Notes: generated from the sequence alone by a model not told the origin. DNA of 64,000 nucleotides from Bacteroidales bacterium (GCA_021739985.1 JAIPAR010000001.1:7781-71780); one strand, 5' to 3'; positions 1 through 64,000 are shown, counted from the stretch's first letter. Made by a program: numbers and translations.

Positions 1-207
1 ATCCTCATAACCAGTAAAGCATCTTACCCTGCTGAAATCCAAATTTATAACATTCAGGGTTCCATAATTGCTACGCAAGCTGTAGAGTTGATTCCAGGGA
101 ATAATGAATTTGCTCTAAAAAATCTAGGTGAATTTAGTAAAGGCATCTACTTTGTAAAAGTAGAAACTTCAGCAGGAGTAGCTATCGAAAAGCTGGTCAT
201 TCAATAA
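1..207 (+). CDS. 3' end of a secreted protein carrying a T9SS type-A C-terminal sorting domain (partial, start outside window)
   Basis: Frame 1 is open from the window edge to TAA at 205-207. The translation ...YPAEIQIYNIQGSIIATQ...FSKGIYFVKVETSAGVAIEKLVIQ fits the Por secretion tail pattern. Confidence 0.7.
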   Translation: MLITSKASYPAEIQIYNIQGSIIATQAVELIPGNNEFALKNLGEFSKGIYFVKVETSAGVAIEKLVIQ

Positions 208-218
208 TCTAACCATAC

Positions 219-413
219 TTAAGCTTGTGTTTGGCAGCCGGCGTTTTCGTCGAGGCTGCACGCACAGCCGATTCCCTTGTCTGACAAGCCCGAAGAAGCT
301 TTGCATCCCATGGGAGGAACGGTATCATTTTTAGTGAAAAAAAGTTTGATAGCTATGGCAGCCATGGCAATGGCTACTATAATCAAGGCAAATAAGAATA
401 ATTTCCAGAACAT
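219..413 (-). CDS. small single-pass membrane protein with Cys-rich tail (weakly NqrM/DUF539-like)
   Basis: 64-aa ORF with an N-terminal hydrophobic helix FLFALIIVAIAMAAIAIKLFF, then GCKASSGLSDKGIGCACSLDENAGC (4 Cys). It sits 10 nt downstream of ORF 424-720 on the same strand. Confidence 0.45.
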   Translation of the reverse strand: MFWKLFLFALIIVAIAMAAIAIKLFFTKNDTVPPMGCKASSGLSDKGIGCACSLDENAGCQTQA

Positions 414-423
414 AGGCAGTTTT

Positions 424-720
424 TTAATCAGCCAAATGAAGTCCTTTATAGCTTGGTTTGCTCAATTCTTCGGGTTCTGCAAAATCACTTAGGAGTGTTT
501 CGTGTTTTTTTCGAAGGCTATTCAAAGCCTTCTGCTGCTCCTGACGATCCCAGGTTTTAGCACACACGATTTTCCTTTTACGCATATCGCGGTTATGCCC
601 GACATGAGTTTCCGGAAATTTTCCATTTTTTTTGACTAACATTGTGATTGCCATACCGAGGATAGCTAAAACCAGCAAAATAGCCGAAACCGTAATCATT
701 TGAACAAATACCATAAGCAC
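424..720 (-). CDS. small single-pass membrane protein, basic cytoplasmic tail, unknown function
   Basis: 98-aa ORF with a TM helix ITVSAILLVLAILGMAITMLV, then KKNGKFPETHVGHNRDMRKRKIVCAKTWDRQEQ. It appears paired with ORF 219-413. Confidence 0.45.
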   Translation of the reverse strand: MLMVFVQMITVSAILLVLAILGMAITMLVKKNGKFPETHVGHNRDMRKRKIVCAKTWDRQEQQKALNSLRKKHETLLSDFAEPEELSKPSYKGLHLAD

Positions 721-882
721 CTTGGTTTGGCTGCAAAAGTAATAAGTTTATAATCACACGATGAACAAAAAAGCTGAGCTTTTGTTCTTCGATGGAAAAT
801 TAAACAGACAGGCACATCGGCCCGAAGGGCGCAAAACCTGCTAATCAACTGAAGGAAAAGATAGTATATAAACACTAAAAAT

Positions 883-3303
883 ATGTCGAAAGGTAAAGGA
901 AAAGGAATTACAGAGGCTTATAAGAAGGAAGTTCTCGATGATTACCGTATGGCTAATATTAGCCGGAATTGCTCCGTCATCGGGCGAAAAGAAGTATTGA
1001 CCGGAAAAGCCAAGTTTGGAATTTTTGGAGATGGAAAAGAAGTTGCCCAATTAGCTTTGGCTAAGCAATTTAAAAAAGGGGACTGGCGTTCGGGTTATTA
1101 CCGGGATCAAACCTGGATGATGGCCGTTGGCTTATTCTCCCCGGAAGAGTTTTTCTATCAATTATATGGGGAAACAAACCCGGAATTAAGTCCCTCCAAT
1201 GGTGGAAGAACCTTTAATAATCACTTCGGTAGTCGATCAATTAATGAAGATGGAAGCTGGAAAGATTTGACTCAACAACCAAACACATCGGCTGATATTT
1301 CACCAACTGCCGGCCAGATGCCACGTTTACTGGGATTAGCCTGGGCATCCAAACTCTTCCGCCAAAATCCTGAATTACATCAATTTACAACATTATCCAA
1401 CCAAGGAAACGAAGTTGCTTTTGGCTCCATTGGAGATGCCAGTACATCCGAAGGGCATTTCTGGGAAACTATCAATGCAGCCGGGGTCTTGCAAGTTCCT
1501 ATGGCAATCTCCATTTGGGATGACGGCTTTGGAATCTCCGTTCCTCAAAAATATCAAACTACCAAGCAAAACCTATCTTCCCTCCTGAGTGGGTTCCAAA
1601 GTGATGAGCATGGAAAAGGATTTGAAATCTACACCAGCAAAGGTTGGGATTATCCGCATCTGGTAGAAACTTATCAGCGTGCCATTGAAAAATGTCGCAC
1701 AGAGCACGTACCGGTTGCTATTCATGTGAAGGAAATGACACAGCCTCAGGGCCATTCCACCTCCGGTTCACACGAGCGATACAAAAGTGAAGAACGCTTG
1801 CAGTGGGAAATTGATTTCGACCCAATTCGAAAAATGCGTGATTGGATGATTGAAAGCGGAATTGCAACACCAGCCGAACTCGATCAAGTTGAAGCCGATG
1901 CAATGACTATTACGAAAGATGCCCGCCGTAAGGCATGGGCTAATTTCAAAGGTCCAATCGAAGCAGAACGCGAAAAACTGATTCATATCATTGAAAATCG
2001 TCCTTGCCGTTGCAAACGCGAAGGAATTGATAAACCAGGTCTCGTAGTAGCTGATTTGAAAAAAGTTATCTCTCCCATTCGAAAAGATAATTTCGCAGCC
2101 GCAAAGAAAGTGCTCCGTCATGTGTGCCTCGACTGTAACATTCGCGAAAGTCTGCAATCAGAGCTAAGCGACTGGATGGAAAGAAATTACGAAGATGGCC
2201 ATCAGCGCTATAATACCAAACTATATGTTGAAGATCAAACTTCTGCCGTGCTTGTGCAAGGGGTTAAACCTCAGTACAGTGCTGAAACCAAAGAAGTAGC
2301 CGGCCGGGAAGTCCTGCGTGATAATTGGGATTATATCTTTGCGAATAATCCCAAAGTGGTCATTTTTGGGGAAGATGCCGGTCATATCGGTGGCGTGAAC
2401 CAATCACTCGAAGGTCTTCAAAAGAAATATGGCGAAATTCGGGTTACCGATACCGGAATCCGTGAAAACACCATTATGGGTCAGGGACTTGGACTGGCGC
2501 TCCGCGGATTGCGCCCCATTACCGAGATTCAATACTTCGACTATTTGCTTTATGCGCTCCAAACCATGAGCGATGATTTAGCAACAACCCACTATCGTAC
2601 TGTTGGTGGACAGAAAATTCCGGTTATCATTTCAACACGAGGTCACCGTTTAGAAGGAATCTGGCATTCAGGTTCTCCATTAAGCATGGTTATCAATTCC
2701 ATCCGTGGGGTGTATGTATGCGTTCCACGAAACATGACACAAGCTGCCGGATTCTATAACACGCTGCTGGCAGCTGAAGATCCTGCATTGGTTATCGAAC
2801 CTTTAAACGGATATCGTTTAAAAGAGAAAATGCCTGAAAACATTGGGCATTTCAGAACACCGCTGGGAATTCCCGAAATACTGCACGAAGGAAAAGATTT
2901 AACCTTGGTAACTTATGGTTCCTGCGTTCGAATTGCTCAGGATGCCATCGAACAGCTGAAAGAATTCAATATTTCAGTTGAATTAATTGATGTTCAAACC
3001 CTCTTGCCTTTCGATACCAATCACATGATTGTTGAATCGATTAAAAAGACCGGAAAAGTACTCTTCTTCGATGAAGATGTCCCCGGAGGAGCAACTGCAT
3101 TCATGATGCAAAAAGTGCTGGAAGAACAAAAAGCATTCTATTATCTCGATGCTGAGCCCCGCACATTAGCCGGCGAAGAGCATCGCCCGGCCTATGCCAC
3201 CGATGGAGATTATTTCTCCAATCCGAATGCAGAAAACGTTTTTGAAATCGTTTATGACATGATGCGGGAGAGTAATCCTGTAAAATATCCAAAACTATAT
3301 TAA
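883..3303 (+). CDS. fused alpha/beta E1 component of a thiamine-diphosphate-dependent 2-oxoacid (branched-chain type) dehydrogenase
   Basis: 806 aa. The N-terminal half has E1-alpha-like motifs (GRKEVLTGKAKFGIFGDGKE, IGDASTSEGHFWE). The C-terminal half is transketolase-like E1-beta (VVIFGEDAG..GGV, DTGIRENTIMGQGLGLA). This is the typical Bacteroidota fusion. Confidence 0.9.
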   Translation: MSKGKGKGITEAYKKEVLDDYRMANISRNCSVIGRKEVLTGKAKFGIFGDGKEVAQLALAKQFKKGDWRSGYYRDQTWMMAVGLFSPEEFFYQLYGETNPELSPSNGGRTFNNHFGSRSINEDGSWKDLTQQPNTSADISPTAGQMPRLLGLAWASKLFRQNPELHQFTTLSNQGNEVAFGSIGDASTSEGHFWETINAAGVLQVPMAISIWDDGFGISVPQKYQTTKQNLSSLLSGFQSDEHGKGFEIYTSKGWDYPHLVETYQRAIEKCRTEHVPVAIHVKEMTQPQGHSTSGSHERYKSEERLQWEIDFDPIRKMRDWMIESGIATPAELDQVEADAMTITKDARRKAWANFKGPIEAEREKLIHIIENRPCRCKREGIDKPGLVVADLKKVISPIRKDNFAAAKKVLRHVCLDCNIRESLQSELSDWMERNYEDGHQRYNTKLYVEDQTSAVLVQGVKPQYSAETKEVAGREVLRDNWDYIFANNPKVVIFGEDAGHIGGVNQSLEGLQKKYGEIRVTDTGIRENTIMGQGLGLALRGLRPITEIQYFDYLLYALQTMSDDLATTHYRTVGGQKIPVIISTRGHRLEGIWHSGSPLSMVINSIRGVYVCVPRNMTQAAGFYNTLLAAEDPALVIEPLNGYRLKEKMPENIGHFRTPLGIPEILHEGKDLTLVTYGSCVRIAQDAIEQLKEFNISVELIDVQTLLPFDTNHMIVESIKKTGKVLFFDEDVPGGATAFMMQKVLEEQKAFYYLDAEPRTLAGEEHRPAYATDGDYFSNPNAENVFEIVYDMMRESNPVKYPKLY

Positions 3304-3307
3304 GAAG

Positions 3308-3330
3308 AACCGCGAAAGCGGTTTTTTTTT
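3308..3330 (+). terminator. intrinsic terminator after the E1 gene
   Basis: AACCGC-GAAA-GCGGTT hairpin followed by a run of T, starting 5 nt after the stop codon. Confidence 0.7.
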
Positions 3331-3475
3331 GCTCCAAACGCAACTAAATCTACATTTCGCATCTTCGGACTGTTGGGAAATACTGAATCATCTTTATCTT
3401 CGTTTGATTTTAGCATTCCCTTCCTGTTTAAGTTTGAAAAAACATAAACAAAGGATTAGCCCTAATTTGAAGAAA

Positions 3476-4225
3476 ATGAGAAGTAGCAAACTACTGAATC
3501 TGGCGATTCTTTTTACAATCCTTCCGTTCCTCTTTTCCTGCACTCAGGATGAAGGTTACGGTGGAACCTCGTCCATTATAGGTCAGGTTTATATCAAGTA
3601 TTACAATGATGATTTCAGCCTCTTTTTATATGAGGAGCCAGCCGGGGACGAAGAGGTTTATATTGTTTTTGGAGATGAAGAAGCCTCCGGAGATAATGTA
3701 AACACAACATACACAGGCGATTTCAAATTCGACTATCTTTTCCCGGGGTCTTATGACATCGTGTTTTATTCCCTGGATACCAGCCGTCCCTATCTCGATG
3801 AACAACCCGTGGTGCTAAACGTCAGTCTCGATCGTGAGGAAGATAGAAACCTGGGGATTCAGTATATTTACAAATCCAAAGACTGGGATGAGGGCAGCTC
3901 AACCATTCGCGGTCAAATTTTCCTGATTAATTACAAAAGTGAATCTATTTGGCCTGATTATATGATAGTGAAAGATACATCGTATGCGCAGGACATTGAT
4001 GTGTACCTGGTGTATGGATCTCATCTTCAATATGATGAGCGAATCCGTACCATGGATGATGGAAGTTTTGCATTTACCAATCTCATTCCGGGCAATTACC
4101 GCATTTTTGTATATTCGGAAGACCTCAGCGGAGCCACTCAGTATCAGGTTGTTGAGCGGACCGCCACTATCAGCGATGACATGCAGCTAATTGATTTAGG
4201 AATCATCTATACCGAAAAATTATAG
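3476..4225 (+). CDS. lipoprotein with two tandem CarboxypepD_reg-like beta-sandwich repeats
   Basis: I prefer the internal ATG at 3476 (MRSSKLLNLAILFTILPFLFSC lipobox) over 3329. Two repeats have the pattern S.I.GQ....VY.V.G....G.F.F..L.PG.Y.I..YS.D. Confidence 0.7.
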   Translation: MRSSKLLNLAILFTILPFLFSCTQDEGYGGTSSIIGQVYIKYYNDDFSLFLYEEPAGDEEVYIVFGDEEASGDNVNTTYTGDFKFDYLFPGSYDIVFYSLDTSRPYLDEQPVVLNVSLDREEDRNLGIQYIYKSKDWDEGSSTIRGQIFLINYKSESIWPDYMIVKDTSYAQDIDVYLVYGSHLQYDERIRTMDDGSFAFTNLIPGNYRIFVYSEDLSGATQYQVVERTATISDDMQLIDLGIIYTEKL

Positions 4226-4234
4226 GAATAACAT

Positions 4235-4654
4235 ATGAATAAACTTCTGGCCTTAGGAATATTGCTTTGCCTGGGATTTGTCTCAATGGGACAAACACCC
4301 GACGTCCCTAAAATAGGGATTAAAAGCATTAAAGAAATAGAAACCTCGCTTGAGGATGGACTAAATACTCCTCAACTAACTGAATATAAGCTTTTTGATG
4401 AATCTGGACGAATCCTGGAATGGAAGGAAGTCTCCCTTAAAGGGGAGGTAAAACGTTGGGAAAAGTATAAATACAATCCAAATAGCGAACTCATTGAAGA
4501 AACTTTTCTGGATAAAAGCGGTACTGTTACTTCCAAAGTAGTTACCACCTGGGCGAATGGGCTCAAGGTGAAGAAAGAGTATTATGATGGAAAAAACAGA
4601 CTGAAAAAGACTAAAAAGTTTGAATATGAGTATTATGCTGCCGGCAAACGGTAA
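4235..4654 (+). CDS. small secreted beta-rich protein, unknown function
   Basis: 139 aa with signal peptide MNKLLALGILLCLGFVSMGQ. It starts 9 nt after the previous gene and its end overlaps the next gene's start. Confidence 0.6.
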   Translation: MNKLLALGILLCLGFVSMGQTPDVPKIGIKSIKEIETSLEDGLNTPQLTEYKLFDESGRILEWKEVSLKGEVKRWEKYKYNPNSELIEETFLDKSGTVTSKVVTTWANGLKVKKEYYDGKNRLKKTKKFEYEYYAAGKR

Positions 4655-5393
4655 TATCACGGACTTATTCAAGCCCATTTATCTTCCCGATTTAAAAGAA
4701 CTTGAACTGCTAAATCGGGTGGATCAGAAATTTATTTTCCATGCTGATAAGCTTCCTGCCTTGCTTCAGGATTTAAAAGATGATTATTACGCCTTAGAAA
4801 TCAATCAGGTACGCGTTCAGCGCTATCACACCATCTATTTTGATTCCGAGCAAATGCAATTTTACCTTGATCATCAAAATGGATTACGCCCCCGGCAAAA
4901 AGTTCGGCTTCGGACTTATCTCGAAACCGGGAAAATCTTTTTGGAAATCAAGACCAAAAACAATCGAAATAAAACCTTTAAAACGCGTATTCCGGCTCGC
5001 TTTGAAAATATCCAAAATGAAGAAGCCAATGCTTTTATCCGACAAACGACGCAGTTTGAAGCCATCGAGCTGCATCCAACGCTGGTCAATGAGTTTTCGC
5101 GCTTGACGCTAGTTAGTCCGTTGTATAAAGAAAGGATTACGATTGATGTTAATCTGCATTTTACAGATCCTAATGACAGACAGGGTATTAAATTTGATAA
5201 ACTATGCGTATCTGAAATAAAGACGGAAAAACTATCCGGTAAATCACCCATCTTTTCGATTTTGAAACACCATCAGATTTACCCTTCCCGTTTTAGCAAA
5301 TATTGCATAGGCATCAGCAGTTTGAATCCCCAAATCCGGCAAAACCGCTTCAAGCAAACTTACTTACACATGCATAAATTACACATTTTATAA
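4620..5393 (+). CDS. VTC-domain (polyphosphate polymerase domain-containing, triphosphate-tunnel family) protein
   Basis: LNRVDQKFIFH...YALEINQVRVQRYHTIYFDS...LRPRQKVRLRTY...FLEIKTK resembles bacterial VTC-domain proteins. No TM segment. The start is ambiguous (ATG at 4620, 4626 or 4635). Confidence 0.8.
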   Translation: MNMSIMLPANGNITDLFKPIYLPDLKELELLNRVDQKFIFHADKLPALLQDLKDDYYALEINQVRVQRYHTIYFDSEQMQFYLDHQNGLRPRQKVRLRTYLETGKIFLEIKTKNNRNKTFKTRIPARFENIQNEEANAFIRQTTQFEAIELHPTLVNEFSRLTLVSPLYKERITIDVNLHFTDPNDRQGIKFDKLCVSEIKTEKLSGKSPIFSILKHHQIYPSRFSKYCIGISSLNPQIRQNRFKQTYLHMHKLHIL

Positions 5394-5396
5394 AAA

Positions 5397-6059
5397 TTGA
5401 TTATGGACTCGCTTTTTGGCTTAAGTTTTTTTGAAGCAGATGATTTTCTCAAGCTGTTGACCCGTTTGTTATTAAATACCTTCTTTCTTTTATTGATTGT
5501 AAGGTACTTATACTACAACATCACGCGCCGAAAGGACTATTTGTTTACCTATTTACTCATTGGAACAACGGTTTTCCTGTTGAGTTTCCTGCTCGAGAGT
5601 GTTAAAATCCAGTTAGGTTTTGCTCTGGGACTTTTTGCTGTGTTTGGTATCTTACGTTATCGTACGCAACAGATTCCAATCAAGGAGATGACCTATCTCT
5701 TTATCGTTATTGGTTTATCGATTGTGAATGCGCTGGCCAATAAAAAAATCAGCTATGCTGAATTATTACTCACCAATGGAGTGATTTACCTGATGGCCTT
5801 TTTGCTTGAAAAGCAATTCATTTTAAAACATGAATCAACTAAAAACATCCGCTACGAAAAAATTGAAATGATTAAACCTCAGAATTATAAAGCTTTAGTT
5901 GAAGATTTAGAGGAACGAACCGGATTAAAGATTAATCGGGTTGAAATCGGAAATATTGATTTTTCGAAAGATATTGCCAAGATACGCATCTATTATTACG
6001 ACCAGCAAAATGATATTAATTTGGCCGATAATGAAGGAAACCTGCCGGCTGCGAGCTAA
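5397..6059 (+). CDS. DUF4956-family multi-pass membrane protein
   Basis: 220 aa with several hydrophobic helices and the motif LFAVFGILRYRTQQIPIKEMTYLF. It starts 3 nt after the VTC gene, its usual genomic partner. Confidence 0.75.
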   Translation: MIMDSLFGLSFFEADDFLKLLTRLLLNTFFLLLIVRYLYYNITRRKDYLFTYLLIGTTVFLLSFLLESVKIQLGFALGLFAVFGILRYRTQQIPIKEMTYLFIVIGLSIVNALANKKISYAELLLTNGVIYLMAFLLEKQFILKHESTKNIRYEKIEMIKPQNYKALVEDLEERTGLKINRVEIGNIDFSKDIAKIRIYYYDQQNDINLADNEGNLPAAS

Positions 6060-6741
6060 ACTCACCGCACCGGCAAGCTTGAGTTTCCTGCTTTTAGGCT
6101 TGTTGATGCTGCCTCTGATGGGGCAAAGTCAGCAGGTTGATAGCCGTATGCGTGCCGGACTGATTCTCTCAGGCGATTTGGGAAGCAAGTTTAAAGGCCG
6201 ATTGGGTCTGGAGCAGCGATTCAAGGATAATTTACACCAATACGACCGCTTTCTACTTGAGCCGGAAATTTCTTATGAAGCAAGCAACTCCACCGAAATC
6301 TCGTGGGTTTACCGGGGCAGTCTGGAACAAGAAGAGGGTCGCTTTGTCTGGCAAAACCGAATTGGAATGGCAGGCAGCTGGTGGAAAAATTGCAGCGATT
6401 GGCGTATCAAGTACACACTTAGTTCGCAATACAGCTTGCCGGATTACGACGAGCCGGCGGCATTTTACAATCATTTTGTCCTGCGAAACAAACTAGCTAT
6501 TCGCTATGCCATTTTTGGCACCCGCTTTAGCCCTGAATTCAAAGCAGAACTGTTCACGTCGTTCGAAAACAAGCAAGCCAGAGCCTACCAGCTGCGAACC
6601 AGCCTGCAACTAAACTACCGCCTCACCCGAAACAGTTCATTGGAACTCTATATCATGTATGATGATGAATTTCAGGTATTTAATCCCGAAGATGCCTTGA
6701 TTCTTGGCTTCACGTTTAATAAAAACTTCCTATTTAATTAA
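6031..6741 (+). CDS. putative outer-membrane beta-barrel protein (DUF2490-like)
   Basis: Internal ATG at 6031 gives signal peptide MKETCRLRAKLTAPASLSFLLLGLLMLPLMGQ. The rest has alternating beta-strand-like composition and an aromatic C-terminus (NFLFN). It overlaps the DUF4956 gene's end by 29 nt. Confidence 0.55.
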   Translation: MKETCRLRAKLTAPASLSFLLLGLLMLPLMGQSQQVDSRMRAGLILSGDLGSKFKGRLGLEQRFKDNLHQYDRFLLEPEISYEASNSTEISWVYRGSLEQEEGRFVWQNRIGMAGSWWKNCSDWRIKYTLSSQYSLPDYDEPAAFYNHFVLRNKLAIRYAIFGTRFSPEFKAELFTSFENKQARAYQLRTSLQLNYRLTRNSSLELYIMYDDEFQVFNPEDALILGFTFNKNFLFN

Positions 6742-6916
6742 TCCAGAATTAGCTTTTAGCGACTTAGCTTAGCCTATCTTGCACCCCTGAAGCCGGTTAG
6801 GAATGCGGTCTGCTATGTGATAGCAAGATTTGTGTTTCACGGCTTTTTCCTTTATTTTGTAGCTCGAATCCAATAGGCAATTATTACCTTCATCGACCCC
6901 AAAAAAGAAGCACAAT

Positions 6917-8161
6917 ATGCAACAAAAAGTACTTTTATTAGCTGCTCTGATAGGATTTCTAAGCATCGGTCTTTTCGCCCAATCCGGTTCCAATCCCAAA
7001 CAAAATCGTTACGTTGTGGTAATTTCTATGGATGGGTTTCGGCATGATTATGATAATAGGGCTCATACACCAACGCTTGATTCACTGGCTCGAGTTGGCG
7101 TTCACTGTGAGCGTTTTGTTCCGGCCTTTCCGAGTCTTACCTTTCCCAATCATTACAGCTTAGCTACCGGCTTGTATCCGAACAATCACGGTATTGTGCA
7201 CAACCAGTTTTACGATGCCGAACTGGACAAAATCTATAGCATTGGGGACAGAAAAGCAGTTGAAAATCCTGCTTTCTATGGGGGAGAGCCTATTTGGATT
7301 ACAGCCGAAAAGCAAGATATAATCACAGCCAGCTACTTTTGGGTAGGCAGCGAAGCGGCTATTCAGGGAATGCAACCTAGCTATTGGCATAAGTATCAGC
7401 AAAATATACCATTTAAACAAAGAGCCGACAGTGTTATTGCCTGGTTATCGAAACCAGCCAATCAACGTCCTCATCTTATTATGTGGTATTGGCACGAACC
7501 GGATGGAACCGGTCACGATGCCGGCCCGGAGAGCGCTGAAATTGTTCCTTTGATTGAAAGTCTCGACCGGGAGCTGGGCCTTTTTTTAAAAAGGATGAAC
7601 CGCCTTTCCATCGCTTCACAGATTGATTTTCTGCTTGTTTCAGACCATGGAATGCAGGAAGTGGATGCTGAAAATAAAGTACGCTTTATCGAAGATTATG
7701 TCAATGAATCCTGGGTGGAACGCGTAACAGGCTACAATCCCGTAATGAATATTGATTGCAAAACAGGCTATGAAGATTCAGTGTATCAAAGTCTGGCCAA
7801 AGGCGACCATTTCAAAGTCTTTCGAAAAGGAGAATTTCCGGAATCCTGGCATTATGGAACTAATCCACGGGAACTTGAAATAACGGTTGTAGCTGATTCG
7901 GGTTGGGTATTCCGCTCTAAATCAAAATCTTATGATACACATGGAGCGCATGGTTATGATCCCCGGAATTCGAATATGCACGCCATATTTTATGCAGCCG
8001 GCCCCTCGTTTAAAAAGAATTTTACCATTCCCATGCTTGAAACGGTAGATTTATATGGCATCATTTGTCGAAGCTTACATCTTATCCCTCAAAAAACCGA
8101 TGGAAATGCCGAGCGATATAATGATATCTTCCTGATTAATCTTCCTCCATCGCTGCAATAG
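6917..8161 (+). CDS. secreted ectonucleotide pyrophosphatase/phosphodiesterase (ENPP, alkaline-phosphatase superfamily)
   Basis: Signal peptide, then VVISMDGFRHDY, PSLTFPNHYSLATGLYPNNHGIV, WHEPDGTGHD, VSDHGM and GAHGYD metal and nucleophile motifs. Confidence 0.9.
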   Translation: MQQKVLLLAALIGFLSIGLFAQSGSNPKQNRYVVVISMDGFRHDYDNRAHTPTLDSLARVGVHCERFVPAFPSLTFPNHYSLATGLYPNNHGIVHNQFYDAELDKIYSIGDRKAVENPAFYGGEPIWITAEKQDIITASYFWVGSEAAIQGMQPSYWHKYQQNIPFKQRADSVIAWLSKPANQRPHLIMWYWHEPDGTGHDAGPESAEIVPLIESLDRELGLFLKRMNRLSIASQIDFLLVSDHGMQEVDAENKVRFIEDYVNESWVERVTGYNPVMNIDCKTGYEDSVYQSLAKGDHFKVFRKGEFPESWHYGTNPRELEITVVADSGWVFRSKSKSYDTHGAHGYDPRNSNMHAIFYAAGPSFKKNFTIPMLETVDLYGIICRSLHLIPQKTDGNAERYNDIFLINLPPSLQ

Positions 8162-8204
8162 TAAGCGCATTTTTACAACAAGCAAAATGTAAACATTCCC
8201 CTGA

Positions 8205-8936
8205 TTAATCCTCTTCTACCGGTTTGACTGATAATATATCTCCCAAATTAAAAGATAGACCCGTATAAATTTGAACAAATATCATTTGATTAATAGCTGT
8301 ATTCACTACATTCACAAAGTCACTTTCTGCTTGGTTATTCAAATCGGCCCTCAGACCAATGCCCAAATTCCACCACATTTTCTGACGGATGGGAATCTTT
8401 ATTCCGGTTTTAAACTGCAATGAAAATACTCCACTTGTCATTTTCCCTTTTACTTTACCCCCATAATACACTGTATCAGTTTCAATTGAGGTAAAAATGT
8501 CTTCCGACTTTATAAGATATCCATTGACGGAATTATAAAAAAGCCAAGCCATGGAAGGGCCGCCGGCGATATAAAATTGAATCCTCCTATCCCAGGTATA
8601 TTCGATTTGATATCCAAAGACAGCATAATTTAATTGCATGTCCAGGTTGTTATTTCCAAATTTTGGTTCATTTACCCAGCTACTTGTAAGATGAAAAGCA
8701 GTATAGCTATAATCCACGGAAAATACGCTACTTACTTCCTTCTTATTGGTATATTTCAACTCTACTCCCAGCAATCCACCCAAACCTGGCTCCAGAGTCA
8801 ATGATGTCATTTTATCATCCAGTTCCCTGGTGTGATAAATCATAGGCTGATAGCCTGAGTAAACGGATAAAATTTGTTGTCCTATCAAAGTGTTGGCAAT
8901 CAATATCCAACCCAGTAGCATAATGGCTTTTTTCAT
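8205..8936 (-). CDS. outer membrane beta-barrel (porin-family) protein
   Basis: 243 aa with signal peptide MKKAIMLLGWILIANTLIGQ and an alternating aromatic/Gly-rich strand pattern. Confidence 0.65.
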   Translation of the reverse strand: MKKAIMLLGWILIANTLIGQQILSVYSGYQPMIYHTRELDDKMTSLTLEPGLGGLLGVELKYTNKKEVSSVFSVDYSYTAFHLTSSWVNEPKFGNNNLDMQLNYAVFGYQIEYTWDRRIQFYIAGGPSMAWLFYNSVNGYLIKSEDIFTSIETDTVYYGGKVKGKMTSGVFSLQFKTGIKIPIRQKMWWNLGIGLRADLNNQAESDFVNVVNTAINQMIFVQIYTGLSFNLGDILSVKPVEED

Positions 8937-9186
8937 CTTTAACTAATCTTAGTTCTTATGTATGCTGTATTTTTCACGATGATATGTCCAGGGAAGCAAT
9001 CTCGTAAAGTGTATTTTTTATCTAATGGACATGTCATAATTCAGCTATATCTTTACAACGTTAAATTGTGAAAAGGATTCTCCGGCAAAGCCTATAAAAG
9101 TAAAAAAAAAGCCAGTAATCCTAATCACCGTCATAAAATTCTGTAAAGTCATTCATTCATCGATTATCAATCTTTTTTTTAACACT

Positions 9187-10257
9187 ATGAAGATACAAAG
9201 TTCGAATCCATCAGCCGATATCCACCTTAAATTTCAGGATAAGAAGCCCGGAATGATTTTTCTGTATAGTCTGCTGTCCGGATTCTTTCTATTGTCCTGT
9301 GGCCCTTCGAAATCATCTGAATATAACCATTTTATGGGATTAACCCAAGGGACAACCTATCATATCACCTACAAAGGAGCTGAAAATTACAAGCCTCAAA
9401 TCGATTCTCTGTTGGCTGAGTTCGACACTTCCTTATCAACTTATAATAAAGAATCGCTCATAACAGCCATCAATGAAAACCGTAGTGATTCAGCCGACCG
9501 CTTTTTAACATACTGCGTCGAACAAGCCTTACTAATTTGCCAGGCATCAAATGGAGCCTTTGATATTACCATAGGTCCTTTGGCAAATAGCTGGGGCTTC
9601 GGGTTTAAAAACAAAGAAACAATTACCCCGGAGAAGATTGATAGTCTCTTGCCGTTTGTGGGTTGTGACAAAGTATCTATCGTTGGAAACCGAATTATCA
9701 AAGCATCTCCGGAAGTGATTCTGAATGTAAATGCGATTGCTCAGGGCTATGCAGTGGATGTGGTTTGCGAATGGCTTGAATCAAAAAAAGTTAGCAATTA
9801 TATGGTAGAAATTGGGGGGGAAGTAAAAGTGAAAGGCTTAAATCCTCATCAAAGCGAGTGGAAAGTGGGCATTAATGAACCGATTGATGATTCGCTGAAT
9901 GTCAATCAGGATATTCATGAAGTGGTACGGATAAGTGAGCATGCCATGGCAACTTCCGGCAATTATCGCAAATTCTATGTGGAGAATGGCGTAAAATACT
10001 CGCATACGCTGGATCCCAAAACAGGGTATCCTGTGAAACATAATTTACTTAGTGCCTCCGTATTGGCTAAAACTTGTATCGAGGCGGATGCCTATGCAAC
10101 AGCTTTTATGGTCGTTGGATTAGAAAAAGCACTGGAAATCCTGAAACTACACCCCGAGCTGGAAGCCTATTTTATCTATGCTGACCCGAATGGAACTTTT
10201 CAAACTTATTATACCCAGGGGATGAAGGAACATCTTACACCTGACGAAAATCAATAG
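9187..10257 (+). CDS. apbE: FAD:protein FMN transferase ApbE (lipoprotein)
   Basis: Lipobox FFLLSCG, plus GAFDITIGPL, NAIAQGYAVD, ATSGNYRKF...HTLDPKTGYP and DAYATAF. An alternative start is ATG 9253. Confidence 0.9.
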   Translation: MKIQSSNPSADIHLKFQDKKPGMIFLYSLLSGFFLLSCGPSKSSEYNHFMGLTQGTTYHITYKGAENYKPQIDSLLAEFDTSLSTYNKESLITAINENRSDSADRFLTYCVEQALLICQASNGAFDITIGPLANSWGFGFKNKETITPEKIDSLLPFVGCDKVSIVGNRIIKASPEVILNVNAIAQGYAVDVVCEWLESKKVSNYMVEIGGEVKVKGLNPHQSEWKVGINEPIDDSLNVNQDIHEVVRISEHAMATSGNYRKFYVENGVKYSHTLDPKTGYPVKHNLLSASVLAKTCIEADAYATAFMVVGLEKALEILKLHPELEAYFIYADPNGTFQTYYTQGMKEHLTPDENQ

Positions 10258-12935
10258 TTCTTCTCAAAGAATTTAAGATATCTGGCTACTTCCTTATCAT
10301 TAAAGAAGATGGTAAAATTATCGGCAGAGATTATGAAATGTTTGTATGCAATTTTATCTAAACCATCGAAAAAAGCCACATTGGCATTGACCGTTTTAAA
10401 GTACTCGGATGCTTTATTTACAGTTGCAAAGCCCTTCACTGTAACCAATTGAATATCATCATTTAAAATAACGCTACTTACCTTATACTGCTCCATCGAA
10501 AAATAATCGAGATTGAAATTGGAAAACTGATATTTCAGGCGATTCATATCGGTGGTTTTATTAGGTACGGCAATAACATAAAAATGCTCTGCTTTAGGTC
10601 CCGCGAAATAAATCTCCGGCTCCGGTTTTTCTTCCGGTTTTTCCTCCACAATTTGCACAAACTCTTCAACTTTTCCTTTTAGCTTTTCATCTTTGCTAAG
10701 TCGCATGGCAATGGCCATGGCGGGTTCTTTCACTTCACTTTCCGGGTAATTTTTAATGATGAATTTCAGTTCACTGATAAGTAAGTCGTATTGTTTGCTT
10801 TCGCCATAGGCTAATGCTTTCAGAAAATGAAACTTAGGAACTAAATCAGACTCCGGATACTCTTTGACAGCGGTTTCTGCATTTGCAATGACCATCGAAT
10901 ATTGCTTGTTGTTGAAGGCATAATAGCTCAGTTCATAGAGCGAGCGGGCTTTTTCTGTTTTACTGGCCAACTCCTGCAGGTAATTTGGATTCGTAAACAT
11001 CTGAGCATATTTACTCTCCGGATACTGACTGATAATTTTGGATTTATATTGATTGGACTGTGTTTCTTCATCCCTGTCTTTATGCATCTTATAGAGATTG
11101 TAATAGGCATACAGCATGAAAGCATGATTCGGGTATTTTTGATTGAGGGATTCAAACATTTTGATTGCCTCGGTTGTGTTCAACAATTCATCCCGATATA
11201 CTTCGCCGGCGCCAAAATAGGCATTGATAATCCGCTCGTTGGAGAGTTTAACCAATGAATCAGTAAATGGAATGTCCACCATGTAATACTCTTTGGTTTT
11301 AGGGTCTGTTGGGCGTTTGGGAGCCAAGGTATCGCCGCCTGCAATCAGGGTGGAATCGCCAGATCCATCTTCAAAAAGAATTACTTCTTTATTTTTTCTA
11401 CGCCAGTTATCCTCAAGTTTACGACGGCCCCAAAGCCTGACAAATTCGGTTTGCCCAAAGCTGATTGCTGTAGGATTATAGAAGTACCATTTCCCGCCGG
11501 AAGCAAGATTTCGATTTCGCGGGTCATTTTGCTCGTACTTGGCCATAGCAGCATTTGTCATAGCCATTTGTTCCTCTTCTTTCTTCTTTTTTTCTTCTTC
11601 CAAAATTTGATTAATAATCCCTTGAATGATATTTTCCAATTCCTTGGAATCTAATTTAGCAAGCTTTTGGAGACTATCTTCGCGAGTTATAACATCAAGA
11701 TTTTCAACAAGATGATTCAAACTTTTAGAGCGGCGGTCGATGGTTTCAAATTCAGGTACTTCCGGGTCGATGAAATAAACGGTGGAATCGTAATAAAACT
11801 GAGCACTTTTATAATCGGCTTTATCATAATAAATTTTAGCCATTGCATGGAAAGAAGCAGCTTTTTGATTGGTATTTTGCATGCTGTTTTCGGCTGAAAG
11901 TTTATAATACTCCAGCGCTTGCGGGATATTATTCTGTTTGGCTTCAATTTCGGCCATTGCAAAATAAATCTGGTCTTTGTATTCGATGTTTTTATCGTCT
12001 TTCAGCATCTTTTCGAGTTCTTTCATCAAGTCGCCGGCACCGCCAAAACGAACTGAGAAGGAAGAAGCTCTACGAATTTGAGCATTGAAAGCCATTTCAT
12101 AGGGAGGATTAGCTTTAATGACTTTGGTGTACATTTCCGAGGCTAGCGGGTACTCTCCCAACTCCTGATATATCTGCCCTAAGATGAAGGTATATCGGAT
12201 TCTGCTTTTCTTGACACGACTTTTGGTGATGGCTTTTTGCAGCCAGGGAATTGCCTCTTGCGGATTTCCCATTTTGAGATAATACTCTGCATAGGTGATA
12301 TACAATTCGGGGAGCAATCGTTTTGGAATACTTCTGTCGTTTTCGATGAAGTCGAGGTTTTCGCGGGCTGCCATGTATTCTTTTTCGAGCAGGTTAGCGC
12401 GGGCTTTCCAAATATAAGCTTCGTATTTCAAGTCACCCTGACCAAATTCTTTGATTACATAATCCAGATTTTGCTGTGCCTGCAGGAAATCATGCTTAAA
12501 AAAATAAGCTTTTCCCATCAGCAAATAAGCATCATCCACATATTTATTATACTCACCCTGAGCGTAAAATTCACGCTCTTTTTTAGTCATTTTCCCTTTT
12601 TTCCGCTTTGGTTTTTTGGTGATGGAATGCATTTTAATCATCTTCGATGTTTTGCCTATCACCTTATCCATATCGGGATATACGGTTTTGGAGATGGCTT
12701 CATCACCATACTTGAAAATTTCGAGACGCTTGGAATAATCGTCCACATAGGAAGTTTCAATGCGACCCATGCCGGTCTTAAAAGCTTCGCGGCCATTAAA
12801 ATAAACGTTGTAGTAGGCGGTCAGATTATGAAAGCCTCTGCTCATCATAGTATTTTTATCGGTAGAGCAGCCGGCAATCAGGCCGATAATCAGAAGAGCA
12901 AGCAGGTATTTATAGCGTGTTTGCAAAATGTTCAA
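10251..12935 (-). CDS. sprE: T9SS/gliding periplasmic TPR lipoprotein SprE/PorW
   Basis: Lipobox LIAGCS, then MMSRGFHNLTAYYNVYFNGREAF and many TPR-like repeats. I prefer the TTG at 12935 (MNILQTRYKYLLALLIIGLIAGC) because a TAnnTTTG box lies at 12964-12971. The longest ORF starts at ATG 13037 and overlaps cyoE. Confidence 0.7.
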   Translation of the reverse strand: MNILQTRYKYLLALLIIGLIAGCSTDKNTMMSRGFHNLTAYYNVYFNGREAFKTGMGRIETSYVDDYSKRLEIFKYGDEAISKTVYPDMDKVIGKTSKMIKMHSITKKPKRKKGKMTKKEREFYAQGEYNKYVDDAYLLMGKAYFFKHDFLQAQQNLDYVIKEFGQGDLKYEAYIWKARANLLEKEYMAARENLDFIENDRSIPKRLLPELYITYAEYYLKMGNPQEAIPWLQKAITKSRVKKSRIRYTFILGQIYQELGEYPLASEMYTKVIKANPPYEMAFNAQIRRASSFSVRFGGAGDLMKELEKMLKDDKNIEYKDQIYFAMAEIEAKQNNIPQALEYYKLSAENSMQNTNQKAASFHAMAKIYYDKADYKSAQFYYDSTVYFIDPEVPEFETIDRRSKSLNHLVENLDVITREDSLQKLAKLDSKELENIIQGIINQILEEEKKKKEEEQMAMTNAAMAKYEQNDPRNRNLASGGKWYFYNPTAISFGQTEFVRLWGRRKLEDNWRRKNKEVILFEDGSGDSTLIAGGDTLAPKRPTDPKTKEYYMVDIPFTDSLVKLSNERIINAYFGAGEVYRDELLNTTEAIKMFESLNQKYPNHAFMLYAYYNLYKMHKDRDEETQSNQYKSKIISQYPESKYAQMFTNPNYLQELASKTEKARSLYELSYYAFNNKQYSMVIANAETAVKEYPESDLVPKFHFLKALAYGESKQYDLLISELKFIIKNYPESEVKEPAMAIAMRLSKDEKLKGKVEEFVQIVEEKPEEKPEPEIYFAGPKAEHFYVIAVPNKTTDMNRLKYQFSNFNLDYFSMEQYKVSSVILNDDIQLVTVKGFATVNKASEYFKTVNANVAFFDGLDKIAYKHFIISADNFTIFFNDKEVARYLKFFEKNY

Positions 12936-12963
12936 TTTTTGTTTTAAAGTAACTGAAAATCTG

Positions 12964-12971
12964 CAAAAATA
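12964..12971 (-). promoter_or_regulatory. candidate Bacteroidota -7 promoter box (TATTTTTG) for sprE
   Basis: The minus strand reads TATTTTTG, matching TAnnTTTG, about 29 nt upstream of the TTG start at 12935. This is an 8-mer match only. Confidence 0.3.
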
Positions 12972-13014
12972 TTTTATTTTTTCGGATGATATCGACCCTT
13001 TTTGCGAATAATCC

Positions 13015-13875
13015 TTAGACTTGTGTTTCGAGCACAATCAGAATCATAATTACCAGGAGATATAAATTGATATTCAGGAATAAACTACGAAACCTGAATT
13101 GCAAAACGGTACTGATTAAGGAGCGGGACATAACCATCAAAGCTATTGAAAATAAAAGCAATGCACCGGTAATAAACGGGTTGTTGATGATATGAAAAAC
13201 GGGTAGCAGAAAGGCGGTAAACACGGTTCCTGTAATCCAGCTAAAGACAATTCCCTTCAGCTGAGTTTCATTAAAATATTGGGTCAGGGTTGGATAGCCG
13301 GCAGCTTCGTACTGCTCGCCCAGGCGAAGAACCAATAAAATAAAATGAGGAACCTGCCAGATAAAAAAGAAGAAGGCAACAATCAGTATTTCAGTCTGAT
13401 ACCAAGCACCACCGGCAGCAGTATAGCCAATCATCGGAGGTAAAGCACCTATTAAAGCCCCTGCAATGACCGCAAAAACGCTTCGGCGCTTCATCGGGGT
13501 GTAAATCGCATTGTACCAGAAAAAGGTAAGCCAGCCTAAAAGCATGGGTGTTAATCCGGACTGCACATACAAGATGAGCGAGCCGGCCAGCCACAGGATG
13601 AATATATAGCTAAACACATAAGCTTTGCTGACGGTTCCGGTTGGAATCGGTCGGGTGGCTGTACGTTGCATCATGGCATCGTACTTTCGCTCTTGCCACT
13701 GATTAAGGGCAGCAGATGCAGCCGATAAAAAGAAAACCCCAACCAGCGGATAAATCAAGTCAGCTGTAAAGCTCCTGGCATACAGCAAATATCCGGTCAG
13801 CGTTGACAAAGTCACAGCGAAGGTTATTCGCACTTTTCCCAGTGCTAAAAACAGCTCAAGGTGTTTTTTTATCAT
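13015..13875 (-). CDS. cyoE: protoheme IX farnesyltransferase (heme O synthase)
   Basis: 286 aa polytopic protein with NQWQERKYDAMMQRTATRPIP (UbiA-family motif). There is an ATGA overlap with the upstream ctaC stop. Confidence 0.9.
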   Translation of the reverse strand: MIKKHLELFLALGKVRITFAVTLSTLTGYLLYARSFTADLIYPLVGVFFLSAASAALNQWQERKYDAMMQRTATRPIPTGTVSKAYVFSYIFILWLAGSLILYVQSGLTPMLLGWLTFFWYNAIYTPMKRRSVFAVIAGALIGALPPMIGYTAAGGAWYQTEILIVAFFFFIWQVPHFILLVLRLGEQYEAAGYPTLTQYFNETQLKGIVFSWITGTVFTAFLLPVFHIINNPFITGALLLFSIALMVMSRSLISTVLQFRFRSLFLNINLYLLVIMILIVLETQV

Positions 13876-14792
13876 TTTAAAGACTGGATGTATAAAACAA
13901 TTTTAGCAAGTTCTTCTTCCGTAAGCTGACCTTCGTAGGAAGGCATCAAGCCGGAAGCAAATCCTTCGACGACTTTATCATTCGGTTTCAGAACCGATTC
14001 TCTGATATAAGCTTCGTCAACGGTTATTTGCTGAGGTTTCCCATCAACCAGGACGGTTTTGGTGGAGCCAAAAAGGCCTGCAAAAGAGCTACCCACAAGC
14101 CTTGAGCCATCCGTAGAATGGCATGCCACGCAGCCTTTGGCTTTCACAAAGCGGGCAGCATCGAGAACGGGATCAACACCGCCTGCGGCCGGCGCATTGG
14201 CGGCCAGCCAGCTGTCAAATTCGCTCTGCGGCAATACAACCAGCTTGGTTATCATCGATGAATGAAGCAATCCACAGTATTCGGCACAGAAAATATCAAA
14301 AGTATCAATCATCGTTGCATTAAACCACATCTTGTTGGTTCGCCCCGGATTCACATCTTCTTTAACCCGAAATGCAGGAATATACAAGGAATGCACCACA
14401 TCCTGCGAAGACATTTCCAGAACAACCGGCGTGTTCACAGGAACCTTCAAGGTATCGTAAGCCGCCCCGTTTTCATATTCAAAGGTCCAGCTCCACATCC
14501 TTCCTGTTACTTTCACTTTCATGGCATTTTCCGGAAAATCCCTTAAAGGTGTATATCCAATATAGCCAACATAAAACATGATAAGAACCAAAATCGTAGG
14601 CACTACCGTCCAAATAATTTCCAGTTTAACATTCCCGTCTTGCTGGGTTGCTACCGGATTTTTGGAACGATGATATTTGATGACAAATCGAACCATGAAA
14701 AAAGTAATGGCAATCAAAAGAATTACCGATACTCCAATGGTAAAATATAAAGCAAAATCTACTTTATCTGAAAAAGTTGCTGCTGTCTTCAT
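13872..14792 (-). CDS. ctaC: cytochrome c oxidase subunit II with C-terminal cytochrome c domain (caa3 type)
   Basis: Two TM helices. CuA ligands DVVHSLYIP and CAEYCGLLHSSM, plus heme c motif CVACH in the C-terminal extension. Confidence 0.9.
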   Translation of the reverse strand: MKTAATFSDKVDFALYFTIGVSVILLIAITFFMVRFVIKYHRSKNPVATQQDGNVKLEIIWTVVPTILVLIMFYVGYIGYTPLRDFPENAMKVKVTGRMWSWTFEYENGAAYDTLKVPVNTPVVLEMSSQDVVHSLYIPAFRVKEDVNPGRTNKMWFNATMIDTFDIFCAEYCGLLHSSMITKLVVLPQSEFDSWLAANAPAAGGVDPVLDAARFVKAKGCVACHSTDGSRLVGSSFAGLFGSTKTVLVDGKPQQITVDEAYIRESVLKPNDKVVEGFASGLMPSYEGQLTEEELAKIVLYIQSLK

Positions 14793-14803
14793 GCTCGTTC
14801 CTC

Positions 14804-15088
14804 CTATCGGTATGAATAATCAATAAACAAAAAGGCCAAAACGGCAATCAGTACAAAAAGGCATATAAAAACCATCGTTCTAAAAAAACGGTTTTCAAAT
14901 TTCAGGTGCATGAAATAATAGCCCACCAAAATGGTCTTTATCGTCGCCACCAATAAGGCAATGATGACCGTAAGCGCTTTAAAATCAAACTGTGCAATTT
15001 CGATGGTTACAAAAGTCAGAATCAGCAAATCAACCCAAATGAGGATGTTTTTCTTGTCGCTAACTGGATGATCATGGTTATTCTCCAT
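14804..15088 (-). CDS. prokaryotic cytochrome c oxidase subunit IV family protein
   Basis: 94 aa with three hydrophobic helices, positioned between subunits III and II in the operon. Confidence 0.7.
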   Translation of the reverse strand: MENNHDHPVSDKKNILIWVDLLILTFVTIEIAQFDFKALTVIIALLVATIKTILVGYYFMHLKFENRFFRTMVFICLFVLIAVLAFLFIDYSYR

Positions 15089-15127
15089 AAAATTCGTCTT
15101 CTATCGGTTAAACTTGGATTCTAAATA

Positions 15128-15757
15128 TCAGATAATCAAATAAAAAAGAGGGAAAAGGTAAATCCAGATAACATCTACCAGGTGCCAGTATAAACCGGCA
15201 TTCTCGTGGAGGACATAATTATCGGGGCTCACCTCTCCTTTTTTCATGTAGTATAAAATGAATCCTATAAATGTGACCCCCACAATGATGTGCAGCGCAT
15301 GCAATCCGGTCATGAAATAATACAAGAGGAAGAATAGGGATTCGCCACCCGAAAGTGCCTTAAATCCATCCATTCCGGGGAAAATACCCAAATGAATTTT
15401 ATGTCCCCATTCGAAATATTTATTAATCAAAAAGGCAATGGCAAAAAGAATCGTCACCCAAAGTAAAATTTTGGCTTTCTTCATTTTCCCGGCTTGTACC
15501 GCCGAAACAGATAATGCAACCGTCAGCGAGGAGGTGAGTAATATGAGGGTATTTATCGCCCCAATGACCCAATCAAGTCTTGCTGAGCCATTATGAAATT
15601 CCTCTGAATTTAAATAACGATAGGTAGCATAAACAATAAACAAGCCGCCAAACAATAAGACTTCGGTAAAAAGGAACAACCACATTCCCATTCGTTTTCC
15701 TTCGTCATCCCGCCGGGTATGAACGGCCTGAGATGTTATGTGCAAAGATGTATCCAT
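15128..15757 (-). CDS. ctaE: cytochrome c oxidase subunit III
   Basis: 209 aa polytopic protein with LFLFTEVLLFGGLF and YWHLVDVIWIYLFP motifs. Confidence 0.9.
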   Translation of the reverse strand: MDTSLHITSQAVHTRRDDEGKRMGMWLFLFTEVLLFGGLFIVYATYRYLNSEEFHNGSARLDWVIGAINTLILLTSSLTVALSVSAVQAGKMKKAKILLWVTILFAIAFLINKYFEWGHKIHLGIFPGMDGFKALSGGESLFFLLYYFMTGLHALHIIVGVTFIGFILYYMKKGEVSPDNYVLHENAGLYWHLVDVIWIYLFPLFYLII

Positions 15758-15787
15758 TCGTTTTTGGATTTTCGTTTTGTGTTTGTG

Positions 15788-17398
15788 CTAGACTTTAATT
15801 CCCGGATATTCGTAAGGACCTTTTTCAACAACCGGAGGGGTTTCAAAATTGTACACCGGAGGAGGACTGGCAGTTGTCCACTCAAGCGTTGAACCACCCC
15901 ATGGATTTGCCGGAGCGGCTGCTCCTTTGCGGGCTGCTTTAACCAAATTGGCAATAATAATTACCAGGCCAAGAACCAGCACCCAGGAACCTACGGTTGA
16001 CAATTGATTCAGGAAAGTAAATTCAGGCAGATAATCGAAGTAACGGCGTGGCATTCCCTGAATTCCGACGATAAATAAGGGGAAATACAGGAGATTAAAG
16101 CCGATAAAGAAGATAACAAAGCCAATATTCGCCCATTTTTCATTATACAGTTTACCCCAAATCTTTGGAAACCAGTAATGAACTGCACCGAAGAATGCAA
16201 ATCCTACACCGCCGAACATCGTATAGTGAAAGTGAGCGACCACGAAATAAGTATCATGCACATGAATATCAGCAGCCAGCGAACCAACCACCAATCCGGT
16301 AAATCCACCAATCATAAAGAGGAAGATAAAAGCAAGTGCGTAGAGCAGGGGTGTTCTCACATCAATAGAACCCTTGTATAAAGTAGCCACCCAGTTAAAT
16401 ACCTTGACCCCGGAAGGAATAGCCACCAGGAAAGTAAGTACCGAGAAAAATATGCGGGCAGCTTCACTCATTCCGGAAGTGTACATGTGATGCCCCCATA
16501 CAAAATAGCCTACAAAAGCAATCGCCAATGAGCTATAAATGATGGCTTTATATCCAAAAATTGTTTTCTGCGCAAAAGTTGGAATGATTTCCGAAATGAT
16601 TCCCATCGCCGGCAAAATCATAATATAAACTGCCGGATGCGAATAAATCCAGAACAAATGTTGATACAAAATGGGGTCTCCTCCAATCGACGGGTCGAAA
16701 AAGCCGACATTCATCGTACGTTCTGCGACCACCATAAGAAGGGTAATGCCAACGATAGGAGTTGCCAGCACCTGAATCCAGGATGCAGCATACAAAGCCC
16801 ATGGGAAAAGTGGCATTTTAAACCAGGTCATGCCTTCGGCACGCATCCGGTGCATCGTCACAATAAAATTTAAACCGGTCAGGATGGACGAGAAACCAAG
16901 GATAAATGCTGCTAATACAGCCATTATCACATTGGTTCCCGTTTTTACGCTGTAGGGGGCATAGAAAGTCCATCCGGTATCAGGTGGTCCATCACCCAGA
17001 ACAAGCGTACTTAAGGCCATCAAGCCACCAATCACATACAAATACCAGCTAAACAGATTCAGCTTTGGAAAAGCCACATCGTCGGCACCAATAAGGATAG
17101 GCAGGAAGAAATTGCCAAAAATCGCAGGAATCCCCGGGATGATGAATAAAAATATCATAATTACACCATGCAGCGTAAACACAGAATTATAGGTTTTTGC
17201 TTCCATGATGGTTTCGCCCGGAGCAATCAACTCAAGGCGCATTAAAACACCCAACAGTACACCCACCAGAAAGAAACCTACAACGCCGTAAAAATACAGC
17301 AAGGCAATCCGCTTGTGGTCGTGTGTGGTGATCCAGGACATTAATCCCCTGGCGGTTTTGAAGTAACTAACTTCGTTATTTATTTCAGTATGTGACAT
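15788..17398 (-). CDS. ctaD: cytochrome c oxidase subunit I, A2 subtype
   Basis: 536 aa with HDHKRIALLY, LFWIYSHPAVYIMILP (YS motif replacing the GHPEV glutamate) and VAHFHY. Confidence 0.95.
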   Translation of the reverse strand: MSHTEINNEVSYFKTARGLMSWITTHDHKRIALLYFYGVVGFFLVGVLLGVLMRLELIAPGETIMEAKTYNSVFTLHGVIMIFLFIIPGIPAIFGNFFLPILIGADDVAFPKLNLFSWYLYVIGGLMALSTLVLGDGPPDTGWTFYAPYSVKTGTNVIMAVLAAFILGFSSILTGLNFIVTMHRMRAEGMTWFKMPLFPWALYAASWIQVLATPIVGITLLMVVAERTMNVGFFDPSIGGDPILYQHLFWIYSHPAVYIMILPAMGIISEIIPTFAQKTIFGYKAIIYSSLAIAFVGYFVWGHHMYTSGMSEAARIFFSVLTFLVAIPSGVKVFNWVATLYKGSIDVRTPLLYALAFIFLFMIGGFTGLVVGSLAADIHVHDTYFVVAHFHYTMFGGVGFAFFGAVHYWFPKIWGKLYNEKWANIGFVIFFIGFNLLYFPLFIVGIQGMPRRYFDYLPEFTFLNQLSTVGSWVLVLGLVIIIANLVKAARKGAAAPANPWGGSTLEWTTASPPPVYNFETPPVVEKGPYEYPGIKV

Positions 17399-17408
17399 AA
17401 ATTGAACT

Positions 17409-18179
17409 TTATACTGTCCTTCGTTTTTTATTCTTAGCTCCGAAAATTAAATAGAGAAACAACGACAAGGCCGTCAGTAAAATCACAGTAGCGGCTACTT
17501 TCGTCAAATTGAATACATATTTTTTACCTTCTGCATCATAGCTGAAGCAATAATCAAGTACTTTGTTTATAGTTGGCCGGCTTTGTCCGTTGGACGCTTC
17601 AATAACAGCCATTTTTACATCCCAGGGATTAAAGAACAAACCGTATAAATAGCGGGTAATCTTCTTTTCCGGGCTAAGCATCGTAAGCGTGGCGGCATGC
17701 ACATAATCTTCACCTTCCTTCTTAAATCCAAATCCTACCGCATCCACCAATGCCATGACCGTTGCGCTGTCGCCAACCATCCATTGCCAGGCTTCAGGGT
17801 CAATTTCGCGCTCTAATTGCGAGAGGTAGTTTTTGCGCTTGTCACGCGCCAATTCCCAGTCTTCATCCCAATTAAAACTAATGGTTACAATTTGATAATC
17901 AATGCCAATTACGAGCTCACTTTCATCAACCAAACTCACCACCCCATCGAGCAGGGGACTACAAATGCCGGGGCAATTGTAATATACCAGCACCAGAATA
18001 GTTGGTTTGTTAATTAAAGAATCTAAGTAGATGGTTTTGCCTTCGTGATTGGTAAACTGAAGTCCCTGAGGGATGGTCTCGTCTAAATGTTCAAAAATGC
18101 CTATGTTGGCCGGAATCGTGTCGGCAAAGCCGGCCATCGAACTCAGAGACATCAAAAGAATGAGTAAATACTTCTTCAT
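17409..18179 (-). CDS. SCO/SenC family copper chaperone (thioredoxin fold) with C-terminal TM anchor
   Basis: Signal peptide, CPGIC (CxxxC) motif within LVYYNCPGICSP, and a C-terminal hydrophobic helix. It ends 10 nt upstream of ctaD. Confidence 0.85.
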   Translation of the reverse strand: MKKYLLILLMSLSSMAGFADTIPANIGIFEHLDETIPQGLQFTNHEGKTIYLDSLINKPTILVLVYYNCPGICSPLLDGVVSLVDESELVIGIDYQIVTISFNWDEDWELARDKRKNYLSQLEREIDPEAWQWMVGDSATVMALVDAVGFGFKKEGEDYVHAATLTMLSPEKKITRYLYGLFFNPWDVKMAVIEASNGQSRPTINKVLDYCFSYDAEGKKYVFNLTKVAATVILLTALSLFLYLIFGAKNKKRRTV

Positions 18180-18597
18180 CTTAAAATAGTTGTTTTTAGT
18201 AATTCATCTACAATGCCTCCGCCCATTTTATCCTGTTGATATATTTGATACCTCGGCACAGTTTGTAATATTCAAATAGTTAGTTTTCAACACTTTGTTC
18301 AAAAGTATAAAAAAAGGTTCGCCGGAAAGGTGGAATACTTATTTAGACCAAACAAATACAGATTATAGCCAATGTTCAATTCAGATGATACCTTTTACAG
18401 GAATAGTGATGGAATACGAAAAATCACTAACTGAGAAAATTTAGTCTAATTATTTAGAATGATGCTTAAAAAACGCATGGGATGAACAGCGGATGTTTTG
18501 AAATGGCATCAAAAAAAAGCGGAGGAATGTGACATTTTAGCTAAAAAAAGCCAGAAAAGTATATTTTTACCTATCCAAATGATAAGCCTGCTATACG

Positions 18598-18948
18598 ATG
18601 AATGATTTACAATGGACTGCCGAAGAGGAAAGCTTGCTGAAGGAATTGACCGACCTGGCCTATCTGCGTGAAATTGCTGATTTAATTGAGGAATTGAAGG
18701 TTCAGGTTAGTCGCATGGATTCGGAAGATAAGCTTTGGGACATGTATAATCAGCTTCAGTTTCGAAAGCTGGAATTGGAGAAGAAGTATAGAAAGACCTC
18801 CAATCGGATGATGCTGCTTGGCAAATTGCTGGCTGAAAAAAGGATTTTGCAGAACGAAATACTTGGCTTTTCGCCGGCCCGCCGGCAGGCTATCAAGCAT
18901 TACGCTTCACTTTGGACGGATGAAGAAGAAATGGAAACCATTAACTAA
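18598..18948 (+). CDS. hypothetical acidic helical protein
   Basis: 116-aa ORF with no signal peptide and coiled-coil-like composition. It ends 6 nt before the next gene. Confidence 0.45.
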   Translation: MNDLQWTAEEESLLKELTDLAYLREIADLIEELKVQVSRMDSEDKLWDMYNQLQFRKLELEKKYRKTSNRMMLLGKLLAEKRILQNEILGFSPARRQAIKHYASLWTDEEEMETIN

Positions 18949-18954
18949 TAAAAC

Positions 18955-19404
18955 ATGAAGAACATCATTTTCTCAATGCTTACCATAACTTTACTTAGTG
19001 TCTCAGCCTGTCAGCCTGAACAAGGTTGTACCGACCCTGACAGTATAAATTACTCGGCTACCGCTGAGGAAAATGATGGTTCCTGCACCTATGAATCATC
19101 CCTGGTATTCTGGTTTAATGCCAACACCAGCCTATTCTTCCAAAATAATTATATGGATGAATTAAAAGTATATGTCGATGACATTCTGATAGGGACGATG
19201 CCTTCCAATTCTTCCTATTTGTCAACCCCTGATTGCAATGCAGGCGGAATTACTTACAATGCTAACCTGGGTACAGCTAAAACAAAAACCATCAGCTTCA
19301 TCATTAAATATCCAGTTTATTATCCGGAACCGGCTGAATATGATTATATTAGTGGATCACTTCAAATTCAGGGTGGTCACTGTCAATCGTATCAAATTCA
19401 ATAG
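18955..19404 (+). CDS. hypothetical lipoprotein
   Basis: Lipobox LLSVSAC followed by a GCTDPDSINYSATAEENDGSCTYE Cys motif. Confidence 0.55.
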   Translation: MKNIIFSMLTITLLSVSACQPEQGCTDPDSINYSATAEENDGSCTYESSLVFWFNANTSLFFQNNYMDELKVYVDDILIGTMPSNSSYLSTPDCNAGGITYNANLGTAKTKTISFIIKYPVYYPEPAEYDYISGSLQIQGGHCQSYQIQ

Positions 19405-19576
19405 GCTATCCGGAATTTCTGAAAATGGCATTCCCAAAACTTACTTTACAATCGGGAAATAGTTTATACCCATTGAAATTCATTTCAATAAGCGTTTATA
19501 CCAGATATTAATCAGATAATACGGTATAAAACAAGATTTCGAATGCTCGGATTAAATAATCCCGAAGATTTCAGGA

Positions 19577-20569
19577 TTAATAGTTTCGAACAAATAAACG
19601 TTCTGCGAACTCAAAAAGGATTTTCTTTCGTTCGGCTGGTGCTGAAACCAGATTAAGTGAAGCAAGTGCTTTTTCATAGAGAATTTGCTGTGTTTCCCGT
19701 GTAATAGTGTCAACCCCAAGCTCTACATAGCGTTTCCGAATTTCCTGAACCCGTTCCATATCACTTATTTCATTGTTATTCAGCACGTTTAGAATATCAG
19801 GAGCACCATCTTTCCCGGCGATTTCCAAGGCTTTAATTAGTAAAAAAGTCTTTTTCCGTGAGACAATATCACCTCCAATAATCTTCTGAAATTGGCTGGG
19901 GTCTCCAAAAACATCCAGATAATCGTCCTGAATTTGGAAAGCAAGCCCGATATTAAGTCCGAATTCATATAAATGTTCGGCATCTTCCAAAGTAGCATCG
20001 GTGAGCAAGGCTCCAATTTTCAAGCTGCCGGCAATCAAAACGGATGTTTTTAACTCAATCATCCGCATATACTCCTCATAAGGAACCGTGGATTCCTGCT
20101 CAAAATCCATATCAAACTGCTGCCCCTCACAGACCTGAATAGCTACTTTATTAAATACCTGAAGAATCTCTTTAAACCGGGGATTATTATTTTGTATCAA
20201 CATTTGATACGATAAAATAGCCATTGCATCGCCAGACAAAATCGCAATATTGGAATTCCATTTTTTGTGAACGGTTGGATTCCCCCGCCGGACATCCGAA
20301 TTATCCATAATATCATCATGAAGTAAGGTGAAATTATGGAATACTTCCATCGCTACGGCTGTTTGGACAAAATCTACAATTTTATCCGTAAAAAGATTGG
20401 CAGCCATTAATACCAATGCCGGACGAACGCGTTTTCCACCGATTTCGAGGATATACTGAACCGGCTGATATAATTGCGCCGGTTCTCGAACTTGCAGGAG
20501 ATCGTTGGATTTTATTTCTGTTTCAATCAGGTCAACAAGTTGCGGATACGAATATTGATAAAAGCTCAT
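19577..20569 (-). CDS. polyprenyl diphosphate synthase (trans-IPPS family)
   Basis: FARM LLHDDIMDNSDVRRG and SARM FQIQDDYLDVFG aspartate-rich motifs. Confidence 0.9.
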   Translation of the reverse strand: MSFYQYSYPQLVDLIETEIKSNDLLQVREPAQLYQPVQYILEIGGKRVRPALVLMAANLFTDKIVDFVQTAVAMEVFHNFTLLHDDIMDNSDVRRGNPTVHKKWNSNIAILSGDAMAILSYQMLIQNNNPRFKEILQVFNKVAIQVCEGQQFDMDFEQESTVPYEEYMRMIELKTSVLIAGSLKIGALLTDATLEDAEHLYEFGLNIGLAFQIQDDYLDVFGDPSQFQKIIGGDIVSRKKTFLLIKALEIAGKDGAPDILNVLNNNEISDMERVQEIRKRYVELGVDTITRETQQILYEKALASLNLVSAPAERKKILFEFAERLFVRNY

Positions 20570-21495
20570 TACAGATGTCGGTCTTTTTTTGAGGCGTAAA
20601 TATCGGCAATTGTTATCATTATCCCGGTATCTTCCATATTATTAAAATACGGATTGTCAACTGTTCCAAAACTTTTCATGCTTGGACTTATGTTAAGATA
20701 GGTATTCATAAGCGGTGGGATGTTTTCACCCCGATTCCGCACTTCACGGGATAATATACGCAAATTTTGGTCCCGGTCATCCGAGTTCAGGATACTTTCA
20801 AGGAGTTCGACCGGATGATTCATTACCAATGGGTTGACTGCACGTACCAGCGAAGGTGTTTCTTCACAATGTTTCTGAAAGAAATACATGATGAGGTCGC
20901 GGGCTAGCGGGTCAAAACTTTTATATAAGGATACCTGACCGGTGAAATATTTCAACCTTTCATTTCGAGTGATAAGACTACCCAGACCATTCCATAGGTT
21001 GTCGAGTACAAAAAGAGTTTTCCGCTGATCGGAGGTTGATTGAAATTCGGGATGAATAAATGAGCGACCCAGCTCAATTGTATAAGGAAGATAATCGTTA
21101 ATAAACCGGTCGGAATATTCAAAAAGCCTGGCTGTACCCAGCCGAAAGCGACCTTCCTCTTTATCCGCTTTCCAGCCTTCCATATAGCGATATCCTCCTA
21201 CAATCATCTTTAACTCAGGATTCCAGACAATAAGTTGTTTATAGGGATTGGGAGCTGTATCGAGGGCATCGATATCAGCTGATTTCCCTGTACCACTGCC
21301 TACATGTCGAAATGATATTTCCCTGATACGGCCAATTTCCTGCATCACAATCGGGCTGTTGTGTGCCGTTATCTCATAAATTTCATTATTGTCCCGATTC
21401 GTTTTGCGGATTAATTTTTCAGGAGATAATTGTTCCTGAACTAATCCGGGATCAATGGGTGGAATGATGGGGTGTATGTTAACGTCTGCTTGCAC
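20569..21495 (-). CDS. GNAT-fold N-acyltransferase of the OlsB/GlsB (lipoamino-acid, formerly 'hemolysin') type
   Basis: LIRKTNRDNNEIYEITAH...MQEIGRIREISFRHVGSGTGKSADIDALD...YKQLIVWNPE resembles Bacteroidales glycine-lipid N-acyltransferases (recognised from memory, not searched). A TAATG overlap links it to the downstream gene. Confidence 0.7.
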   Translation of the reverse strand: MQADVNIHPIIPPIDPGLVQEQLSPEKLIRKTNRDNNEIYEITAHNSPIVMQEIGRIREISFRHVGSGTGKSADIDALDTAPNPYKQLIVWNPELKMIVGGYRYMEGWKADKEEGRFRLGTARLFEYSDRFINDYLPYTIELGRSFIHPEFQSTSDQRKTLFVLDNLWNGLGSLITRNERLKYFTGQVSLYKSFDPLARDLIMYFFQKHCEETPSLVRAVNPLVMNHPVELLESILNSDDRDQNLRILSREVRNRGENIPPLMNTYLNISPSMKSFGTVDNPYFNNMEDTGIMITIADIYASKKDRHL

Positions 21496-21584
21496 GCGAA
21501 TCAGGAATTAATACTCCTTAAAAATACGATTTCAGGCCTTTTGTTCAAAATCTAAATCCTTCATTTTAGGATTTTTTTGAAAAA

Positions 21585-23966
21585 TTATTCTTTGTATTCT
21601 TCTGAGAATTCATTATCGTCTGCATCTTCATATACATCGATAATTGGGTCTTCGGAAAAGGACTTTGTAGTAATCATCTTTTCCAGGGTTAATAGAAGTG
21701 CGGGTAACAAAACAAAGTTTGCCAGCATAGCAACCATCAAGGTAAACGAAACCAACAAACCTAAGGCGAAAGTTCCTCCAAAATCAGAAACCATAAATAT
21801 TCCAAAGCCAAAAAATAAAATCACTGCGGTATAAATCATCGATACACCAACTTCACGCATCGCTCGAATCACCGATTTACCAATATCCCAATTGGTAAGT
21901 TCCAAATCCTGACGATATCGGGACAAATAGTGAATGGTTCCATCCACAGAAATACCAAAAGCAATGCTAAATACAAGGATGGTAGAAGGCTTAATGGGAA
22001 TCCCAAAAAATCCCATGACAGCTGCCGTAAGAATCAGCGGTACCACATTGGGAACGAGTGAAATCATAACCATCCGGCCTGAGCGGAAGACAAGTGCCAT
22101 AAGGCCGGCAATAATTACGATGGCTAAAGCCAAACTTGAGTACAAATTCTTAATTAAATATCCGGTTCCTTTATAAAAATTAACGCTTGCACCAACAATA
22201 CTAACAGTATAGTCTTCAGCAGGAAAAATATCCTTAACAATGGGTTCTAAATCACTCATGATTCTTCGCCATTCAATTGTCCCAACATCTGCGATACGCA
22301 TGGATACGCGTGTAATTTGTCCGGTTGAATCTATGAATGAGCTTAACGACCGGGATCCTTCCGTACTTCGGCTCAGGTAAGACAGTAATACTCCTCTTTC
22401 CTGGGAATTTGGCAGGCTGTAATAGCTTTCTTTTCCATTATAAAAAGCTTGTTTAGCGTACTTCACCCCATCCACAATGGAAATAGATTTTGAAAATTCG
22501 GGAAAGGAATCCAATCGTTGCTGAAGCTCATCTATCTTTTTTAATACTACCGGCGAAAGAACACCTTTTTTCTTCCGGGTATCAATCATAATATCCATGG
22601 GCATTATACCTCTGAAATTATCTTCCAAATACTTTAAATCCTTAGCAACCACATGCTCGGGAGATATATCATCTACCAGAAAACCTGTGGTTTGCATCAA
22701 GGTAATACCATATAGACTTATTACCACGATTATCCCTGTAATAAAAATGGATGTTTTCCGGTAATAAACCACGATATGCACCAGTCTGTCAACAGCTAAA
22801 TTAATAAGTTTCTTGTCTAAATGATTTGTTTGCCGCGCATTGGGTGGTGGAAGGAAACTAAAAATGATTGGGATTAAAGTTAAAGACAGCACATAAACGA
22901 CCATTACATTGATGGATGTCACTATTCCAAATTCTACCAGCATTTTACTGTGTGTCAAAATAAAGGTTCCAAATCCAACTGCGGTCGTCAGATTAGTCAT
23001 CAGGGCAGCCTTACCGGTTTTAATTATAACCCGTTGGAGTGCCCTGATTTTATTCCCATGATGCCGATACTCAACCTGATATTTATTAAGGAAATATACA
23101 CTGTTTGGAATTCCTATAACAATTACCAGGGGTGGAATCATCCCAGAAATAATGGTGATTTCATATCCAAATAAAACCATCGTACCCATTGCAATGATTA
23201 CGCCGATAGCCACAACCAGCATCGAGAAAAAAACTACCCGGAAGGACCTGAATAAGATTAGTAGAATTAATGCGGTCACCAGGAGAGCCAGGTAGATAAA
23301 TCGGATAATTTCCTCCCTGACAAGAATGGATAAAATCGTACGCGTATAAGGCAGTCCACTATAGTGGATTTTAATATCAAATTTCTCCGAAAAAACACTA
23401 GCGATACGTTCTATTTCATTCATCAAAGACTCACGGCCTTTACTTTCAACAATTTCATCCTGAATCGTAATTGCCATGGTATAAGAATGAGTTGAATCAT
23501 TATACAGCAGCCCTTTATAGAAAGGAAGAGAATGGAAAAGCCTACTAAGTGAATCAACATCTTGCTGTGAATTAAGCGAATCTCTGGTGGGGTTATGTGC
23601 TTCAAATCGCTTTTCTTCAGAATTTTTCTTTAGCATCCAAAAATGCCCGGGCGAGAGAACTCCCTGCACACCCTTTAGTTTTCGGATTTCATCACCCATC
23701 TCAATCCATGAGACAAACTTTTCGTATTGATAAAAAGTTGAATCCTGCACCGAAAGTATCATTACCATGGATTCGTCCTTAAAAACCTCCTGGAATTTTA
23801 CACCCTGAATATAGGTAGAATCAGACTCCGGAATAAGATTCGCATGATTATAAGAAATTCGCAAGAACTGAGAATGATAGCCCATGAAGCCAGTAAGAAC
23901 CAGCACAGAAACGATTATCGCAATCCGATTTCTGAGAATAATTCCTGCTATCTTAGTCCAATTCAT
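21585..23966 (-). CDS. MMPL/RND-superfamily exporter (two 6-TM bundles)
   Basis: 793 aa with duplicated architecture: TM1, a large periplasmic loop, then five TMs, twice. SSD-like membrane segments. Confidence 0.85.
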   Translation of the reverse strand: MNWTKIAGIILRNRIAIIVSVLVLTGFMGYHSQFLRISYNHANLIPESDSTYIQGVKFQEVFKDESMVMILSVQDSTFYQYEKFVSWIEMGDEIRKLKGVQGVLSPGHFWMLKKNSEEKRFEAHNPTRDSLNSQQDVDSLSRLFHSLPFYKGLLYNDSTHSYTMAITIQDEIVESKGRESLMNEIERIASVFSEKFDIKIHYSGLPYTRTILSILVREEIIRFIYLALLVTALILLILFRSFRVVFFSMLVVAIGVIIAMGTMVLFGYEITIISGMIPPLVIVIGIPNSVYFLNKYQVEYRHHGNKIRALQRVIIKTGKAALMTNLTTAVGFGTFILTHSKMLVEFGIVTSINVMVVYVLSLTLIPIIFSFLPPPNARQTNHLDKKLINLAVDRLVHIVVYYRKTSIFITGIIVVISLYGITLMQTTGFLVDDISPEHVVAKDLKYLEDNFRGIMPMDIMIDTRKKKGVLSPVVLKKIDELQQRLDSFPEFSKSISIVDGVKYAKQAFYNGKESYYSLPNSQERGVLLSYLSRSTEGSRSLSSFIDSTGQITRVSMRIADVGTIEWRRIMSDLEPIVKDIFPAEDYTVSIVGASVNFYKGTGYLIKNLYSSLALAIVIIAGLMALVFRSGRMVMISLVPNVVPLILTAAVMGFFGIPIKPSTILVFSIAFGISVDGTIHYLSRYRQDLELTNWDIGKSVIRAMREVGVSMIYTAVILFFGFGIFMVSDFGGTFALGLLVSFTLMVAMLANFVLLPALLLTLEKMITTKSFSEDPIIDVYEDADDNEFSEEYKE

Positions 23967-24215
23967 GTAATAAAAATGTTAAAAGGCCTGCAAAAATAAT
24001 ATAAATCTCCAAAAAGTAAGATGATTTCATCGCATGATAATCTTGGTCTTACAAATAGGGCTTGCCTCACGACGAATGTTCGAGGATTACCACTCTACTT
24101 AAACGAGTTAGTATATCCATTTAATATTCAACCCATCCCAAAAATGATATCATGCTAACAGAAAGGAAACTCTGATATTAGTCAGACGGCTTAACTTAGA
24201 TGTAAGTAATTGATT

Positions 24216-24956
24216 TTATGCGATTTTAGCTGATACCTTCGTCTCCTGATGGCCTGATTCAGAGATAAAAGTAACCACCTTTCCTTTAACTGAAGAATAG
24301 GCTACTACAGTCATTTGCTTTTTTAGGTTGGTATCAAATTGGTCAAACTTAATGGATTGACGCTTTACTGTCAAGTCCTGAAGATAATCGCTCAGGCGGG
24401 TACCTAAATCGGTGCTGGCTTGAAACAGTGACTTTCCATTTAGATTGGTATTTTCAAGTTCGAAAAGCTTAAGGAATTCCGAATTACATTCCTGAAAGAT
24501 AAAATCTCTTTGACGAACTGAACGGGAGTGTTGAACTTCAAAACAGGCAAAAGCTTCATGCCAAGTCTCTTTTTGACAACGTTGATGCTCTTTTACAAAA
24601 TAATCATGCAATTCAATGCTTTCAAAAAAATTAACACTTGGTGATTTATACGACCTTAAAAAATGAATCAATTCCTCATTTTTGCTATCATATTTTTCAA
24701 AATAAAACAGGGAAATTTTATGGATGAACAACTCTTCCGCCTCATTCAATGTTATTTTATTTTTCAATATAGACTTTATTTTCCGAGCTCCTTCTTTTTT
24801 CTGTTCGACTCCACCGGGGAAAATCCGATAATCCAACAGCGCTAAAAGAGTCTGAAAATCAAATGCCTTCTGTTTCCATTTCCTGAAAACAAAAACAATT
24901 AAGGCTACAGCCACCAAGAATAATACAATCCAAATAAGTCCAAACATGTCCTTCAC
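24216..24956 (-). CDS. membrane-anchored hypothetical protein with C-terminal PAS-like fold
   Basis: N-terminal TM LIWIVLFLVAVALIVFVF. The C-terminal ~110 aa (FEVQHSR..RDFIFQECNSEFLKLFELENTNLNGKSLFQ...MTVVAYSSVKGKVVTFISE) looks PAS-like. Confidence 0.5.
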   Translation of the reverse strand: MKDMFGLIWIVLFLVAVALIVFVFRKWKQKAFDFQTLLALLDYRIFPGGVEQKKEGARKIKSILKNKITLNEAEELFIHKISLFYFEKYDSKNEELIHFLRSYKSPSVNFFESIELHDYFVKEHQRCQKETWHEAFACFEVQHSRSVRQRDFIFQECNSEFLKLFELENTNLNGKSLFQASTDLGTRLSDYLQDLTVKRQSIKFDQFDTNLKKQMTVVAYSSVKGKVVTFISESGHQETKVSAKIA

Positions 24957-25011
24957 AATGACAACGCAAAGGAATGAAATAGTTTTGATAAATAAATGCT
25001 TTTAACAAGCT

Positions 25012-25764
25012 TTATATATTTTTGGGTAATCCATCTTCCCAATTGCCATACATCGGGTTTGGTAAGATGATAAAATGGGTTCCAAATTGTTGCCGTAAAC
25101 TGTCAACCTGATGAAACCCAAAATGCTGGCTACGGTCTTGAAACACATCGGAGAAATCGCCCAAATTATCACCAATTAAGAGCAAAACCTGATAAGAATT
25201 CCGAATGACAGCTCTTCGGCTCTCTTTGCTTGAGCTTTCTTCTTTAAAATATAAATGATCCGCGGTAGCATAGGGAAACCCCAACGCTATTAAATTCTTA
25301 AGAGTAGCTTCGGTTTCATTTATTTTTCGATTCGATACGTATAGAATATGTATGCCTAATTCCTGAGCTTTCAGACAAAATTCCAATGCGCCGGGTACAG
25401 CACCTGCAGCAGCACTATCTACCCAAGCTTTCCAACTTTCAGCAGTATAGCGAATATTTGTGCGAATCAGATTCAACTCATAAGGACTATTATCCAAAAT
25501 GGTTTCATCTACATCGACAATAACTGCTGGTGTTAATAAGGTTTTGTCCTGAATGGAATTAAGCTGTATGAGTTGGCCGGCCTGTTGATAGCTTTGATAG
25601 CACAACGCCCGATATTCGGCACTGTATTTTTGCCACATGACTGCCAGATACAAATCGTTTCCGGATGGTTCCTCCTGAACAAATGCTGCGTTTTCCGGTT
25701 TTTTTGATAAATTACAGGAAGCAAACAAGCTAACTGTCAGAATGAATAGTAAATAGTTCTTCAT
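25012..25764 (-). CDS. 5'-nucleotidase / class C acid phosphatase, lipoprotein e(P4) family (HAD superfamily)
   Basis: Start at ATG 25764 gives lipobox LFASCN. Motifs DVDETILDN and GDNLGDF. Confidence 0.85.
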   Translation of the reverse strand: MKNYLLFILTVSLFASCNLSKKPENAAFVQEEPSGNDLYLAVMWQKYSAEYRALCYQSYQQAGQLIQLNSIQDKTLLTPAVIVDVDETILDNSPYELNLIRTNIRYTAESWKAWVDSAAAGAVPGALEFCLKAQELGIHILYVSNRKINETEATLKNLIALGFPYATADHLYFKEESSSKESRRAVIRNSYQVLLLIGDNLGDFSDVFQDRSQHFGFHQVDSLRQQFGTHFIILPNPMYGNWEDGLPKNI

Positions 25765-25940
25765 ACAAAAATCATATCGTTTCAAACAAATCCTGACAAA
25801 GCAGGATAAAATATAGTCGTAGTGCGTAAAAATACATTGGATTTGCTAAGCTTCAGCATGATCTTTATTTTTTTTGTGCAGAAATTGAAACTTCGTTGTA
25901 ACTTTCCATGTTCCTAATCGTATAGAGTCCGGAAAACCTA

Positions 25941-26426
25941 ATGACAACATCTGAATACAATCGAAGCGTAATGGAATACTCCGATGGAGTTTTCCGATTC
26001 ATCCTCAAGCAATTGAAGGATAGCGAACGTGCGCGGGATATTGTTCAAGACACTTGGGAAAAGCTTTGGCTTAATCGGGATGCAGTTGATATTCAGAAGG
26101 TTAAATCCTGGGTTTATACAACAGCTTACCATCGGATGATTGATGTGATCCGAGTTGAAAAACGCATGATTCCCAAAGATGAAATGCCGGATTATCGAAC
26201 CACGGAGGGTCAGCCCAGTACAGATTTGAATAAATGGCTGCATCAGGCACTCGATTTATTGCCCGAGATACAGAAAACCGTAGTGCTGCTGCGGGACTAC
26301 GAAGGTTACTCCTACCAGGAAATTGGAGAAATCTGCGAACTAAACGAATCTCAGGTGAAAGTGTATATTTACAGAGCCAGACTAGCGATGCAAAAATACC
26401 TGGTCTCGATTGAAACAGTCATCTAA
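25941..26426 (+). CDS. ECF-type RNA polymerase sigma-70 factor
   Basis: 161 aa with region 2 (DIVQDTWEKLW...YTTAYHRMID) and region 4 (LPEIQKTVVLLRDYEGYSYQEIGEI). Confidence 0.9.
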   Translation: MTTSEYNRSVMEYSDGVFRFILKQLKDSERARDIVQDTWEKLWLNRDAVDIQKVKSWVYTTAYHRMIDVIRVEKRMIPKDEMPDYRTTEGQPSTDLNKWLHQALDLLPEIQKTVVLLRDYEGYSYQEIGEICELNESQVKVYIYRARLAMQKYLVSIETVI

Positions 26427-27585
26427 CAGGCAACAACCAAAACGCAACAACGTGAACAGAGAAGCAATTCATATCAACAACTACGAAGCCTGGCTGCTCG
26501 ATTATCTGGAAGGAAATCTAAATCCTTCGGAAATCCGGATGGTTCAATTGTTTTTGGCAGATAACCCTGTTGTCCGGGAAGAATTTCTCGGGATGCAGCA
26601 AGCCGATGATATCGCTCTCACTCCAGACCCCGTAACATTTGCCGGAAAGGCCGAGCTTAAAAAGCCTGACATTCTATCCGAAACAGAAATTTCGTATGAA
26701 GATGAACTTGCCATTAAAATCCTTGAAAAAGATGCAAGCCCCAAAGAAATAGATGAATTCAACCGGCTGTCAAGCAAATCAAAAGCTTATCGCCAAAAAG
26801 CCGGGCGCTTTCTCTCTTTGCGGCTTACACCAGACACGTCCCAGCTTTTTCCTCTCAAATCGGGTTTAAAACGATATACACTCATCCCGATTTCAAAGAG
26901 CCGTATGATGCAATTTAGCGCTGTAGCCGCAACTCTTGCCGTTTTACTTTTCGCAGCTGATATCTTTGTTGAAACGTTGCCAGTCGAATCTCATCAGGCA
27001 ATCCAGCCAACTCACATTCAGGAAAGTATAGTGAACCCGGCTCCGGAGCTGGCCTCACAGGAAAGTTTCAAGAACCCGGCTCCGGAGCTGGCTGCAACTG
27101 AAATAGTTAAACCGAATTCCAACGTAACTACGAATGGCCATACCTCTGAAAATCAGATTGCTTCGGTCGTTCATACACCTCAACCTGACATACAAACGAT
27201 GTCTGTAAATGTGGAAAAATTATCATCTCGAAAAATACAGGCAATCCAGGATGTATATGGCAGAAAAGAATTTCACGCCGGGCTCCTGAGCGAAATAGTT
27301 CCTGATTTTGCATACTTCCCGGCTGATGAAATCATTGAATCAGAGCCAATTAGCCTACAAGAATTTTTAATTAGCCGCTTTAAAAAGACCATACTGGGGA
27401 AACAGGTAGATGAAGTAAATTCCACCAGTCTGAAAGCCTATGAAGTAGCTGATGCCGGATTGAATCAATTGGATAAACTGGTCGGAAAAAATTTCTCCTG
27501 GAAAGCTCAACGAGACGAAAAAGGGAGTCTGATTAGTTATAATCTCAAGACCCCCTTATTCGAAATATCTAAAGGAAAAGAATAG
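26410..27585 (+). CDS. putative anti-sigma factor (single TM) with uncharacterised C-terminal domain
   Basis: It overlaps the sigma gene's end. It has an N-terminal YEAWLLDYLEGNL zf-HC2-like position and a central TM MMQFSAVAATLAVLLFAADIFV. The start is uncertain (TTG 26410 or a downstream GTG). Confidence 0.55.
   Translation: MKQSSNRQQPKRNNVNREAIHINNYEAWLLDYLEGNLNPSEIRMVQLFLADNPVVREEFLGMQQADDIALTPDPVTFAGKAELKKPDILSETEISYEDELAIKILEKDASPKEIDEFNRLSSKSKAYRQKAGRFLSLRLTPDTSQLFPLKSGLKRYTLIPISKSRMMQFSAVAATLAVLLFAADIFVETLPVESHQAIQPTHIQESIVNPAPELASQESFKNPAPELAATEIVKPNSNVTTNGHTSENQIASVVHTPQPDIQTMSVNVEKLSSRKIQAIQDVYGRKEFHAGLLSEIVPDFAYFPADEIIESEPISLQEFLISRFKKTILGKQVDEVNSTSLKAYEVADAGLNQLDKLVGKNFSWKAQRDEKGSLISYNLKTPLFEISKGKE
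27019..27096 (+). repeat. in-frame 39-nt tandem duplication inside the anti-sigma gene
   Basis: Units 27019-27057 and 27058-27096 are identical at 33 of 39 nt by my count. They encode QESIVNPAPELAS / QESFKNPAPELAA. Confidence 0.9.
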
Positions 27586-28335
27586 CTATAAGCCTAATTC
27601 AAATCCAACTAACAGCATAGGCACTTCACCGGCATTCAAGTTAGCCGGCACTTCATTTTCAAGCAATAATTCATTTAAGCGATACTGGGCAAAAAAGGAA
27701 TAGGATTTCCAGCCAATACGCACGCCAGCACCATAATTATAGGTATTCATAAAGCTGAGTTTCTTGTAATTAACCTCCACTTTTTCCGCATAATTGCCTA
27801 AAAGCATGGGGTCCAAACTATTTGTTTCCTGCTCATAAAAATAGTGTCTCATACTATTAATATCTCCGTAGGCGAACAAATCAATAAATTTCCCCAGCGT
27901 GTTTCCCCGTTTACCTACATTAATCCGAAGATAAGGTGATAATCCCCAGGAGCCAATATTGTACATTTCCTGGGTATAAACGCTGGAGCTGCTTCGTTCT
28001 GTATCAAAATAAATCCAGCTCCATTTGTAATATATATCTGTTCCCAATGCAACATGATTGTTCAATTTGTATTTATATCGAATTCCAATAGGTAATTGAT
28101 AGCCACTCTTATACGCTTTGACTGCTGTTGCTTCGGCAGATTCAGTGACCATCACTCCAAAATTGTAAAAGGTGTGAATAAAATGTCTGTAATTTGGACC
28201 AAATTTCGGCTCCACCAGGCTGTCCGGTACACTCTCCTCGAGTACAACATCTTGAGCATTAAGACTCATACTCCCAATGATTAGGCCAATAAGTAAGATT
28301 AGATTCTTCATATACATTAGTTTAGTTGTTATCAA
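27586..28335 (-). CDS. outer membrane beta-barrel (porin-family) protein
   Basis: Signal peptide, alternating aromatic strands, and a C-terminal LLVGFELGL. Confidence 0.65.
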   Translation of the reverse strand: MITTKLMYMKNLILLIGLIIGSMSLNAQDVVLEESVPDSLVEPKFGPNYRHFIHTFYNFGVMVTESAEATAVKAYKSGYQLPIGIRYKYKLNNHVALGTDIYYKWSWIYFDTERSSSSVYTQEMYNIGSWGLSPYLRINVGKRGNTLGKFIDLFAYGDINSMRHYFYEQETNSLDPMLLGNYAEKVEVNYKKLSFMNTYNYGAGVRIGWKSYSFFAQYRLNELLLENEVPANLNAGEVPMLLVGFELGL

Positions 28336-28414
28336 TTACATCCGGAATTTCTTATGTTTTCCTGTCAAGTAAAAAATAATATATTGAGATAAAGGTACTT
28401 TGAACCCATTTTGA

Positions 28415-30001
28415 TTATTCGTTTACAAATTCTTTAACGACGGATTGATAAAAAACACGAACCACATCGCCTTTGTTCAAATAGGCCAAGTCAATGTAAA
28501 CAACTTCCGTATGGGCGACTTTCACCACGGAATACTTGGATAAGTATGATTTTCCCTGCCGCTGGATGTGATAATACAAATAATTATTGCCTTCGGTAAT
28601 ACTGGCTTCTTCCACTTCGATGATAAGTTGCCCGTTTTCTGTTTTGAAATGAAAAGCATCGCTTGGCTCAGGGCCGGCAGCACCTACAAAATGTGATGCT
28701 TGCGGAATACCATATCCATGGGCATAATCGTAATAGGGATACAGATTCCCGGATTCTTCAATGGCTTTCAATAGTTGCATATTCGTCCAATCGGGATGCA
28801 TTTGTAAAACACAGGCTGCAAATCCGGTAATAAGGGGAGTTGAGAAACTCGTTCCCTGAGATTTGGTGAGAGAATCACCGGATGCAACGATAGCCAACCC
28901 ATAGGCACTTACATTAGGCTTCCGTCGGCGGTCTGCAGTTGGCCCATACGAGCTAAATCCTACATGAATACCTGTTTCCGGATGAATACCTGCAACGGAA
29001 AGAATGCTGTCGGCGTCAGCCGGAGTTCCCAGGAATTTCCAATCACCCTGCCCTTCATTTCCCATCGCATTAACAACTAACATTCCTTTACGTGCAGCCA
29101 TAGCAGCAGCTTTCGTTACTAGAGAAACCTGTCCATTCATATCCGAAATAAAATAACGGTGATGAGTATATCCCAGGGATGAATTGATAATATCTGCACC
29201 GTTTTTATCGGCCCATTCTGCAGCAGCGAGCCAATTTTCTTCCTCCGAATACGGTTCGGTACGCGCTTTCTCAGTTCTTGCCAACAGAAATTCAGCATCA
29301 ACAGCTAATCCCATCATTTCATGACTCCATACCCCGGCAATATTCGACAAAACCATGCGTCCATGGGTGCCATGCGCATACACATCTTCCGTATTCTTTA
29401 CAAAATCCCATGTTTTAAGAATTTTTCCATTCCCCCGCAAATGTTCAAATGCAGGATGATGATTAACTTCGGAGAATCCTATATCAAAAACTGCAATACG
29501 AACCCCTTTTCCGGTGATATTATTATCCAGAAACAGATTTCCTTCCATACTCATGAGCTGATTCCGCATCAAATCATCTTTTTGTCGAATTTGATATTGA
29601 AGAGGCATCTCATTCTGAATTGGCAACTCGCAGCTAATAGTTTGATTTTCATTAGGATGAATAAGGATGATTTCTTTCACAAAGGATAAAGCATACAGTG
29701 CCTGAATTTGCTGGTCAAATGCATATACAATCTGTGCATTTAGCCAGCGGGACTGAAAACCGGCAGAATCAACCATCATCCCAACGGTAGATGTATAGGA
29801 TTCCTGGAGAGGCAAATCACTTTCATCAAAGAGTGGAAGATGATTTCGCAACCGTCGCTCAATTGCTTTTCCATCGAAATACTCGTATGGATTAAACTGA
29901 ACGTCTTGTTTATCGGTATAAAAGACCCAATATTTTTGTTGAGCAAGCACACCGCCTGAAAAGAAGAATATCAGGCCGGCAATCAGAGAAAAAACACGCA
30001 T
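28415..30001 (-). CDS. secreted S8 family (subtilisin-like) serine peptidase
   Basis: Catalytic triad contexts AVFDIGF (Asp), HGTHG (His) and GTSFSTP (Ser). N-terminal signal peptide. Confidence 0.9.
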   Translation of the reverse strand: MRVFSLIAGLIFFFSGGVLAQQKYWVFYTDKQDVQFNPYEYFDGKAIERRLRNHLPLFDESDLPLQESYTSTVGMMVDSAGFQSRWLNAQIVYAFDQQIQALYALSFVKEIILIHPNENQTISCELPIQNEMPLQYQIRQKDDLMRNQLMSMEGNLFLDNNITGKGVRIAVFDIGFSEVNHHPAFEHLRGNGKILKTWDFVKNTEDVYAHGTHGRMVLSNIAGVWSHEMMGLAVDAEFLLARTEKARTEPYSEEENWLAAAEWADKNGADIINSSLGYTHHRYFISDMNGQVSLVTKAAAMAARKGMLVVNAMGNEGQGDWKFLGTPADADSILSVAGIHPETGIHVGFSSYGPTADRRRKPNVSAYGLAIVASGDSLTKSQGTSFSTPLITGFAACVLQMHPDWTNMQLLKAIEESGNLYPYYDYAHGYGIPQASHFVGAAGPEPSDAFHFKTENGQLIIEVEEASITEGNNYLYYHIQRQGKSYLSKYSVVKVAHTEVVYIDLAYLNKGDVVRVFYQSVVKEFVNE

Positions 30002-30135
30002 ATTACTAATTTAGATTAATGAGTATCTTCGGCTAATGTAAGCATTTTTAACGCACTACACATACAATAATTCATTCAAGGATTGGTTAAAGCATTATAT
30101 TTGCTACACAAATTTTAATATCTTACCTAATCAAT

Positions 30136-31014
30136 ATGAAAAGAATTTTAACAAGCCTCGTTTTTCTTAGCCTGGTTGTACTTCCAAGCATGCTTTTTTC
30201 ACAACTTAAGCAACTAAATTCAGCTGAAATCCGATTCGTTAATGAGAAAGGAGAATCTGTTTATAATCATCCTTCAACAGCTCCATTGCTTATTGAAGTC
30301 AATAATCATGACACACAGCAAAACAATCCGGATATTCGTACCCTGGTTGTTACCATTAAAAGTGAAACCGAGCCCTTAGGTGAAACGATTGAATTAGCCG
30401 AAACAACGCCCAATTCCGGTATTTACCGTGGGAAAGCAATCCTTCAAAAAGCTGCAATGCCTTTTGGGACAAATAAAAAACTCGAAGTTAATCAGGGCGA
30501 TCGGCTTACTGCCTATATTTCCTCAGGAGATAAAAGTCAAGGTATTAATCCGTCATTAAGTGTGGAATGTTGGTTTATGGGGCCAGACTGGACTTTTACA
30601 AATACAGGAATGAGTCATATTATATTAATTCCAAGTTTTGCTCAAATTACGATTGATGGAGAAAAAATACAGCCGGGTGATTTTATTTCTGTTTTTTATG
30701 AACAAAAAACGGGCAACGGAACTATCCTCGTAAATGGCGGAGGTATGGGTTACAATAGAGCCCCGGGAGGAATAAAATATACTGGAGAAACAAATGCACT
30801 TGCCATATGGGGTGTACAAGAAGGTAAAAACAATGGTTTTGCAATTGGGGAAACGCTAAAATGGAAAATCTGGCGAGCCAAAGACGGCAAGTACTTCGAT
30901 GCAGTTGCTACCTATATGTCCGGAGAAGTGGACCCAACAATAACTGACAGCGATAAATATGCAGTTGACGGAATTAGTGGAATCTTATCATTAACGGCTA
31001 AATCATCCAACTAA
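30136..31014 (+). CDS. secreted hypothetical protein; its C-terminal domain is paralogous to the N-terminus of the convergent neighbour
   Basis: Signal peptide MKRILTSLVFLSLVVLPSMLFSQ. The C-terminal block IWGVQEGKNNGFAIGETLKWKIWRAKDGKYFDAVATY matches IWGAEPNVYNGFQPGEILKWKVWRASDGSVFDAVATY in ORF 31011-32693. Confidence 0.65.
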   Translation: MKRILTSLVFLSLVVLPSMLFSQLKQLNSAEIRFVNEKGESVYNHPSTAPLLIEVNNHDTQQNNPDIRTLVVTIKSETEPLGETIELAETTPNSGIYRGKAILQKAAMPFGTNKKLEVNQGDRLTAYISSGDKSQGINPSLSVECWFMGPDWTFTNTGMSHIILIPSFAQITIDGEKIQPGDFISVFYEQKTGNGTILVNGGGMGYNRAPGGIKYTGETNALAIWGVQEGKNNGFAIGETLKWKIWRAKDGKYFDAVATYMSGEVDPTITDSDKYAVDGISGILSLTAKSSN

Positions 31015-32693
31015 AGCCGCACAATCTGTTCAAGATATTGTTTGTCTAAATAGCGAATCTGCAAATAATATATCCCGCTTTTATAGGCTTGTAAGGATAA
31101 TGTACATTCGGTTTCGCTCAGGATGAACTCCTGTATCAATTGTCCAATTTCATTATATAAGCTTAAATAGGCCTCTTCTTTTTGATAATATAAAATCAGC
31201 ACATCCGAATGGGTAAGATTTCCTTGGATTTGATAAATTAAGTTTGACGGGTTTGGATTTTCAGTTTCTTCTACAATTAGAATTTCATTCGACCCTTCAC
31301 ATTCACCCCTTGTTACGGTAACACTATAATAACCGAAAGTCATCGGATGTATGGATTGTGTTGTTTCACCGCTGGTCCATAAATAGGAATCATAACCCGG
31401 TCCAGCGTCTAATTCAACCGTATCCAGCAGCGCAGTGAGAAAGTTTTCTCCCAGATAAGGATTCGGAATAGGAACTTCAATCCCAACAATTGAATCAATC
31501 CAGTTGCATCCTGCAAAATCGGTAACGCTTACATAGTAAGTTCCCGGGAAGGTCATATAGAAATTTGGTGTTTGTAATCCATTACTCCAATGGAAATCCC
31601 GGAATCGTTGCGAAATTCGTGTATTTGTATATCCCCCTTCGCAATAAATCATTGTATCCTGAAGGACAATCTGAGGTTGCACAAAATTTCCTAAATGAAC
31701 CGAATCAACGCCCGGGCATCCTTCAGGATTTGTGACGGTTAAGTAATACCAACCTGAATCAACCGCTTCAGTGTAGTACCATTCCCCTCCATTACTCCAT
31801 GCATATGTAGGGAATTGCTCTGTACAGTAAAAAATAACCGAATCACCTCTACAAACGAGTGTATCTCGAAAAACCTCCGGTCGTGGATGGACTTTATTTA
31901 CCACCTTTTTTTTGTTATAATCATTGCTAAGATTCACATCTCCAGGCAATTCAAGCCAGATATTAAAATTGTAATCCCCATCTTCCGAACAATCAAAAGG
32001 GGTAGAAAAAGAATAATTTACGGTGCTGTGAGCAGGAATGGTTCCGGTATATTGTTCCATAATCGTATCACCATTATTCAGGCAGATGAACAAAGGAACC
32101 CCATTTACACTGACTGAATCATGATTTTCAATTACAATAGTAACAATTTCATTTTCAGATAACTGGCATTCCGATACTGGAGATAATTGTTGATTAATAC
32201 TCATATCTTTACCAGGAATACTGAAGGCAACAATAGATTCCAATTTAGAAATCCCATTATAAACAAACAAGCCGGAATCAGGAATACCCGGGGTATTTAT
32301 ATCATAAGTAGCAACGGCATCAAAAACAGAACCATCAGAAGCACGCCAAACTTTCCATTTCAGGATTTCACCGGGTTGAAACCCATTGTAAACATTGGGC
32401 TCAGCACCCCAGATAGTTGCAGCATTCACTTGACCTGTTAACATCATTCCCCCGATATCTCCTGTTTGACCTGTTCCAGTACCACAAAGGAGTGTATCAC
32501 TAAACTGAAAAAAAGCTCCAATATAATCACCCGGTTGCATTGGATTTCCATCAATCGTTAAACTAACCGTAGGAAGGACCAAAACAATATGAGTAAGCTC
32601 AACACTGGTATTAATAAAAAACCAGGGAGGAGATTGTCCTTGAACCATTGGCACGGAAAGGACAAAAATTAGGATAGTGAGCAGTTTTTTCAT
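31011..32693 (-). CDS. T9SS-sorted multidomain surface protein
   Basis: Start at ATG 32693 (MKKLLTILIFVLSVPMVQGQ). It has an N-terminal shared domain, three ~40-aa W(S/T)xG...Y.VTVT..GC repeats and a C-terminal T9SS sorting domain (...SGIYYLQIRYLDKQYLEQIVRL). Confidence 0.75.
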   Translation of the reverse strand: MKKLLTILIFVLSVPMVQGQSPPWFFINTSVELTHIVLVLPTVSLTIDGNPMQPGDYIGAFFQFSDTLLCGTGTGQTGDIGGMMLTGQVNAATIWGAEPNVYNGFQPGEILKWKVWRASDGSVFDAVATYDINTPGIPDSGLFVYNGISKLESIVAFSIPGKDMSINQQLSPVSECQLSENEIVTIVIENHDSVSVNGVPLFICLNNGDTIMEQYTGTIPAHSTVNYSFSTPFDCSEDGDYNFNIWLELPGDVNLSNDYNKKKVVNKVHPRPEVFRDTLVCRGDSVIFYCTEQFPTYAWSNGGEWYYTEAVDSGWYYLTVTNPEGCPGVDSVHLGNFVQPQIVLQDTMIYCEGGYTNTRISQRFRDFHWSNGLQTPNFYMTFPGTYYVSVTDFAGCNWIDSIVGIEVPIPNPYLGENFLTALLDTVELDAGPGYDSYLWTSGETTQSIHPMTFGYYSVTVTRGECEGSNEILIVEETENPNPSNLIYQIQGNLTHSDVLILYYQKEEAYLSLYNEIGQLIQEFILSETECTLSLQAYKSGIYYLQIRYLDKQYLEQIVRL

Positions 32694-32770
32694 GACAATA
32701 AAAATCATCCAAATGTAACAAAGAAACAATAGCTTCGTTCATCCCGAAATGTTAATGAAAAGACTGAGAC

Positions 32771-32797
32771 AAAAAAAAAGGCTGCCTGAGCAGCCTT
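32771..32797 (-). terminator. intrinsic terminator after the S46 peptidase gene
   Basis: The minus strand reads AAGGCTGC-TCAG-GCAGCCTT followed by a run of T. Confidence 0.75.
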
Positions 32798-32808
32798 CCT
32801 TTTTAGGA

Positions 32809-34959
32809 TTAATTCCTTATTTCTAATTCCTTGATGAGGTTTTGGGCATTGGCCATTTTATCCATCACGAATAAAACATACCGAATATCACAAACGATGG
32901 TACGTTGTAATTTTGGGTCAAACTGGATATCACTACTCATAGCATCGGCATTTCCATCAAAAGCAGTACCAATTAATTCTCCGTTTGCATTGATAACCGG
33001 ACTTCCTGAGTTTCCACCAGTAATATCATGATTCGTGAGGAAACAAACCGGCACTTTACCATTATCGGTGTAAGTACCAAAATCTTTGGCAGCATAAAGC
33101 TCTTTTAATTTAGCAGGAACGACAAATTCTTCATTAGTTGGATCTTCTTTTTGGATAACCCCTTCCAAATAGGTAATGAAATCGTACTTAACAGCATCAC
33201 GAGGTTCATAACCACGAACCGTACCGTAAGTTAAACGCATGGTTGAATTGGCGTCCGGATAATAAAAACGTTGGTCATTCATTTGGCGAATACCATCGAT
33301 AAAGAGTCGTTTTGCTTTTTGCAATTCTGTATCTAACTCGTTTTGAGCCATTTGCAGTTCCTGAAATTTGGCGAACAATCCAAAGATAGCTTCCATGGCA
33401 GGCTCTTTCTCTAATTGTTTTTTCGGATTAGACAGGAAATTCATGTATTTTTCTTCATTGGCAAATACTGATTTTTTAAAGACCATCTCCGCATAAGCGT
33501 TGAAATTTCCCTTAAATTTCTTTTCAACCATTTTAAAAAATTCAGGATGTAATTCAGCCGGCAAATCATCATGATACATCTGAAGCATAGCTCCTAAAAT
33601 CTCTTTATCGATGGTAGGATTGAAATCTTTGTAAAAATGGGCAGCTTCTCCTTTCAGTTCATCAATCACAGCTGTGGCATCTTTTTCAGCGGTAAGCATT
33701 CCCTTTAAAGTATTGTGTTTCAGAGCGAAAGTTAAGATTTCAGAACCCTGGAAGAAAGAAGCTTCAATGATATACCACCAGGCTTTGCTATAGCTGCTAT
33801 CTGATTTAACTTTATATGCCTTTTCAAAAGTGCTGATTACTTCGCCATACTTGGCAGAGCGATCCTCTCCTTGAGCCGACCAGTTTAAAAACTCCGTTTC
33901 CAGCGCTTTCTTTTGATCAGCAACTTTCAAACGACGCAGTGCTTTCGATTCTTCACGGTCTTTTTTCCAGAAATTTCCTAAATAGGCGTACTTCTCTGCA
34001 TATTGAATCCGAATTTTAGCATCCTGATCCATGTAGTTCTTCATAATTTCCATTTTCTTCTCCCGAAGTTTAACGGTCACAGGATTCAGCTCATCACTTT
34101 TTTGGACTACACCATAGGATGAAAGGTAACGGTCGGTTGAGCCCGGATAACCCCAAATCATAGCAAAATCATTTTCCTTAACTCCTTTTACAGAGACAGG
34201 AAGGTAATGTTTCGGTTGATAAGGAACATTTTCAGGAGAATAATCAGCCGGTTTTCCATCTTTACCCATATAAACGCGGAACATGCTAAAATCGCCGGTG
34301 TGACGTGGCCAAATCCAGTTGTCGGTATCTCCGCCAAATTTTCCAATCGAGGAAGGAGGAGCTCCAACCAGTCGAACATCACGGAAAGTCTCATACACAA
34401 AAAGATAAAACTCATTTCCTTCGAACATGTTCGCGACCTGAGCTTCGTAATGAGTTCCTTTGACTGCATCTTTTTCAAGCTTTGCGATAGCCGTTTGAAT
34501 TGCTTGTTCGCGTTCCTGCTCACTTGCAGTTGCTTTTACTTCTTTTAAAACCTGAGCAGTAACGTCCTCGATACGAACCAGGAAGGAGGCAGTTTTACCC
34601 GGATTTACAAGTTCTTCGCCAAGGCTATATGCCCAGAAACCATCGGTAAGATAGTCATGCTCTACCGAGCTGTGAGCCTGAATTTCACCATATCCACAAT
34701 GGTGGTTGGTTAACAACAAGCCTTGTGAACTGATGATTTCACCGGTACAGTTTCCACCGTCCAGCATAACAATCGCATCTTTTAAACTTGCATGATTGAT
34801 ATCGTACAACTGCTCCTGAGTAAGGCTCAGTCCTAAAGCTTTCATTTCCTGATACTTTTTACCGAGGAAATAGGGAAGCCACATACCCTCATCAGCTTTT
34901 ACATTTCCTTGAAACAGGAATAAAAAAGATAATGAAAGAATAAGTAAATTTCTTTTCAT
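32809..34959 (-). CDS. S46 family dipeptidyl-peptidase (DPP7/DPP11-like)
   Basis: Signal peptide then DEGMWLP, TNHHCGY (His), and GGNSGSPVIN (Ser) near the C-terminus. Confidence 0.92.
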   Translation of the reverse strand: MKRNLLILSLSFLFLFQGNVKADEGMWLPYFLGKKYQEMKALGLSLTQEQLYDINHASLKDAIVMLDGGNCTGEIISSQGLLLTNHHCGYGEIQAHSSVEHDYLTDGFWAYSLGEELVNPGKTASFLVRIEDVTAQVLKEVKATASEQEREQAIQTAIAKLEKDAVKGTHYEAQVANMFEGNEFYLFVYETFRDVRLVGAPPSSIGKFGGDTDNWIWPRHTGDFSMFRVYMGKDGKPADYSPENVPYQPKHYLPVSVKGVKENDFAMIWGYPGSTDRYLSSYGVVQKSDELNPVTVKLREKKMEIMKNYMDQDAKIRIQYAEKYAYLGNFWKKDREESKALRRLKVADQKKALETEFLNWSAQGEDRSAKYGEVISTFEKAYKVKSDSSYSKAWWYIIEASFFQGSEILTFALKHNTLKGMLTAEKDATAVIDELKGEAAHFYKDFNPTIDKEILGAMLQMYHDDLPAELHPEFFKMVEKKFKGNFNAYAEMVFKKSVFANEEKYMNFLSNPKKQLEKEPAMEAIFGLFAKFQELQMAQNELDTELQKAKRLFIDGIRQMNDQRFYYPDANSTMRLTYGTVRGYEPRDAVKYDFITYLEGVIQKEDPTNEEFVVPAKLKELYAAKDFGTYTDNGKVPVCFLTNHDITGGNSGSPVINANGELIGTAFDGNADAMSSDIQFDPKLQRTIVCDIRYVLFVMDKMANAQNLIKELEIRN

Positions 34960-35053
34960 TGGATTTTTAGGTTATTGGATTTTAGGTTAAATACATGCGC
35001 TGAGACTAATTGACTTGCCAAAAAGTTACAAGCGACCAAAAAAAATATTAAAT

Positions 35054-36223
35054 TTAAGAACGAGCTCTACGACGATTTTTTTCAAGACTTAACAAACGTA
35101 ATTCTCGTCCTGTTTGACCGGCCACAGAAGTATTCTCTTCTGCTCTCCGGAACAAATAGGGCATCACGTGCTTCACGGGTCCATATGGAACATATTTAGC
35201 GACATTGTATCCGGCATTTGCCAGGTTAAAGCTAATATGGTCGCTCATTCCATAAAGTTGAGCAAAAAAGATTCGGGAATCATTTGCAGCGATACCGTTT
35301 ACTTGCATCAATTCAGCCAGATAAGCGCTACTGAATTCATTATGAGTTCCATTAAAAATAGAAATCCGGTCGAGATGTTCCATACAAAATTTAAGTCCGA
35401 GATTATAATCCCGGTCGGTGCTTTCTTTATCCGGTTGGATTGGCGATGGATAGCCCTTTTCGAGGGCGCGTTCTCTTTCTTTTTCCATATAGGCGCCGCG
35501 AACAAATTTTATTCCCAGAAAATAGCCTCCCTTTACGGCTTTCTCATAGCTTTTTGCCAGAAAATCAAGCCTGTCATGACGATACATCTGAAGCGTATTA
35601 TAGACAATAGCTTTATCTTTGTTGTAAAGCTCCATCATGCTCTCAACCACTTCATCAATAAAATTCTGATACCAGCTATCTTCTGCATCAATCAAAATAG
35701 GGACTCCGGCTTTATAGGCGGCCTCACATAACTGATTCACACGGCTTCTAAATTGGTTTGCTTCACTTTCTTCGCTCAGCGACAGCGCTTGCCCGGCGCT
35801 CACTTTTTCGAGGACTACCGAAGTGGTAAAGGCTGTTGGTTTAAAGACAGCAAAAGGGATATTTGCATCTTTCCCGGCATTTTCAATGGATCTTAATGTT
35901 TCTGAAAGGGCATGCCGTATATCTTCCTGAGATTCTTTTCCCTCTACGCTATAATCTAGAATCGCTTTTACTTTAAATTTCTCCAGATTGCGAACAGCTT
36001 TCTGGCAGTCATGGATACTTTCACCGCCAACAAAGTGACCATAAACGGTTGGTTTAACAAGCCATTTTATGGGGACACCCAGTTTAAGTGACCAACCAAG
36101 TGCCTTATTCATAACTTTTACCAGCTTACTAAACGAAATAAGCTTAAAAAGAAAATAGGCCTTGAACAACTGTGTATTAGACTTACTTTGGAAAGCAATC
36201 TGCGTATTCTCGAATAAAATCAT
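35054..36223 (-). CDS. proline dehydrogenase (monofunctional PRODH)
   Basis: Start at ATG 36223 (MILFENTQIAFQSKSN...). Motifs VYGHFVGGE, ILDYSVEG, LIDAEDSW and AQLYGMSD. Confidence 0.88.
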   Translation of the reverse strand: MILFENTQIAFQSKSNTQLFKAYFLFKLISFSKLVKVMNKALGWSLKLGVPIKWLVKPTVYGHFVGGESIHDCQKAVRNLEKFKVKAILDYSVEGKESQEDIRHALSETLRSIENAGKDANIPFAVFKPTAFTTSVVLEKVSAGQALSLSEESEANQFRSRVNQLCEAAYKAGVPILIDAEDSWYQNFIDEVVESMMELYNKDKAIVYNTLQMYRHDRLDFLAKSYEKAVKGGYFLGIKFVRGAYMEKERERALEKGYPSPIQPDKESTDRDYNLGLKFCMEHLDRISIFNGTHNEFSSAYLAELMQVNGIAANDSRIFFAQLYGMSDHISFNLANAGYNVAKYVPYGPVKHVMPYLFRRAEENTSVAGQTGRELRLLSLEKNRRRARS

Positions 36224-36349
36224 AAAAAAAAATTTGTGCAAATATAAAATCCAAATAACAACTTCATTAAAAATATTTGATGAGTTGTTGTAAAGAATAA
36301 ATTATTTGTTGTATTGGTGAATATTCTTTATAAATTTGCACAAATTCAA

Positions 36350-37291
36350 ATGAATTATAAAGATATGACACTCAAAAAATTTGTTTTAGTTTCACTGACC
36401 ATTTTGCTGGCAGTTCCTTTCATTTCTTCCTGCAAAAGAGGCGCAAATGATCCGTCCTTTTCGATCACTTCACGAACTGCCCGTCTTTCTGCGGTATGGA
36501 CTTTATCCAGTGGATATTATGATTATCTAAATCAGGAAAATGAAGAATTTAACTGGGTGGATGATGATTGCGAAGATGGTATTGGAATGATTGAAGAATA
36601 TCAGGAATCGGATGTTAAAACGATTTCCTATAATTTCTCCAATTCACTGTCTCATTTCAAACATCAGTTTACAACCACCCGCGACCAGTTTGTGGATGGC
36701 TCTATGATGGTGGATGGCAAAGAATACGAAGATGCTTTAACCATTGAACGTGACATTAATTTTGATTACGAATTAACAATTCGTACGAATGGAACCTACC
36801 GGGTATATATCACCTATAATCTATATGAAGATGATTATTTGCTAGAAGCTCTGGATGAAAGCTCAGCTCCTCAATATGGTAAAACCTTCTCAGGCACCTA
36901 CGAATATGAAGATGAATGGCATTGGACAGACAATAGCCTTGGTTCAAAAGAAGGCGTTCAATTTGATGGATTCCCATTCCTGTCCATGAATGAGAATAAT
37001 ATTGGTCGAATCTATGATATCAATGGTTCTTTCAAATTAAATTACATGACCGGGGTTGAATTTATCAACCAGGCTGTTATATTTGAACTGGATAAACTGG
37101 AAAGCAAAGCCTTAACTTTAATGAGTAATGCCTCTTTTGAAGGTTACTTTGCTGAAGTTGATGAAGAATTTGAGGTAAATGTTGCCGGTCAAGGATATAT
37201 TACCTGTCAAGGTACCTATACCTTCAGAAACATAGAAAACACGAAATTCTTCCTGCAATTCATTTCAGATGGAAAATCGGTTGCTGAATAA
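36350..37291 (+). CDS. hypothetical acidic lipoprotein
   Basis: Lipobox AVPFISSCKRG. The start is ATG 36350 or 36365. A clear terminator follows. Confidence 0.6.
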   Translation: MNYKDMTLKKFVLVSLTILLAVPFISSCKRGANDPSFSITSRTARLSAVWTLSSGYYDYLNQENEEFNWVDDDCEDGIGMIEEYQESDVKTISYNFSNSLSHFKHQFTTTRDQFVDGSMMVDGKEYEDALTIERDINFDYELTIRTNGTYRVYITYNLYEDDYLLEALDESSAPQYGKTFSGTYEYEDEWHWTDNSLGSKEGVQFDGFPFLSMNENNIGRIYDINGSFKLNYMTGVEFINQAVIFELDKLESKALTLMSNASFEGYFAEVDEEFEVNVAGQGYITCQGTYTFRNIENTKFFLQFISDGKSVAE

Positions 37292-37314
37292 GACTATCAC
37301 TTTAAATTAATATA

Positions 37315-37341
37315 AAGCCTCGGGTTCGAGGCTTTTTTTTT
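37315..37341 (+). terminator. intrinsic terminator
   Basis: AAGCCTCG-GGTT-CGAGGCTT followed by a T run. Confidence 0.8.
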
Positions 37342-37453
37342 CACTTTTTTCCTATTTTTGCATCAAGTGAAAAGAATTAAAACCTACAGAGAATGAAGCT
37401 TTTCCCCTGCTGATTTACGCTAAAATATATCAATATTAACTATACTAAAGATT

Positions 37454-38443
37454 ATGAAAAAAACTTTATCCCTTATCACGCTGGTCATTGCACTTTTAAG
37501 CTTAAATGCTCAGGATTGCATGTATCCTTTCATTTCTGAATACGTTGAAGGAACTGGCAACAGCAAAGGCGTTGAAATTTACAACCCAACAGCCTCCCCA
37601 ATCGACCTAAGCAACTACCTAATTGTTCGTTACTCCAATGGGGGAACCAGCCCGTCGATTGGGTATAAAACCACGCTGGTTGATACATTGCAACCATACT
37701 CAGCTTTCGTATTAGTCAATGGTCAAACTGTTACAACCGAAGAATCTCCGGCATGTGACCCTGCTATGCAATTATTGGCCGACCAACTGGACGGTGAATA
37801 TCCTGCTCCAATGTATATGAATGGAAATGATGCAATTACTTTAGAAAGTCAGGACGGAATCATCTGGGATATTTTTGGTAAAGTAGGCGAAGACCCCGGA
37901 ACCGGCTGGTGTGATATCGACAGCCTTAACTATGTAACCGGAACTACCTATTGGTGGCTGGCTTGGACCAAAGACCATACCCTCAGAAGAAAACCAACTG
38001 TAAAACATGGTGTATTTCAAAATCCAGGTAGTGTAGGAGCGCCGGAATATTTTATGGTTCAGGTAGAATGGGATACGGTTCCCGGTTATTGGAGCGAAGC
38101 AGATACCGCATGGATTAGCGCTAATATTTGGGATGGTCTTGGAACTCATGAATGTGAATGTGATCCAAGTTATAACAGCATTCCATCTTTCCAGACACGT
38201 GAAAATAGCCTTTTCCTCTATCCAAATCCAGTTCCCGGTGAAGAAGTACTTGTAAAAGGAACCGCTATCATCAACCAAGTTGAATTAATTAATGCCATTG
38301 GGCAAGTTGTTATATCTGTGCAAAATCCGGTTCAACGCGGTGACATCACTCTTAGATTTGCCGATGATTTATCTGGTATTTATTTCGTCAGAGTTCGTTT
38401 TGCAGATGGTACTCAAGCCACTCAAAAATTGATGATTCAATAA
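37454..38443 (+). CDS. lamin-tail-domain (LTD) protein with T9SS C-terminal sorting domain and no recognisable catalytic domain
   Basis: Signal peptide. FISEYVEGTGNSKGVEIYNPTASPIDLSNY is the LTD signature seen at the N-termini of ExeM/NucH-type nucleases. The C-terminus FLYPNPV...LSGIYFVRVRF...KLMIQ is a T9SS tail. Confidence 0.78.
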   Translation: MKKTLSLITLVIALLSLNAQDCMYPFISEYVEGTGNSKGVEIYNPTASPIDLSNYLIVRYSNGGTSPSIGYKTTLVDTLQPYSAFVLVNGQTVTTEESPACDPAMQLLADQLDGEYPAPMYMNGNDAITLESQDGIIWDIFGKVGEDPGTGWCDIDSLNYVTGTTYWWLAWTKDHTLRRKPTVKHGVFQNPGSVGAPEYFMVQVEWDTVPGYWSEADTAWISANIWDGLGTHECECDPSYNSIPSFQTRENSLFLYPNPVPGEEVLVKGTAIINQVELINAIGQVVISVQNPVQRGDITLRFADDLSGIYFVRVRFADGTQATQKLMIQ

Positions 38444-38464
38444 TCCATTAAACCATTAACAGAG

Positions 38465-38500
38465 CAGGTATTTATCAGTGATAAATACCTGTTTTCTTCT
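38465..38500 (+). terminator. strong intrinsic terminator after the LTD gene
   Basis: Perfect 12-bp stem CAGGTATTTATC / GATAAATACCTG with a 3-nt loop, followed by TTTTCTTCT. Confidence 0.8.
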
Positions 38501-38627
38501 ATAAGCTACTGATATTCATTATTATCAGTGGCCTTTTATCCCAAATAAAATCACCTTTTTTTCTTTTCTCCTATACGATTATTTTGACTTAACTTTCAGG
38601 CATGACCAACAAACAAATCATACGCGT

Positions 38628-41351
38628 ATGAAAAAGCTCTATTTTCTTTTCGCTTTGCTGCTTTCTGCTCTTCTTTCACAGGCTCAGATATTTACGTTCT
38701 CAGGACAAGTTAGAGACTATGAAACCGGAGAAACATTAATTGGTGCGAACGTCCTGGTGAAACAAGGACTTGGAACAATAACTACTCCGGATGGAAATTT
38801 TTCTATCCAACTCACCAAAGGGAAATACAGCGTTGTTGTCTCCTATGTTGGATTCGACCCGGTAAAATTTGAGTTAAATCTGGAAAAAGATGTATATAAA
38901 CTCTTTAATCTGAAACCTCAAATGATTGGTGAAATTAGTGTCGTATCTGATGTAGCCCGCGAAAGAGAAACTCCGGTAGCATTTAGTACGATTAAGCCCG
39001 CCAAAATTGAAGAAGAATTGGCTGCAAGGGACTTGCCCTTAGTTTTAAATTCAACACCGGGTGTTTATGCAACCCAACAAGGGGGAGGCGATGGAGATGC
39101 CCGTGTAAATATCAGAGGTTTTAACCAAAGTAACCTTGCAATTATGCTCGACGGAGTTCCAGTTAATGACATGGAGAACGGCTGGGTATATTGGTCAAAT
39201 TGGTTTGGTCTGGATTTAGTTACCCGCTCCATGCAGGTACAACGAGGCTTATCGGCCTCCAAACTCACAATTCCTTCAGTGGGTGGAACCATGAATATCA
39301 TTACCAAAGGAATTGAAACGAATCGCGAAACAAGATTTAAACAAGAGATCGATGGAGATGGAAAATCGAGATCCTCTCTAAGCTTTACTTCCGGCAAATT
39401 AAAGAACGGTTGGGGTTTTACATTAGCCGGTTCGTATAAAGGAGGGGATGGCTATGTGGATGAAACCTGGACAAAGGCCTGGTTCTATTATGCCAAAATT
39501 GATAAAAGAGTTGGAAACCACATTATTTCATTTTCTGCAATGGGTGCGCCTCAGGAACATGGGCAACGATATTACAAACGAGCTATTGCAACCTACGATT
39601 CAGCGTATGCTGTTTCTCTTGGCGTAGATATATTCCCCACCTATACAAATTTAGGGGATAAATACAACCAAAATTGGGGCTATCTGGAGAGATGGACCGG
39701 ATCAATCATAGACACCATCTTTCATCCCGCTATGCCAAATGTGGCCACTAAATTTATTTATGACACAACTCACGTTGAGAAAGAGCGCCTCCATTATAAA
39801 TATAATCAATACCATAAACCCATGTTTAATTTGAGAGATTTTTGGACTATTAACGATAAGTTATACGTTTCAAATATCTTATACTTATCCCTTGGTCAGG
39901 GAGGAGGTTCTTCAACGGCATCATCCCTTAATGATTCCAACCTGGACGAATTTGGACAAATAAACTGGCAAAACATCTATAATAATAATCGAACGGTTAA
40001 TAATATTGACGCAACCTATAGTGAGACCCTCTTTAAGGCAGGAAATTACCGGGTAATGAATGTAAACGAGCATATCTGGTACGGACTCTTATCAACAGCA
40101 AACTATAAGCAAAATAACAATCTTACCTGGTCAGGAGGAATTGACTTAAGATCATATAAAGGAAATCATTATCAAAAAATTATCGATTTACTGGGAGCTG
40201 ATTATGCCATAGATATTGACGACGCCAACCAGGAATCTCCAGTCAAAAAGGTAGGAGATAAAATCTATTTCCACGATAATGCCTGGGTAAACTGGGCTGG
40301 TTTGTTTGGTCAGGTTGAATATACGAGTGGTTGCTGGAGCCTCTTTGGAAATTTAAGCGCAGCCGAAACAGGATACAAAAAAATCGACCTGTTTAAACTG
40401 CCAACGGATTCTCTGAGAGAATCCGGTTGGCTCTATAAAACCAGCTTGACTATAAAGGGTGGCGCTAATTATAATATTAATGAACAATCTAATCTTTTTA
40501 TGAATACCGGTTTTCTGTCTAAAGCCCGCTCTAGCAACAATATCTACAATGGCTACCTTGCCAAATTTAGAACGAACACCGAAAATGAGAAAATATATGC
40601 CTTTGAATTAGGCTATTCCTTTCATAATCCAATCTTTGCATTTAACCTAAATGCTTATTATACGTACTGGAATGGTAAACCCATGAATAATATGTATTTT
40701 AAAGATGATGAAGGGGACGACCTTGTTGGATACATTAATGGAATTAACGAATTACACCAGGGAATTGAATTAGATTTTATCTACAAGATACATCCAAAAC
40801 TACAGTTTCAAGGACTTGTTTCTATTGGAGACTGGACCTACCAATCCATCGCAGATTCCGTGGCCTGTTATAATGCTGATAATCAAACTCAGTTTGTTAA
40901 ATATGCCAGCTTTAATGCTACCGGAATTCATGTTGGAGATGCAGCTCAAACACAATTTATGGGACAGCTTCGCTTTGAACCGATTAAAAACTTGTACATC
41001 TCAGCACAATACATCTATTTTGACCGATATTATGCAGATTTTACACCTACTCTAATGGATGAAAGTTCCTCGATTTCATCAAGTACAGACCCAATTGACT
41101 CCTGGAAAATCCCAGCCTACGGACTTATGGATTTAAATATGGGTTATGGTTTTAAAGTGCAAAAATCAAGAATTGATATTCGCTTTAGTATGACTAATGT
41201 GTTGAATACCTTATATATTTCTGATGCAACAAATAATGACCAGTATATTTATTCCACTTTCCCAACAGACAGAGGATACGAAGCATCTACTTCAAGTGTA
41301 TTCCTTGGACTTGGAAGAAGATTTAATACTTCGGTAAGCATCTCCTTTTAA
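38628..41351 (+). CDS. TonB-dependent outer-membrane receptor with N-terminal CarboxypepD_reg domain (non-SusC type)
   Basis: Signal peptide, FSGQVRDYETGETLIGANVLV, plug motif GDARVNIRGFNQSNLAIMLDGVPVND, a long beta-barrel and a terminal Phe. Confidence 0.9.
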   Translation: MKKLYFLFALLLSALLSQAQIFTFSGQVRDYETGETLIGANVLVKQGLGTITTPDGNFSIQLTKGKYSVVVSYVGFDPVKFELNLEKDVYKLFNLKPQMIGEISVVSDVARERETPVAFSTIKPAKIEEELAARDLPLVLNSTPGVYATQQGGGDGDARVNIRGFNQSNLAIMLDGVPVNDMENGWVYWSNWFGLDLVTRSMQVQRGLSASKLTIPSVGGTMNIITKGIETNRETRFKQEIDGDGKSRSSLSFTSGKLKNGWGFTLAGSYKGGDGYVDETWTKAWFYYAKIDKRVGNHIISFSAMGAPQEHGQRYYKRAIATYDSAYAVSLGVDIFPTYTNLGDKYNQNWGYLERWTGSIIDTIFHPAMPNVATKFIYDTTHVEKERLHYKYNQYHKPMFNLRDFWTINDKLYVSNILYLSLGQGGGSSTASSLNDSNLDEFGQINWQNIYNNNRTVNNIDATYSETLFKAGNYRVMNVNEHIWYGLLSTANYKQNNNLTWSGGIDLRSYKGNHYQKIIDLLGADYAIDIDDANQESPVKKVGDKIYFHDNAWVNWAGLFGQVEYTSGCWSLFGNLSAAETGYKKIDLFKLPTDSLRESGWLYKTSLTIKGGANYNINEQSNLFMNTGFLSKARSSNNIYNGYLAKFRTNTENEKIYAFELGYSFHNPIFAFNLNAYYTYWNGKPMNNMYFKDDEGDDLVGYINGINELHQGIELDFIYKIHPKLQFQGLVSIGDWTYQSIADSVACYNADNQTQFVKYASFNATGIHVGDAAQTQFMGQLRFEPIKNLYISAQYIYFDRYYADFTPTLMDESSSISSSTDPIDSWKIPAYGLMDLNMGYGFKVQKSRIDIRFSMTNVLNTLYISDATNNDQYIYSTFPTDRGYEASTSSVFLGLGRRFNTSVSISF

Positions 41352-41393
41352 TCTATCAAATGATCATTATCGCCAATTAAACTAGATAATCAA

Positions 41394-43568
41394 ATGAAAA
41401 ACCTCCTTCTTTCGCTGATACTTGTTCTATCTGCCTTATCAATCCTGGCTCAGCCAATAAACTATTACCAAGGTACGCAAGGTTTAACAGGGACTGCTCT
41501 TAAAGCTCAATTGCACAATATTATTGATGATCATTTAGAGTATCAATATTCGACCGTTAAACAAATTCTCCGCCAAGCCGATGAAGACCCAAATAATCCG
41601 GATAACCTGATTCTCATTTTTACGGGCTGGTCTATTCCAAAAGCTAATTTCGCCGTATATCTTGATTCAGTTGATTACTGGAATCGGGAACATATTTGGG
41701 CGAAATCACATGGTGATTTTGGTACTGACCCAGGACCCGGAACCGATTGCCATGCGCTTAAACCTGTTGACAATACAGTTAACTCGGCCAAATCGAATAA
41801 AGATTATGACAATGGTGGAACTCAATATTATGACAATGGAGTGCCTACCGGCTGCTTTACCGATGCCGATTCCTGGGAACCTATTGACTCACAAAAAGGA
41901 GATATCGCACGCATGATTTTTTATATGGATCTCCGGTATGAAGGGGATAATAGCGAACTCAACTTAACTGTTGTTGACCAGGTAAATACATATCCTGACC
42001 CCATGCACGGGAAACTATCAACTCTCCTCCAATGGCATCAGCAAGACCCGGTAGATGATTTTGAAAGAAGACGGAATGATGTCATTTTCCAATGGCAAAA
42101 AAATAGAAATCCATTTATCGACTATCCTGATTATGTAGAAAGGATTTGGAACAATTCTATTCCAAATCCTATTGTGTTATCAAATGCCTCTATAAGCCCC
42201 ACCGAACCCGAACCTTTACAGGATGTAGTATTAGAAATCAATATTACTTCAGGCTTACGGTCTATTAATTCAGCTACGCTGTATTGGGGAACTTCATGGG
42301 GTACGATGACCAACAGTATCTTAATGAATGCAACCGGAACCGTTTACTCTGCCCTCATTCCAGGTCAGCCTGCCAATCAAAATGTCTATGTAAAAATTGT
42401 CGCAGAAGATGGAACTGACTCAAATTATACTACCATTACCTATCATGTAGCCAATTACCCCTTTTCCGGAACAATTACTCCCATTCCGGAAATTCAGGGA
42501 CCTGGAAGTGCCACTCCTTTTTCCGGTCAGAGTAAGACAATCTCCGGCATTGTGACGGCAGCCTTTGGAGCCGATTTCTTTGTTCAAAGCGGCCAGGGCC
42601 CCCGAACTGGTGTTTATCTCTATAACTCCGGCTATTTCCCGGCAGTTGGCGATAGCGTTATTGTTACCGGAGAAGTTTCTGAATACTATGGGAAAACAGA
42701 AATCATCAATATTTCAGACTACTATTATATCTCTTCGAATAACCCGGTTCCAGACCCAATCATTCTTACGTCAGGCGAAGCCTCCAACGAAGATTATGAA
42801 TCCGTACTGGTAAAACTGGTTAATGTGCAGTGCGTGCGAGATACCCTTTATGGAATGTGGATTGTTAACGATGGTACCGGTGATTGTTTGATTCATAACT
42901 CAGCTATTTACACTCACCCTTATGCTATTGGCGAATACTACGACATTATTGGGGTGATGAATTATGATTTCGACCAATTTAAAATCGAATTGCGCAGTGC
43001 CGATGACGTAGAAACCGGAACCGATGAAGCGGCTCCTTTTATCATTTCTGCCACCCCGGCTACTCCAACCATTCTAAATATCATTTTTAATGAAAAACTC
43101 CAGCCTACGGGAGTAAATACGCTTAGCAATTATTCAATTAACAATGGAGTAAACATCACCAATGCCATGCTCCATTCCATCGATAATCGCAAGGTAATTC
43201 TAACCGTATCCGGCATGAATGGTGGTGATTACACCCTCACTGTCAATAACCTGATGGATTTGGCAGGAAATGCAATTACAAGCACGAGCTTTAATTTTAG
43301 CTACCTCGATAATCCTGAACTAAATGCATCCGCTTTTAACCTTTATCCAAACCCGGCCTCTGAACAAGTTGAATTATATCTCCCTGAAAACCTGAATCGA
43401 AGTACCATTTACCTATACGACCTGCAGGGACGTATTGCATTGGAAAAATCAGTCTCCCCAGGTGAAACGGTGGTAAAACTTGACCTTCGGAGCTTGCTTT
43501 CAGGTATCTATCTGGTTAAAATTTCCAACGAAAACTTACTGTTTATTAACAAACTGATTGTTGAATAA
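41394..43568 (+). CDS. T9SS-secreted multidomain endonuclease I family nuclease
   Basis: NREHIWAKSHG, HALKPVDNTVNSAKSNKDY, GDIARMIFYMDLRY and FQWQKNRNPFIDYP (endonuclease I/Vvn/Bsn-like). These are followed by Ig-like, OB-like (VTGEVSEYYGKTEI) and SbsA-Ig-like modules and the T9SS tail LYPNPASEQV...SGIYLVKISN. Confidence 0.88.
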   Translation: MKNLLLSLILVLSALSILAQPINYYQGTQGLTGTALKAQLHNIIDDHLEYQYSTVKQILRQADEDPNNPDNLILIFTGWSIPKANFAVYLDSVDYWNREHIWAKSHGDFGTDPGPGTDCHALKPVDNTVNSAKSNKDYDNGGTQYYDNGVPTGCFTDADSWEPIDSQKGDIARMIFYMDLRYEGDNSELNLTVVDQVNTYPDPMHGKLSTLLQWHQQDPVDDFERRRNDVIFQWQKNRNPFIDYPDYVERIWNNSIPNPIVLSNASISPTEPEPLQDVVLEINITSGLRSINSATLYWGTSWGTMTNSILMNATGTVYSALIPGQPANQNVYVKIVAEDGTDSNYTTITYHVANYPFSGTITPIPEIQGPGSATPFSGQSKTISGIVTAAFGADFFVQSGQGPRTGVYLYNSGYFPAVGDSVIVTGEVSEYYGKTEIINISDYYYISSNNPVPDPIILTSGEASNEDYESVLVKLVNVQCVRDTLYGMWIVNDGTGDCLIHNSAIYTHPYAIGEYYDIIGVMNYDFDQFKIELRSADDVETGTDEAAPFIISATPATPTILNIIFNEKLQPTGVNTLSNYSINNGVNITNAMLHSIDNRKVILTVSGMNGGDYTLTVNNLMDLAGNAITSTSFNFSYLDNPELNASAFNLYPNPASEQVELYLPENLNRSTIYLYDLQGRIALEKSVSPGETVVKLDLRSLLSGIYLVKISNENLLFINKLIVE

Positions 43569-43606
43569 ACATTTTTCTTCATCAATCCTTATTCATTAAA
43601 AAATAC

Positions 43607-45043
43607 ATGAACAGCTATTTGAAACCTACAGGGTATAAATCAGTTTATACCTTGTACCTGCTTAGTAAGCAAGCCGAAATTTTGCCGGCTCTTTTTTCGG
43701 AAGATGAAACCCGTTTCATCCTTCAGGAAAAAGAAAAGAAACACGATTTAGTGCATCTCAACCGCTTGTCGAGTCAGCTTTTTATCCAATTCCTGGATAC
43801 TGAAAATCTGAATTATAAAACCAACGAAAAAGCACGGTCTGAAGCATCCGGAGTATGCAAAAAACTTAATTCGTTGAAGGCTAACGAACTGCATATCATC
43901 GATTTAATTGAGGAAAAAGCACTCACTCTGGCTTATGCCGAAGGACTTATCCTGAACAATTATCAGTTTATCAAATATTATAAAAATCAGGAAGAGAAGA
44001 AAAATTCACTGGAATCGCTTTTCATTACGTCACCAGTCGTTTCGGATGATGAAATGCATGAACTTCAAGTTGTCACCGAAGCTGTTTACCGGGCACGAAC
44101 CTGGATAAACGAACCAGTTAACTATTTGACTGCTGTTCAGCTCTCGGAAGAAATTCGTGAACTGGGTCATCAATGCGGTTTCCAGGTTGAAGTCTTTGAT
44201 AAATCCCGCATTAAAGCCCTTAAAATGGGAGGATTGCTTGCTGTAAACAAAGGCAGCCAGGATCCACCAAGCTTTAATATCCTGGAATGGAAACCAACAA
44301 ACGCAAAAAACGAACAGCCTTTAATTCTCGTAGGAAAAGGTGTTACGTATGATACCGGAGGACTTTCTTTAAAACCTACTTCCAATAGCATGGATTACAT
44401 GAAATCGGATATGTCAGGCGCCGCCGCTGTTGCCGGCCTTATCTCCGTGCTGGCTCAACTTAAATTGCCCGTTCATGTAATTGGACTTATACCGGCCACC
44501 GATAATCGACCCGGTGAGAATGCTATTACTCCCGGCGATATCATTGAAATGCACAATGGCCTGTTTGTCGAAGTACTTAACACTGATGCCGAAGGACGAT
44601 TAATTCTGGGCGATGCACTTAGCTATGCCCAGCGTTATCAGCCGGAACTGGTAATCGACCTCGCCACACTAACAGGCGCTGCATCGGTAACCGTTGGTAT
44701 CTATGGCTCCATTGTCATGGGAAATGTGGGTGAGCCTATCATGACTGAGCTTAAAAATGCCGGCTTTGAAACCTATGAACGATTAGTAGAGCTTCCGATG
44801 TGGGACGAATATGGCGATATGATTAAATCGGATGTGGCTGATATTAAGAACAGTACCAAGCGCGATGGCGGAACTATTACAGCCGGGAAATTCCTGGAGC
44901 GTTTCACCGATTATCCCTGGGTGCATTTAGATATCGCACCCTCTGCCTTCCTCCACAGCAACGAAAACTACAAACCGCAAGGTGGCGTTGGCGTAGGGAT
45001 TCGGCTTTTGTTTGAATTTATCAAAAAGCACTATTTAGCTTAA
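43607..45043 (+). CDS. pepA: M17 leucyl aminopeptidase
   Basis: VGKGVTYDTGGLSLKP, MKSDMSGAA and NTDAEGRLILGDAL. Confidence 0.92.
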   Translation: MNSYLKPTGYKSVYTLYLLSKQAEILPALFSEDETRFILQEKEKKHDLVHLNRLSSQLFIQFLDTENLNYKTNEKARSEASGVCKKLNSLKANELHIIDLIEEKALTLAYAEGLILNNYQFIKYYKNQEEKKNSLESLFITSPVVSDDEMHELQVVTEAVYRARTWINEPVNYLTAVQLSEEIRELGHQCGFQVEVFDKSRIKALKMGGLLAVNKGSQDPPSFNILEWKPTNAKNEQPLILVGKGVTYDTGGLSLKPTSNSMDYMKSDMSGAAAVAGLISVLAQLKLPVHVIGLIPATDNRPGENAITPGDIIEMHNGLFVEVLNTDAEGRLILGDALSYAQRYQPELVIDLATLTGAASVTVGIYGSIVMGNVGEPIMTELKNAGFETYERLVELPMWDEYGDMIKSDVADIKNSTKRDGGTITAGKFLERFTDYPWVHLDIAPSAFLHSNENYKPQGGVGVGIRLLFEFIKKHYLA

Positions 45044-45056
45044 GAACCCGGCAGGT

Positions 45057-46352
45057 TTAGCCCCGCTTTTTAGAACGACGGGTTTTACTGAAATTCACCT
45101 GCTCATAATATTTTTTCTTCTCTTGAAACGCCGGGCCTCCCTGGCGTTTTTTCATGGGCTTCAGGTAGTTCTTATCGAACAAAACCGGCCGCTCATCATC
45201 CGTAAAAATATTCGAAAGTTGAACCTGCTCCGGCATACTTATCACCTCAATCTTACGGTTCATCAGGGTTTCCACTTCCTTTAAAGATTCGCGTTCCGCT
45301 TCATTCACAAAGGATATGGAAATCCCATCCTTATCCGCCCGGCCCGTACGCCCGATTCGGTGAATATAATCCGGCGCTTCCGAAGGAAAATCAAAATTGA
45401 TAACATGACTTACATCCTGAACATCAAGACCGCGAGCAGCAATATCAGTTGCAATTAGCACCCTGATTTCACCTTGTGTAAAGCGCTCCAGCGTTCCAAT
45501 CCGCAAATTCTGTGATTTATTACTGTGAATAACAGCAATCCCGCTTATTCCTTTTTTCGTGAGCTCTTCTTCCAGCCGGTCGGCTAATTTCTTGGACTTT
45601 GAAAAAACCAGCACTTTAAGCATATCTTCTTGATTTTTAAGAAGATACTCAAGTAGGTTTATTTTTGAAAAGAAATTCGGGACTAAATAAACACCTTGTT
45701 GAATTTTATCCAGGGTTGCTCCGTGTGGAGCGATTTCAATTTTCTCAGGATGCACAAAAAAATCTTCAATCAAATCATCCACTTCTTCGGTTAGTGTAGC
45801 CGAAAACATTAAGTTTTGGCGATTTTCCGGCAATAATTCCAAAATACTGATAATCTGAGGCCTAAATCCCAGATTCAACATTTCATCCACCTCATCTATA
45901 ATAACACGCTGAATCGATTTCAAACGAATCACACCAGACATAGCCAAGTCAAATAACCGACCCGGCGTAGCTACCAGGATATCGATTCCCTGATATACTT
46001 CTTCTTTCTGAGTATTGATATTCGTTCCTCCATATACGCCCGAAACCCGAACAGTCATAAAGCTGGTGAGTTTTTCAATTTCCCGGATGACCTGAAGCAC
46101 AAGCTCACGGGTTGGTACTAAAATCATGACCCGTGGATGCCTTTGTTCGGAGTATTTCATCTGACGTAAGACAGGTAAAAGATACGCAAGGGTTTTCCCG
46201 GTTCCGGTTTGTGCGATGCCAATGACATCTTTTCCACCCATTATAACCGGAAAAACCGCCGCCTGAATAGGTGTTGGGTTCACATAATCCAGCTCACTCA
46301 ATGCATTCAGCAATGGGCTACTCAGATTTAATTCTGTAAATGATTGAATCAT
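45057..46352 (-). CDS. DEAD-box ATP-dependent RNA helicase
   Basis: Start at ATG 46352 (MIQSFTELNL, Q-motif context). Motifs AQTGTGKT, DEVD, SAT and HRIGRTGR, plus a basic C-terminal tail. Confidence 0.92.
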   Translation of the reverse strand: MIQSFTELNLSSPLLNALSELDYVNPTPIQAAVFPVIMGGKDVIGIAQTGTGKTLAYLLPVLRQMKYSEQRHPRVMILVPTRELVLQVIREIEKLTSFMTVRVSGVYGGTNINTQKEEVYQGIDILVATPGRLFDLAMSGVIRLKSIQRVIIDEVDEMLNLGFRPQIISILELLPENRQNLMFSATLTEEVDDLIEDFFVHPEKIEIAPHGATLDKIQQGVYLVPNFFSKINLLEYLLKNQEDMLKVLVFSKSKKLADRLEEELTKKGISGIAVIHSNKSQNLRIGTLERFTQGEIRVLIATDIAARGLDVQDVSHVINFDFPSEAPDYIHRIGRTGRADKDGISISFVNEAERESLKEVETLMNRKIEVISMPEQVQLSNIFTDDERPVLFDKNYLKPMKKRQGGPAFQEKKKYYEQVNFSKTRRSKKRG

Positions 46353-46435
46353 CAGGTAAAGTTTGCGGCAAAAGTACGCTTTTGTTAGCAGTTCTCCGGA
46401 CATAAGCTTACTTTTGACCATTATTAATTCAGACT

Positions 46436-48736
46436 ATGAGATATTTACTCCTTCTGATTCAACTTATCAGCCTTCAATCATTCGCTCAATATTTCCCGGA
46501 ATCAGGTCCGGTTTTCGACGACTCCTCGGTTCCAACTATCGATATTTACATCAATCCAACATACCTGGATCAAATCCTCGCTTCCGGTAATGAATCGAGT
46601 ACGACCGAATATCCTGCCAACTTTGTATTCACATCCGGAGGAAAAACCGAATCCGTGGCTAATGTAGGATTTAGACTCCGCGGAAACACCTCCCGGTACT
46701 CCCAAAAAAAATCCTTCAAAGTATCTTTCAATTCATTCGAAAATCAAAAATTTCATGAGCTTGAAAAACTAAATCTAAATGGGGAGCACAATGACCCAAG
46801 TATCTGTCGTTCAACTATTTTCTGGAAATTGGCAGCCTGGAATCATATCCCGGGAAGTCGTATCAATCATGTAAATCTGTATATCAACGGGCAATACAAA
46901 GGGGTGTATGTGAATGTAGAACATATTGATGAAGAATTTGTAGAACTCCGCTTTGGAAATAAAGACGGAAATCTTTACAAATGCACATATCCTGCTGATT
47001 TAAAATACATTAATTCAAATCCAAATAGCTACAAGCTAACACAGTCATCCACCAGAGTTTATGAGCTTCAAACGAATACCGAAGCCGATGATTATAGCGA
47101 TTTGGCTCAACTGATTCACGTGCTGGCCTTTAATTCAGGCGATAAACTGCGAAAGCAACTGGAACCTATTTTCAACGTTCGTGCTTTTCTCAAATATTAT
47201 GCTTTCGAAGTGCTCACCGGGCATTGGGATGGATACGCAATCAACAAAAACAATTTCTATCTCTATCACAATACAGCTACGGGTCAATTTGAGTTTATTC
47301 CCTATGATGGGGATAATACCTTTGGGATTGATTGGTTTAATGAGGATTGGGCTAAAAGGGACATCCACAATTGGGAGCAGGATGATCGACCTTTGGTGAA
47401 TAAAATACTGGCAGTGCCGGAATATCGTTCCCTGTTCAATTTTTATGTGCGATACATGCTTGAGCACCATTTTAATCCCACTTTTTTAAATCCTATCCTG
47501 ACAAACCTGGAAAACACGCTGGCTGAATTCATCCCGGACGACCCTTATTACCCGCTGGATTATGGCTATGACTTGTCCGATTTTCATACTTCTTTCAGCA
47601 ATCCGGTTGGCAATCATGTAAAGTATGGCATCAAAGGCTACATTTCGACCCGCTTTACCCGTGCCAATAGTCAGCTCCGCACCGATCCCATTGCTCCGAT
47701 GATAAATCAGGTAACTTACAATTCGCCGGTTTCGGGTCAATTAATCGGTATTTCGGCCGTAATTGAGGATGAAGATGATGAACTATATCCCTGGATTATC
47801 TATGAAAAAATAAGCGGAAAACCCGATAGCATGCCCATGTATAACGATGGCCTTCATGCCGATGGATCTGACAATGATACCCTTTACGCCGGTTTTATTC
47901 CAACCAATGGTTTCGAGGGTGATTTCAAATTCTATATTCAGGTAACCGATGCCTCCGGAAAAACAAGTCGGAATCCATTTTCCGATTATTATACGCTGAA
48001 AGTTAAAAAGCCGGCCGATTCCTTTTATATCAATGAAGTTATGGCTGATAATGAAAACGATACGGTTGACAGCCATCAGAAGCATGAAGACTGGTTGGAG
48101 CTCTTTAATTACAATCCTTCGAGATATTCAACGGCTTTTTTATTTTTAAGTGATGATGAAACCAATTTGCAAAAATGGGCGCTCCCGGAGCTACAGGTGG
48201 AGCCTTTTTCCTATCTGCATTTTTGGTGTGATGAAGATGAGGAGGAAGGGGAAAATCATACCAACTTCAAATTAAATAACCGGGGTGAAACCATTTTCTT
48301 AAGTTATTTTGATGGTGATTCAAGTGCTATCCTGGATGTTTTTCCTTACACTTTTATTTCGGAAGATAAAACCGCAGGGAGATATCCGAATGGAATTGGT
48401 CCGATTCAAAGGCTGGCTCAAAGTAGTCCGGAGGCTTCGAATGTACCCATGCAAAGCGCTTCGCAACCTGACCAGGATGGAAAACTTATCGTTTCGCCCA
48501 ATCCATTTGATGCATTTACGCTTATTCAATGGGAAAATGCAAACTCAGAAACACTTACCATTCAAGTATTTAATTCCGAAGGTCGATTATTGCTGGAGCA
48601 AAGCAGTAACTCCAGTGAATGGATTTGGGATGGAAAAACCCAATCGGGCATCTTGTTGAAAAATGGAATCTATATCATCAAAGTATTTGGCTCGAAAACA
48701 TATCAGGCTAAAGTCCTTAAAATGAGTCTGAATTAG
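46436..48736 (+). CDS. T9SS-sorted CotH kinase family protein with lamin-tail domain
   Basis: Signal peptide, a CotH core (FRLRGNTSR..KKSFKV, LNLNGEHNDPS, FIPYDGDNTFG), an LTD (FYINEVMADN...DWLELFNYNP), and the T9SS tail SPNPF...NGIYIIKVFG. Confidence 0.85.
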   Translation: MRYLLLLIQLISLQSFAQYFPESGPVFDDSSVPTIDIYINPTYLDQILASGNESSTTEYPANFVFTSGGKTESVANVGFRLRGNTSRYSQKKSFKVSFNSFENQKFHELEKLNLNGEHNDPSICRSTIFWKLAAWNHIPGSRINHVNLYINGQYKGVYVNVEHIDEEFVELRFGNKDGNLYKCTYPADLKYINSNPNSYKLTQSSTRVYELQTNTEADDYSDLAQLIHVLAFNSGDKLRKQLEPIFNVRAFLKYYAFEVLTGHWDGYAINKNNFYLYHNTATGQFEFIPYDGDNTFGIDWFNEDWAKRDIHNWEQDDRPLVNKILAVPEYRSLFNFYVRYMLEHHFNPTFLNPILTNLENTLAEFIPDDPYYPLDYGYDLSDFHTSFSNPVGNHVKYGIKGYISTRFTRANSQLRTDPIAPMINQVTYNSPVSGQLIGISAVIEDEDDELYPWIIYEKISGKPDSMPMYNDGLHADGSDNDTLYAGFIPTNGFEGDFKFYIQVTDASGKTSRNPFSDYYTLKVKKPADSFYINEVMADNENDTVDSHQKHEDWLELFNYNPSRYSTAFLFLSDDETNLQKWALPELQVEPFSYLHFWCDEDEEEGENHTNFKLNNRGETIFLSYFDGDSSAILDVFPYTFISEDKTAGRYPNGIGPIQRLAQSSPEASNVPMQSASQPDQDGKLIVSPNPFDAFTLIQWENANSETLTIQVFNSEGRLLLEQSSNSSEWIWDGKTQSGILLKNGIYIIKVFGSKTYQAKVLKMSLN

Positions 48737-49145
48737 TAGGGTTACCTTCAGCTTGTTTTTTGAAATAATGGCGGAGAAGCACTTTTTTCAATTCCCTTTT
48801 GATGATTAAATCTGATAAGAGTTCCGAGGTATTAGCTTCCGGATGAAGCAGAATCCCTTTTTCAATTGCGGCAATACTTAAATCGATACGATATAAAAGG
48901 TTAAATAAAACGGAATGTTGGGTATCGAGGATATATTGAAGATGGCCATTCATCTGCCGGAATAATTCGTCGTAAGCTGTATCCGGATTTCCTGAAAAAC
49001 TAATTTCAATCCCAAATTCAGCAAAATCTTTCTGTATTTGCTGGGCGGTTTGACGGATAAACTCCTGTCTTTGATAGTAGTCCTGTAAACCATCCTCCGT
49101 TTGAATGGCTTGCAGCAATTGCTCGTTTGAAGTTGAATCTTCCAT
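48717..49145 (-). CDS. hypothetical cytoplasmic protein
   Basis: 142-aa ORF immediately downstream of the DUF4837-like gene (its start abuts that gene's stop). Its 3' end overlaps the CotH 3' end by 20 nt. Confidence 0.5.
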   Translation of the reverse strand: MEDSTSNEQLLQAIQTEDGLQDYYQRQEFIRQTAQQIQKDFAEFGIEISFSGNPDTAYDELFRQMNGHLQYILDTQHSVLFNLLYRIDLSIAAIEKGILLHPEANTSELLSDLIIKRELKKVLLRHYFKKQAEGNPTNSDSF

Positions 49146-50165
49146 TTATTTGACGTTCACTTCCAGGGATTCATCCAGCGGAAGAATCTCCAGGGAATTT
49201 AATATTGCTTCCAGTTGCCTGATATAATTGCGCTTTTCTTCTTTGGGTGCATACACATAACCTTCCACAGTCACAACCCTTTGCCGTAAAGTATCAATGG
49301 TTGTTCGGCTGATAAAGGGGCCTCCCATAAAATCCGGGCCGGCGAGTTCCCACAAACCTCTCAGTTCCACCATATACAAGCTATCTTTCATAAATGCTCG
49401 TGTTTCAATGGGCAATTCGATTTGCGTTGACATATACGAACCTTCAGTTGGGCCTGGAACATATTTACGAAGAAAAAAATTTCTTTTTGCAATCAGATTT
49501 TCTTTCTTCAATTGGTCTTCAGAAACATAATCATAATAATACACAAATAACCCTTGTGAATGCTTGGGCGTTTCCAGCGTAATCCAGGCGAAATTACCTT
49601 GCTCTACATCATACACGTACCCTTTGGGTACAGTCATATACAAAGCGTGGTGTTTTTTAATCTTGTCACCTATTTCAATTTCCTCATAGCTCTTATAATT
49701 CGATATAATTCGAGCTAACTCAGCGGCTATAAATCTATCCCGGATTTGTGGGCCATAGTTTTGCAGCACTTCTTTGAGTTTTTCAGCAGAGCCCACTTTA
49801 ATATCAACAACCAATTGCGGTTTTGCATACACATTGGATGAATACAAAATACTTTCCTTCCGGTTATCAGGATTAATGTCGATACGAAAAATATTACGAT
49901 GGGTTCGGAAAAGATTATTAAAGGCGGAGGAAGGGATTTGAGCAAGGTCAAAGACAGGCTCTGATTGGGTTAATCCTTCCATATCAGCTGCGAAAATTTT
50001 CGTCATCATTAATCCCGGTTCTGCTTCCCAGAAGCCATCTTCCATCACAAGCACAATCTCATAAGCCTTCCCGGTAATGGTTGGCATTAGCATAGTGTCG
50101 TCGGTTTCGCAACTGCTGAAAGAGATGAGCAGAATCATCCAAAAGCTAATCAGATACTTGTTCAT
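49146..50165 (-). CDS. DUF4837-like lipoprotein
   Basis: Start at ATG 50165 gives MNKYLISFWMILLISFSSC (lipobox). The GKAYEIVLVMEDGFWE...EPVFDLAQIP...HRNIF pattern is recalled from DUF4837 proteins. Confidence 0.6.
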   Translation of the reverse strand: MNKYLISFWMILLISFSSCETDDTMLMPTITGKAYEIVLVMEDGFWEAEPGLMMTKIFAADMEGLTQSEPVFDLAQIPSSAFNNLFRTHRNIFRIDINPDNRKESILYSSNVYAKPQLVVDIKVGSAEKLKEVLQNYGPQIRDRFIAAELARIISNYKSYEEIEIGDKIKKHHALYMTVPKGYVYDVEQGNFAWITLETPKHSQGLFVYYYDYVSEDQLKKENLIAKRNFFLRKYVPGPTEGSYMSTQIELPIETRAFMKDSLYMVELRGLWELAGPDFMGGPFISRTTIDTLRQRVVTVEGYVYAPKEEKRNYIRQLEAILNSLEILPLDESLEVNVK

Positions 50166-50602
50166 TTTATTTGCTTTATGACGGCAGGAAATCATTGACC
50201 TTAAATGAAGTACATTGGTTCCGATGAATTCACAGAGTCTGTTTCGTTCATCAACGAAAATACGAGGTTTTTCGTTTATCTGATTAGCATTTTTTTCCCT
50301 TTTTTCGACCAACTATGGACTTAGAATAGCCAGGAATAAACTCATAGGCTCCAATCACTCATTTATTGCATAGACAGCCTCTAACTATCTTATTTTTACA
50401 TCTGTATGATACAGTTCTTTGATTCTCTTTAATTGCTTTGGTCGTTATTCCTTTAAAACATGAACACCAAGATCCTACCTGTTCATCGTGTCACTTCCCT
50501 CCTCTAATCAGGAATTGCATCATACAGGTCCTGAGAAACCTATTCCCACTGTTTGAAAATATTTTGGGGCTTTTATTTTCAGCAGCTGCAATTCAGGGCC
50601 TT

Positions 50603-50828
50603 AAAAGAGAGCGCTCTCTGTGAAGAAAGCGCTCTTTGTTTTTATATCCTGCCACATATCTGGCGAATTGTAACCACCCTTTTGTCTCCTTATCTTCAAT
50701 AAAAAAAAGCCTCTGTGAAGAAAGCGCTCTTTGTTTTTATATCCTGCCAGATATCAAATGGCCCTATAATCTCGCCGCTTCCTTAAATCCACAAAAAAAG
50801 CGCCTCTGTGAAGAAAGCGCTTTTGATT
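50603..50828. repeat. three spaced copies of a hairpin element with a conserved loop (CTCTGTGAAGAAA)
   Basis: The core CTCTGTGAAGAAAGCGCT occurs at 50616-50633, 50711-50728 and 50804-50821. Copies 1 and 2 extend to 45 nt with 44 identical (50616-60 vs 50711-55). Stems are AGAGCGC/GCGCTCT in copy 1 and AAAAGCGC/GCGCTTTT in copy 3. All copies are flanked by A or T runs. Confidence 0.9.
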
Positions 50829-50848
50829 ATGTCGGTAATTATCGGTTT

Positions 50849-52210
50849 TTAATGCGTGTGAATTGATTTCATCGTTTCCTGAAAATCAGCATGTGATAAT
50901 TCAATCACATCCAGTTTCAATAGATTTTTAAATGCCTGATGAATTTTTTCATCCCGTTTTGATTCAGCAATACGTCGTTTTTGCTCCGCATTTTCCAGCA
51001 CTTGTTTGGCGAATTTCTCCAATTCTTCTTCCGGAAGCGAAGAGAACCCATATTGACGGAATTGAGCCAATGTAATCTCTTTGGCCATTTCCATCATATC
51101 ATCTTGACTAACAGTAACGCTCTCTTTTTCAGCAACTTTATCTTTAATAATCTGCCATGCTAAATCACGTTCAAATGCTGGCCAATCCTTTTCAATCTCC
51201 TCAGCACTCAATTTTTCGTTCGTTTTTTCCAACCAACGTTTCAGGAAAGCAGCCGGCAGCTCCAGATTAAAATGTTCCAGCATTTTATCATGCAAATCCT
51301 GAACGAATTTAAATTCAGATTCATAATCAAAATCCCTTTCGATTTCAGCCTTCAAACGAGCATGAAACTCTTCTTCGGAATTAACTTCTCCGGGACCATA
51401 GATTTTATCGAATAAATCCTGATTCACTTCGGATTCTCCCCAGTTGGAAATATCTTTTATCTCCAGGTTAAAATCTCCTGTTAAGGATGCTGCCAGCGAT
51501 TTATCAATTTTCAACATAGCAGCTAAATCAGTTGCATTGGTGAAACATTTTTCAATCGTAATGCGTAAGGTATCACCCACTTTTTTGCCGTTAAATGATT
51601 CTTTGGTATCAGCATCAGCGATTTTGGTAACAATAAAGCTGGCTTTTTCGATGGATAATCCACCTTCCAACACATTTCCAGACTCATCCAGTTGGGTAAA
51701 ATCAACCTCAATCATAGAAGCAACATTTGCTTCGGAAGCTGATTTCATCTCTCCAAAATTGACAGCATAGGAATGAACGCGTTCTTGAATCAATTCATCA
51801 TTGACTTGAATTTTATAATAAGGTACGCTATACTCATCCGTGAAAGTCAAATCAATATCCGGACCGAAACCCAGATCAAACTGAAAATCAAAATTACCCG
51901 GTACTTCCCAATTGATTTCGGGCTGACCCAGGCTGGGAAGAGGATCACCCAGGACGTTTAATCGTTCGGTAACGATGTGATTATAAAGTGCATCACTCAG
52001 AATTTTATTCACTTCTTCAACCAATGCAGAAGTTCCATACATCTTTTTTACCAAGCCCATGGGAACCATTCCTTTACGGAAGCCTTTCATATCAACTTTC
52101 TTCCGAATAGTCTTTAATGCTTCATTCCATTTGGAATCATAATCTTCCGGAGCCAGATTAATAGTAAGTAACCCGTTTAAGTGGTCAATTTTTTCAACTG
52201 TAATGTTCAT
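50849..52210 (-). CDS. tig: trigger factor
   Basis: 453 aa, MNITVEKIDHLNGLLTINLAPEDY..., with a ribosome-binding FRKGMVP motif and central PPIase-like and C-terminal arm regions. Confidence 0.93.
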   Translation of the reverse strand: MNITVEKIDHLNGLLTINLAPEDYDSKWNEALKTIRKKVDMKGFRKGMVPMGLVKKMYGTSALVEEVNKILSDALYNHIVTERLNVLGDPLPSLGQPEINWEVPGNFDFQFDLGFGPDIDLTFTDEYSVPYYKIQVNDELIQERVHSYAVNFGEMKSASEANVASMIEVDFTQLDESGNVLEGGLSIEKASFIVTKIADADTKESFNGKKVGDTLRITIEKCFTNATDLAAMLKIDKSLAASLTGDFNLEIKDISNWGESEVNQDLFDKIYGPGEVNSEEEFHARLKAEIERDFDYESEFKFVQDLHDKMLEHFNLELPAAFLKRWLEKTNEKLSAEEIEKDWPAFERDLAWQIIKDKVAEKESVTVSQDDMMEMAKEITLAQFRQYGFSSLPEEELEKFAKQVLENAEQKRRIAESKRDEKIHQAFKNLLKLDVIELSHADFQETMKSIHTH

Positions 52211-52311
52211 GATGACTTTGTTTTATAGTCTCGTTAGTCTCACTTTTATCTCAAAAAAAAACCGCCAAACCTCTTTTGTTCGTTGAAGTTTAGAGCGGTT
52301 TGTTTTTTTCG

Positions 52312-52393
52312 TGCGGATGAAGGGACTCGAACCCCCACGCCGTAAGGCACTAGATCCTAAGTCTAGCGCGGCTACCAATTACGCCACATCCGC
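52312..52393 (-). tRNA. tRNA-Leu (anticodon TAG)
   Basis: The reverse complement is GCGGATG TG GCG TAATTGGTAGC CGC G CTAGA CTTAGGA TCTAG TGCCTTACGGCGT GGGGG TTCGAGT CCCTT CATCCGC A. It folds as a cloverleaf with a 7-bp acceptor stem, a long variable arm and a TTCGAGT T-loop. CCA is not encoded. Confidence 0.88.
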
Positions 52394-52477
52394 GAATTGC
52401 GGGGCAAAGGTACTGCTATTTTTTAAATATCCAAACGAAAGAAACACATGATTACACAATTGACAATCAATTAAATA

Positions 52478-52510
52478 CAAAAATAAAGGGCTGCTTTTAA
52501 GACAGCCCTT
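52478..52510 (-). terminator. intrinsic terminator after the T9SS thioredoxin-like gene
   Basis: The minus strand reads AAGGGCTG-TCTTAAAAG-CAGCCCTT followed by TATTTTTG. Confidence 0.65.
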
Positions 52511-52534
52511 CATGGGTTAATAATCCGAAGTCCG

Positions 52535-53278
52535 TTAGTTTTTCACCAGGCGTTTAGCCATGATTAATTCCTTTCCTCGCATCATTCTTAGTATGTAGAA
52601 TCCTGGTCGAAGCGTAGAGGTAGCTATCGACAAAGAGTGATAACCTTTAGCAGTATTTACTTTTTTAGTTTGAATTTTGTTTCCAAGCACATCGTACAGC
52701 TCAAAGCTAACTTCACCATAAGTAGCTGTTTCATACGAAAGATTAACCAAATTTTGGTTAAACTGTACAGCAATTAAGCGGTCAGAAACCGGGACTCTCT
52801 GCGCCATACTTAGGGTGCTACAGGCATCTACTAATCCGGAAATGTTTTCAACTGTAACCGGCTTAACCATTCCATTGGAGCATACTACAAAATAGCTTGG
52901 AGTGGCTGTCACCTGATAGAGGCTTAATAACTCCTGATTGGAGCCCAATGCAAAGCGAGGATAAGTACCCCCCGAGGAATTAACAAAATCATTAACCTCT
53001 TCAGAGGGGTAACCCAGGGATTCAATCCCCCAGATTACGAGATTTCCGTTAATCCCCCCGTAACTTTGCCAAATATTCTCCAAATAGGCAATATCCGTTT
53101 GGCAAGTTCCACATTGTACGCCAAAAAAGTCGAGCACAACTGTTTTTCCTTGATTCAATTGTTGATATAAATTATAGCTGGTACCTGACACATCAGTCAG
53201 GGTAAAATCGGGAGCTTGCTGCGCCATACCTGAGATTCCAAGTATTAGGCTTATGATGAGTGAATAAATCTTCTTCAT
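52535..53278 (-). CDS. thioredoxin-fold (TlpA/redoxin-like) protein with T9SS C-terminal sorting domain
   Basis: Signal peptide, APDFTLTDVSGTSYNL...VVLDFFGVQCGTCQ (CxxC), and the C-terminal tail SFELYDVLGNKI...PGFYILRMMRG...RLVKN. Confidence 0.8.
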   Translation of the reverse strand: MKKIYSLIISLILGISGMAQQAPDFTLTDVSGTSYNLYQQLNQGKTVVLDFFGVQCGTCQTDIAYLENIWQSYGGINGNLVIWGIESLGYPSEEVNDFVNSSGGTYPRFALGSNQELLSLYQVTATPSYFVVCSNGMVKPVTVENISGLVDACSTLSMAQRVPVSDRLIAVQFNQNLVNLSYETATYGEVSFELYDVLGNKIQTKKVNTAKGYHSLSIATSTLRPGFYILRMMRGKELIMAKRLVKN

Positions 53279-53612
53279 ACGAGCAGTTTTTTAGTCATTT
53301 CCTTTCCGGCTTCGCTCACAAATGACTGATTTTTACTTCTATCAATTAGTTTTTGGATTTCCGTTTACCTGGCAAATCCGTTAATGAACCCTTCAAATTT
53401 TGTTCCTGTTTACTTCATCTGAATAAAAAGTGTAAAATTTTAACACTTTTTATTCTTTCATATGCAATAAAAGCTGCATTAAAGAGCGTCAACAAAAAAA
53501 CAGACGACCAGGATACAAAAAGGTTACACCGATTTTGGGAATAATTTCAATAACTTCTTGATTTAATTAGTTATCAATCTACAGGTATAGTTTTATCTTT
53601 TAGTTATTTAAT

Positions 53613-53620
53613 TATTTTTG
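53613..53620 (+). promoter_or_regulatory. candidate Bacteroidota -7 promoter box (TATTTTTG) for efp
   Basis: Matches TAnnTTTG, 22 nt upstream of the efp ATG. This is an 8-mer match only. Confidence 0.3.
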
Positions 53621-53641
53621 TGGCCTGAAAAAATAATACGT

Positions 53642-54211
53642 ATGGCAACTACAGCAGATATTAAGAATGGATTGTGCATCGAGTTTAATGGAGATTTATA
53701 CACCGTTGTTCAATTCCAACATGTTAAACCGGGTAAAGGAGCAGCATTTGTAAGGACCAAACTTAAAAACATCACATCCGGACGGGTAATCGAAAACACC
53801 TTTAACTCCGGTGTAAAAATTAATCCGATACGGGTTGAACGTCGTCCTTATCAGTATTTATATAAAGATGATGTTGGATTTAATTTGATGCATGCTGAAA
53901 CATTTGAGCAAATTACGCTGGAAGAGCATTTCATCGATCGTCCGGAGTTTATGAAAGAAGGGATGAATGTAGAAGTATTATTCCACTCAGTCAACGAAAC
54001 CCCTTTAACCTGTGACCTCCCTCCATTCGTTGTGATGGAAGTTACCTACTCAGAACCAGGATTAAAAGGTGATACTGCCTCTTCCAATGCCTTGAAACCG
54101 GCAACCATTGAAACGGGAGCTACTGTAATGGTTCCTTTATTTGTTAATACAGGTGAAAAAATTAAAATTGATACACGCACCGGTGATTACGTTGAGCGCG
54201 TCAAAGAATAA
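53642..54211 (+). CDS. efp: translation elongation factor P
   Basis: [43 protein letters not shown]..., 189 aa from ATG 53642. The 53618 start in the ORF track is a TTG extension. Confidence 0.95.
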
Positions 54212-54230
54212 CATAACTTATTTTACCACC

Positions 54231-54264
54231 AAAAGGCAGTTTTTCTTAAGAAAAACTGCCTTTT
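54231..54264. terminator. bidirectional intrinsic terminator between efp and purS
   Basis: Perfect 34-nt palindrome AAAAGGCAGTTTTTCTTAAGAAAAACTGCCTTTT, with A/T runs built into both arms. Confidence 0.8.
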
Positions 54265-54270
54265 GGCTTT

Positions 54271-54300
54271 AAAAAAAAGACCGCCCCCACAGAGGCAGTC
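54271..54300 (-). terminator. probable intrinsic terminator after purS
   Basis: The minus strand reads GACTGCC-TCTGTGGG-GGCGGTC (one mismatch) followed by eight T. Confidence 0.5.
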
Positions 54301-54344
54301 TTTACTGAATTGTATTCTGTTCACATTAATAATCGAAAACAATC

Positions 54345-54596
54345 CTAGGCTTTGTTTATTTTGTATTGAAAGCTTTCCATAATAGGATTTGATAAAACCT
54401 TTTTACAGATTTCTTCGGTTTTTTCTTCGGCAATCATCATATCTTCGGCTTCGAGGTCCATAGTGATATGTTTCCCTATCCGTACATTTTCAGCGGTAGA
54501 ATGACCCATATTATGCAGTGTGTTTGTAACTGCCTTACCCTGAGGGTCTAACAATGCTTTGAGGGGCATTACATCAATTTCAACGAGGAATTTCAT
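54345..54596 (-). CDS. purS: phosphoribosylformylglycinamidine synthase subunit PurS
   Basis: 83 aa, MKFLVEIDVMPLKALLDPQGKAVTNTLHNMG...VRIGKHITMDLEA. Confidence 0.9.
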   Translation of the reverse strand: MKFLVEIDVMPLKALLDPQGKAVTNTLHNMGHSTAENVRIGKHITMDLEAEDMMIAEEKTEEICKKVLSNPIMESFQYKINKA

Positions 54597-54682
54597 ATTC
54601 GATATCTTTTAAATTGAAACTCACGAAACCGTTCAGCTTAGTTTTTCAAGCTTTGAAAAAAGGCTGCTCAATTTCAAATGCT

Positions 54683-55432
54683 TCAGGTTAGGTTTGTGTC
54701 TCCTTTATCTTTTGCAAAAATAACATTCAAAATGGATATTAGCACATAGCTTAAGATGATAAAGGGGATTGCATTCAAGAATAATGTTATCAGTAGGACA
54801 AGCGCCGTTCCCAGGAACAAAAATCGAACTTCATTTCCCTTGAATCGAAAGTGCTTAAATTTTAAGGCAAACAAGGGTAATGGGGAAACCAGCAAATAGG
54901 AAAATCCCACAGAGATTCCCAACAAGACATAGGCATTTGTTATCCATTGGTGCAAGTCGAAATTGCCGATGGTCGTGCTTAAGGGAATGGAAGCAATAAG
55001 CATCGCATTAGCTGGCGTAGGCAATCCAATAAAAGAACTGGTTTGCCTTTCATCAATATTAAATTTGGCCAGGCGAAGGGCGGAAAATAAAGCAATCAGA
55101 AAAGGCAAATACATAAGCAACTTATACAGTAAACCATCTCCAGCCCATGATTGCACCGATTGACTTTGTTGTTGCAAAAGGACATAAAGAATGCTGGCTG
55201 GTGCAACACCAAAGCTTACGACATCAGCCAGGGAGTCAAGCTGTTTTCCTAACTCCGAATAGGCTTTTAGCAATCTGGCAGCAAATCCATCCGTAAAATC
55301 AAAAATGGCTGCTATAAAAATGCACCAAGCTGCATGTTCTAAGGAGCCTGTCCAGGCAAATTGAACAGCTAATAAGCCAACCATTAAATTGGTTAATGTG
55401 AGCAAATTAGGAAGATGTTTGTACAGCCTCAT
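54683..55432 (-). CDS. pssA: CDP-diacylglycerol--serine O-phosphatidyltransferase
   Basis: CDP-alcohol phosphatidyltransferase motif DFTDGFAARLL...GKQLDSLADVV in a polytopic protein. Confidence 0.88.
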   Translation of the reverse strand: MRLYKHLPNLLTLTNLMVGLLAVQFAWTGSLEHAAWCIFIAAIFDFTDGFAARLLKAYSELGKQLDSLADVVSFGVAPASILYVLLQQQSQSVQSWAGDGLLYKLLMYLPFLIALFSALRLAKFNIDERQTSSFIGLPTPANAMLIASIPLSTTIGNFDLHQWITNAYVLLGISVGFSYLLVSPLPLFALKFKHFRFKGNEVRFLFLGTALVLLITLFLNAIPFIILSYVLISILNVIFAKDKGDTNLT

Positions 55433-55443
55433 ACACGAATAGA

Positions 55444-55908
55444 TTAGTACTGATTTTTATTTTCCAGCATATCCCAGGTTTTAAATGGGATAAGTTTTTC
55501 ATCTGAATCGACTCGTTGAAACAAGATACTGCGCTGATTATCCGGGAGGTTTATTTCATGATAAATCTGCTCATCATCAAATCCACAGGCGGCAGCTTCC
55601 TGTCGGTTAGCAGCATAATAAACCCTCGAAAGATGAGCCCAGTAAACCGCGCCAAAGCACATAGGACAAGGCTCACAAGAGGAATAAATCTCATAGCCGC
55701 TAAGGTCGATAGTATTAAGAATCTGACAGGCTTTGCGAATCACATTGACTTCAGCATGAGCACTAGGGTCGGTATCAATATGCACGGAATTATGTTCCAG
55801 CGCAATAATTTCATCTCCCTTTACAATGGCAGCAGCAAAAGGACCACCGCCGGAGCGTGCGCTGAGTGCCGCCAGTTCCAGCACCTGACTCATAATCTCC
55901 TTATTCAT
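55444..55908 (-). CDS. CDA-fold nucleoside/guanine deaminase
   Basis: HAEVNVI and CEPCPMC zinc motifs. Start at ATG 55908 (MNKEIMSQVLELA) overlaps the lspA stop by 8 nt. Confidence 0.85.
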   Translation of the reverse strand: MNKEIMSQVLELAALSARSGGGPFAAAIVKGDEIIALEHNSVHIDTDPSAHAEVNVIRKACQILNTIDLSGYEIYSSCEPCPMCFGAVYWAHLSRVYYAANRQEAAACGFDDEQIYHEINLPDNQRSILFQRVDSDEKLIPFKTWDMLENKNQY

Positions 55909-56584
55909 TCTTCCCTTCCTCCTGATTAATAGGACCAGATTCCGCTGGGACATTTGCTTCCTTAGCTGGCAGAAAATCGCTCGTTAAAAAATCACGATGG
56001 AATAATAAAATCGACACAACTCCAAGCGTAATGGAGGTATCAGCCAGATTAAAAACAGGGCGGAAAAATACTAAATGTTCGCCGCCCCAAATTGGAAACC
56101 ACTCCGGAAAGTAAGTATCAATCACCGGGAAATAAAGCATATCAACTACCCGGCCATGTAAAAAGGAAGCATATCCTCCTGCATCCGGAAAAAGCTGTGC
56201 TATTTCACCATATTTTTGATACTCCGAAAAGATAAGACCATAAAAAGCACTATCGAAAATATTCCCGGCTGCACCTGCACAAACCATTGAAATACTAACG
56301 ATTAGTGATGTTTTCACTTCCCGTTTGGAAAGCAAATAAATATAATATCCGATAAAACCCACGGCAATAATCCGGAAAATACTCAGAGCTAATTTACCAA
56401 ATTCTCCTCCGAAAGAAAATCCGAAGGCCATTCCATTGTTTTCGAGAAAATGAATGCGAAACCAATCTCCCAGGACCATGTACTCCTGACCGGGAAACAT
56501 AGTAAGTTTAATCCAGAGCTTACTTATCTGGTCAAGAATCAGAATGGCAGCAATAATCAAGGCTGCCAGTTTAGCTTTTGACAT
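55901..56584 (-). CDS. lspA: lipoprotein signal peptidase II
   Basis: Four TM helices. Motifs NNGMAFGF and FNLADTSITLG. Confidence 0.9.
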   Translation of the reverse strand: MSKAKLAALIIAAILILDQISKLWIKLTMFPGQEYMVLGDWFRIHFLENNGMAFGFSFGGEFGKLALSIFRIIAVGFIGYYIYLLSKREVKTSLIVSISMVCAGAAGNIFDSAFYGLIFSEYQKYGEIAQLFPDAGGYASFLHGRVVDMLYFPVIDTYFPEWFPIWGGEHLVFFRPVFNLADTSITLGVVSILLFHRDFLTSDFLPAKEANVPAESGPINQEEGKNE

Positions 56585-56615
56585 TGTACTTTAAAAATTG
56601 AGAATCCGGCAGGAA

Positions 56616-56990
56616 CTACCGGCTATTTTTGGCTTCAATACTTAGTGTAGCATGAGGAACGGCACGAAGACGCTCTTTGGCAATCAGCTTGCCAGTTTCC
56701 CGGCATACCCCATACGTTTTATTTTCAATGCGGACCAGTGCAGCTTTCAGATGTTGAATAAACTTCTGCTGGCGTTGAGCCAATTTCCCGGACTCTTCTT
56801 TCGACAAGACCGAAGCACCTTCTTCCAACACCTTAAATGTGGGAGAAGTATCCTGGATGTCATTGTCATCCGAATGTGAAATGGAAGATTTCAGCAAATC
56901 ATAATCTCGTTGAGCCTGCTCAAGCTTCTGAAGAATCAGTTCTTTGAACTCCTGAAGCTCTTCATCGGAATATCTAGTCTTTTCAACCAT
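56616..56990 (-). CDS. DksA/TraR family protein (single-Cys, non-canonical zinc-finger region)
   Basis: 124 aa with a coiled-coil N-terminal part. The C-terminal part YGVCRETGKLIAKERLRAVPHATLSIEAK aligns to CxxC..RL...P...C..C but keeps only one Cys. Confidence 0.75.
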   Translation of the reverse strand: MVEKTRYSDEELQEFKELILQKLEQAQRDYDLLKSSISHSDDNDIQDTSPTFKVLEEGASVLSKEESGKLAQRQQKFIQHLKAALVRIENKTYGVCRETGKLIAKERLRAVPHATLSIEAKNSR

Positions 56991-57020
56991 GGCAGTATTT
57001 TTTCTTAAATATAAACAATT

Positions 57021-60000
57021 TTATCTTCTCTGTTCGCTTACCCGGGCGACTTTTATACGGGTTTTTATATGTTCATCCAATTCGGCTTCACGTGCATCGG
57101 CATCATTCAATTCATCTTCCAGGATGATATTTTCAGCCAATGTTTGTGAACAAATATACACTTTATGTTTTTCAACCGCAGCATTAATTGAAGGATGCTT
57201 TTGAATAGTTATCACTATTTTATCAATTACTTCAAATCCGGAGTCTTTCCGCAGATTTTGAATTCTGTTCACAAATTCGCGGGCAATTCCTTCCGAAATT
57301 AAATCCTCACTTAAGGTAATATCCAGAGCAACAGTCACATTTCCCTCATTTGCCACTAGCCAGCCGGGAATATCCTCCGTTACAATTTCAACATCTTCCA
57401 AATTTAAAACATGATACTCCGAACCTATTTGAAGATTAAAATTACCGGTCGTCTCAAACTGTAGGATTTCATCCTGGGATAAATCGTTTATCGCCAACGT
57501 AACTTCCTTCATCAATTTTCCGAGGCGCTTACCCAATACCTTAAAATTTGGCTTAATCCGCTTCACAAAAATTCGTTGGGAATCCGTTAATATTTCAAGT
57601 TCTTTCACATTGACTTCACTTAAAATAATCTCCTTCACCAAATTGAGGTGTTCTTCCTGAGTTGCATCATGCGTAGGAACCATAATCTTTCCTAAAGGCT
57701 GACGTACTTTTAAATTCACTTTTCGACGCAATCCGAGAACCATGCTGGAGATTTGCTGAGCCAATTCCATGCGTTGCTCCAGAGCAGTATCAATCCAGGC
57801 TTCGTTGGCATCCGGAAAATGAACCAGATGAACAGAATCTTCGGAATAATTGCCCGATACTTTATTCAAATCCAAAAACAATTGATCCATATAAAAAGGA
57901 GCAATTGGAGAAGCTAAGACTGAAATCGTTTCCAGGCAGGTATATAAAGTTTGATAGGCTGATAGCTTATCTGCATCAAACTCGCCACCCCAAAATCTTT
58001 TACGGCTAAGACGAACATACCAGTTACTCAAATGCTCCGTAACAAAGCTTGAAATAGCCCGTCCTGCATGTGTTGGCAGATAGTCTTCGTACGATTGATT
58101 AACTTCCTTAATTAAGGAATGCAATAAGGAAAGTATCCATCGATCCAATTCAGGGCGATCTTCCAGCGGTATTTGAGCTTCCTGATTGGTGAATCCATCA
58201 ATATTAGCATATAAGGCAAAGAAAGAATAGGTATTGTAGAGTGTTCCAAAGAATTTACGGCGCACCTCATCAATGCCTTCCATATCGAATTTAAGATTAT
58301 CCCAGGGTTGTGAGTTGGTAATCATATACCAGCGCAGCGGGTCTGACCCATATTTAGCAATGGTTTCAAATGGATCAACGGCATTACCCAGGCGTTTGGA
58401 CATTTTATTGCCATTTTTATCCAGAACCAGACCATTCGAAATAATATTTTTGAATGATACAGAATCCGAAATCATGGTTGATATTGCATGGAGTGTAAAG
58501 AACCAACCGCGGGTTTGATCCACACCTTCAGCGATGAAATCTGCCGGAAAATACTCATCAAAATGAGCTTTATTTTCAAAAGGATAATGCACCTGAGCAT
58601 AAGGCATTGCGCCTGAATCGAACCAAACATCAATTAAATCGGGCTCACGGCGCATCTTCTTCCCTGTTGGAGAAACCAATACAATTTCATCCACAAAAGG
58701 ACGATGCAAATCAAAACTTGAATAGTTTTCAGTTGAATGATCCCCGGGGTTAAAGTCTTTCAAGTAATTAGTTGTCATGAAGCCGGCAGCCATCGATTTA
58801 TCAATCTCAGCTTTCAATTGCTCAACCGATTCAATGCAAATCAATTCATCATATTCTTCGGTAGCCCAGATAGGAAGTGGAGTCCCCCAATATCGGGACC
58901 GAGACAGATTCCAGTCAACCAGATTTTCAAGCCATTTTCCAAAACGACCGGTACCGGTAGAAGCCGGCTTCCAATTAATCGTCTGGTTTAACTCAATCAT
59001 CCGATCTTTTACAGCTGTTGTGCGGATAAACCAGGAATCCAATGGATAATACAACACCGGTTTATCAGTTCTCCAGCAATGCGGATAGCTGTGAACATGT
59101 TTCTCGATTCGGAAAGCCTGATTATTCAGTTTTAACATTACTGCAATATCCACATCGAGATTAGTATCATCTTCTTTCAAATCCGCATCATAGGCATTCT
59201 TCACGAATCGTCCTGCATACTCAGCATAGGAATCCCGCACATAACGGGCAGCATAAGCCGGGTCAAGATCATCCACTAAAAAGAACTTCCCAAAGCGGTC
59301 CACCATGGGTTGGTTTTTCCCGCTTTTATCAATTAACAACAAAGGAGCAATGCCATTTTGTTTCCCGGCACGATCATCATCCGCCCCAAAAGTCGGTGCA
59401 ATGTGAACAATCCCCGTTCCATCATCCGTTGTAATGAAATCTCCGGCAATCACACGGAATGCATCTCCCATCGGCTCAATCCAAGGGATTAATTGCTGAT
59501 AACGAATCCCTACCATCTCTTTCCCTTTGATAGTCTCCAGAATGGTATAAGGTATCTTTTTATCTCCGGGTGTATAATTTTCAAATGATAAATCCGAATT
59601 ATCAGGACTAAAATAATGACCCAGCAATTTACTGGCGAGAATCACTGTAATAAGTTTACCTGTATAAGGATTGAATGTTTTAACTTTCAGATATTCAATT
59701 TCTTCGCCAACAGCCAGTGCTGTATTCGAGGGTAAAGTCCAGGGAGTAGTTGTCCAGGCCAGAATGTACAGAGGAGATTCGAGCTCATTAAACAGGAAGG
59801 CTGATTTCTCATCCTGAATTACCTCAAATTGGGCCACACAGGTAGTATCTTTTACATCCCGATAACATCCGGGCTGATTCAGTTCATGGGAACTTAAACC
59901 GGTGCCGGCAGCCGGCGAATACGGCTGAATCGTATAGCCTTTATACAATAATCCTTTTTTATACAAAACGCTTAGCAAGTGCCATAAGGTTTCAATATAG

Positions 60001-60467
60001 CGATTATCATACGTGATATAAGGATTATCCATATCCACCCAGTATCCCATCTTATGCGTCAAGTCTTCCCATAAGTCAGTGTATTTCATGACATCCTTAC
60101 GGCAGGCAGCATTATATTCGGCAATGGAAATCGTTTTACCAATATCTTCTTTACTGATATTCAGGGCTTTTTCAACGCCCAATTCAACGGGGAGACCATG
60201 AGTGTCCCAGCCGGCTTTTCGTTCCACATGATAGCCTTTCAAGGTCTTGTATCTGCAAAAAATATCCTTGATACTTCGGGCCATCACATGATGAATCCCA
60301 GGAATTCCATTAGCGGATGGAGGTCCTTCATAAAAAATATAGGTTGGCTGGCCTTTTCGGGTTTCAATACTCTTCTCAAAGGTTTTTCGCTCTTCCCATT
60401 GATGAAGGATATCCATATTTACTTTCGCCAGGTCTAAACCTTGATATTCAGGAAATTTTTGCATCAT
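57021..60467 (-). CDS. ileS: isoleucine--tRNA ligase (type 2, long form)
   Basis: Start at ATG 60467/60464 (MMQKFPEYQGLDL). Class I motifs PSANGIPGIHH (HIGH-like) and KMSKRLGN (KMSKS), plus a CP1 editing region. Confidence 0.95.
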   Translation of the reverse strand: MMQKFPEYQGLDLAKVNMDILHQWEERKTFEKSIETRKGQPTYIFYEGPPSANGIPGIHHVMARSIKDIFCRYKTLKGYHVERKAGWDTHGLPVELGVEKALNISKEDIGKTISIAEYNAACRKDVMKYTDLWEDLTHKMGYWVDMDNPYITYDNRYIETLWHLLSVLYKKGLLYKGYTIQPYSPAAGTGLSSHELNQPGCYRDVKDTTCVAQFEVIQDEKSAFLFNELESPLYILAWTTTPWTLPSNTALAVGEEIEYLKVKTFNPYTGKLITVILASKLLGHYFSPDNSDLSFENYTPGDKKIPYTILETIKGKEMVGIRYQQLIPWIEPMGDAFRVIAGDFITTDDGTGIVHIAPTFGADDDRAGKQNGIAPLLLIDKSGKNQPMVDRFGKFFLVDDLDPAYAARYVRDSYAEYAGRFVKNAYDADLKEDDTNLDVDIAVMLKLNNQAFRIEKHVHSYPHCWRTDKPVLYYPLDSWFIRTTAVKDRMIELNQTINWKPASTGTGRFGKWLENLVDWNLSRSRYWGTPLPIWATEEYDELICIESVEQLKAEIDKSMAAGFMTTNYLKDFNPGDHSTENYSSFDLHRPFVDEIVLVSPTGKKMRREPDLIDVWFDSGAMPYAQVHYPFENKAHFDEYFPADFIAEGVDQTRGWFFTLHAISTMISDSVSFKNIISNGLVLDKNGNKMSKRLGNAVDPFETIAKYGSDPLRWYMITNSQPWDNLKFDMEGIDEVRRKFFGTLYNTYSFFALYANIDGFTNQEAQIPLEDRPELDRWILSLLHSLIKEVNQSYEDYLPTHAGRAISSFVTEHLSNWYVRLSRKRFWGGEFDADKLSAYQTLYTCLETISVLASPIAPFYMDQLFLDLNKVSGNYSEDSVHLVHFPDANEAWIDTALEQRMELAQQISSMVLGLRRKVNLKVRQPLGKIMVPTHDATQEEHLNLVKEIILSEVNVKELEILTDSQRIFVKRIKPNFKVLGKRLGKLMKEVTLAINDLSQDEILQFETTGNFNLQIGSEYHVLNLEDVEIVTEDIPGWLVANEGNVTVALDITLSEDLISEGIAREFVNRIQNLRKDSGFEVIDKIVITIQKHPSINAAVEKHKVYICSQTLAENIILEDELNDADAREAELDEHIKTRIKVARVSEQRR

Positions 60468-60541
60468 AAACAGCTCATTTTCAGTTATTCGAAAAATGTC
60501 ACAAATATAGACCTCTCCACAATGAAAAACAAGAAAGGAAT

Positions 60542-61669
60542 TTACAAAATGAAGAGGTCGGAAATCAATGAATCCGAGATTATCCAATGCTCCGGAGAGA
60601 TTCGAATATGCTCATTTTCGAGACTTAATTGCCCGGATGAAAGTAACCGATTAACCGTTTTCATTAATTCCTGCAACACATCACTCGAAAAATGCTCCTG
60701 CAAATAGCTTAACTCCACACCCCTGGCTGTTCGTAAGTGAGTCATCAGATACTCATTAAAGCGATCCCCGGGCGAGAGTGTTTCAGATTCATTTGGTAAG
60801 ATACCCTGCTGAATCTGTTCCATATACTGATGCAAATTTCGAACATTCCAAAATCGCTCCAACCCATTAAACGAATGAGCCGAGGGACCAAGACCCAGGT
60901 ATCGGGAGTTATTCCAATATCCGGAATTATGTTTGCTTTCGAAGCCGGGTTTACAAAAGTTTGAAATTTCATAATGCTGGTAGCCGGCATTACCCAGCAT
61001 CTCACGCAATAATCTGTAATGCTTCAAGCTCAATTCTTCATCAATCTCTTTTAATTTACCTTGACTTTTAAGGCGACCAAATTGGGTATCCGGTTCAATT
61101 CCCAGGTGATATGCCGAGATATGTTCCGGATTTAGCTGTATAAGCCTTTGCAAGGTATCCATCCAAACCTCCTCAGATAAGCCCGGAATGCCATAAATAA
61201 AATCCACACTCAAATTGGAGAAACCCGCTTGTTGTGCAAGCAAGACAGCCATTTCAGCTTGCTCAGCATTATGCCGGCGGTATAAAAAACGCAGGATAGC
61301 CGGGTCAAAGGATTGAATGCCCATACTCAGGCGGTTAAATCCAATTTGTTTTAATCCTTGAAGATAGTCCAGCGAAATATCATCCGGGTTCACTTCAATG
61401 GTTTTCTCAGCATCCGGAGATAGCCGGAAAGTCTGTCGCAAATGAGTCATCAGATTTTCAAGTTCTGACATTTGCAACACGGAAGGAGTTCCTCCACCCA
61501 GATACACGGTATGAATCTCCTCGTCGGCTAAAAATCCTGCCTGAATACTTATTTCAATATCCAGTGCTTGCAAAAAGGTCTTTTTGTGGTTTACGGTGGT
61601 TTCTTTGTAAAAATCACAGTAATGGCATTTCTGCTTACAAAAAGGAATATGTATGTATATACCAGCCAT
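60542..61669 (-). CDS. hemW: radical SAM heme chaperone HemW (HemN-like, oxygen-independent coproporphyrinogen oxidase family)
   Basis: IYIHIPFCKQKCHYCDF (CxxxCxxC), GGGTPS, and a HemN_C-like tail. Confidence 0.9.
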   Translation of the reverse strand: MAGIYIHIPFCKQKCHYCDFYKETTVNHKKTFLQALDIEISIQAGFLADEEIHTVYLGGGTPSVLQMSELENLMTHLRQTFRLSPDAEKTIEVNPDDISLDYLQGLKQIGFNRLSMGIQSFDPAILRFLYRRHNAEQAEMAVLLAQQAGFSNLSVDFIYGIPGLSEEVWMDTLQRLIQLNPEHISAYHLGIEPDTQFGRLKSQGKLKEIDEELSLKHYRLLREMLGNAGYQHYEISNFCKPGFESKHNSGYWNNSRYLGLGPSAHSFNGLERFWNVRNLHQYMEQIQQGILPNESETLSPGDRFNEYLMTHLRTARGVELSYLQEHFSSDVLQELMKTVNRLLSSGQLSLENEHIRISPEHWIISDSLISDLFIL

Positions 61670-61726
61670 CAGCTTATTTTTCCATTTTACTTTCTAATTT
61701 TGTTCCCTGCGTAAAAAACACACATC

Positions 61727-62824
61727 ATGCAAGAAGACAGAATAATCATTGGCATCACACAAGGAGATATCAATGGAATCGGGTACGAAGTTATTTTAAA
61801 AACTTTATCCGACCCACGCATACTGGAAATATGTGTACCTGTAATTTATGGTTCTGCGAAAGTAGCATCCTACTATCGAAAAATACTTAACATTGAGAAT
61901 TTCAATTTAAACATCATCCATCATATTGGGGAATTGCATCCTCGACGAGTGAACATCATCAATTGTAATGATGAAAATGCCCGGGTGGAGCTGGGTAAAT
62001 TAACTGAAGCCGGCGGGCAAGCGGCCTTAGATGCCTTACTACCGGCCACTGCCGATTTGGTAGCCAACAAAATAGATGCTTTAGTTACTGCTCCTATCAA
62101 CAAGTTTAATATCCAATCCGACAAGTTTCATTTTCCGGGACATACCGAGTATTTCGAAAGTCAGTTCGACAAAGCGAAATCCTTAATGCTCATGGTTAGC
62201 GATATTATGAAAATAGGCGTTTTAACAGGACATATTCCCATCGCGGATGTTCCATCGAAAATCACCAAAGAAGCGATTATAGAGAAGCTAAAAGCCTTAA
62301 ATTCTGCTTTAATCCGCGACTTTAATATTCGCAAGCCGCGCCTGGCCGTTTTTGGATTAAATCCTCATGCCGGAGACAATGGTTTGCTGGGCAGAGAAGA
62401 AATTGAAATCATTCAGCCTGCCATTGAGCAAGCCAAACAAGAAGGTATTCTGGCGTTTGGTCCCTTTGCAGCAGATGGATTTTTTGGTTCAGATAATCTA
62501 ACTCGTTTTGATGGCATATTGGCCATGTATCACGATCAGGGATTAACTCCATTTAAGGCATTATCTTTTGAGAATGGAGTAAATTTCACAGCAGGTCTTC
62601 CTGTAATTAGGACATCACCGGGACATGGGACTGCTTTTGATTTAGCCGGAAAGAACCTGGCAAATCCTGATTCTTTCCGTCAGGCTTTATATTTAGCTAT
62701 TGATATTTATAAAAACCGAAAGATGGACGATGAGCTGCGGGCGAAACCGCTGGCGTCGTATAAAGAGAAAGTCACCAATTACGGGAAGGATGAAGATGTG
62801 GAAAAGCTGATTCCACAACGATAA
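61727..62824 (+). CDS. pdxA: 4-hydroxythreonine-4-phosphate dehydrogenase
   Basis: GITQGDINGIGYEV, FPGHTEY, GLNPHAGDNG, YHDQGL and RTSPGHGTAFD. Confidence 0.93.
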   Translation: MQEDRIIIGITQGDINGIGYEVILKTLSDPRILEICVPVIYGSAKVASYYRKILNIENFNLNIIHHIGELHPRRVNIINCNDENARVELGKLTEAGGQAALDALLPATADLVANKIDALVTAPINKFNIQSDKFHFPGHTEYFESQFDKAKSLMLMVSDIMKIGVLTGHIPIADVPSKITKEAIIEKLKALNSALIRDFNIRKPRLAVFGLNPHAGDNGLLGREEIEIIQPAIEQAKQEGILAFGPFAADGFFGSDNLTRFDGILAMYHDQGLTPFKALSFENGVNFTAGLPVIRTSPGHGTAFDLAGKNLANPDSFRQALYLAIDIYKNRKMDDELRAKPLASYKEKVTNYGKDEDVEKLIPQR

Positions 62825-62863
62825 AAAGAAAGGCGGGTTGTTTGACCCGCCTTTCTTTTTTTT
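62825..62863. terminator. bidirectional intrinsic terminator between pdxA and the PorP/SprF-like gene
   Basis: 14-bp stem AAAGAAAGGCGGGT / ACCCGCCTTTCTTT with loop TGTTTG, followed by a T run. Confidence 0.8.
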
Positions 62864-64000
62864 ATTCTTTAGGAGCTTTATAAATATGCACCCATGCGTC
62901 GTCATAATCTTTCAGTCTGATTTGCTCCATTTTGCTCAGAGCAGGTTTCAGCTGTTCAAAATATTCCACATAAATATAATACCATGATCTGGTTTTATTA
63001 AATAAAATATATGACTGATATCCTTTTGAATTAGCAAGATTAACTCCCAGTTTAGCTCTATCAAGTTCGCGGAAAGAATATACAATGATGTAATTACCAT
63101 CTGGGATTGCTTCTTCCAGATAGTCTTGTCCACCCCCCTCGGCTGGTTTAGCAGTAATCTTCACAATTTCATCTCCATCAGCAATCATAACATTCTTGGA
63201 TGCTTCATTTAATTCATTTCGCAATTTATCAATCTCAGCAATATTTTCTTTGGTTATAGGAACATGAGCTGTAACAGCTGTTGCTTTTTCAGCAGCTTTC
63301 CCTTCCTCAATCGCTTTTTGATTTAATTCAGTACGTAATGACTCTATCTCTTCCCTCAATTTCTTTTGCATATCATCAAACTGCTCTTGAGAAACACCAG
63401 GATTCTGATTTACCATTTGTATCGTTTGAGGCTGATTTTTTAAACTATCAATTTCTTGCTGTTGTTGCTTAAGTTTAACATCTTGTTCTTTTTGACCATC
63501 AAATAAATCCTGAAACTCTTGTTTTAAATCCAGTGAATTCATTTTTTCAGATTTAAACTGATATGTGAGCATAACTTCATGCGAGCTACTTGAATAAGAT
63601 GTCAAATCGCTTGTGGGGATTTCATACGAGTAGGAAATGCCTAGATTAAGCACGTTAAAACCAGCAGCAACAGCATAAGTCATATTTGTTGGGCGAATGG
63701 TAAAGCCTAGCCAGTATCCTTTATGTGATCCCACTTTAAGATTTACATCCAGCTGCTGCCATTCACTGGGTAAATAATGATACAATATCGAAGGTTGGAT
63801 ATAAAAGCCACTTGCTTCTATATCCTGTCCATCTTCAGTTTTTGATGCTTTGAGGTTAAACTGATAAGCAACATATCCCAGGTAATGACGCTTCATTTTA
63901 TACTGGTAATCATTTGTCCCATCCCGAAATAACTCTACATCATTATCAATAAGTGTTGGAATAGATACTCCTAATTGCAGTCCTTTCCAATGATAATCCA
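62862..64000 (-). CDS. PorP/SprF-family T9SS outer-membrane protein fused to a coiled-coil linker and C-terminal SPOR-like domain (partial, 5' end outside window)
   Basis: The reading frame stays open upstream of the ATG at 63896 to the window edge (…DYHWKGLQLGVSIPTLIDNDVELFRDGTNDYQYKMKRHYLGY…). The barrel ends with SSSHEVMLTYQF, a PorP/SprF-type C-terminal strand. A Q/E/K-rich region follows, then GNYIIVYSFRELDRAKLGVNLANSKGYQSYILFNKTRSWYYIYVEYF...DDAWVHIYK (SPOR-like). Confidence 0.7.
   Translation of the reverse strand, partial: DYHWKGLQLGVSIPTLIDNDVELFRDGTNDYQYKMKRHYLGYVAYQFNLKASKTEDGQDIEASGFYIQPSILYHYLPSEWQQLDVNLKVGSHKGYWLGFTIRPTNMTYAVAAGFNVLNLGISYSYEIPTSDLTSYSSSSHEVMLTYQFKSEKMNSLDLKQEFQDLFDGQKEQDVKLKQQQQEIDSLKNQPQTIQMVNQNPGVSQEQFDDMQKKLREEIESLRTELNQKAIEEGKAAEKATAVTAHVPITKENIAEIDKLRNELNEASKNVMIADGDEIVKITAKPAEGGGQDYLEEAIPDGNYIIVYSFRELDRAKLGVNLANSKGYQSYILFNKTRSWYYIYVEYFEQLKPALSKMEQIRLKDYDDAWVHIYKAPKE

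Follow-up and report, generated by a model that had tools for sequence, protein, structure and literature searches.

A conserved Bacteroidota envelope operon built around a VTC-domain protein and a DUF4956 membrane protein

The eukaryotic VTC complex (Vtc4/Vtc3 or Vtc2/Vtc1) is a vacuolar polymerase-translocase, and in yeast its synthesis of polyphosphate (polyP) is coupled to passage via a channel lined by Lys/Arg rings. In yeast Vtc4, residues K200, R264, R266, K281, R361, R373, E426, S457, and K458 bind triphosphate and Mn2+ and are required to make polyP; of the nine, Vtc2 and Vtc3, which are inactive, have lost only K458. The PPK1 and PPK2 enzymes, in contrast, make cytoplasmic polyP uncoupled from a membrane conduit, and their folds and mechanisms are unrelated to those of the VTC-type enzyme, with which they would share a product, polyP from ATP, only if the export hypothesis developed below is right. 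A related gene arrangement is the Gram-positive pel cassette, CotH/"poly-phosphate polymerase"/DUF4956/DUF4832 (Whitfield 2020, PMC7112168; S. intermedius SIR_1594-1591, PMC12345266), in which a VTC-DUF4956 pair accompanies a secreted CotH. Deletion of the DUF4956-like or the CotH gene in S. intermedius altered Pel-dependent aggregation, with the former mutant making more Pel and the latter less; the VTC-gene deletion had no reported phenotype (PMC12345266). The mBio paper among these two (one of PMC7112168 and PMC12345266) did not find the synteny outside pel loci. As an earlier note on the present DNA had stated, no biochemical function is assigned to bacterial VTC-domain or DUF4956 genes in the literature searched.

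The DNA analyzed here, which we call the window, is a 64,000-nt stretch from a Bacteroidales bacterium. It contains the following features:

3308-3330, + strand: intrinsic terminator of the upstream E1-dehydrogenase gene, by direct sequence reading
3403-3406 (TTTG) and 3429-3436 (TAAGTTTG), + strand: promoter-like elements of Bacteroidota type, 40 nt 5' of the first ATG
3476-4225, + strand: lipoprotein ORF, 249 aa (gene 1 of five)
4235-4654, + strand: small secreted protein ORF, 139 aa (gene 2)
4620-5393, + strand: VTC-domain protein ORF, 257 aa (gene 3; PF09359)
5397-6059, + strand: DUF4956 membrane protein ORF, 220 aa (gene 4; PF16316)
6031-6741, + strand: DUF2490 putative barrel ORF, 236 aa (gene 5; PF10677)
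6789-6859, + strand: long imperfect hairpin, ending in GGCTTTTTCCTTTATTTTG
6917-8161, + strand: secreted ENPP ORF (PF01663, E=3.9e-88)
46436-48736, + strand: T9SS-exported CotH kinase-family protein (CotH, 1.1e-58, plus Por_Secre_tail)

The earlier note had described five same-strand ORFs with gaps of 9 and 3 nt and two overlaps, a clean terminator before them, and a secreted ENPP after a 175-nt gap; all of these coordinates hold, as do the hairpin and T run of the terminator and the Phosphodiest match of the ENPP. The lipoprotein and small-protein genes lie 9 nt apart, the small-protein and VTC genes overlap by 35 nt, VTC and DUF4956 are separated by 3 nt, and DUF4956 and DUF2490 overlap by 29 nt. 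The true VTC start is likely ATG 4626, as used in a 96% identical homologue (P0001), and that of DUF4956 is likely ATG 5403, as used in homologue P0121, which would make the respective overlap 29 nt and the gap 9 nt. The terminator (GAACCGC-GAAA-GCGGTT, then a T run) begins 5 nt past the TAA stop at 3301-3303 and is the 5' boundary of the five-gene unit. The Bacteroidota promoter consensus is TTTG / TAnnTTTG, and we infer a candidate promoter at 3403-3436, matched by eye to this consensus. The hairpin at 6789-6859 tentatively marks a possible operon 3' end and the start of the ENPP promoter region; since its fold is no better than that of shuffled sequence (z=0.49), this is a positional suggestion only. 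In an automatic scan, the hairpin at 3308-3330 was reported on the minus strand only.

Gene neighborhoods were compared in 80 Bacteroidota loci found from VTC and, as a reverse check, in 66 Bacteroidota loci found from DUF4956. DUF4956 lies directly 3' of VTC in 79/80 loci of the first set, and the two are adjacent in 62/66 of the second, so that the pair, called recurrent neighbors in the earlier note, is in fact near-obligate. DUF2490 is present in 72 of the 80 VTC-started loci, a lipoprotein homologue lies directly 5' of VTC in 40, and a small YD-repeat protein is encoded between the two in 23. The five-gene unit proposed earlier therefore stands in part: the VTC-DUF4956-DUF2490 core is conserved, but the exact five-gene order occurs in only 18/80 loci, and the lipoprotein (half of the loci) and the YD-repeat protein (∼30%) are lineage-specific accessories. 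The core order is kept in several Bacteroidota lineages, including Bacteroidaceae, Prevotellaceae, Flavobacteriales, Prolixibacteraceae, Chitinophagales, and the genera Arcicella, Emticicia, and Flectobacillus, as well as in other phyla, with VTC at ∼40% identity across Bacteroidota versus 58-70% for DUF4956. Because the arrangement recurs in many genomes, it is not due to chance. One could still hold that the genes are adjacent by descent only and have no joint function, given that no experiment links them and that the accessory genes differ between lineages. This reading must contend with a same-strand, overlapping core order kept across several Bacteroidota lineages and other phyla and with in-frame fusions of DUF4956 to DUF2490 or CotH; on the comparative data it is very unlikely, and we give it next to no weight. 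The overlapping or 3-9-nt junctions together with the linkage counts argue for a joint unit, which we take to be an envelope operon conserved in Bacteroidota.

The same comparison bears on the ENPP, which the earlier note had proposed might trim the product; on an extended reading, it would belong to the system and trim or recycle an exported polymer. The protein is secreted and encoded on the same strand 175 nt 3' of DUF2490, and its position is kept in relatives whose VTC proteins are 53-70% identical. In those close relatives, however, the unrelated flanking genes for the E1 dehydrogenase and ApbE are syntenic as well, so the conservation reflects local synteny only. Within the 175-nt spacer are a T-tract hairpin and a TA-rich promoter-like element, and among more distant loci ENPP is found in 2/80 of the VTC-started set, lying 4-5 kb off on the other strand in the two mapped loci, and in 3/66 of the DUF4956-started set. 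With an occurrence of 2/80 on the opposite strand, we regard ENPP as a neighbor and not a part of the system; the trimming role finds no comparative support, and membership is highly improbable.

The VTC-domain protein matches Pfam VTC (PF09359, E=4e-32) and has neither a signal peptide nor a TM helix. Its AF2 model is a tunnel barrel (pLDDT 87.9), also without a TM helix, for which the best PDB matches by Foldseek are Vtc4 3g3r/3g3q (E about 1e-13), with YgiF and plant TTM3 among the other structural matches. These results bear out the family call, and the protein is, as judged from its sequence, a cytoplasmic triphosphate-tunnel enzyme of predicted activity. In the alignment to Vtc4 that the earlier note had proposed, all triphosphate- and metal-binding residues are kept, tunnel Lys/Arg/Glu and K458 included: the nine residues listed above correspond, in order, to K37, R96, R98, K111, R161, R172, E199, S226, and K227, and these are invariant among 24 homologues. 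Unlike its eukaryotic counterpart, the bacterial enzyme has no SPX domain and is a separate polypeptide without a TM segment. Two positions count against a polymerase reading: Vtc4 Y359 is Phe, and Y359F reduces polyP in yeast; Vtc4 T198 is an invariant Asp in the bacterial proteins. The N-terminal motif, R-x-D-x-K, resembles the R-x-T-x-K of Vtc4 and speaks for the polymerase reading. Hydrolytic TTMs carry an ExExK motif. Sequence cannot separate polymerase from hydrolase for this protein, and other TTM enzymes, YgiF and plant TTM3 among them, are hydrolases. This would suit an uptake system in which polyphosphate or another phosphoanhydride from the environment enters through DUF2490 and is carried inward by DUF4956 for phosphorus or energy scavenging, with the VTC protein pulling the polymer in by the reverse reaction (polyP + ADP -> ATP) or by hydrolysis. 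Against uptake, the protein keeps the Vtc4 pattern, R-x-D-x-K plus K458, and not ExExK.

The DUF4956 protein matches PF16316 (E=1.6e-51), as the earlier family call had it. In its AF2 model, five helices precede a C-terminal ACT-like beta-alpha-beta-beta domain, and TM3 ends in a near-invariant motif, GFALGLFAxFGIxRYRT. The charge distribution in 55 homologues suggests an N-out/C-in topology, with a cytoplasmic location predicted for the KR-rich loops as well as the C-terminal domain. In all three database fusions of DUF4956 with CotH or DUF2490, the linker still contains the signal peptide or lipobox of the partner that follows; such linkers are workable only with a cytoplasmic DUF4956 C-terminus. 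The resemblance to eukaryotic VTC thus extends to a soluble tunnel enzyme genetically coupled to a multihelix membrane protein, with the enzyme on the ATP side and conserved basic residues at the predicted cytoplasmic face. The likening drawn in the earlier note nevertheless holds by homology only for the catalytic domain: DUF4956 has no detectable homology to the three-helix channel subunit Vtc1/DUF202 (hhalign probability 0.3%), and here the comparison is one of analogy. A structure search with the AF2 model matched the TM part to nothing in the PDB, solved channels included, which likewise counts against a conduit.

These features also fit a regulatory or signaling module, in which DUF4956 is an MgtC-like regulator of surface-matrix or secreted-kinase output, nothing is translocated, and DUF4956 is tuned by the VTC protein in the role of an accessory tunnel enzyme, either a triphosphatase or one that processes nucleotides. 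In the MgtC/SapB family (Salmonella MgtC, E. coli YhiD), too, a cytoplasmic ACT-like domain comes after a helical membrane domain, and MgtC acts as a regulator, not as a conduit. Foldseek matches DUF4956 only to small domains of ACT and KH-like type, the streptococcal homologue has been described as MgtC-like (PMC12345266), and the S. intermedius phenotypes given above point the same way. DUF4956 is also found with CotH or LTD proteins, whether or not the barrel is present and sometimes without an adjacent VTC gene (Marinimicrobia, Planctomycetota (Pirellulaceae), and a Pseudoalteromonas plasmid), which counts against a coupled VTC-DUF4956 machine as well. However, a search of 118 diverse DUF4956 proteins gave no match to the MgtC Pfam profile, and the hhalign probability against E. 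coli YhiD is 0.2%. Regulation also leaves unaccounted for the invariance of the full Vtc4 polymerase residue set, K458 included, and the addition of the barrel in Bacteroidota and Marinimicrobia loci, none having been found in the Chloroflexota, Deinococcus, or Gram-positive cassettes. We consider a regulatory DUF4956 unlikely, and the tuning role for VTC equally so.

The DUF2490 protein matches PF10677 (E=1.2e-14) and carries a signal peptide, in agreement with the barrel-like call made earlier, and is a putative outer-membrane beta-barrel. DUF2490 has an entry among putative families of porins (TC 1.B.81, PMC4827864), and its members are predicted outer-membrane barrels with Sec signal peptides (bioRxiv 10.64898/2026.07.29.741452). 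Across 72 operon-linked homologues, R63, R110, R152, and R189 and basic positions 129, 131, and 154 are conserved. A small predicted barrel with near-invariant Arg/Lys recalls the OprP/OprO phosphate/pyrophosphate porins and the KdgM/NanC acidic-sugar porins, a likeness by description only with no homology expected; by this analogy, the Arg/Lys residues could line an anion path. Against an open exit, some DUF2490 models contain a buried charge network within the barrel (bioRxiv 10.64898/2026.07.29.741452), which could mean that it is plugged. DUF2490 occurs in loci from Bacteroidota and Marinimicrobia and is absent from 6/6 Chloroflexota loci, one Deinococcus plasmid, and the Gram-positive pel-linked cassettes (PMC7112168), as would be predicted were it to form the outer-membrane section of a trans-envelope path.

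The conserved arginines would equally suit an anion-uptake porin, and phosphorus-scavenging genes are sometimes adjacent (the ENPP here; a phytase-like esterase beside VTC on Aminobacter plasmids). Polymer capture in Bacteroidota is usually laid out as a surface lipoprotein plus a binding protein, a layout that the lipoprotein and the secreted protein fit. The ENPP linkage is not conserved, though, and none of the recurrent partners (CotH kinases, LTD proteins, carbohydrate binders; Gram-positive exopolysaccharide operons) suggests nutrient acquisition. Uptake, and with it a VTC protein that draws the polymer inward, is in our estimate quite unlikely.

The lipoprotein signal peptide ends in the lipobox LFSC, with Cys22 followed by TQDEGYGG; nearly all homologues with an intact N-terminus have the Cys and a conserved (D/E)-x-G-x-GG. 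The two CarboxypepD_reg-like repeats of the earlier note survive as two related halves (33% identity, E=6e-10, internal comparison), while the Pfam matches (CarboxypepD_reg, fn3_3, SdrD_B) are near or below threshold and confined to the C-terminal half; two related beta-sandwich (transthyretin / CarboxypepD_reg-like) repeats are a reasonable reading. The small protein, whose signal peptide ends at G with Q following, has no Pfam match itself, but 22 aligned homologues share a repeated Y-x-Y-D-x-x-G motif, with weak RHS_repeat matches in 10/22 and MORN_2 matches in 8/22; we read it as a secreted protein of YD/RHS-like beta-hairpin repeats. The family calls and localization predictions thus uphold a gene content that ranges from the cytoplasm and inner membrane through the secreted/lipoprotein layer to the outer membrane.

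CotH was the other secreted protein singled out earlier, and both its CotH domain and its T9SS C-terminal sorting domain were found. Lying physically outside the operon, it is an unlinked candidate partner. Elsewhere CotH is the recurrent neighbor that had been claimed: a same-strand CotH lies directly beside the VTC-DUF4956 core in 21-24/80 Bacteroidota loci and is also beside the core in Chloroflexota loci and a Deinococcus plasmid, as CotH is in the Gram-positive pel-linked cassettes (PMC7112168). Other recurrent same-strand partners are LTD proteins and Cthe_2159-like carbohydrate binders, and the CotH partners carry the T9SS tail. Unlike the pel cassettes, the window has no pel locus and no DUF4832, its CotH is 40 kb off and not adjacent, and the Bacteroidota version adds the DUF2490 barrel, lipoprotein, and YD-repeat protein; the barrel and secreted accessories also set the operon apart from eukaryotic VTC. 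Here the synteny is widespread outside pel loci, contrary to the mBio paper.

Taken together, we infer trans-envelope polymer export. We favor, tentatively and at somewhat less than even confidence, a VTC-type polymerase on a nonhomologous inner-membrane conduit with an outer-membrane barrel, exporting polyphosphate, possibly to serve secreted CotH kinases. By homology with Vtc4, the VTC-domain enzyme would lengthen a phosphoanhydride chain (polyphosphate) within its tunnel from ATP and with a divalent metal. By linkage, predicted topology, and analogy only, it would dock on the cytoplasmic face of a DUF4956 oligomer near the invariant RYR motif and ACT-like domain, and the chain would pass through DUF4956 into the periplasm and exit via DUF2490. 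More speculatively, the lipoprotein and YD-repeat protein may handle the product at the cell surface, where the exported polymer might be a phosphoryl donor or substrate for secreted CotH-family kinases or a surface-matrix modifier. The cytoplasmic VTC protein, the predicted cytoplasmic KR-rich loops of DUF4956, the conserved DUF2490 arginines, and the secreted nature of the recurrent same-strand partners are consistent with this geometry; the lack of a reported effect of VTC deletion in S. intermedius (PMC12345266) counts against polymer export. The gene set, recurrent across Bacteroidota, may synthesize a phosphate polymer and move it through the cell envelope.

The five genes that an earlier note had grouped into an envelope operon around a VTC-domain protein were compared with the ORF list, together with their downstream neighbour and a CotH gene elsewhere in the window.

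Genes of the operon, its downstream neighbour and the unlinked candidate partner
3476-4225, forward strand: lipoprotein
4235-4654, forward strand: small YD-repeat protein
4620-5393, forward strand: VTC protein
5397-6059, forward strand: DUF4956 membrane protein
6031-6741, forward strand: DUF2490 protein
6917-8161, forward strand: ENPP phosphodiesterase (downstream neighbour)
46436-48736, forward strand: CotH protein (unlinked candidate partner)

The lipoprotein and small-protein genes are separated by 9 nt, and the small-protein and VTC genes overlap by 35 nt, or by 29 nt if the VTC protein starts at ATG 4626, which is the more likely start given that a 96%-identical homologue (P0001) begins there. 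The VTC and DUF4956 genes lie 3 nt apart (9 nt from ATG 5403, the start used by the homologue P0121), the DUF4956 and DUF2490 genes overlap by 29 nt, and a 175-nt spacer precedes ENPP. All of these junctions agree with those claimed before, and the clean terminator reported upstream is likewise present, as a GAACCGC-GAAA-GCGGTT hairpin with a T run at 3308-3330, after the end of an E1 dehydrogenase gene at 3303. The proposed family calls were borne out by Pfam, which gives VTC, DUF4956, DUF2490 and Phosphodiest matches for the respective proteins; none of the five operon proteins is covered by an NCBIfam model. No riboswitch or known RNA was found in 3000-9300. The Enterococcus sRNA RefA1 was matched at 6828-6990 on the reverse strand, but at 25 bits the score falls far below the gathering threshold of 94 (E=0.023), and the match is almost certainly due to chance. 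As for an intrinsic terminator 3' of DUF2490, the sole candidate was an extended, imperfectly paired hairpin with a T tract, whose fold did not outscore shuffled sequence. The E1 dehydrogenase directly upstream of the operon (883-3303) is a single chain of 806 aa with E1_dh, Transket_pyr and Transketolase_C domains, that is, fused alpha and beta subunits, and is syntenic in close relatives. Two small reverse-strand ORFs at 219-413 and 424-720 encode 64 and 98 aa with one hydrophobic helix each, the former with a Cys-rich tail; pairs of similar size and position are called in the relatives L085 (1619-1813, 1824-2114) and L086 (1627-1815, 1822-2118).

The VTC protein scores 112.1 bits on the Pfam VTC profile (PF09359; gathering cut-off 23, E=4e-32), and the alignment spans profile positions 1-234 of 235. 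Its AF2 model (pLDDT 87.9, pTM 0.87) is without a TM helix. A Foldseek search with this model places Vtc4, Vtc3 and Vtc2 at ranks 1-13 (E 3e-13 to 3e-11), with E. coli YgiF and further proteins of the CYTH/TTM type lower in the list. The predicted fold is a closed beta-barrel tunnel, closest to Vtc4, the yeast polyphosphate (polyP) polymerase. A HMMER alignment to the crystallized Vtc4 construct gave the residue numbering; the offset used, +185, is self-consistent because the known Vtc4 residues all fall on the correct letters. In this alignment, Vtc4 K200, R264, R266, K281 and Y359 correspond to K37, R96, R98, K111 and F159 of the window protein, and R361, R373, E426, S457 and K458 to R161, R172, E199, S226 and K227. 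In Vtc4, K200, R264, R266, K281, R361, K458, S457 and Y359 hold triphosphate and E426 holds Mn2+; in yeast, mutation at any of these eight triphosphate ligands lowers cellular polyP, Y359F being one such change, and K458 is the only one of the ligands changed in the inactive paralogues, to I522 in Vtc2 and L527 in Vtc3 (bioRxiv 10.1101/2023.01.27.525886). Among 24 homologues (34-96% identity) every mapped tunnel residue is invariant apart from position 159, occupied by F or Y; the Lys, Arg and Glu residues of the tunnel are retained, and Y359 to F is the lone ligand change. Because the other ligands, K458 included, are kept, the bacterial protein looks, at the level of sequence, like the active Vtc4 type, with two deviations: the Phe at the Y359 position and the N-terminal motif, where the window protein reads R-x-D-x-K and Vtc4 reads R-x-T-x-K. 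In hydrolytic TTMs the usual form of this motif is ExExK. Whereas the eukaryotic VTC complex has an N-terminal SPX regulatory domain, the window protein (257 aa) contains the VTC domain only at E<=0.1. No ATP-dependent polyP synthesis assay of any bacterial VTC-domain member was found in the literature searched.

The membrane partner matches PF16316 at 174.8 bits (cut-off 30.6, E=1.6e-51), and in a set clustered at 50% identity, 1981 cluster representatives belong to its family at E<=1e-3. DUF4956 is 58-70% identical across Bacteroidota, compared with about 40% for VTC. In an AF2 model (pLDDT 76.6), residues 14-139 form five helices and residues 146-201 a C-terminal beta-alpha-beta-beta domain. 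With Foldseek the membrane region matched nothing and the C-terminal domain had just weak ACT/KH-like matches, and no PDB relative emerged from a profile search. Across 118 diverse representatives the block GFALGLFAxFGIxRYRT is near-invariant, with no variation at F83 and R89 and at least 90% conservation at R87. Charge counts in 55 homologues, with an acidic N-terminus (mean 4.7 D/E) and K/R-rich loops 1-2 and 3-4, suggest an N-out/C-in topology, under which the RYR motif and the ACT-like domain would both be cytoplasmic, like the VTC protein. In-frame fusions of DUF4956 to CotH (P0253, 671 aa) and to DUF2490 (P0273 and P0357, 460 and 422 aa) all have a linker in which the partner that follows keeps its signal peptide or lipobox, an arrangement that is topologically possible only with a cytoplasmic DUF4956 C-terminus. 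These may be either true fusions cleaved after membrane insertion or read-through gene calls, and because they could be gene-call artefacts we count them as weak support for the topology. They represent the only two pairings seen in the 150 best family representatives, among which no VTC-DUF4956 (Rosetta stone) fusion was found.

Homology of DUF4956 to the yeast VTC channel was ruled out by an hhalign probability of 0.3% against the channel subunit Vtc1, whose sequence was checked against 8i6v_A. The eukaryotic complex is built with three-helix Vtc1/DUF202-type channel subunits, to which DUF4956 is not homologous. A different assignment, to the MgtC family, appears in PMC12345266 as a label for the streptococcal homologue, and an MgtC-like regulatory module is a rival reading of these genes. 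The two families are alike in architecture, but the likeness ends there: none of 118 DUF4956 members matches PF02308 at E<=1, and hhalign against E. coli YhiD returns a probability of 0.2%. We consider the regulatory module unlikely.

The outer components were characterized in the same manner. The DUF2490 protein matches PF10677 at 55 bits (cut-off 29.8, E=1.2e-14) and begins with the signal peptide MKETCRLRAKLTAPASLSFLLLGLLMLPLMG, followed by Q, as read from the ORF translation, which agrees with the signal peptide described in the earlier note. DUF2490 has been classed as a putative porin family (TC 1.B.81; PMC4827864). A 2026 preprint predicts an outer-membrane barrel, reporting that 51 of 60 sampled members have Sec signal peptides and that some have a buried charge network (bioRxiv 10.64898/2026.07.29.741452). 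Conserved positions in 72 operon-linked homologues are mostly basic, namely R63 (99%), R110 (95%), R152 (99%) and R189 (95%), and a basic residue stands at positions 129, 131 and 154 in 84-96%. Conservation extends to E173 and several tyrosines. The lipoprotein had been described as carrying two CarboxypepD_reg-like repeats. It has the lipobox LFSC and two related halves (E=6e-10), which upholds the lipoprotein and the repeats, but its matches to the CarboxypepD_reg and transthyretin-like families are sub-threshold. Its family contains one to three beta-sandwich repeats, and nearly all homologues with an intact N-terminus have Cys followed by (D/E)-x-G-x-GG, a motif that appears to resemble the one marking lipoproteins for surface exposure in Bacteroidota. 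For the small protein, a signal peptide and no Pfam match were found; its family is made of Y-x-Y-D-x-x-G hairpin repeats in variable number, with weak matches to RHS in 10 and to MORN_2 in 8 of 22 members.

Gene neighbourhoods were surveyed from the VTC protein at 80 loci on one-genome-per-species contigs, all from Bacteroidota and at 36-43% identity, and the ORFs were scanned with HMMs iterated from the window proteins.

Gene families at the 80 loci of the VTC-based survey
DUF4956: 79/80, directly downstream of VTC
DUF2490: 72/80, mostly next after DUF4956
Lipoprotein: 40/80, mostly directly upstream of VTC
Small protein: 23/80, mostly between lipoprotein and VTC
Exact five-gene order: 18/80
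CotH: 21-24/80, same strand, directly adjoining the VTC-DUF4956 core
Cthe_2159-like carbohydrate binder: 16/80, downstream, same strand
ENPP: 2/80, opposite strand, 4-5 kb away

The claimed recurrent pairing of VTC with DUF4956 is therefore nearly universal in this set, and the idea that these genes lie together without any joint function is scarcely credible. Co-conservation of all five genes holds in part: DUF4956 and DUF2490 accompany VTC at most loci, but the lipoprotein is found at half of them, and the small protein and the full order at fewer. The five-gene order was seen in Prolixibacteraceae, Flavobacteriales and other Bacteroidota assemblies. In eight Prevotellaceae/Bacteroidaceae loci (L008, L031, L035, L036, L047, L060, L070 and L074) a conserved secreted protein of ∼150 aa comes after the VTC-DUF4956-DUF2490 trio, at roughly +2.4 to +2.7 kb relative to the start of VTC; the L031 member, the only one scanned, has a weak T9SS-tail match. 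The Cthe_2159-like carbohydrate binder is a large beta-helix protein. ORF clusters that recur on the 5' side of the core at gut Bacteroidales loci were rejected as shadow ORFs of the opposite-strand genes RRF and RsgA.

The same counts bear on ENPP, for which the earlier note had proposed a role in the operon. The protein is a clear Phosphodiest member (PF01663, E=3.9e-88), and close relatives with 53-70% identical VTC keep it beside the operon. They also keep the unrelated E1 dehydrogenase and ApbE, however, which makes this plain local synteny, and ENPP recurs at only 3/66 loci of a second, DUF4956-based survey. The neighbourhood counts from the two surveys rule it out as a system member, and we regard a functional part for ENPP as very improbable. 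A secreted 243-aa protein without a Pfam match (8205-8936, reverse strand) follows ENPP; the pair is kept in the relatives with 53-70% identical VTC (L086, 8205-9419 and 9432-10157) and not in more distant genomes.

The CotH protein of the window does carry both a CotH domain and a T9SS sorting domain (Por_Secre_tail), as had been claimed, and the frequent company of CotH with VTC and DUF4956 is evident in the survey, where CotH proteins often have LTD and T9SS domains. In the described CotH-VTC-DUF4956 cassette CotH is contiguous (Whitfield 2020), whereas the window CotH lies 40 kb from the operon. The region around it, 38628-48736, is rich in T9SS cargo and outer-membrane genes.

Other genes of the 38628-48736 region
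38628-41351: TonB-dependent receptor with CarboxypepD_reg N-domain
41394-43568: Endonuclease I with Big_5 and Por_Secre_tail
Between the other genes: M17 aminopeptidase and DEAD-box helicase

The second survey, started from a divergent DUF4956 profile, extended the distribution. Among its 66 Bacteroidota loci, VTC is adjacent in 62 and DUF2490 in 45. VTC-DUF4956 is present and DUF2490 absent at all six Chloroflexota loci, two of which have CotH immediately downstream; DUF4956-DUF2490 occurs in 4/4 Marinimicrobia loci. Among plasmid records, one from Deinococcus has the order CotH-VTC-DUF4956, and DUF4956 and VTC are adjacent in all those from Aminobacter and Shinella. In the one Aminobacter record inspected, an alphaproteobacterial plasmid (L083, 5980-8232), the order is reversed, DUF4956 then VTC, with an S8 peptidase before and a phytase-like esterase after. 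DUF4956 also occurs without an adjacent VTC in Marinimicrobia (L096 and L101, as Fpg-DUF4956-DUF2490 and LTD-DUF4956-DUF2490) and in Pirellulaceae (L131, CotH-DUF4956), and a Pseudoalteromonas plasmid (L081) has LTD, a VTC remnant, DUF4956 and then a 'porin'. These four loci without an adjacent intact VTC suggest that DUF4956, rather than VTC, is the hub of the system and VTC its usual neighbour; secreted CotH or LTD proteins are recurrent candidate clients of the DUF4956 module. Bacteroidota and Marinimicrobia loci yielded the predicted DUF2490 barrel, whereas it was not detected at those of Chloroflexota and Deinococcus or in the Gram-positive cassettes. Among published examples, a cotH/'poly-phosphate polymerase'/DUF4956/DUF4832 cassette lies beside pel operons in streptococci and clostridia, with a diguanylate cyclase/phosphodiesterase gene in place of DUF4832 in bifidobacteria (PMC7112168), C. 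perfringens NELoc-2 contains VTC, a membrane protein and CotH (PMC2879425), and in B. thetaiotaomicron the neighbouring genes BT3498 and BT3499 bear DUF4956 and DUF2490 annotations, respectively (PMC10434189). The synteny of the S. intermedius genes SIR_1592-1594 (DUF4956, VTC and CotH) has been stated to be absent outside pel loci (PMC12345266). Contrary to that statement, the three families occur together at the loci surveyed here in Bacteroidota, Chloroflexota and Marinimicrobia and on a Deinococcus plasmid, with no pel gene annotated or noticed nearby.

Taken as a whole, we tentatively read the operon as a functional analogue of the eukaryotic VTC machine for polymer export, with a homologous catalytic domain and different membrane parts, and we hold this reading with somewhat less than even confidence. 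A polymer would be made from ATP in the VTC tunnel, as homology and residue conservation suggest. It would pass through DUF4956, to which linkage, the predicted topology, the conserved arginines on the cytoplasmic face and an analogy with the Lys/Arg rings of the VTC channel all point, and could next pass through DUF2490, consistent with the phyletic pattern and the conserved basic residues. The exported phosphoanhydride might then be used by secreted CotH kinases where ATP is absent, a speculative step suggested by CotH linkage. The complete scheme, in which a bacterial VTC-type polymerase threads polyP via DUF4956 and, in outer-membrane bacteria, an arginine-lined DUF2490 to CotH kinases at the surface, is possible but doubtful. 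Uptake or scavenging of external polyP is a rival reading, which we think improbable. The loci with DUF4956 beside CotH or LTD and no adjacent VTC, and the VTC remnant on the Pseudoalteromonas plasmid, count against export. In S. intermedius, deletion of SIR_1592 or SIR_1594 halved artificial-sputum aggregation and altered Pel levels, and deletion of the VTC gene SIR_1593 had no reported effect (PMC12345266); this lone genetic data point speaks against a necessary role for the VTC gene. The case for export rests at present on comparative and structural inference.

In the literature searched (full text), we found no biochemical characterization of a bacterial VTC-domain, DUF4956 or DUF2490 protein, in keeping with the earlier remark that bacterial VTC and DUF4956 have no assigned biochemical function. 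VTC-DUF4956(-CotH) has already been noted as an uncharacterized accessory cassette and the families are catalogued, so the window does not hold a new kind of gene set. What appears to be undescribed in the same literature is the Bacteroidota version with the DUF2490 barrel, lipoprotein and YD-repeat protein, the extent of the cassette outside pel loci, the intact Vtc4 catalytic set, the non-homology of DUF4956 to the VTC channel, and the presence of the barrel in Bacteroidota and Marinimicrobia together with its absence from Chloroflexota, Deinococcus and Gram-positive cassettes.

Bacterial polyP synthesis is credited to PPK1 and PPK2, and VTC is viewed as a eukaryotic invention, for instance in the introductory sections of PMC13318637 and PMC12526157. 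A VTC homologue with apparently intact catalytic residues occurs in a number of Bacteroidota lineages, gut Bacteroides and Prevotella relatives among them, as well as in several other phyla. Should the enzyme prove to be a hydrolase or a regulator, these genes would still form a conserved, uncharacterized envelope module tied to matrix/biofilm loci in Gram-positive pathogens. If it is active, it would represent a second bacterial polyP route, built for trans-envelope delivery, and would bear on the source of extracellular and surface polyP, on the roles of DUF4956 and DUF2490, both large families, and on the phosphoryl donor of CotH. Export, if true, would be a real surprise to the polyP field: it would provide bacteria with a route to extracellular polyP independent of PPK or lysis and would explain how T9SS- or Sec-exported kinases work without ATP.
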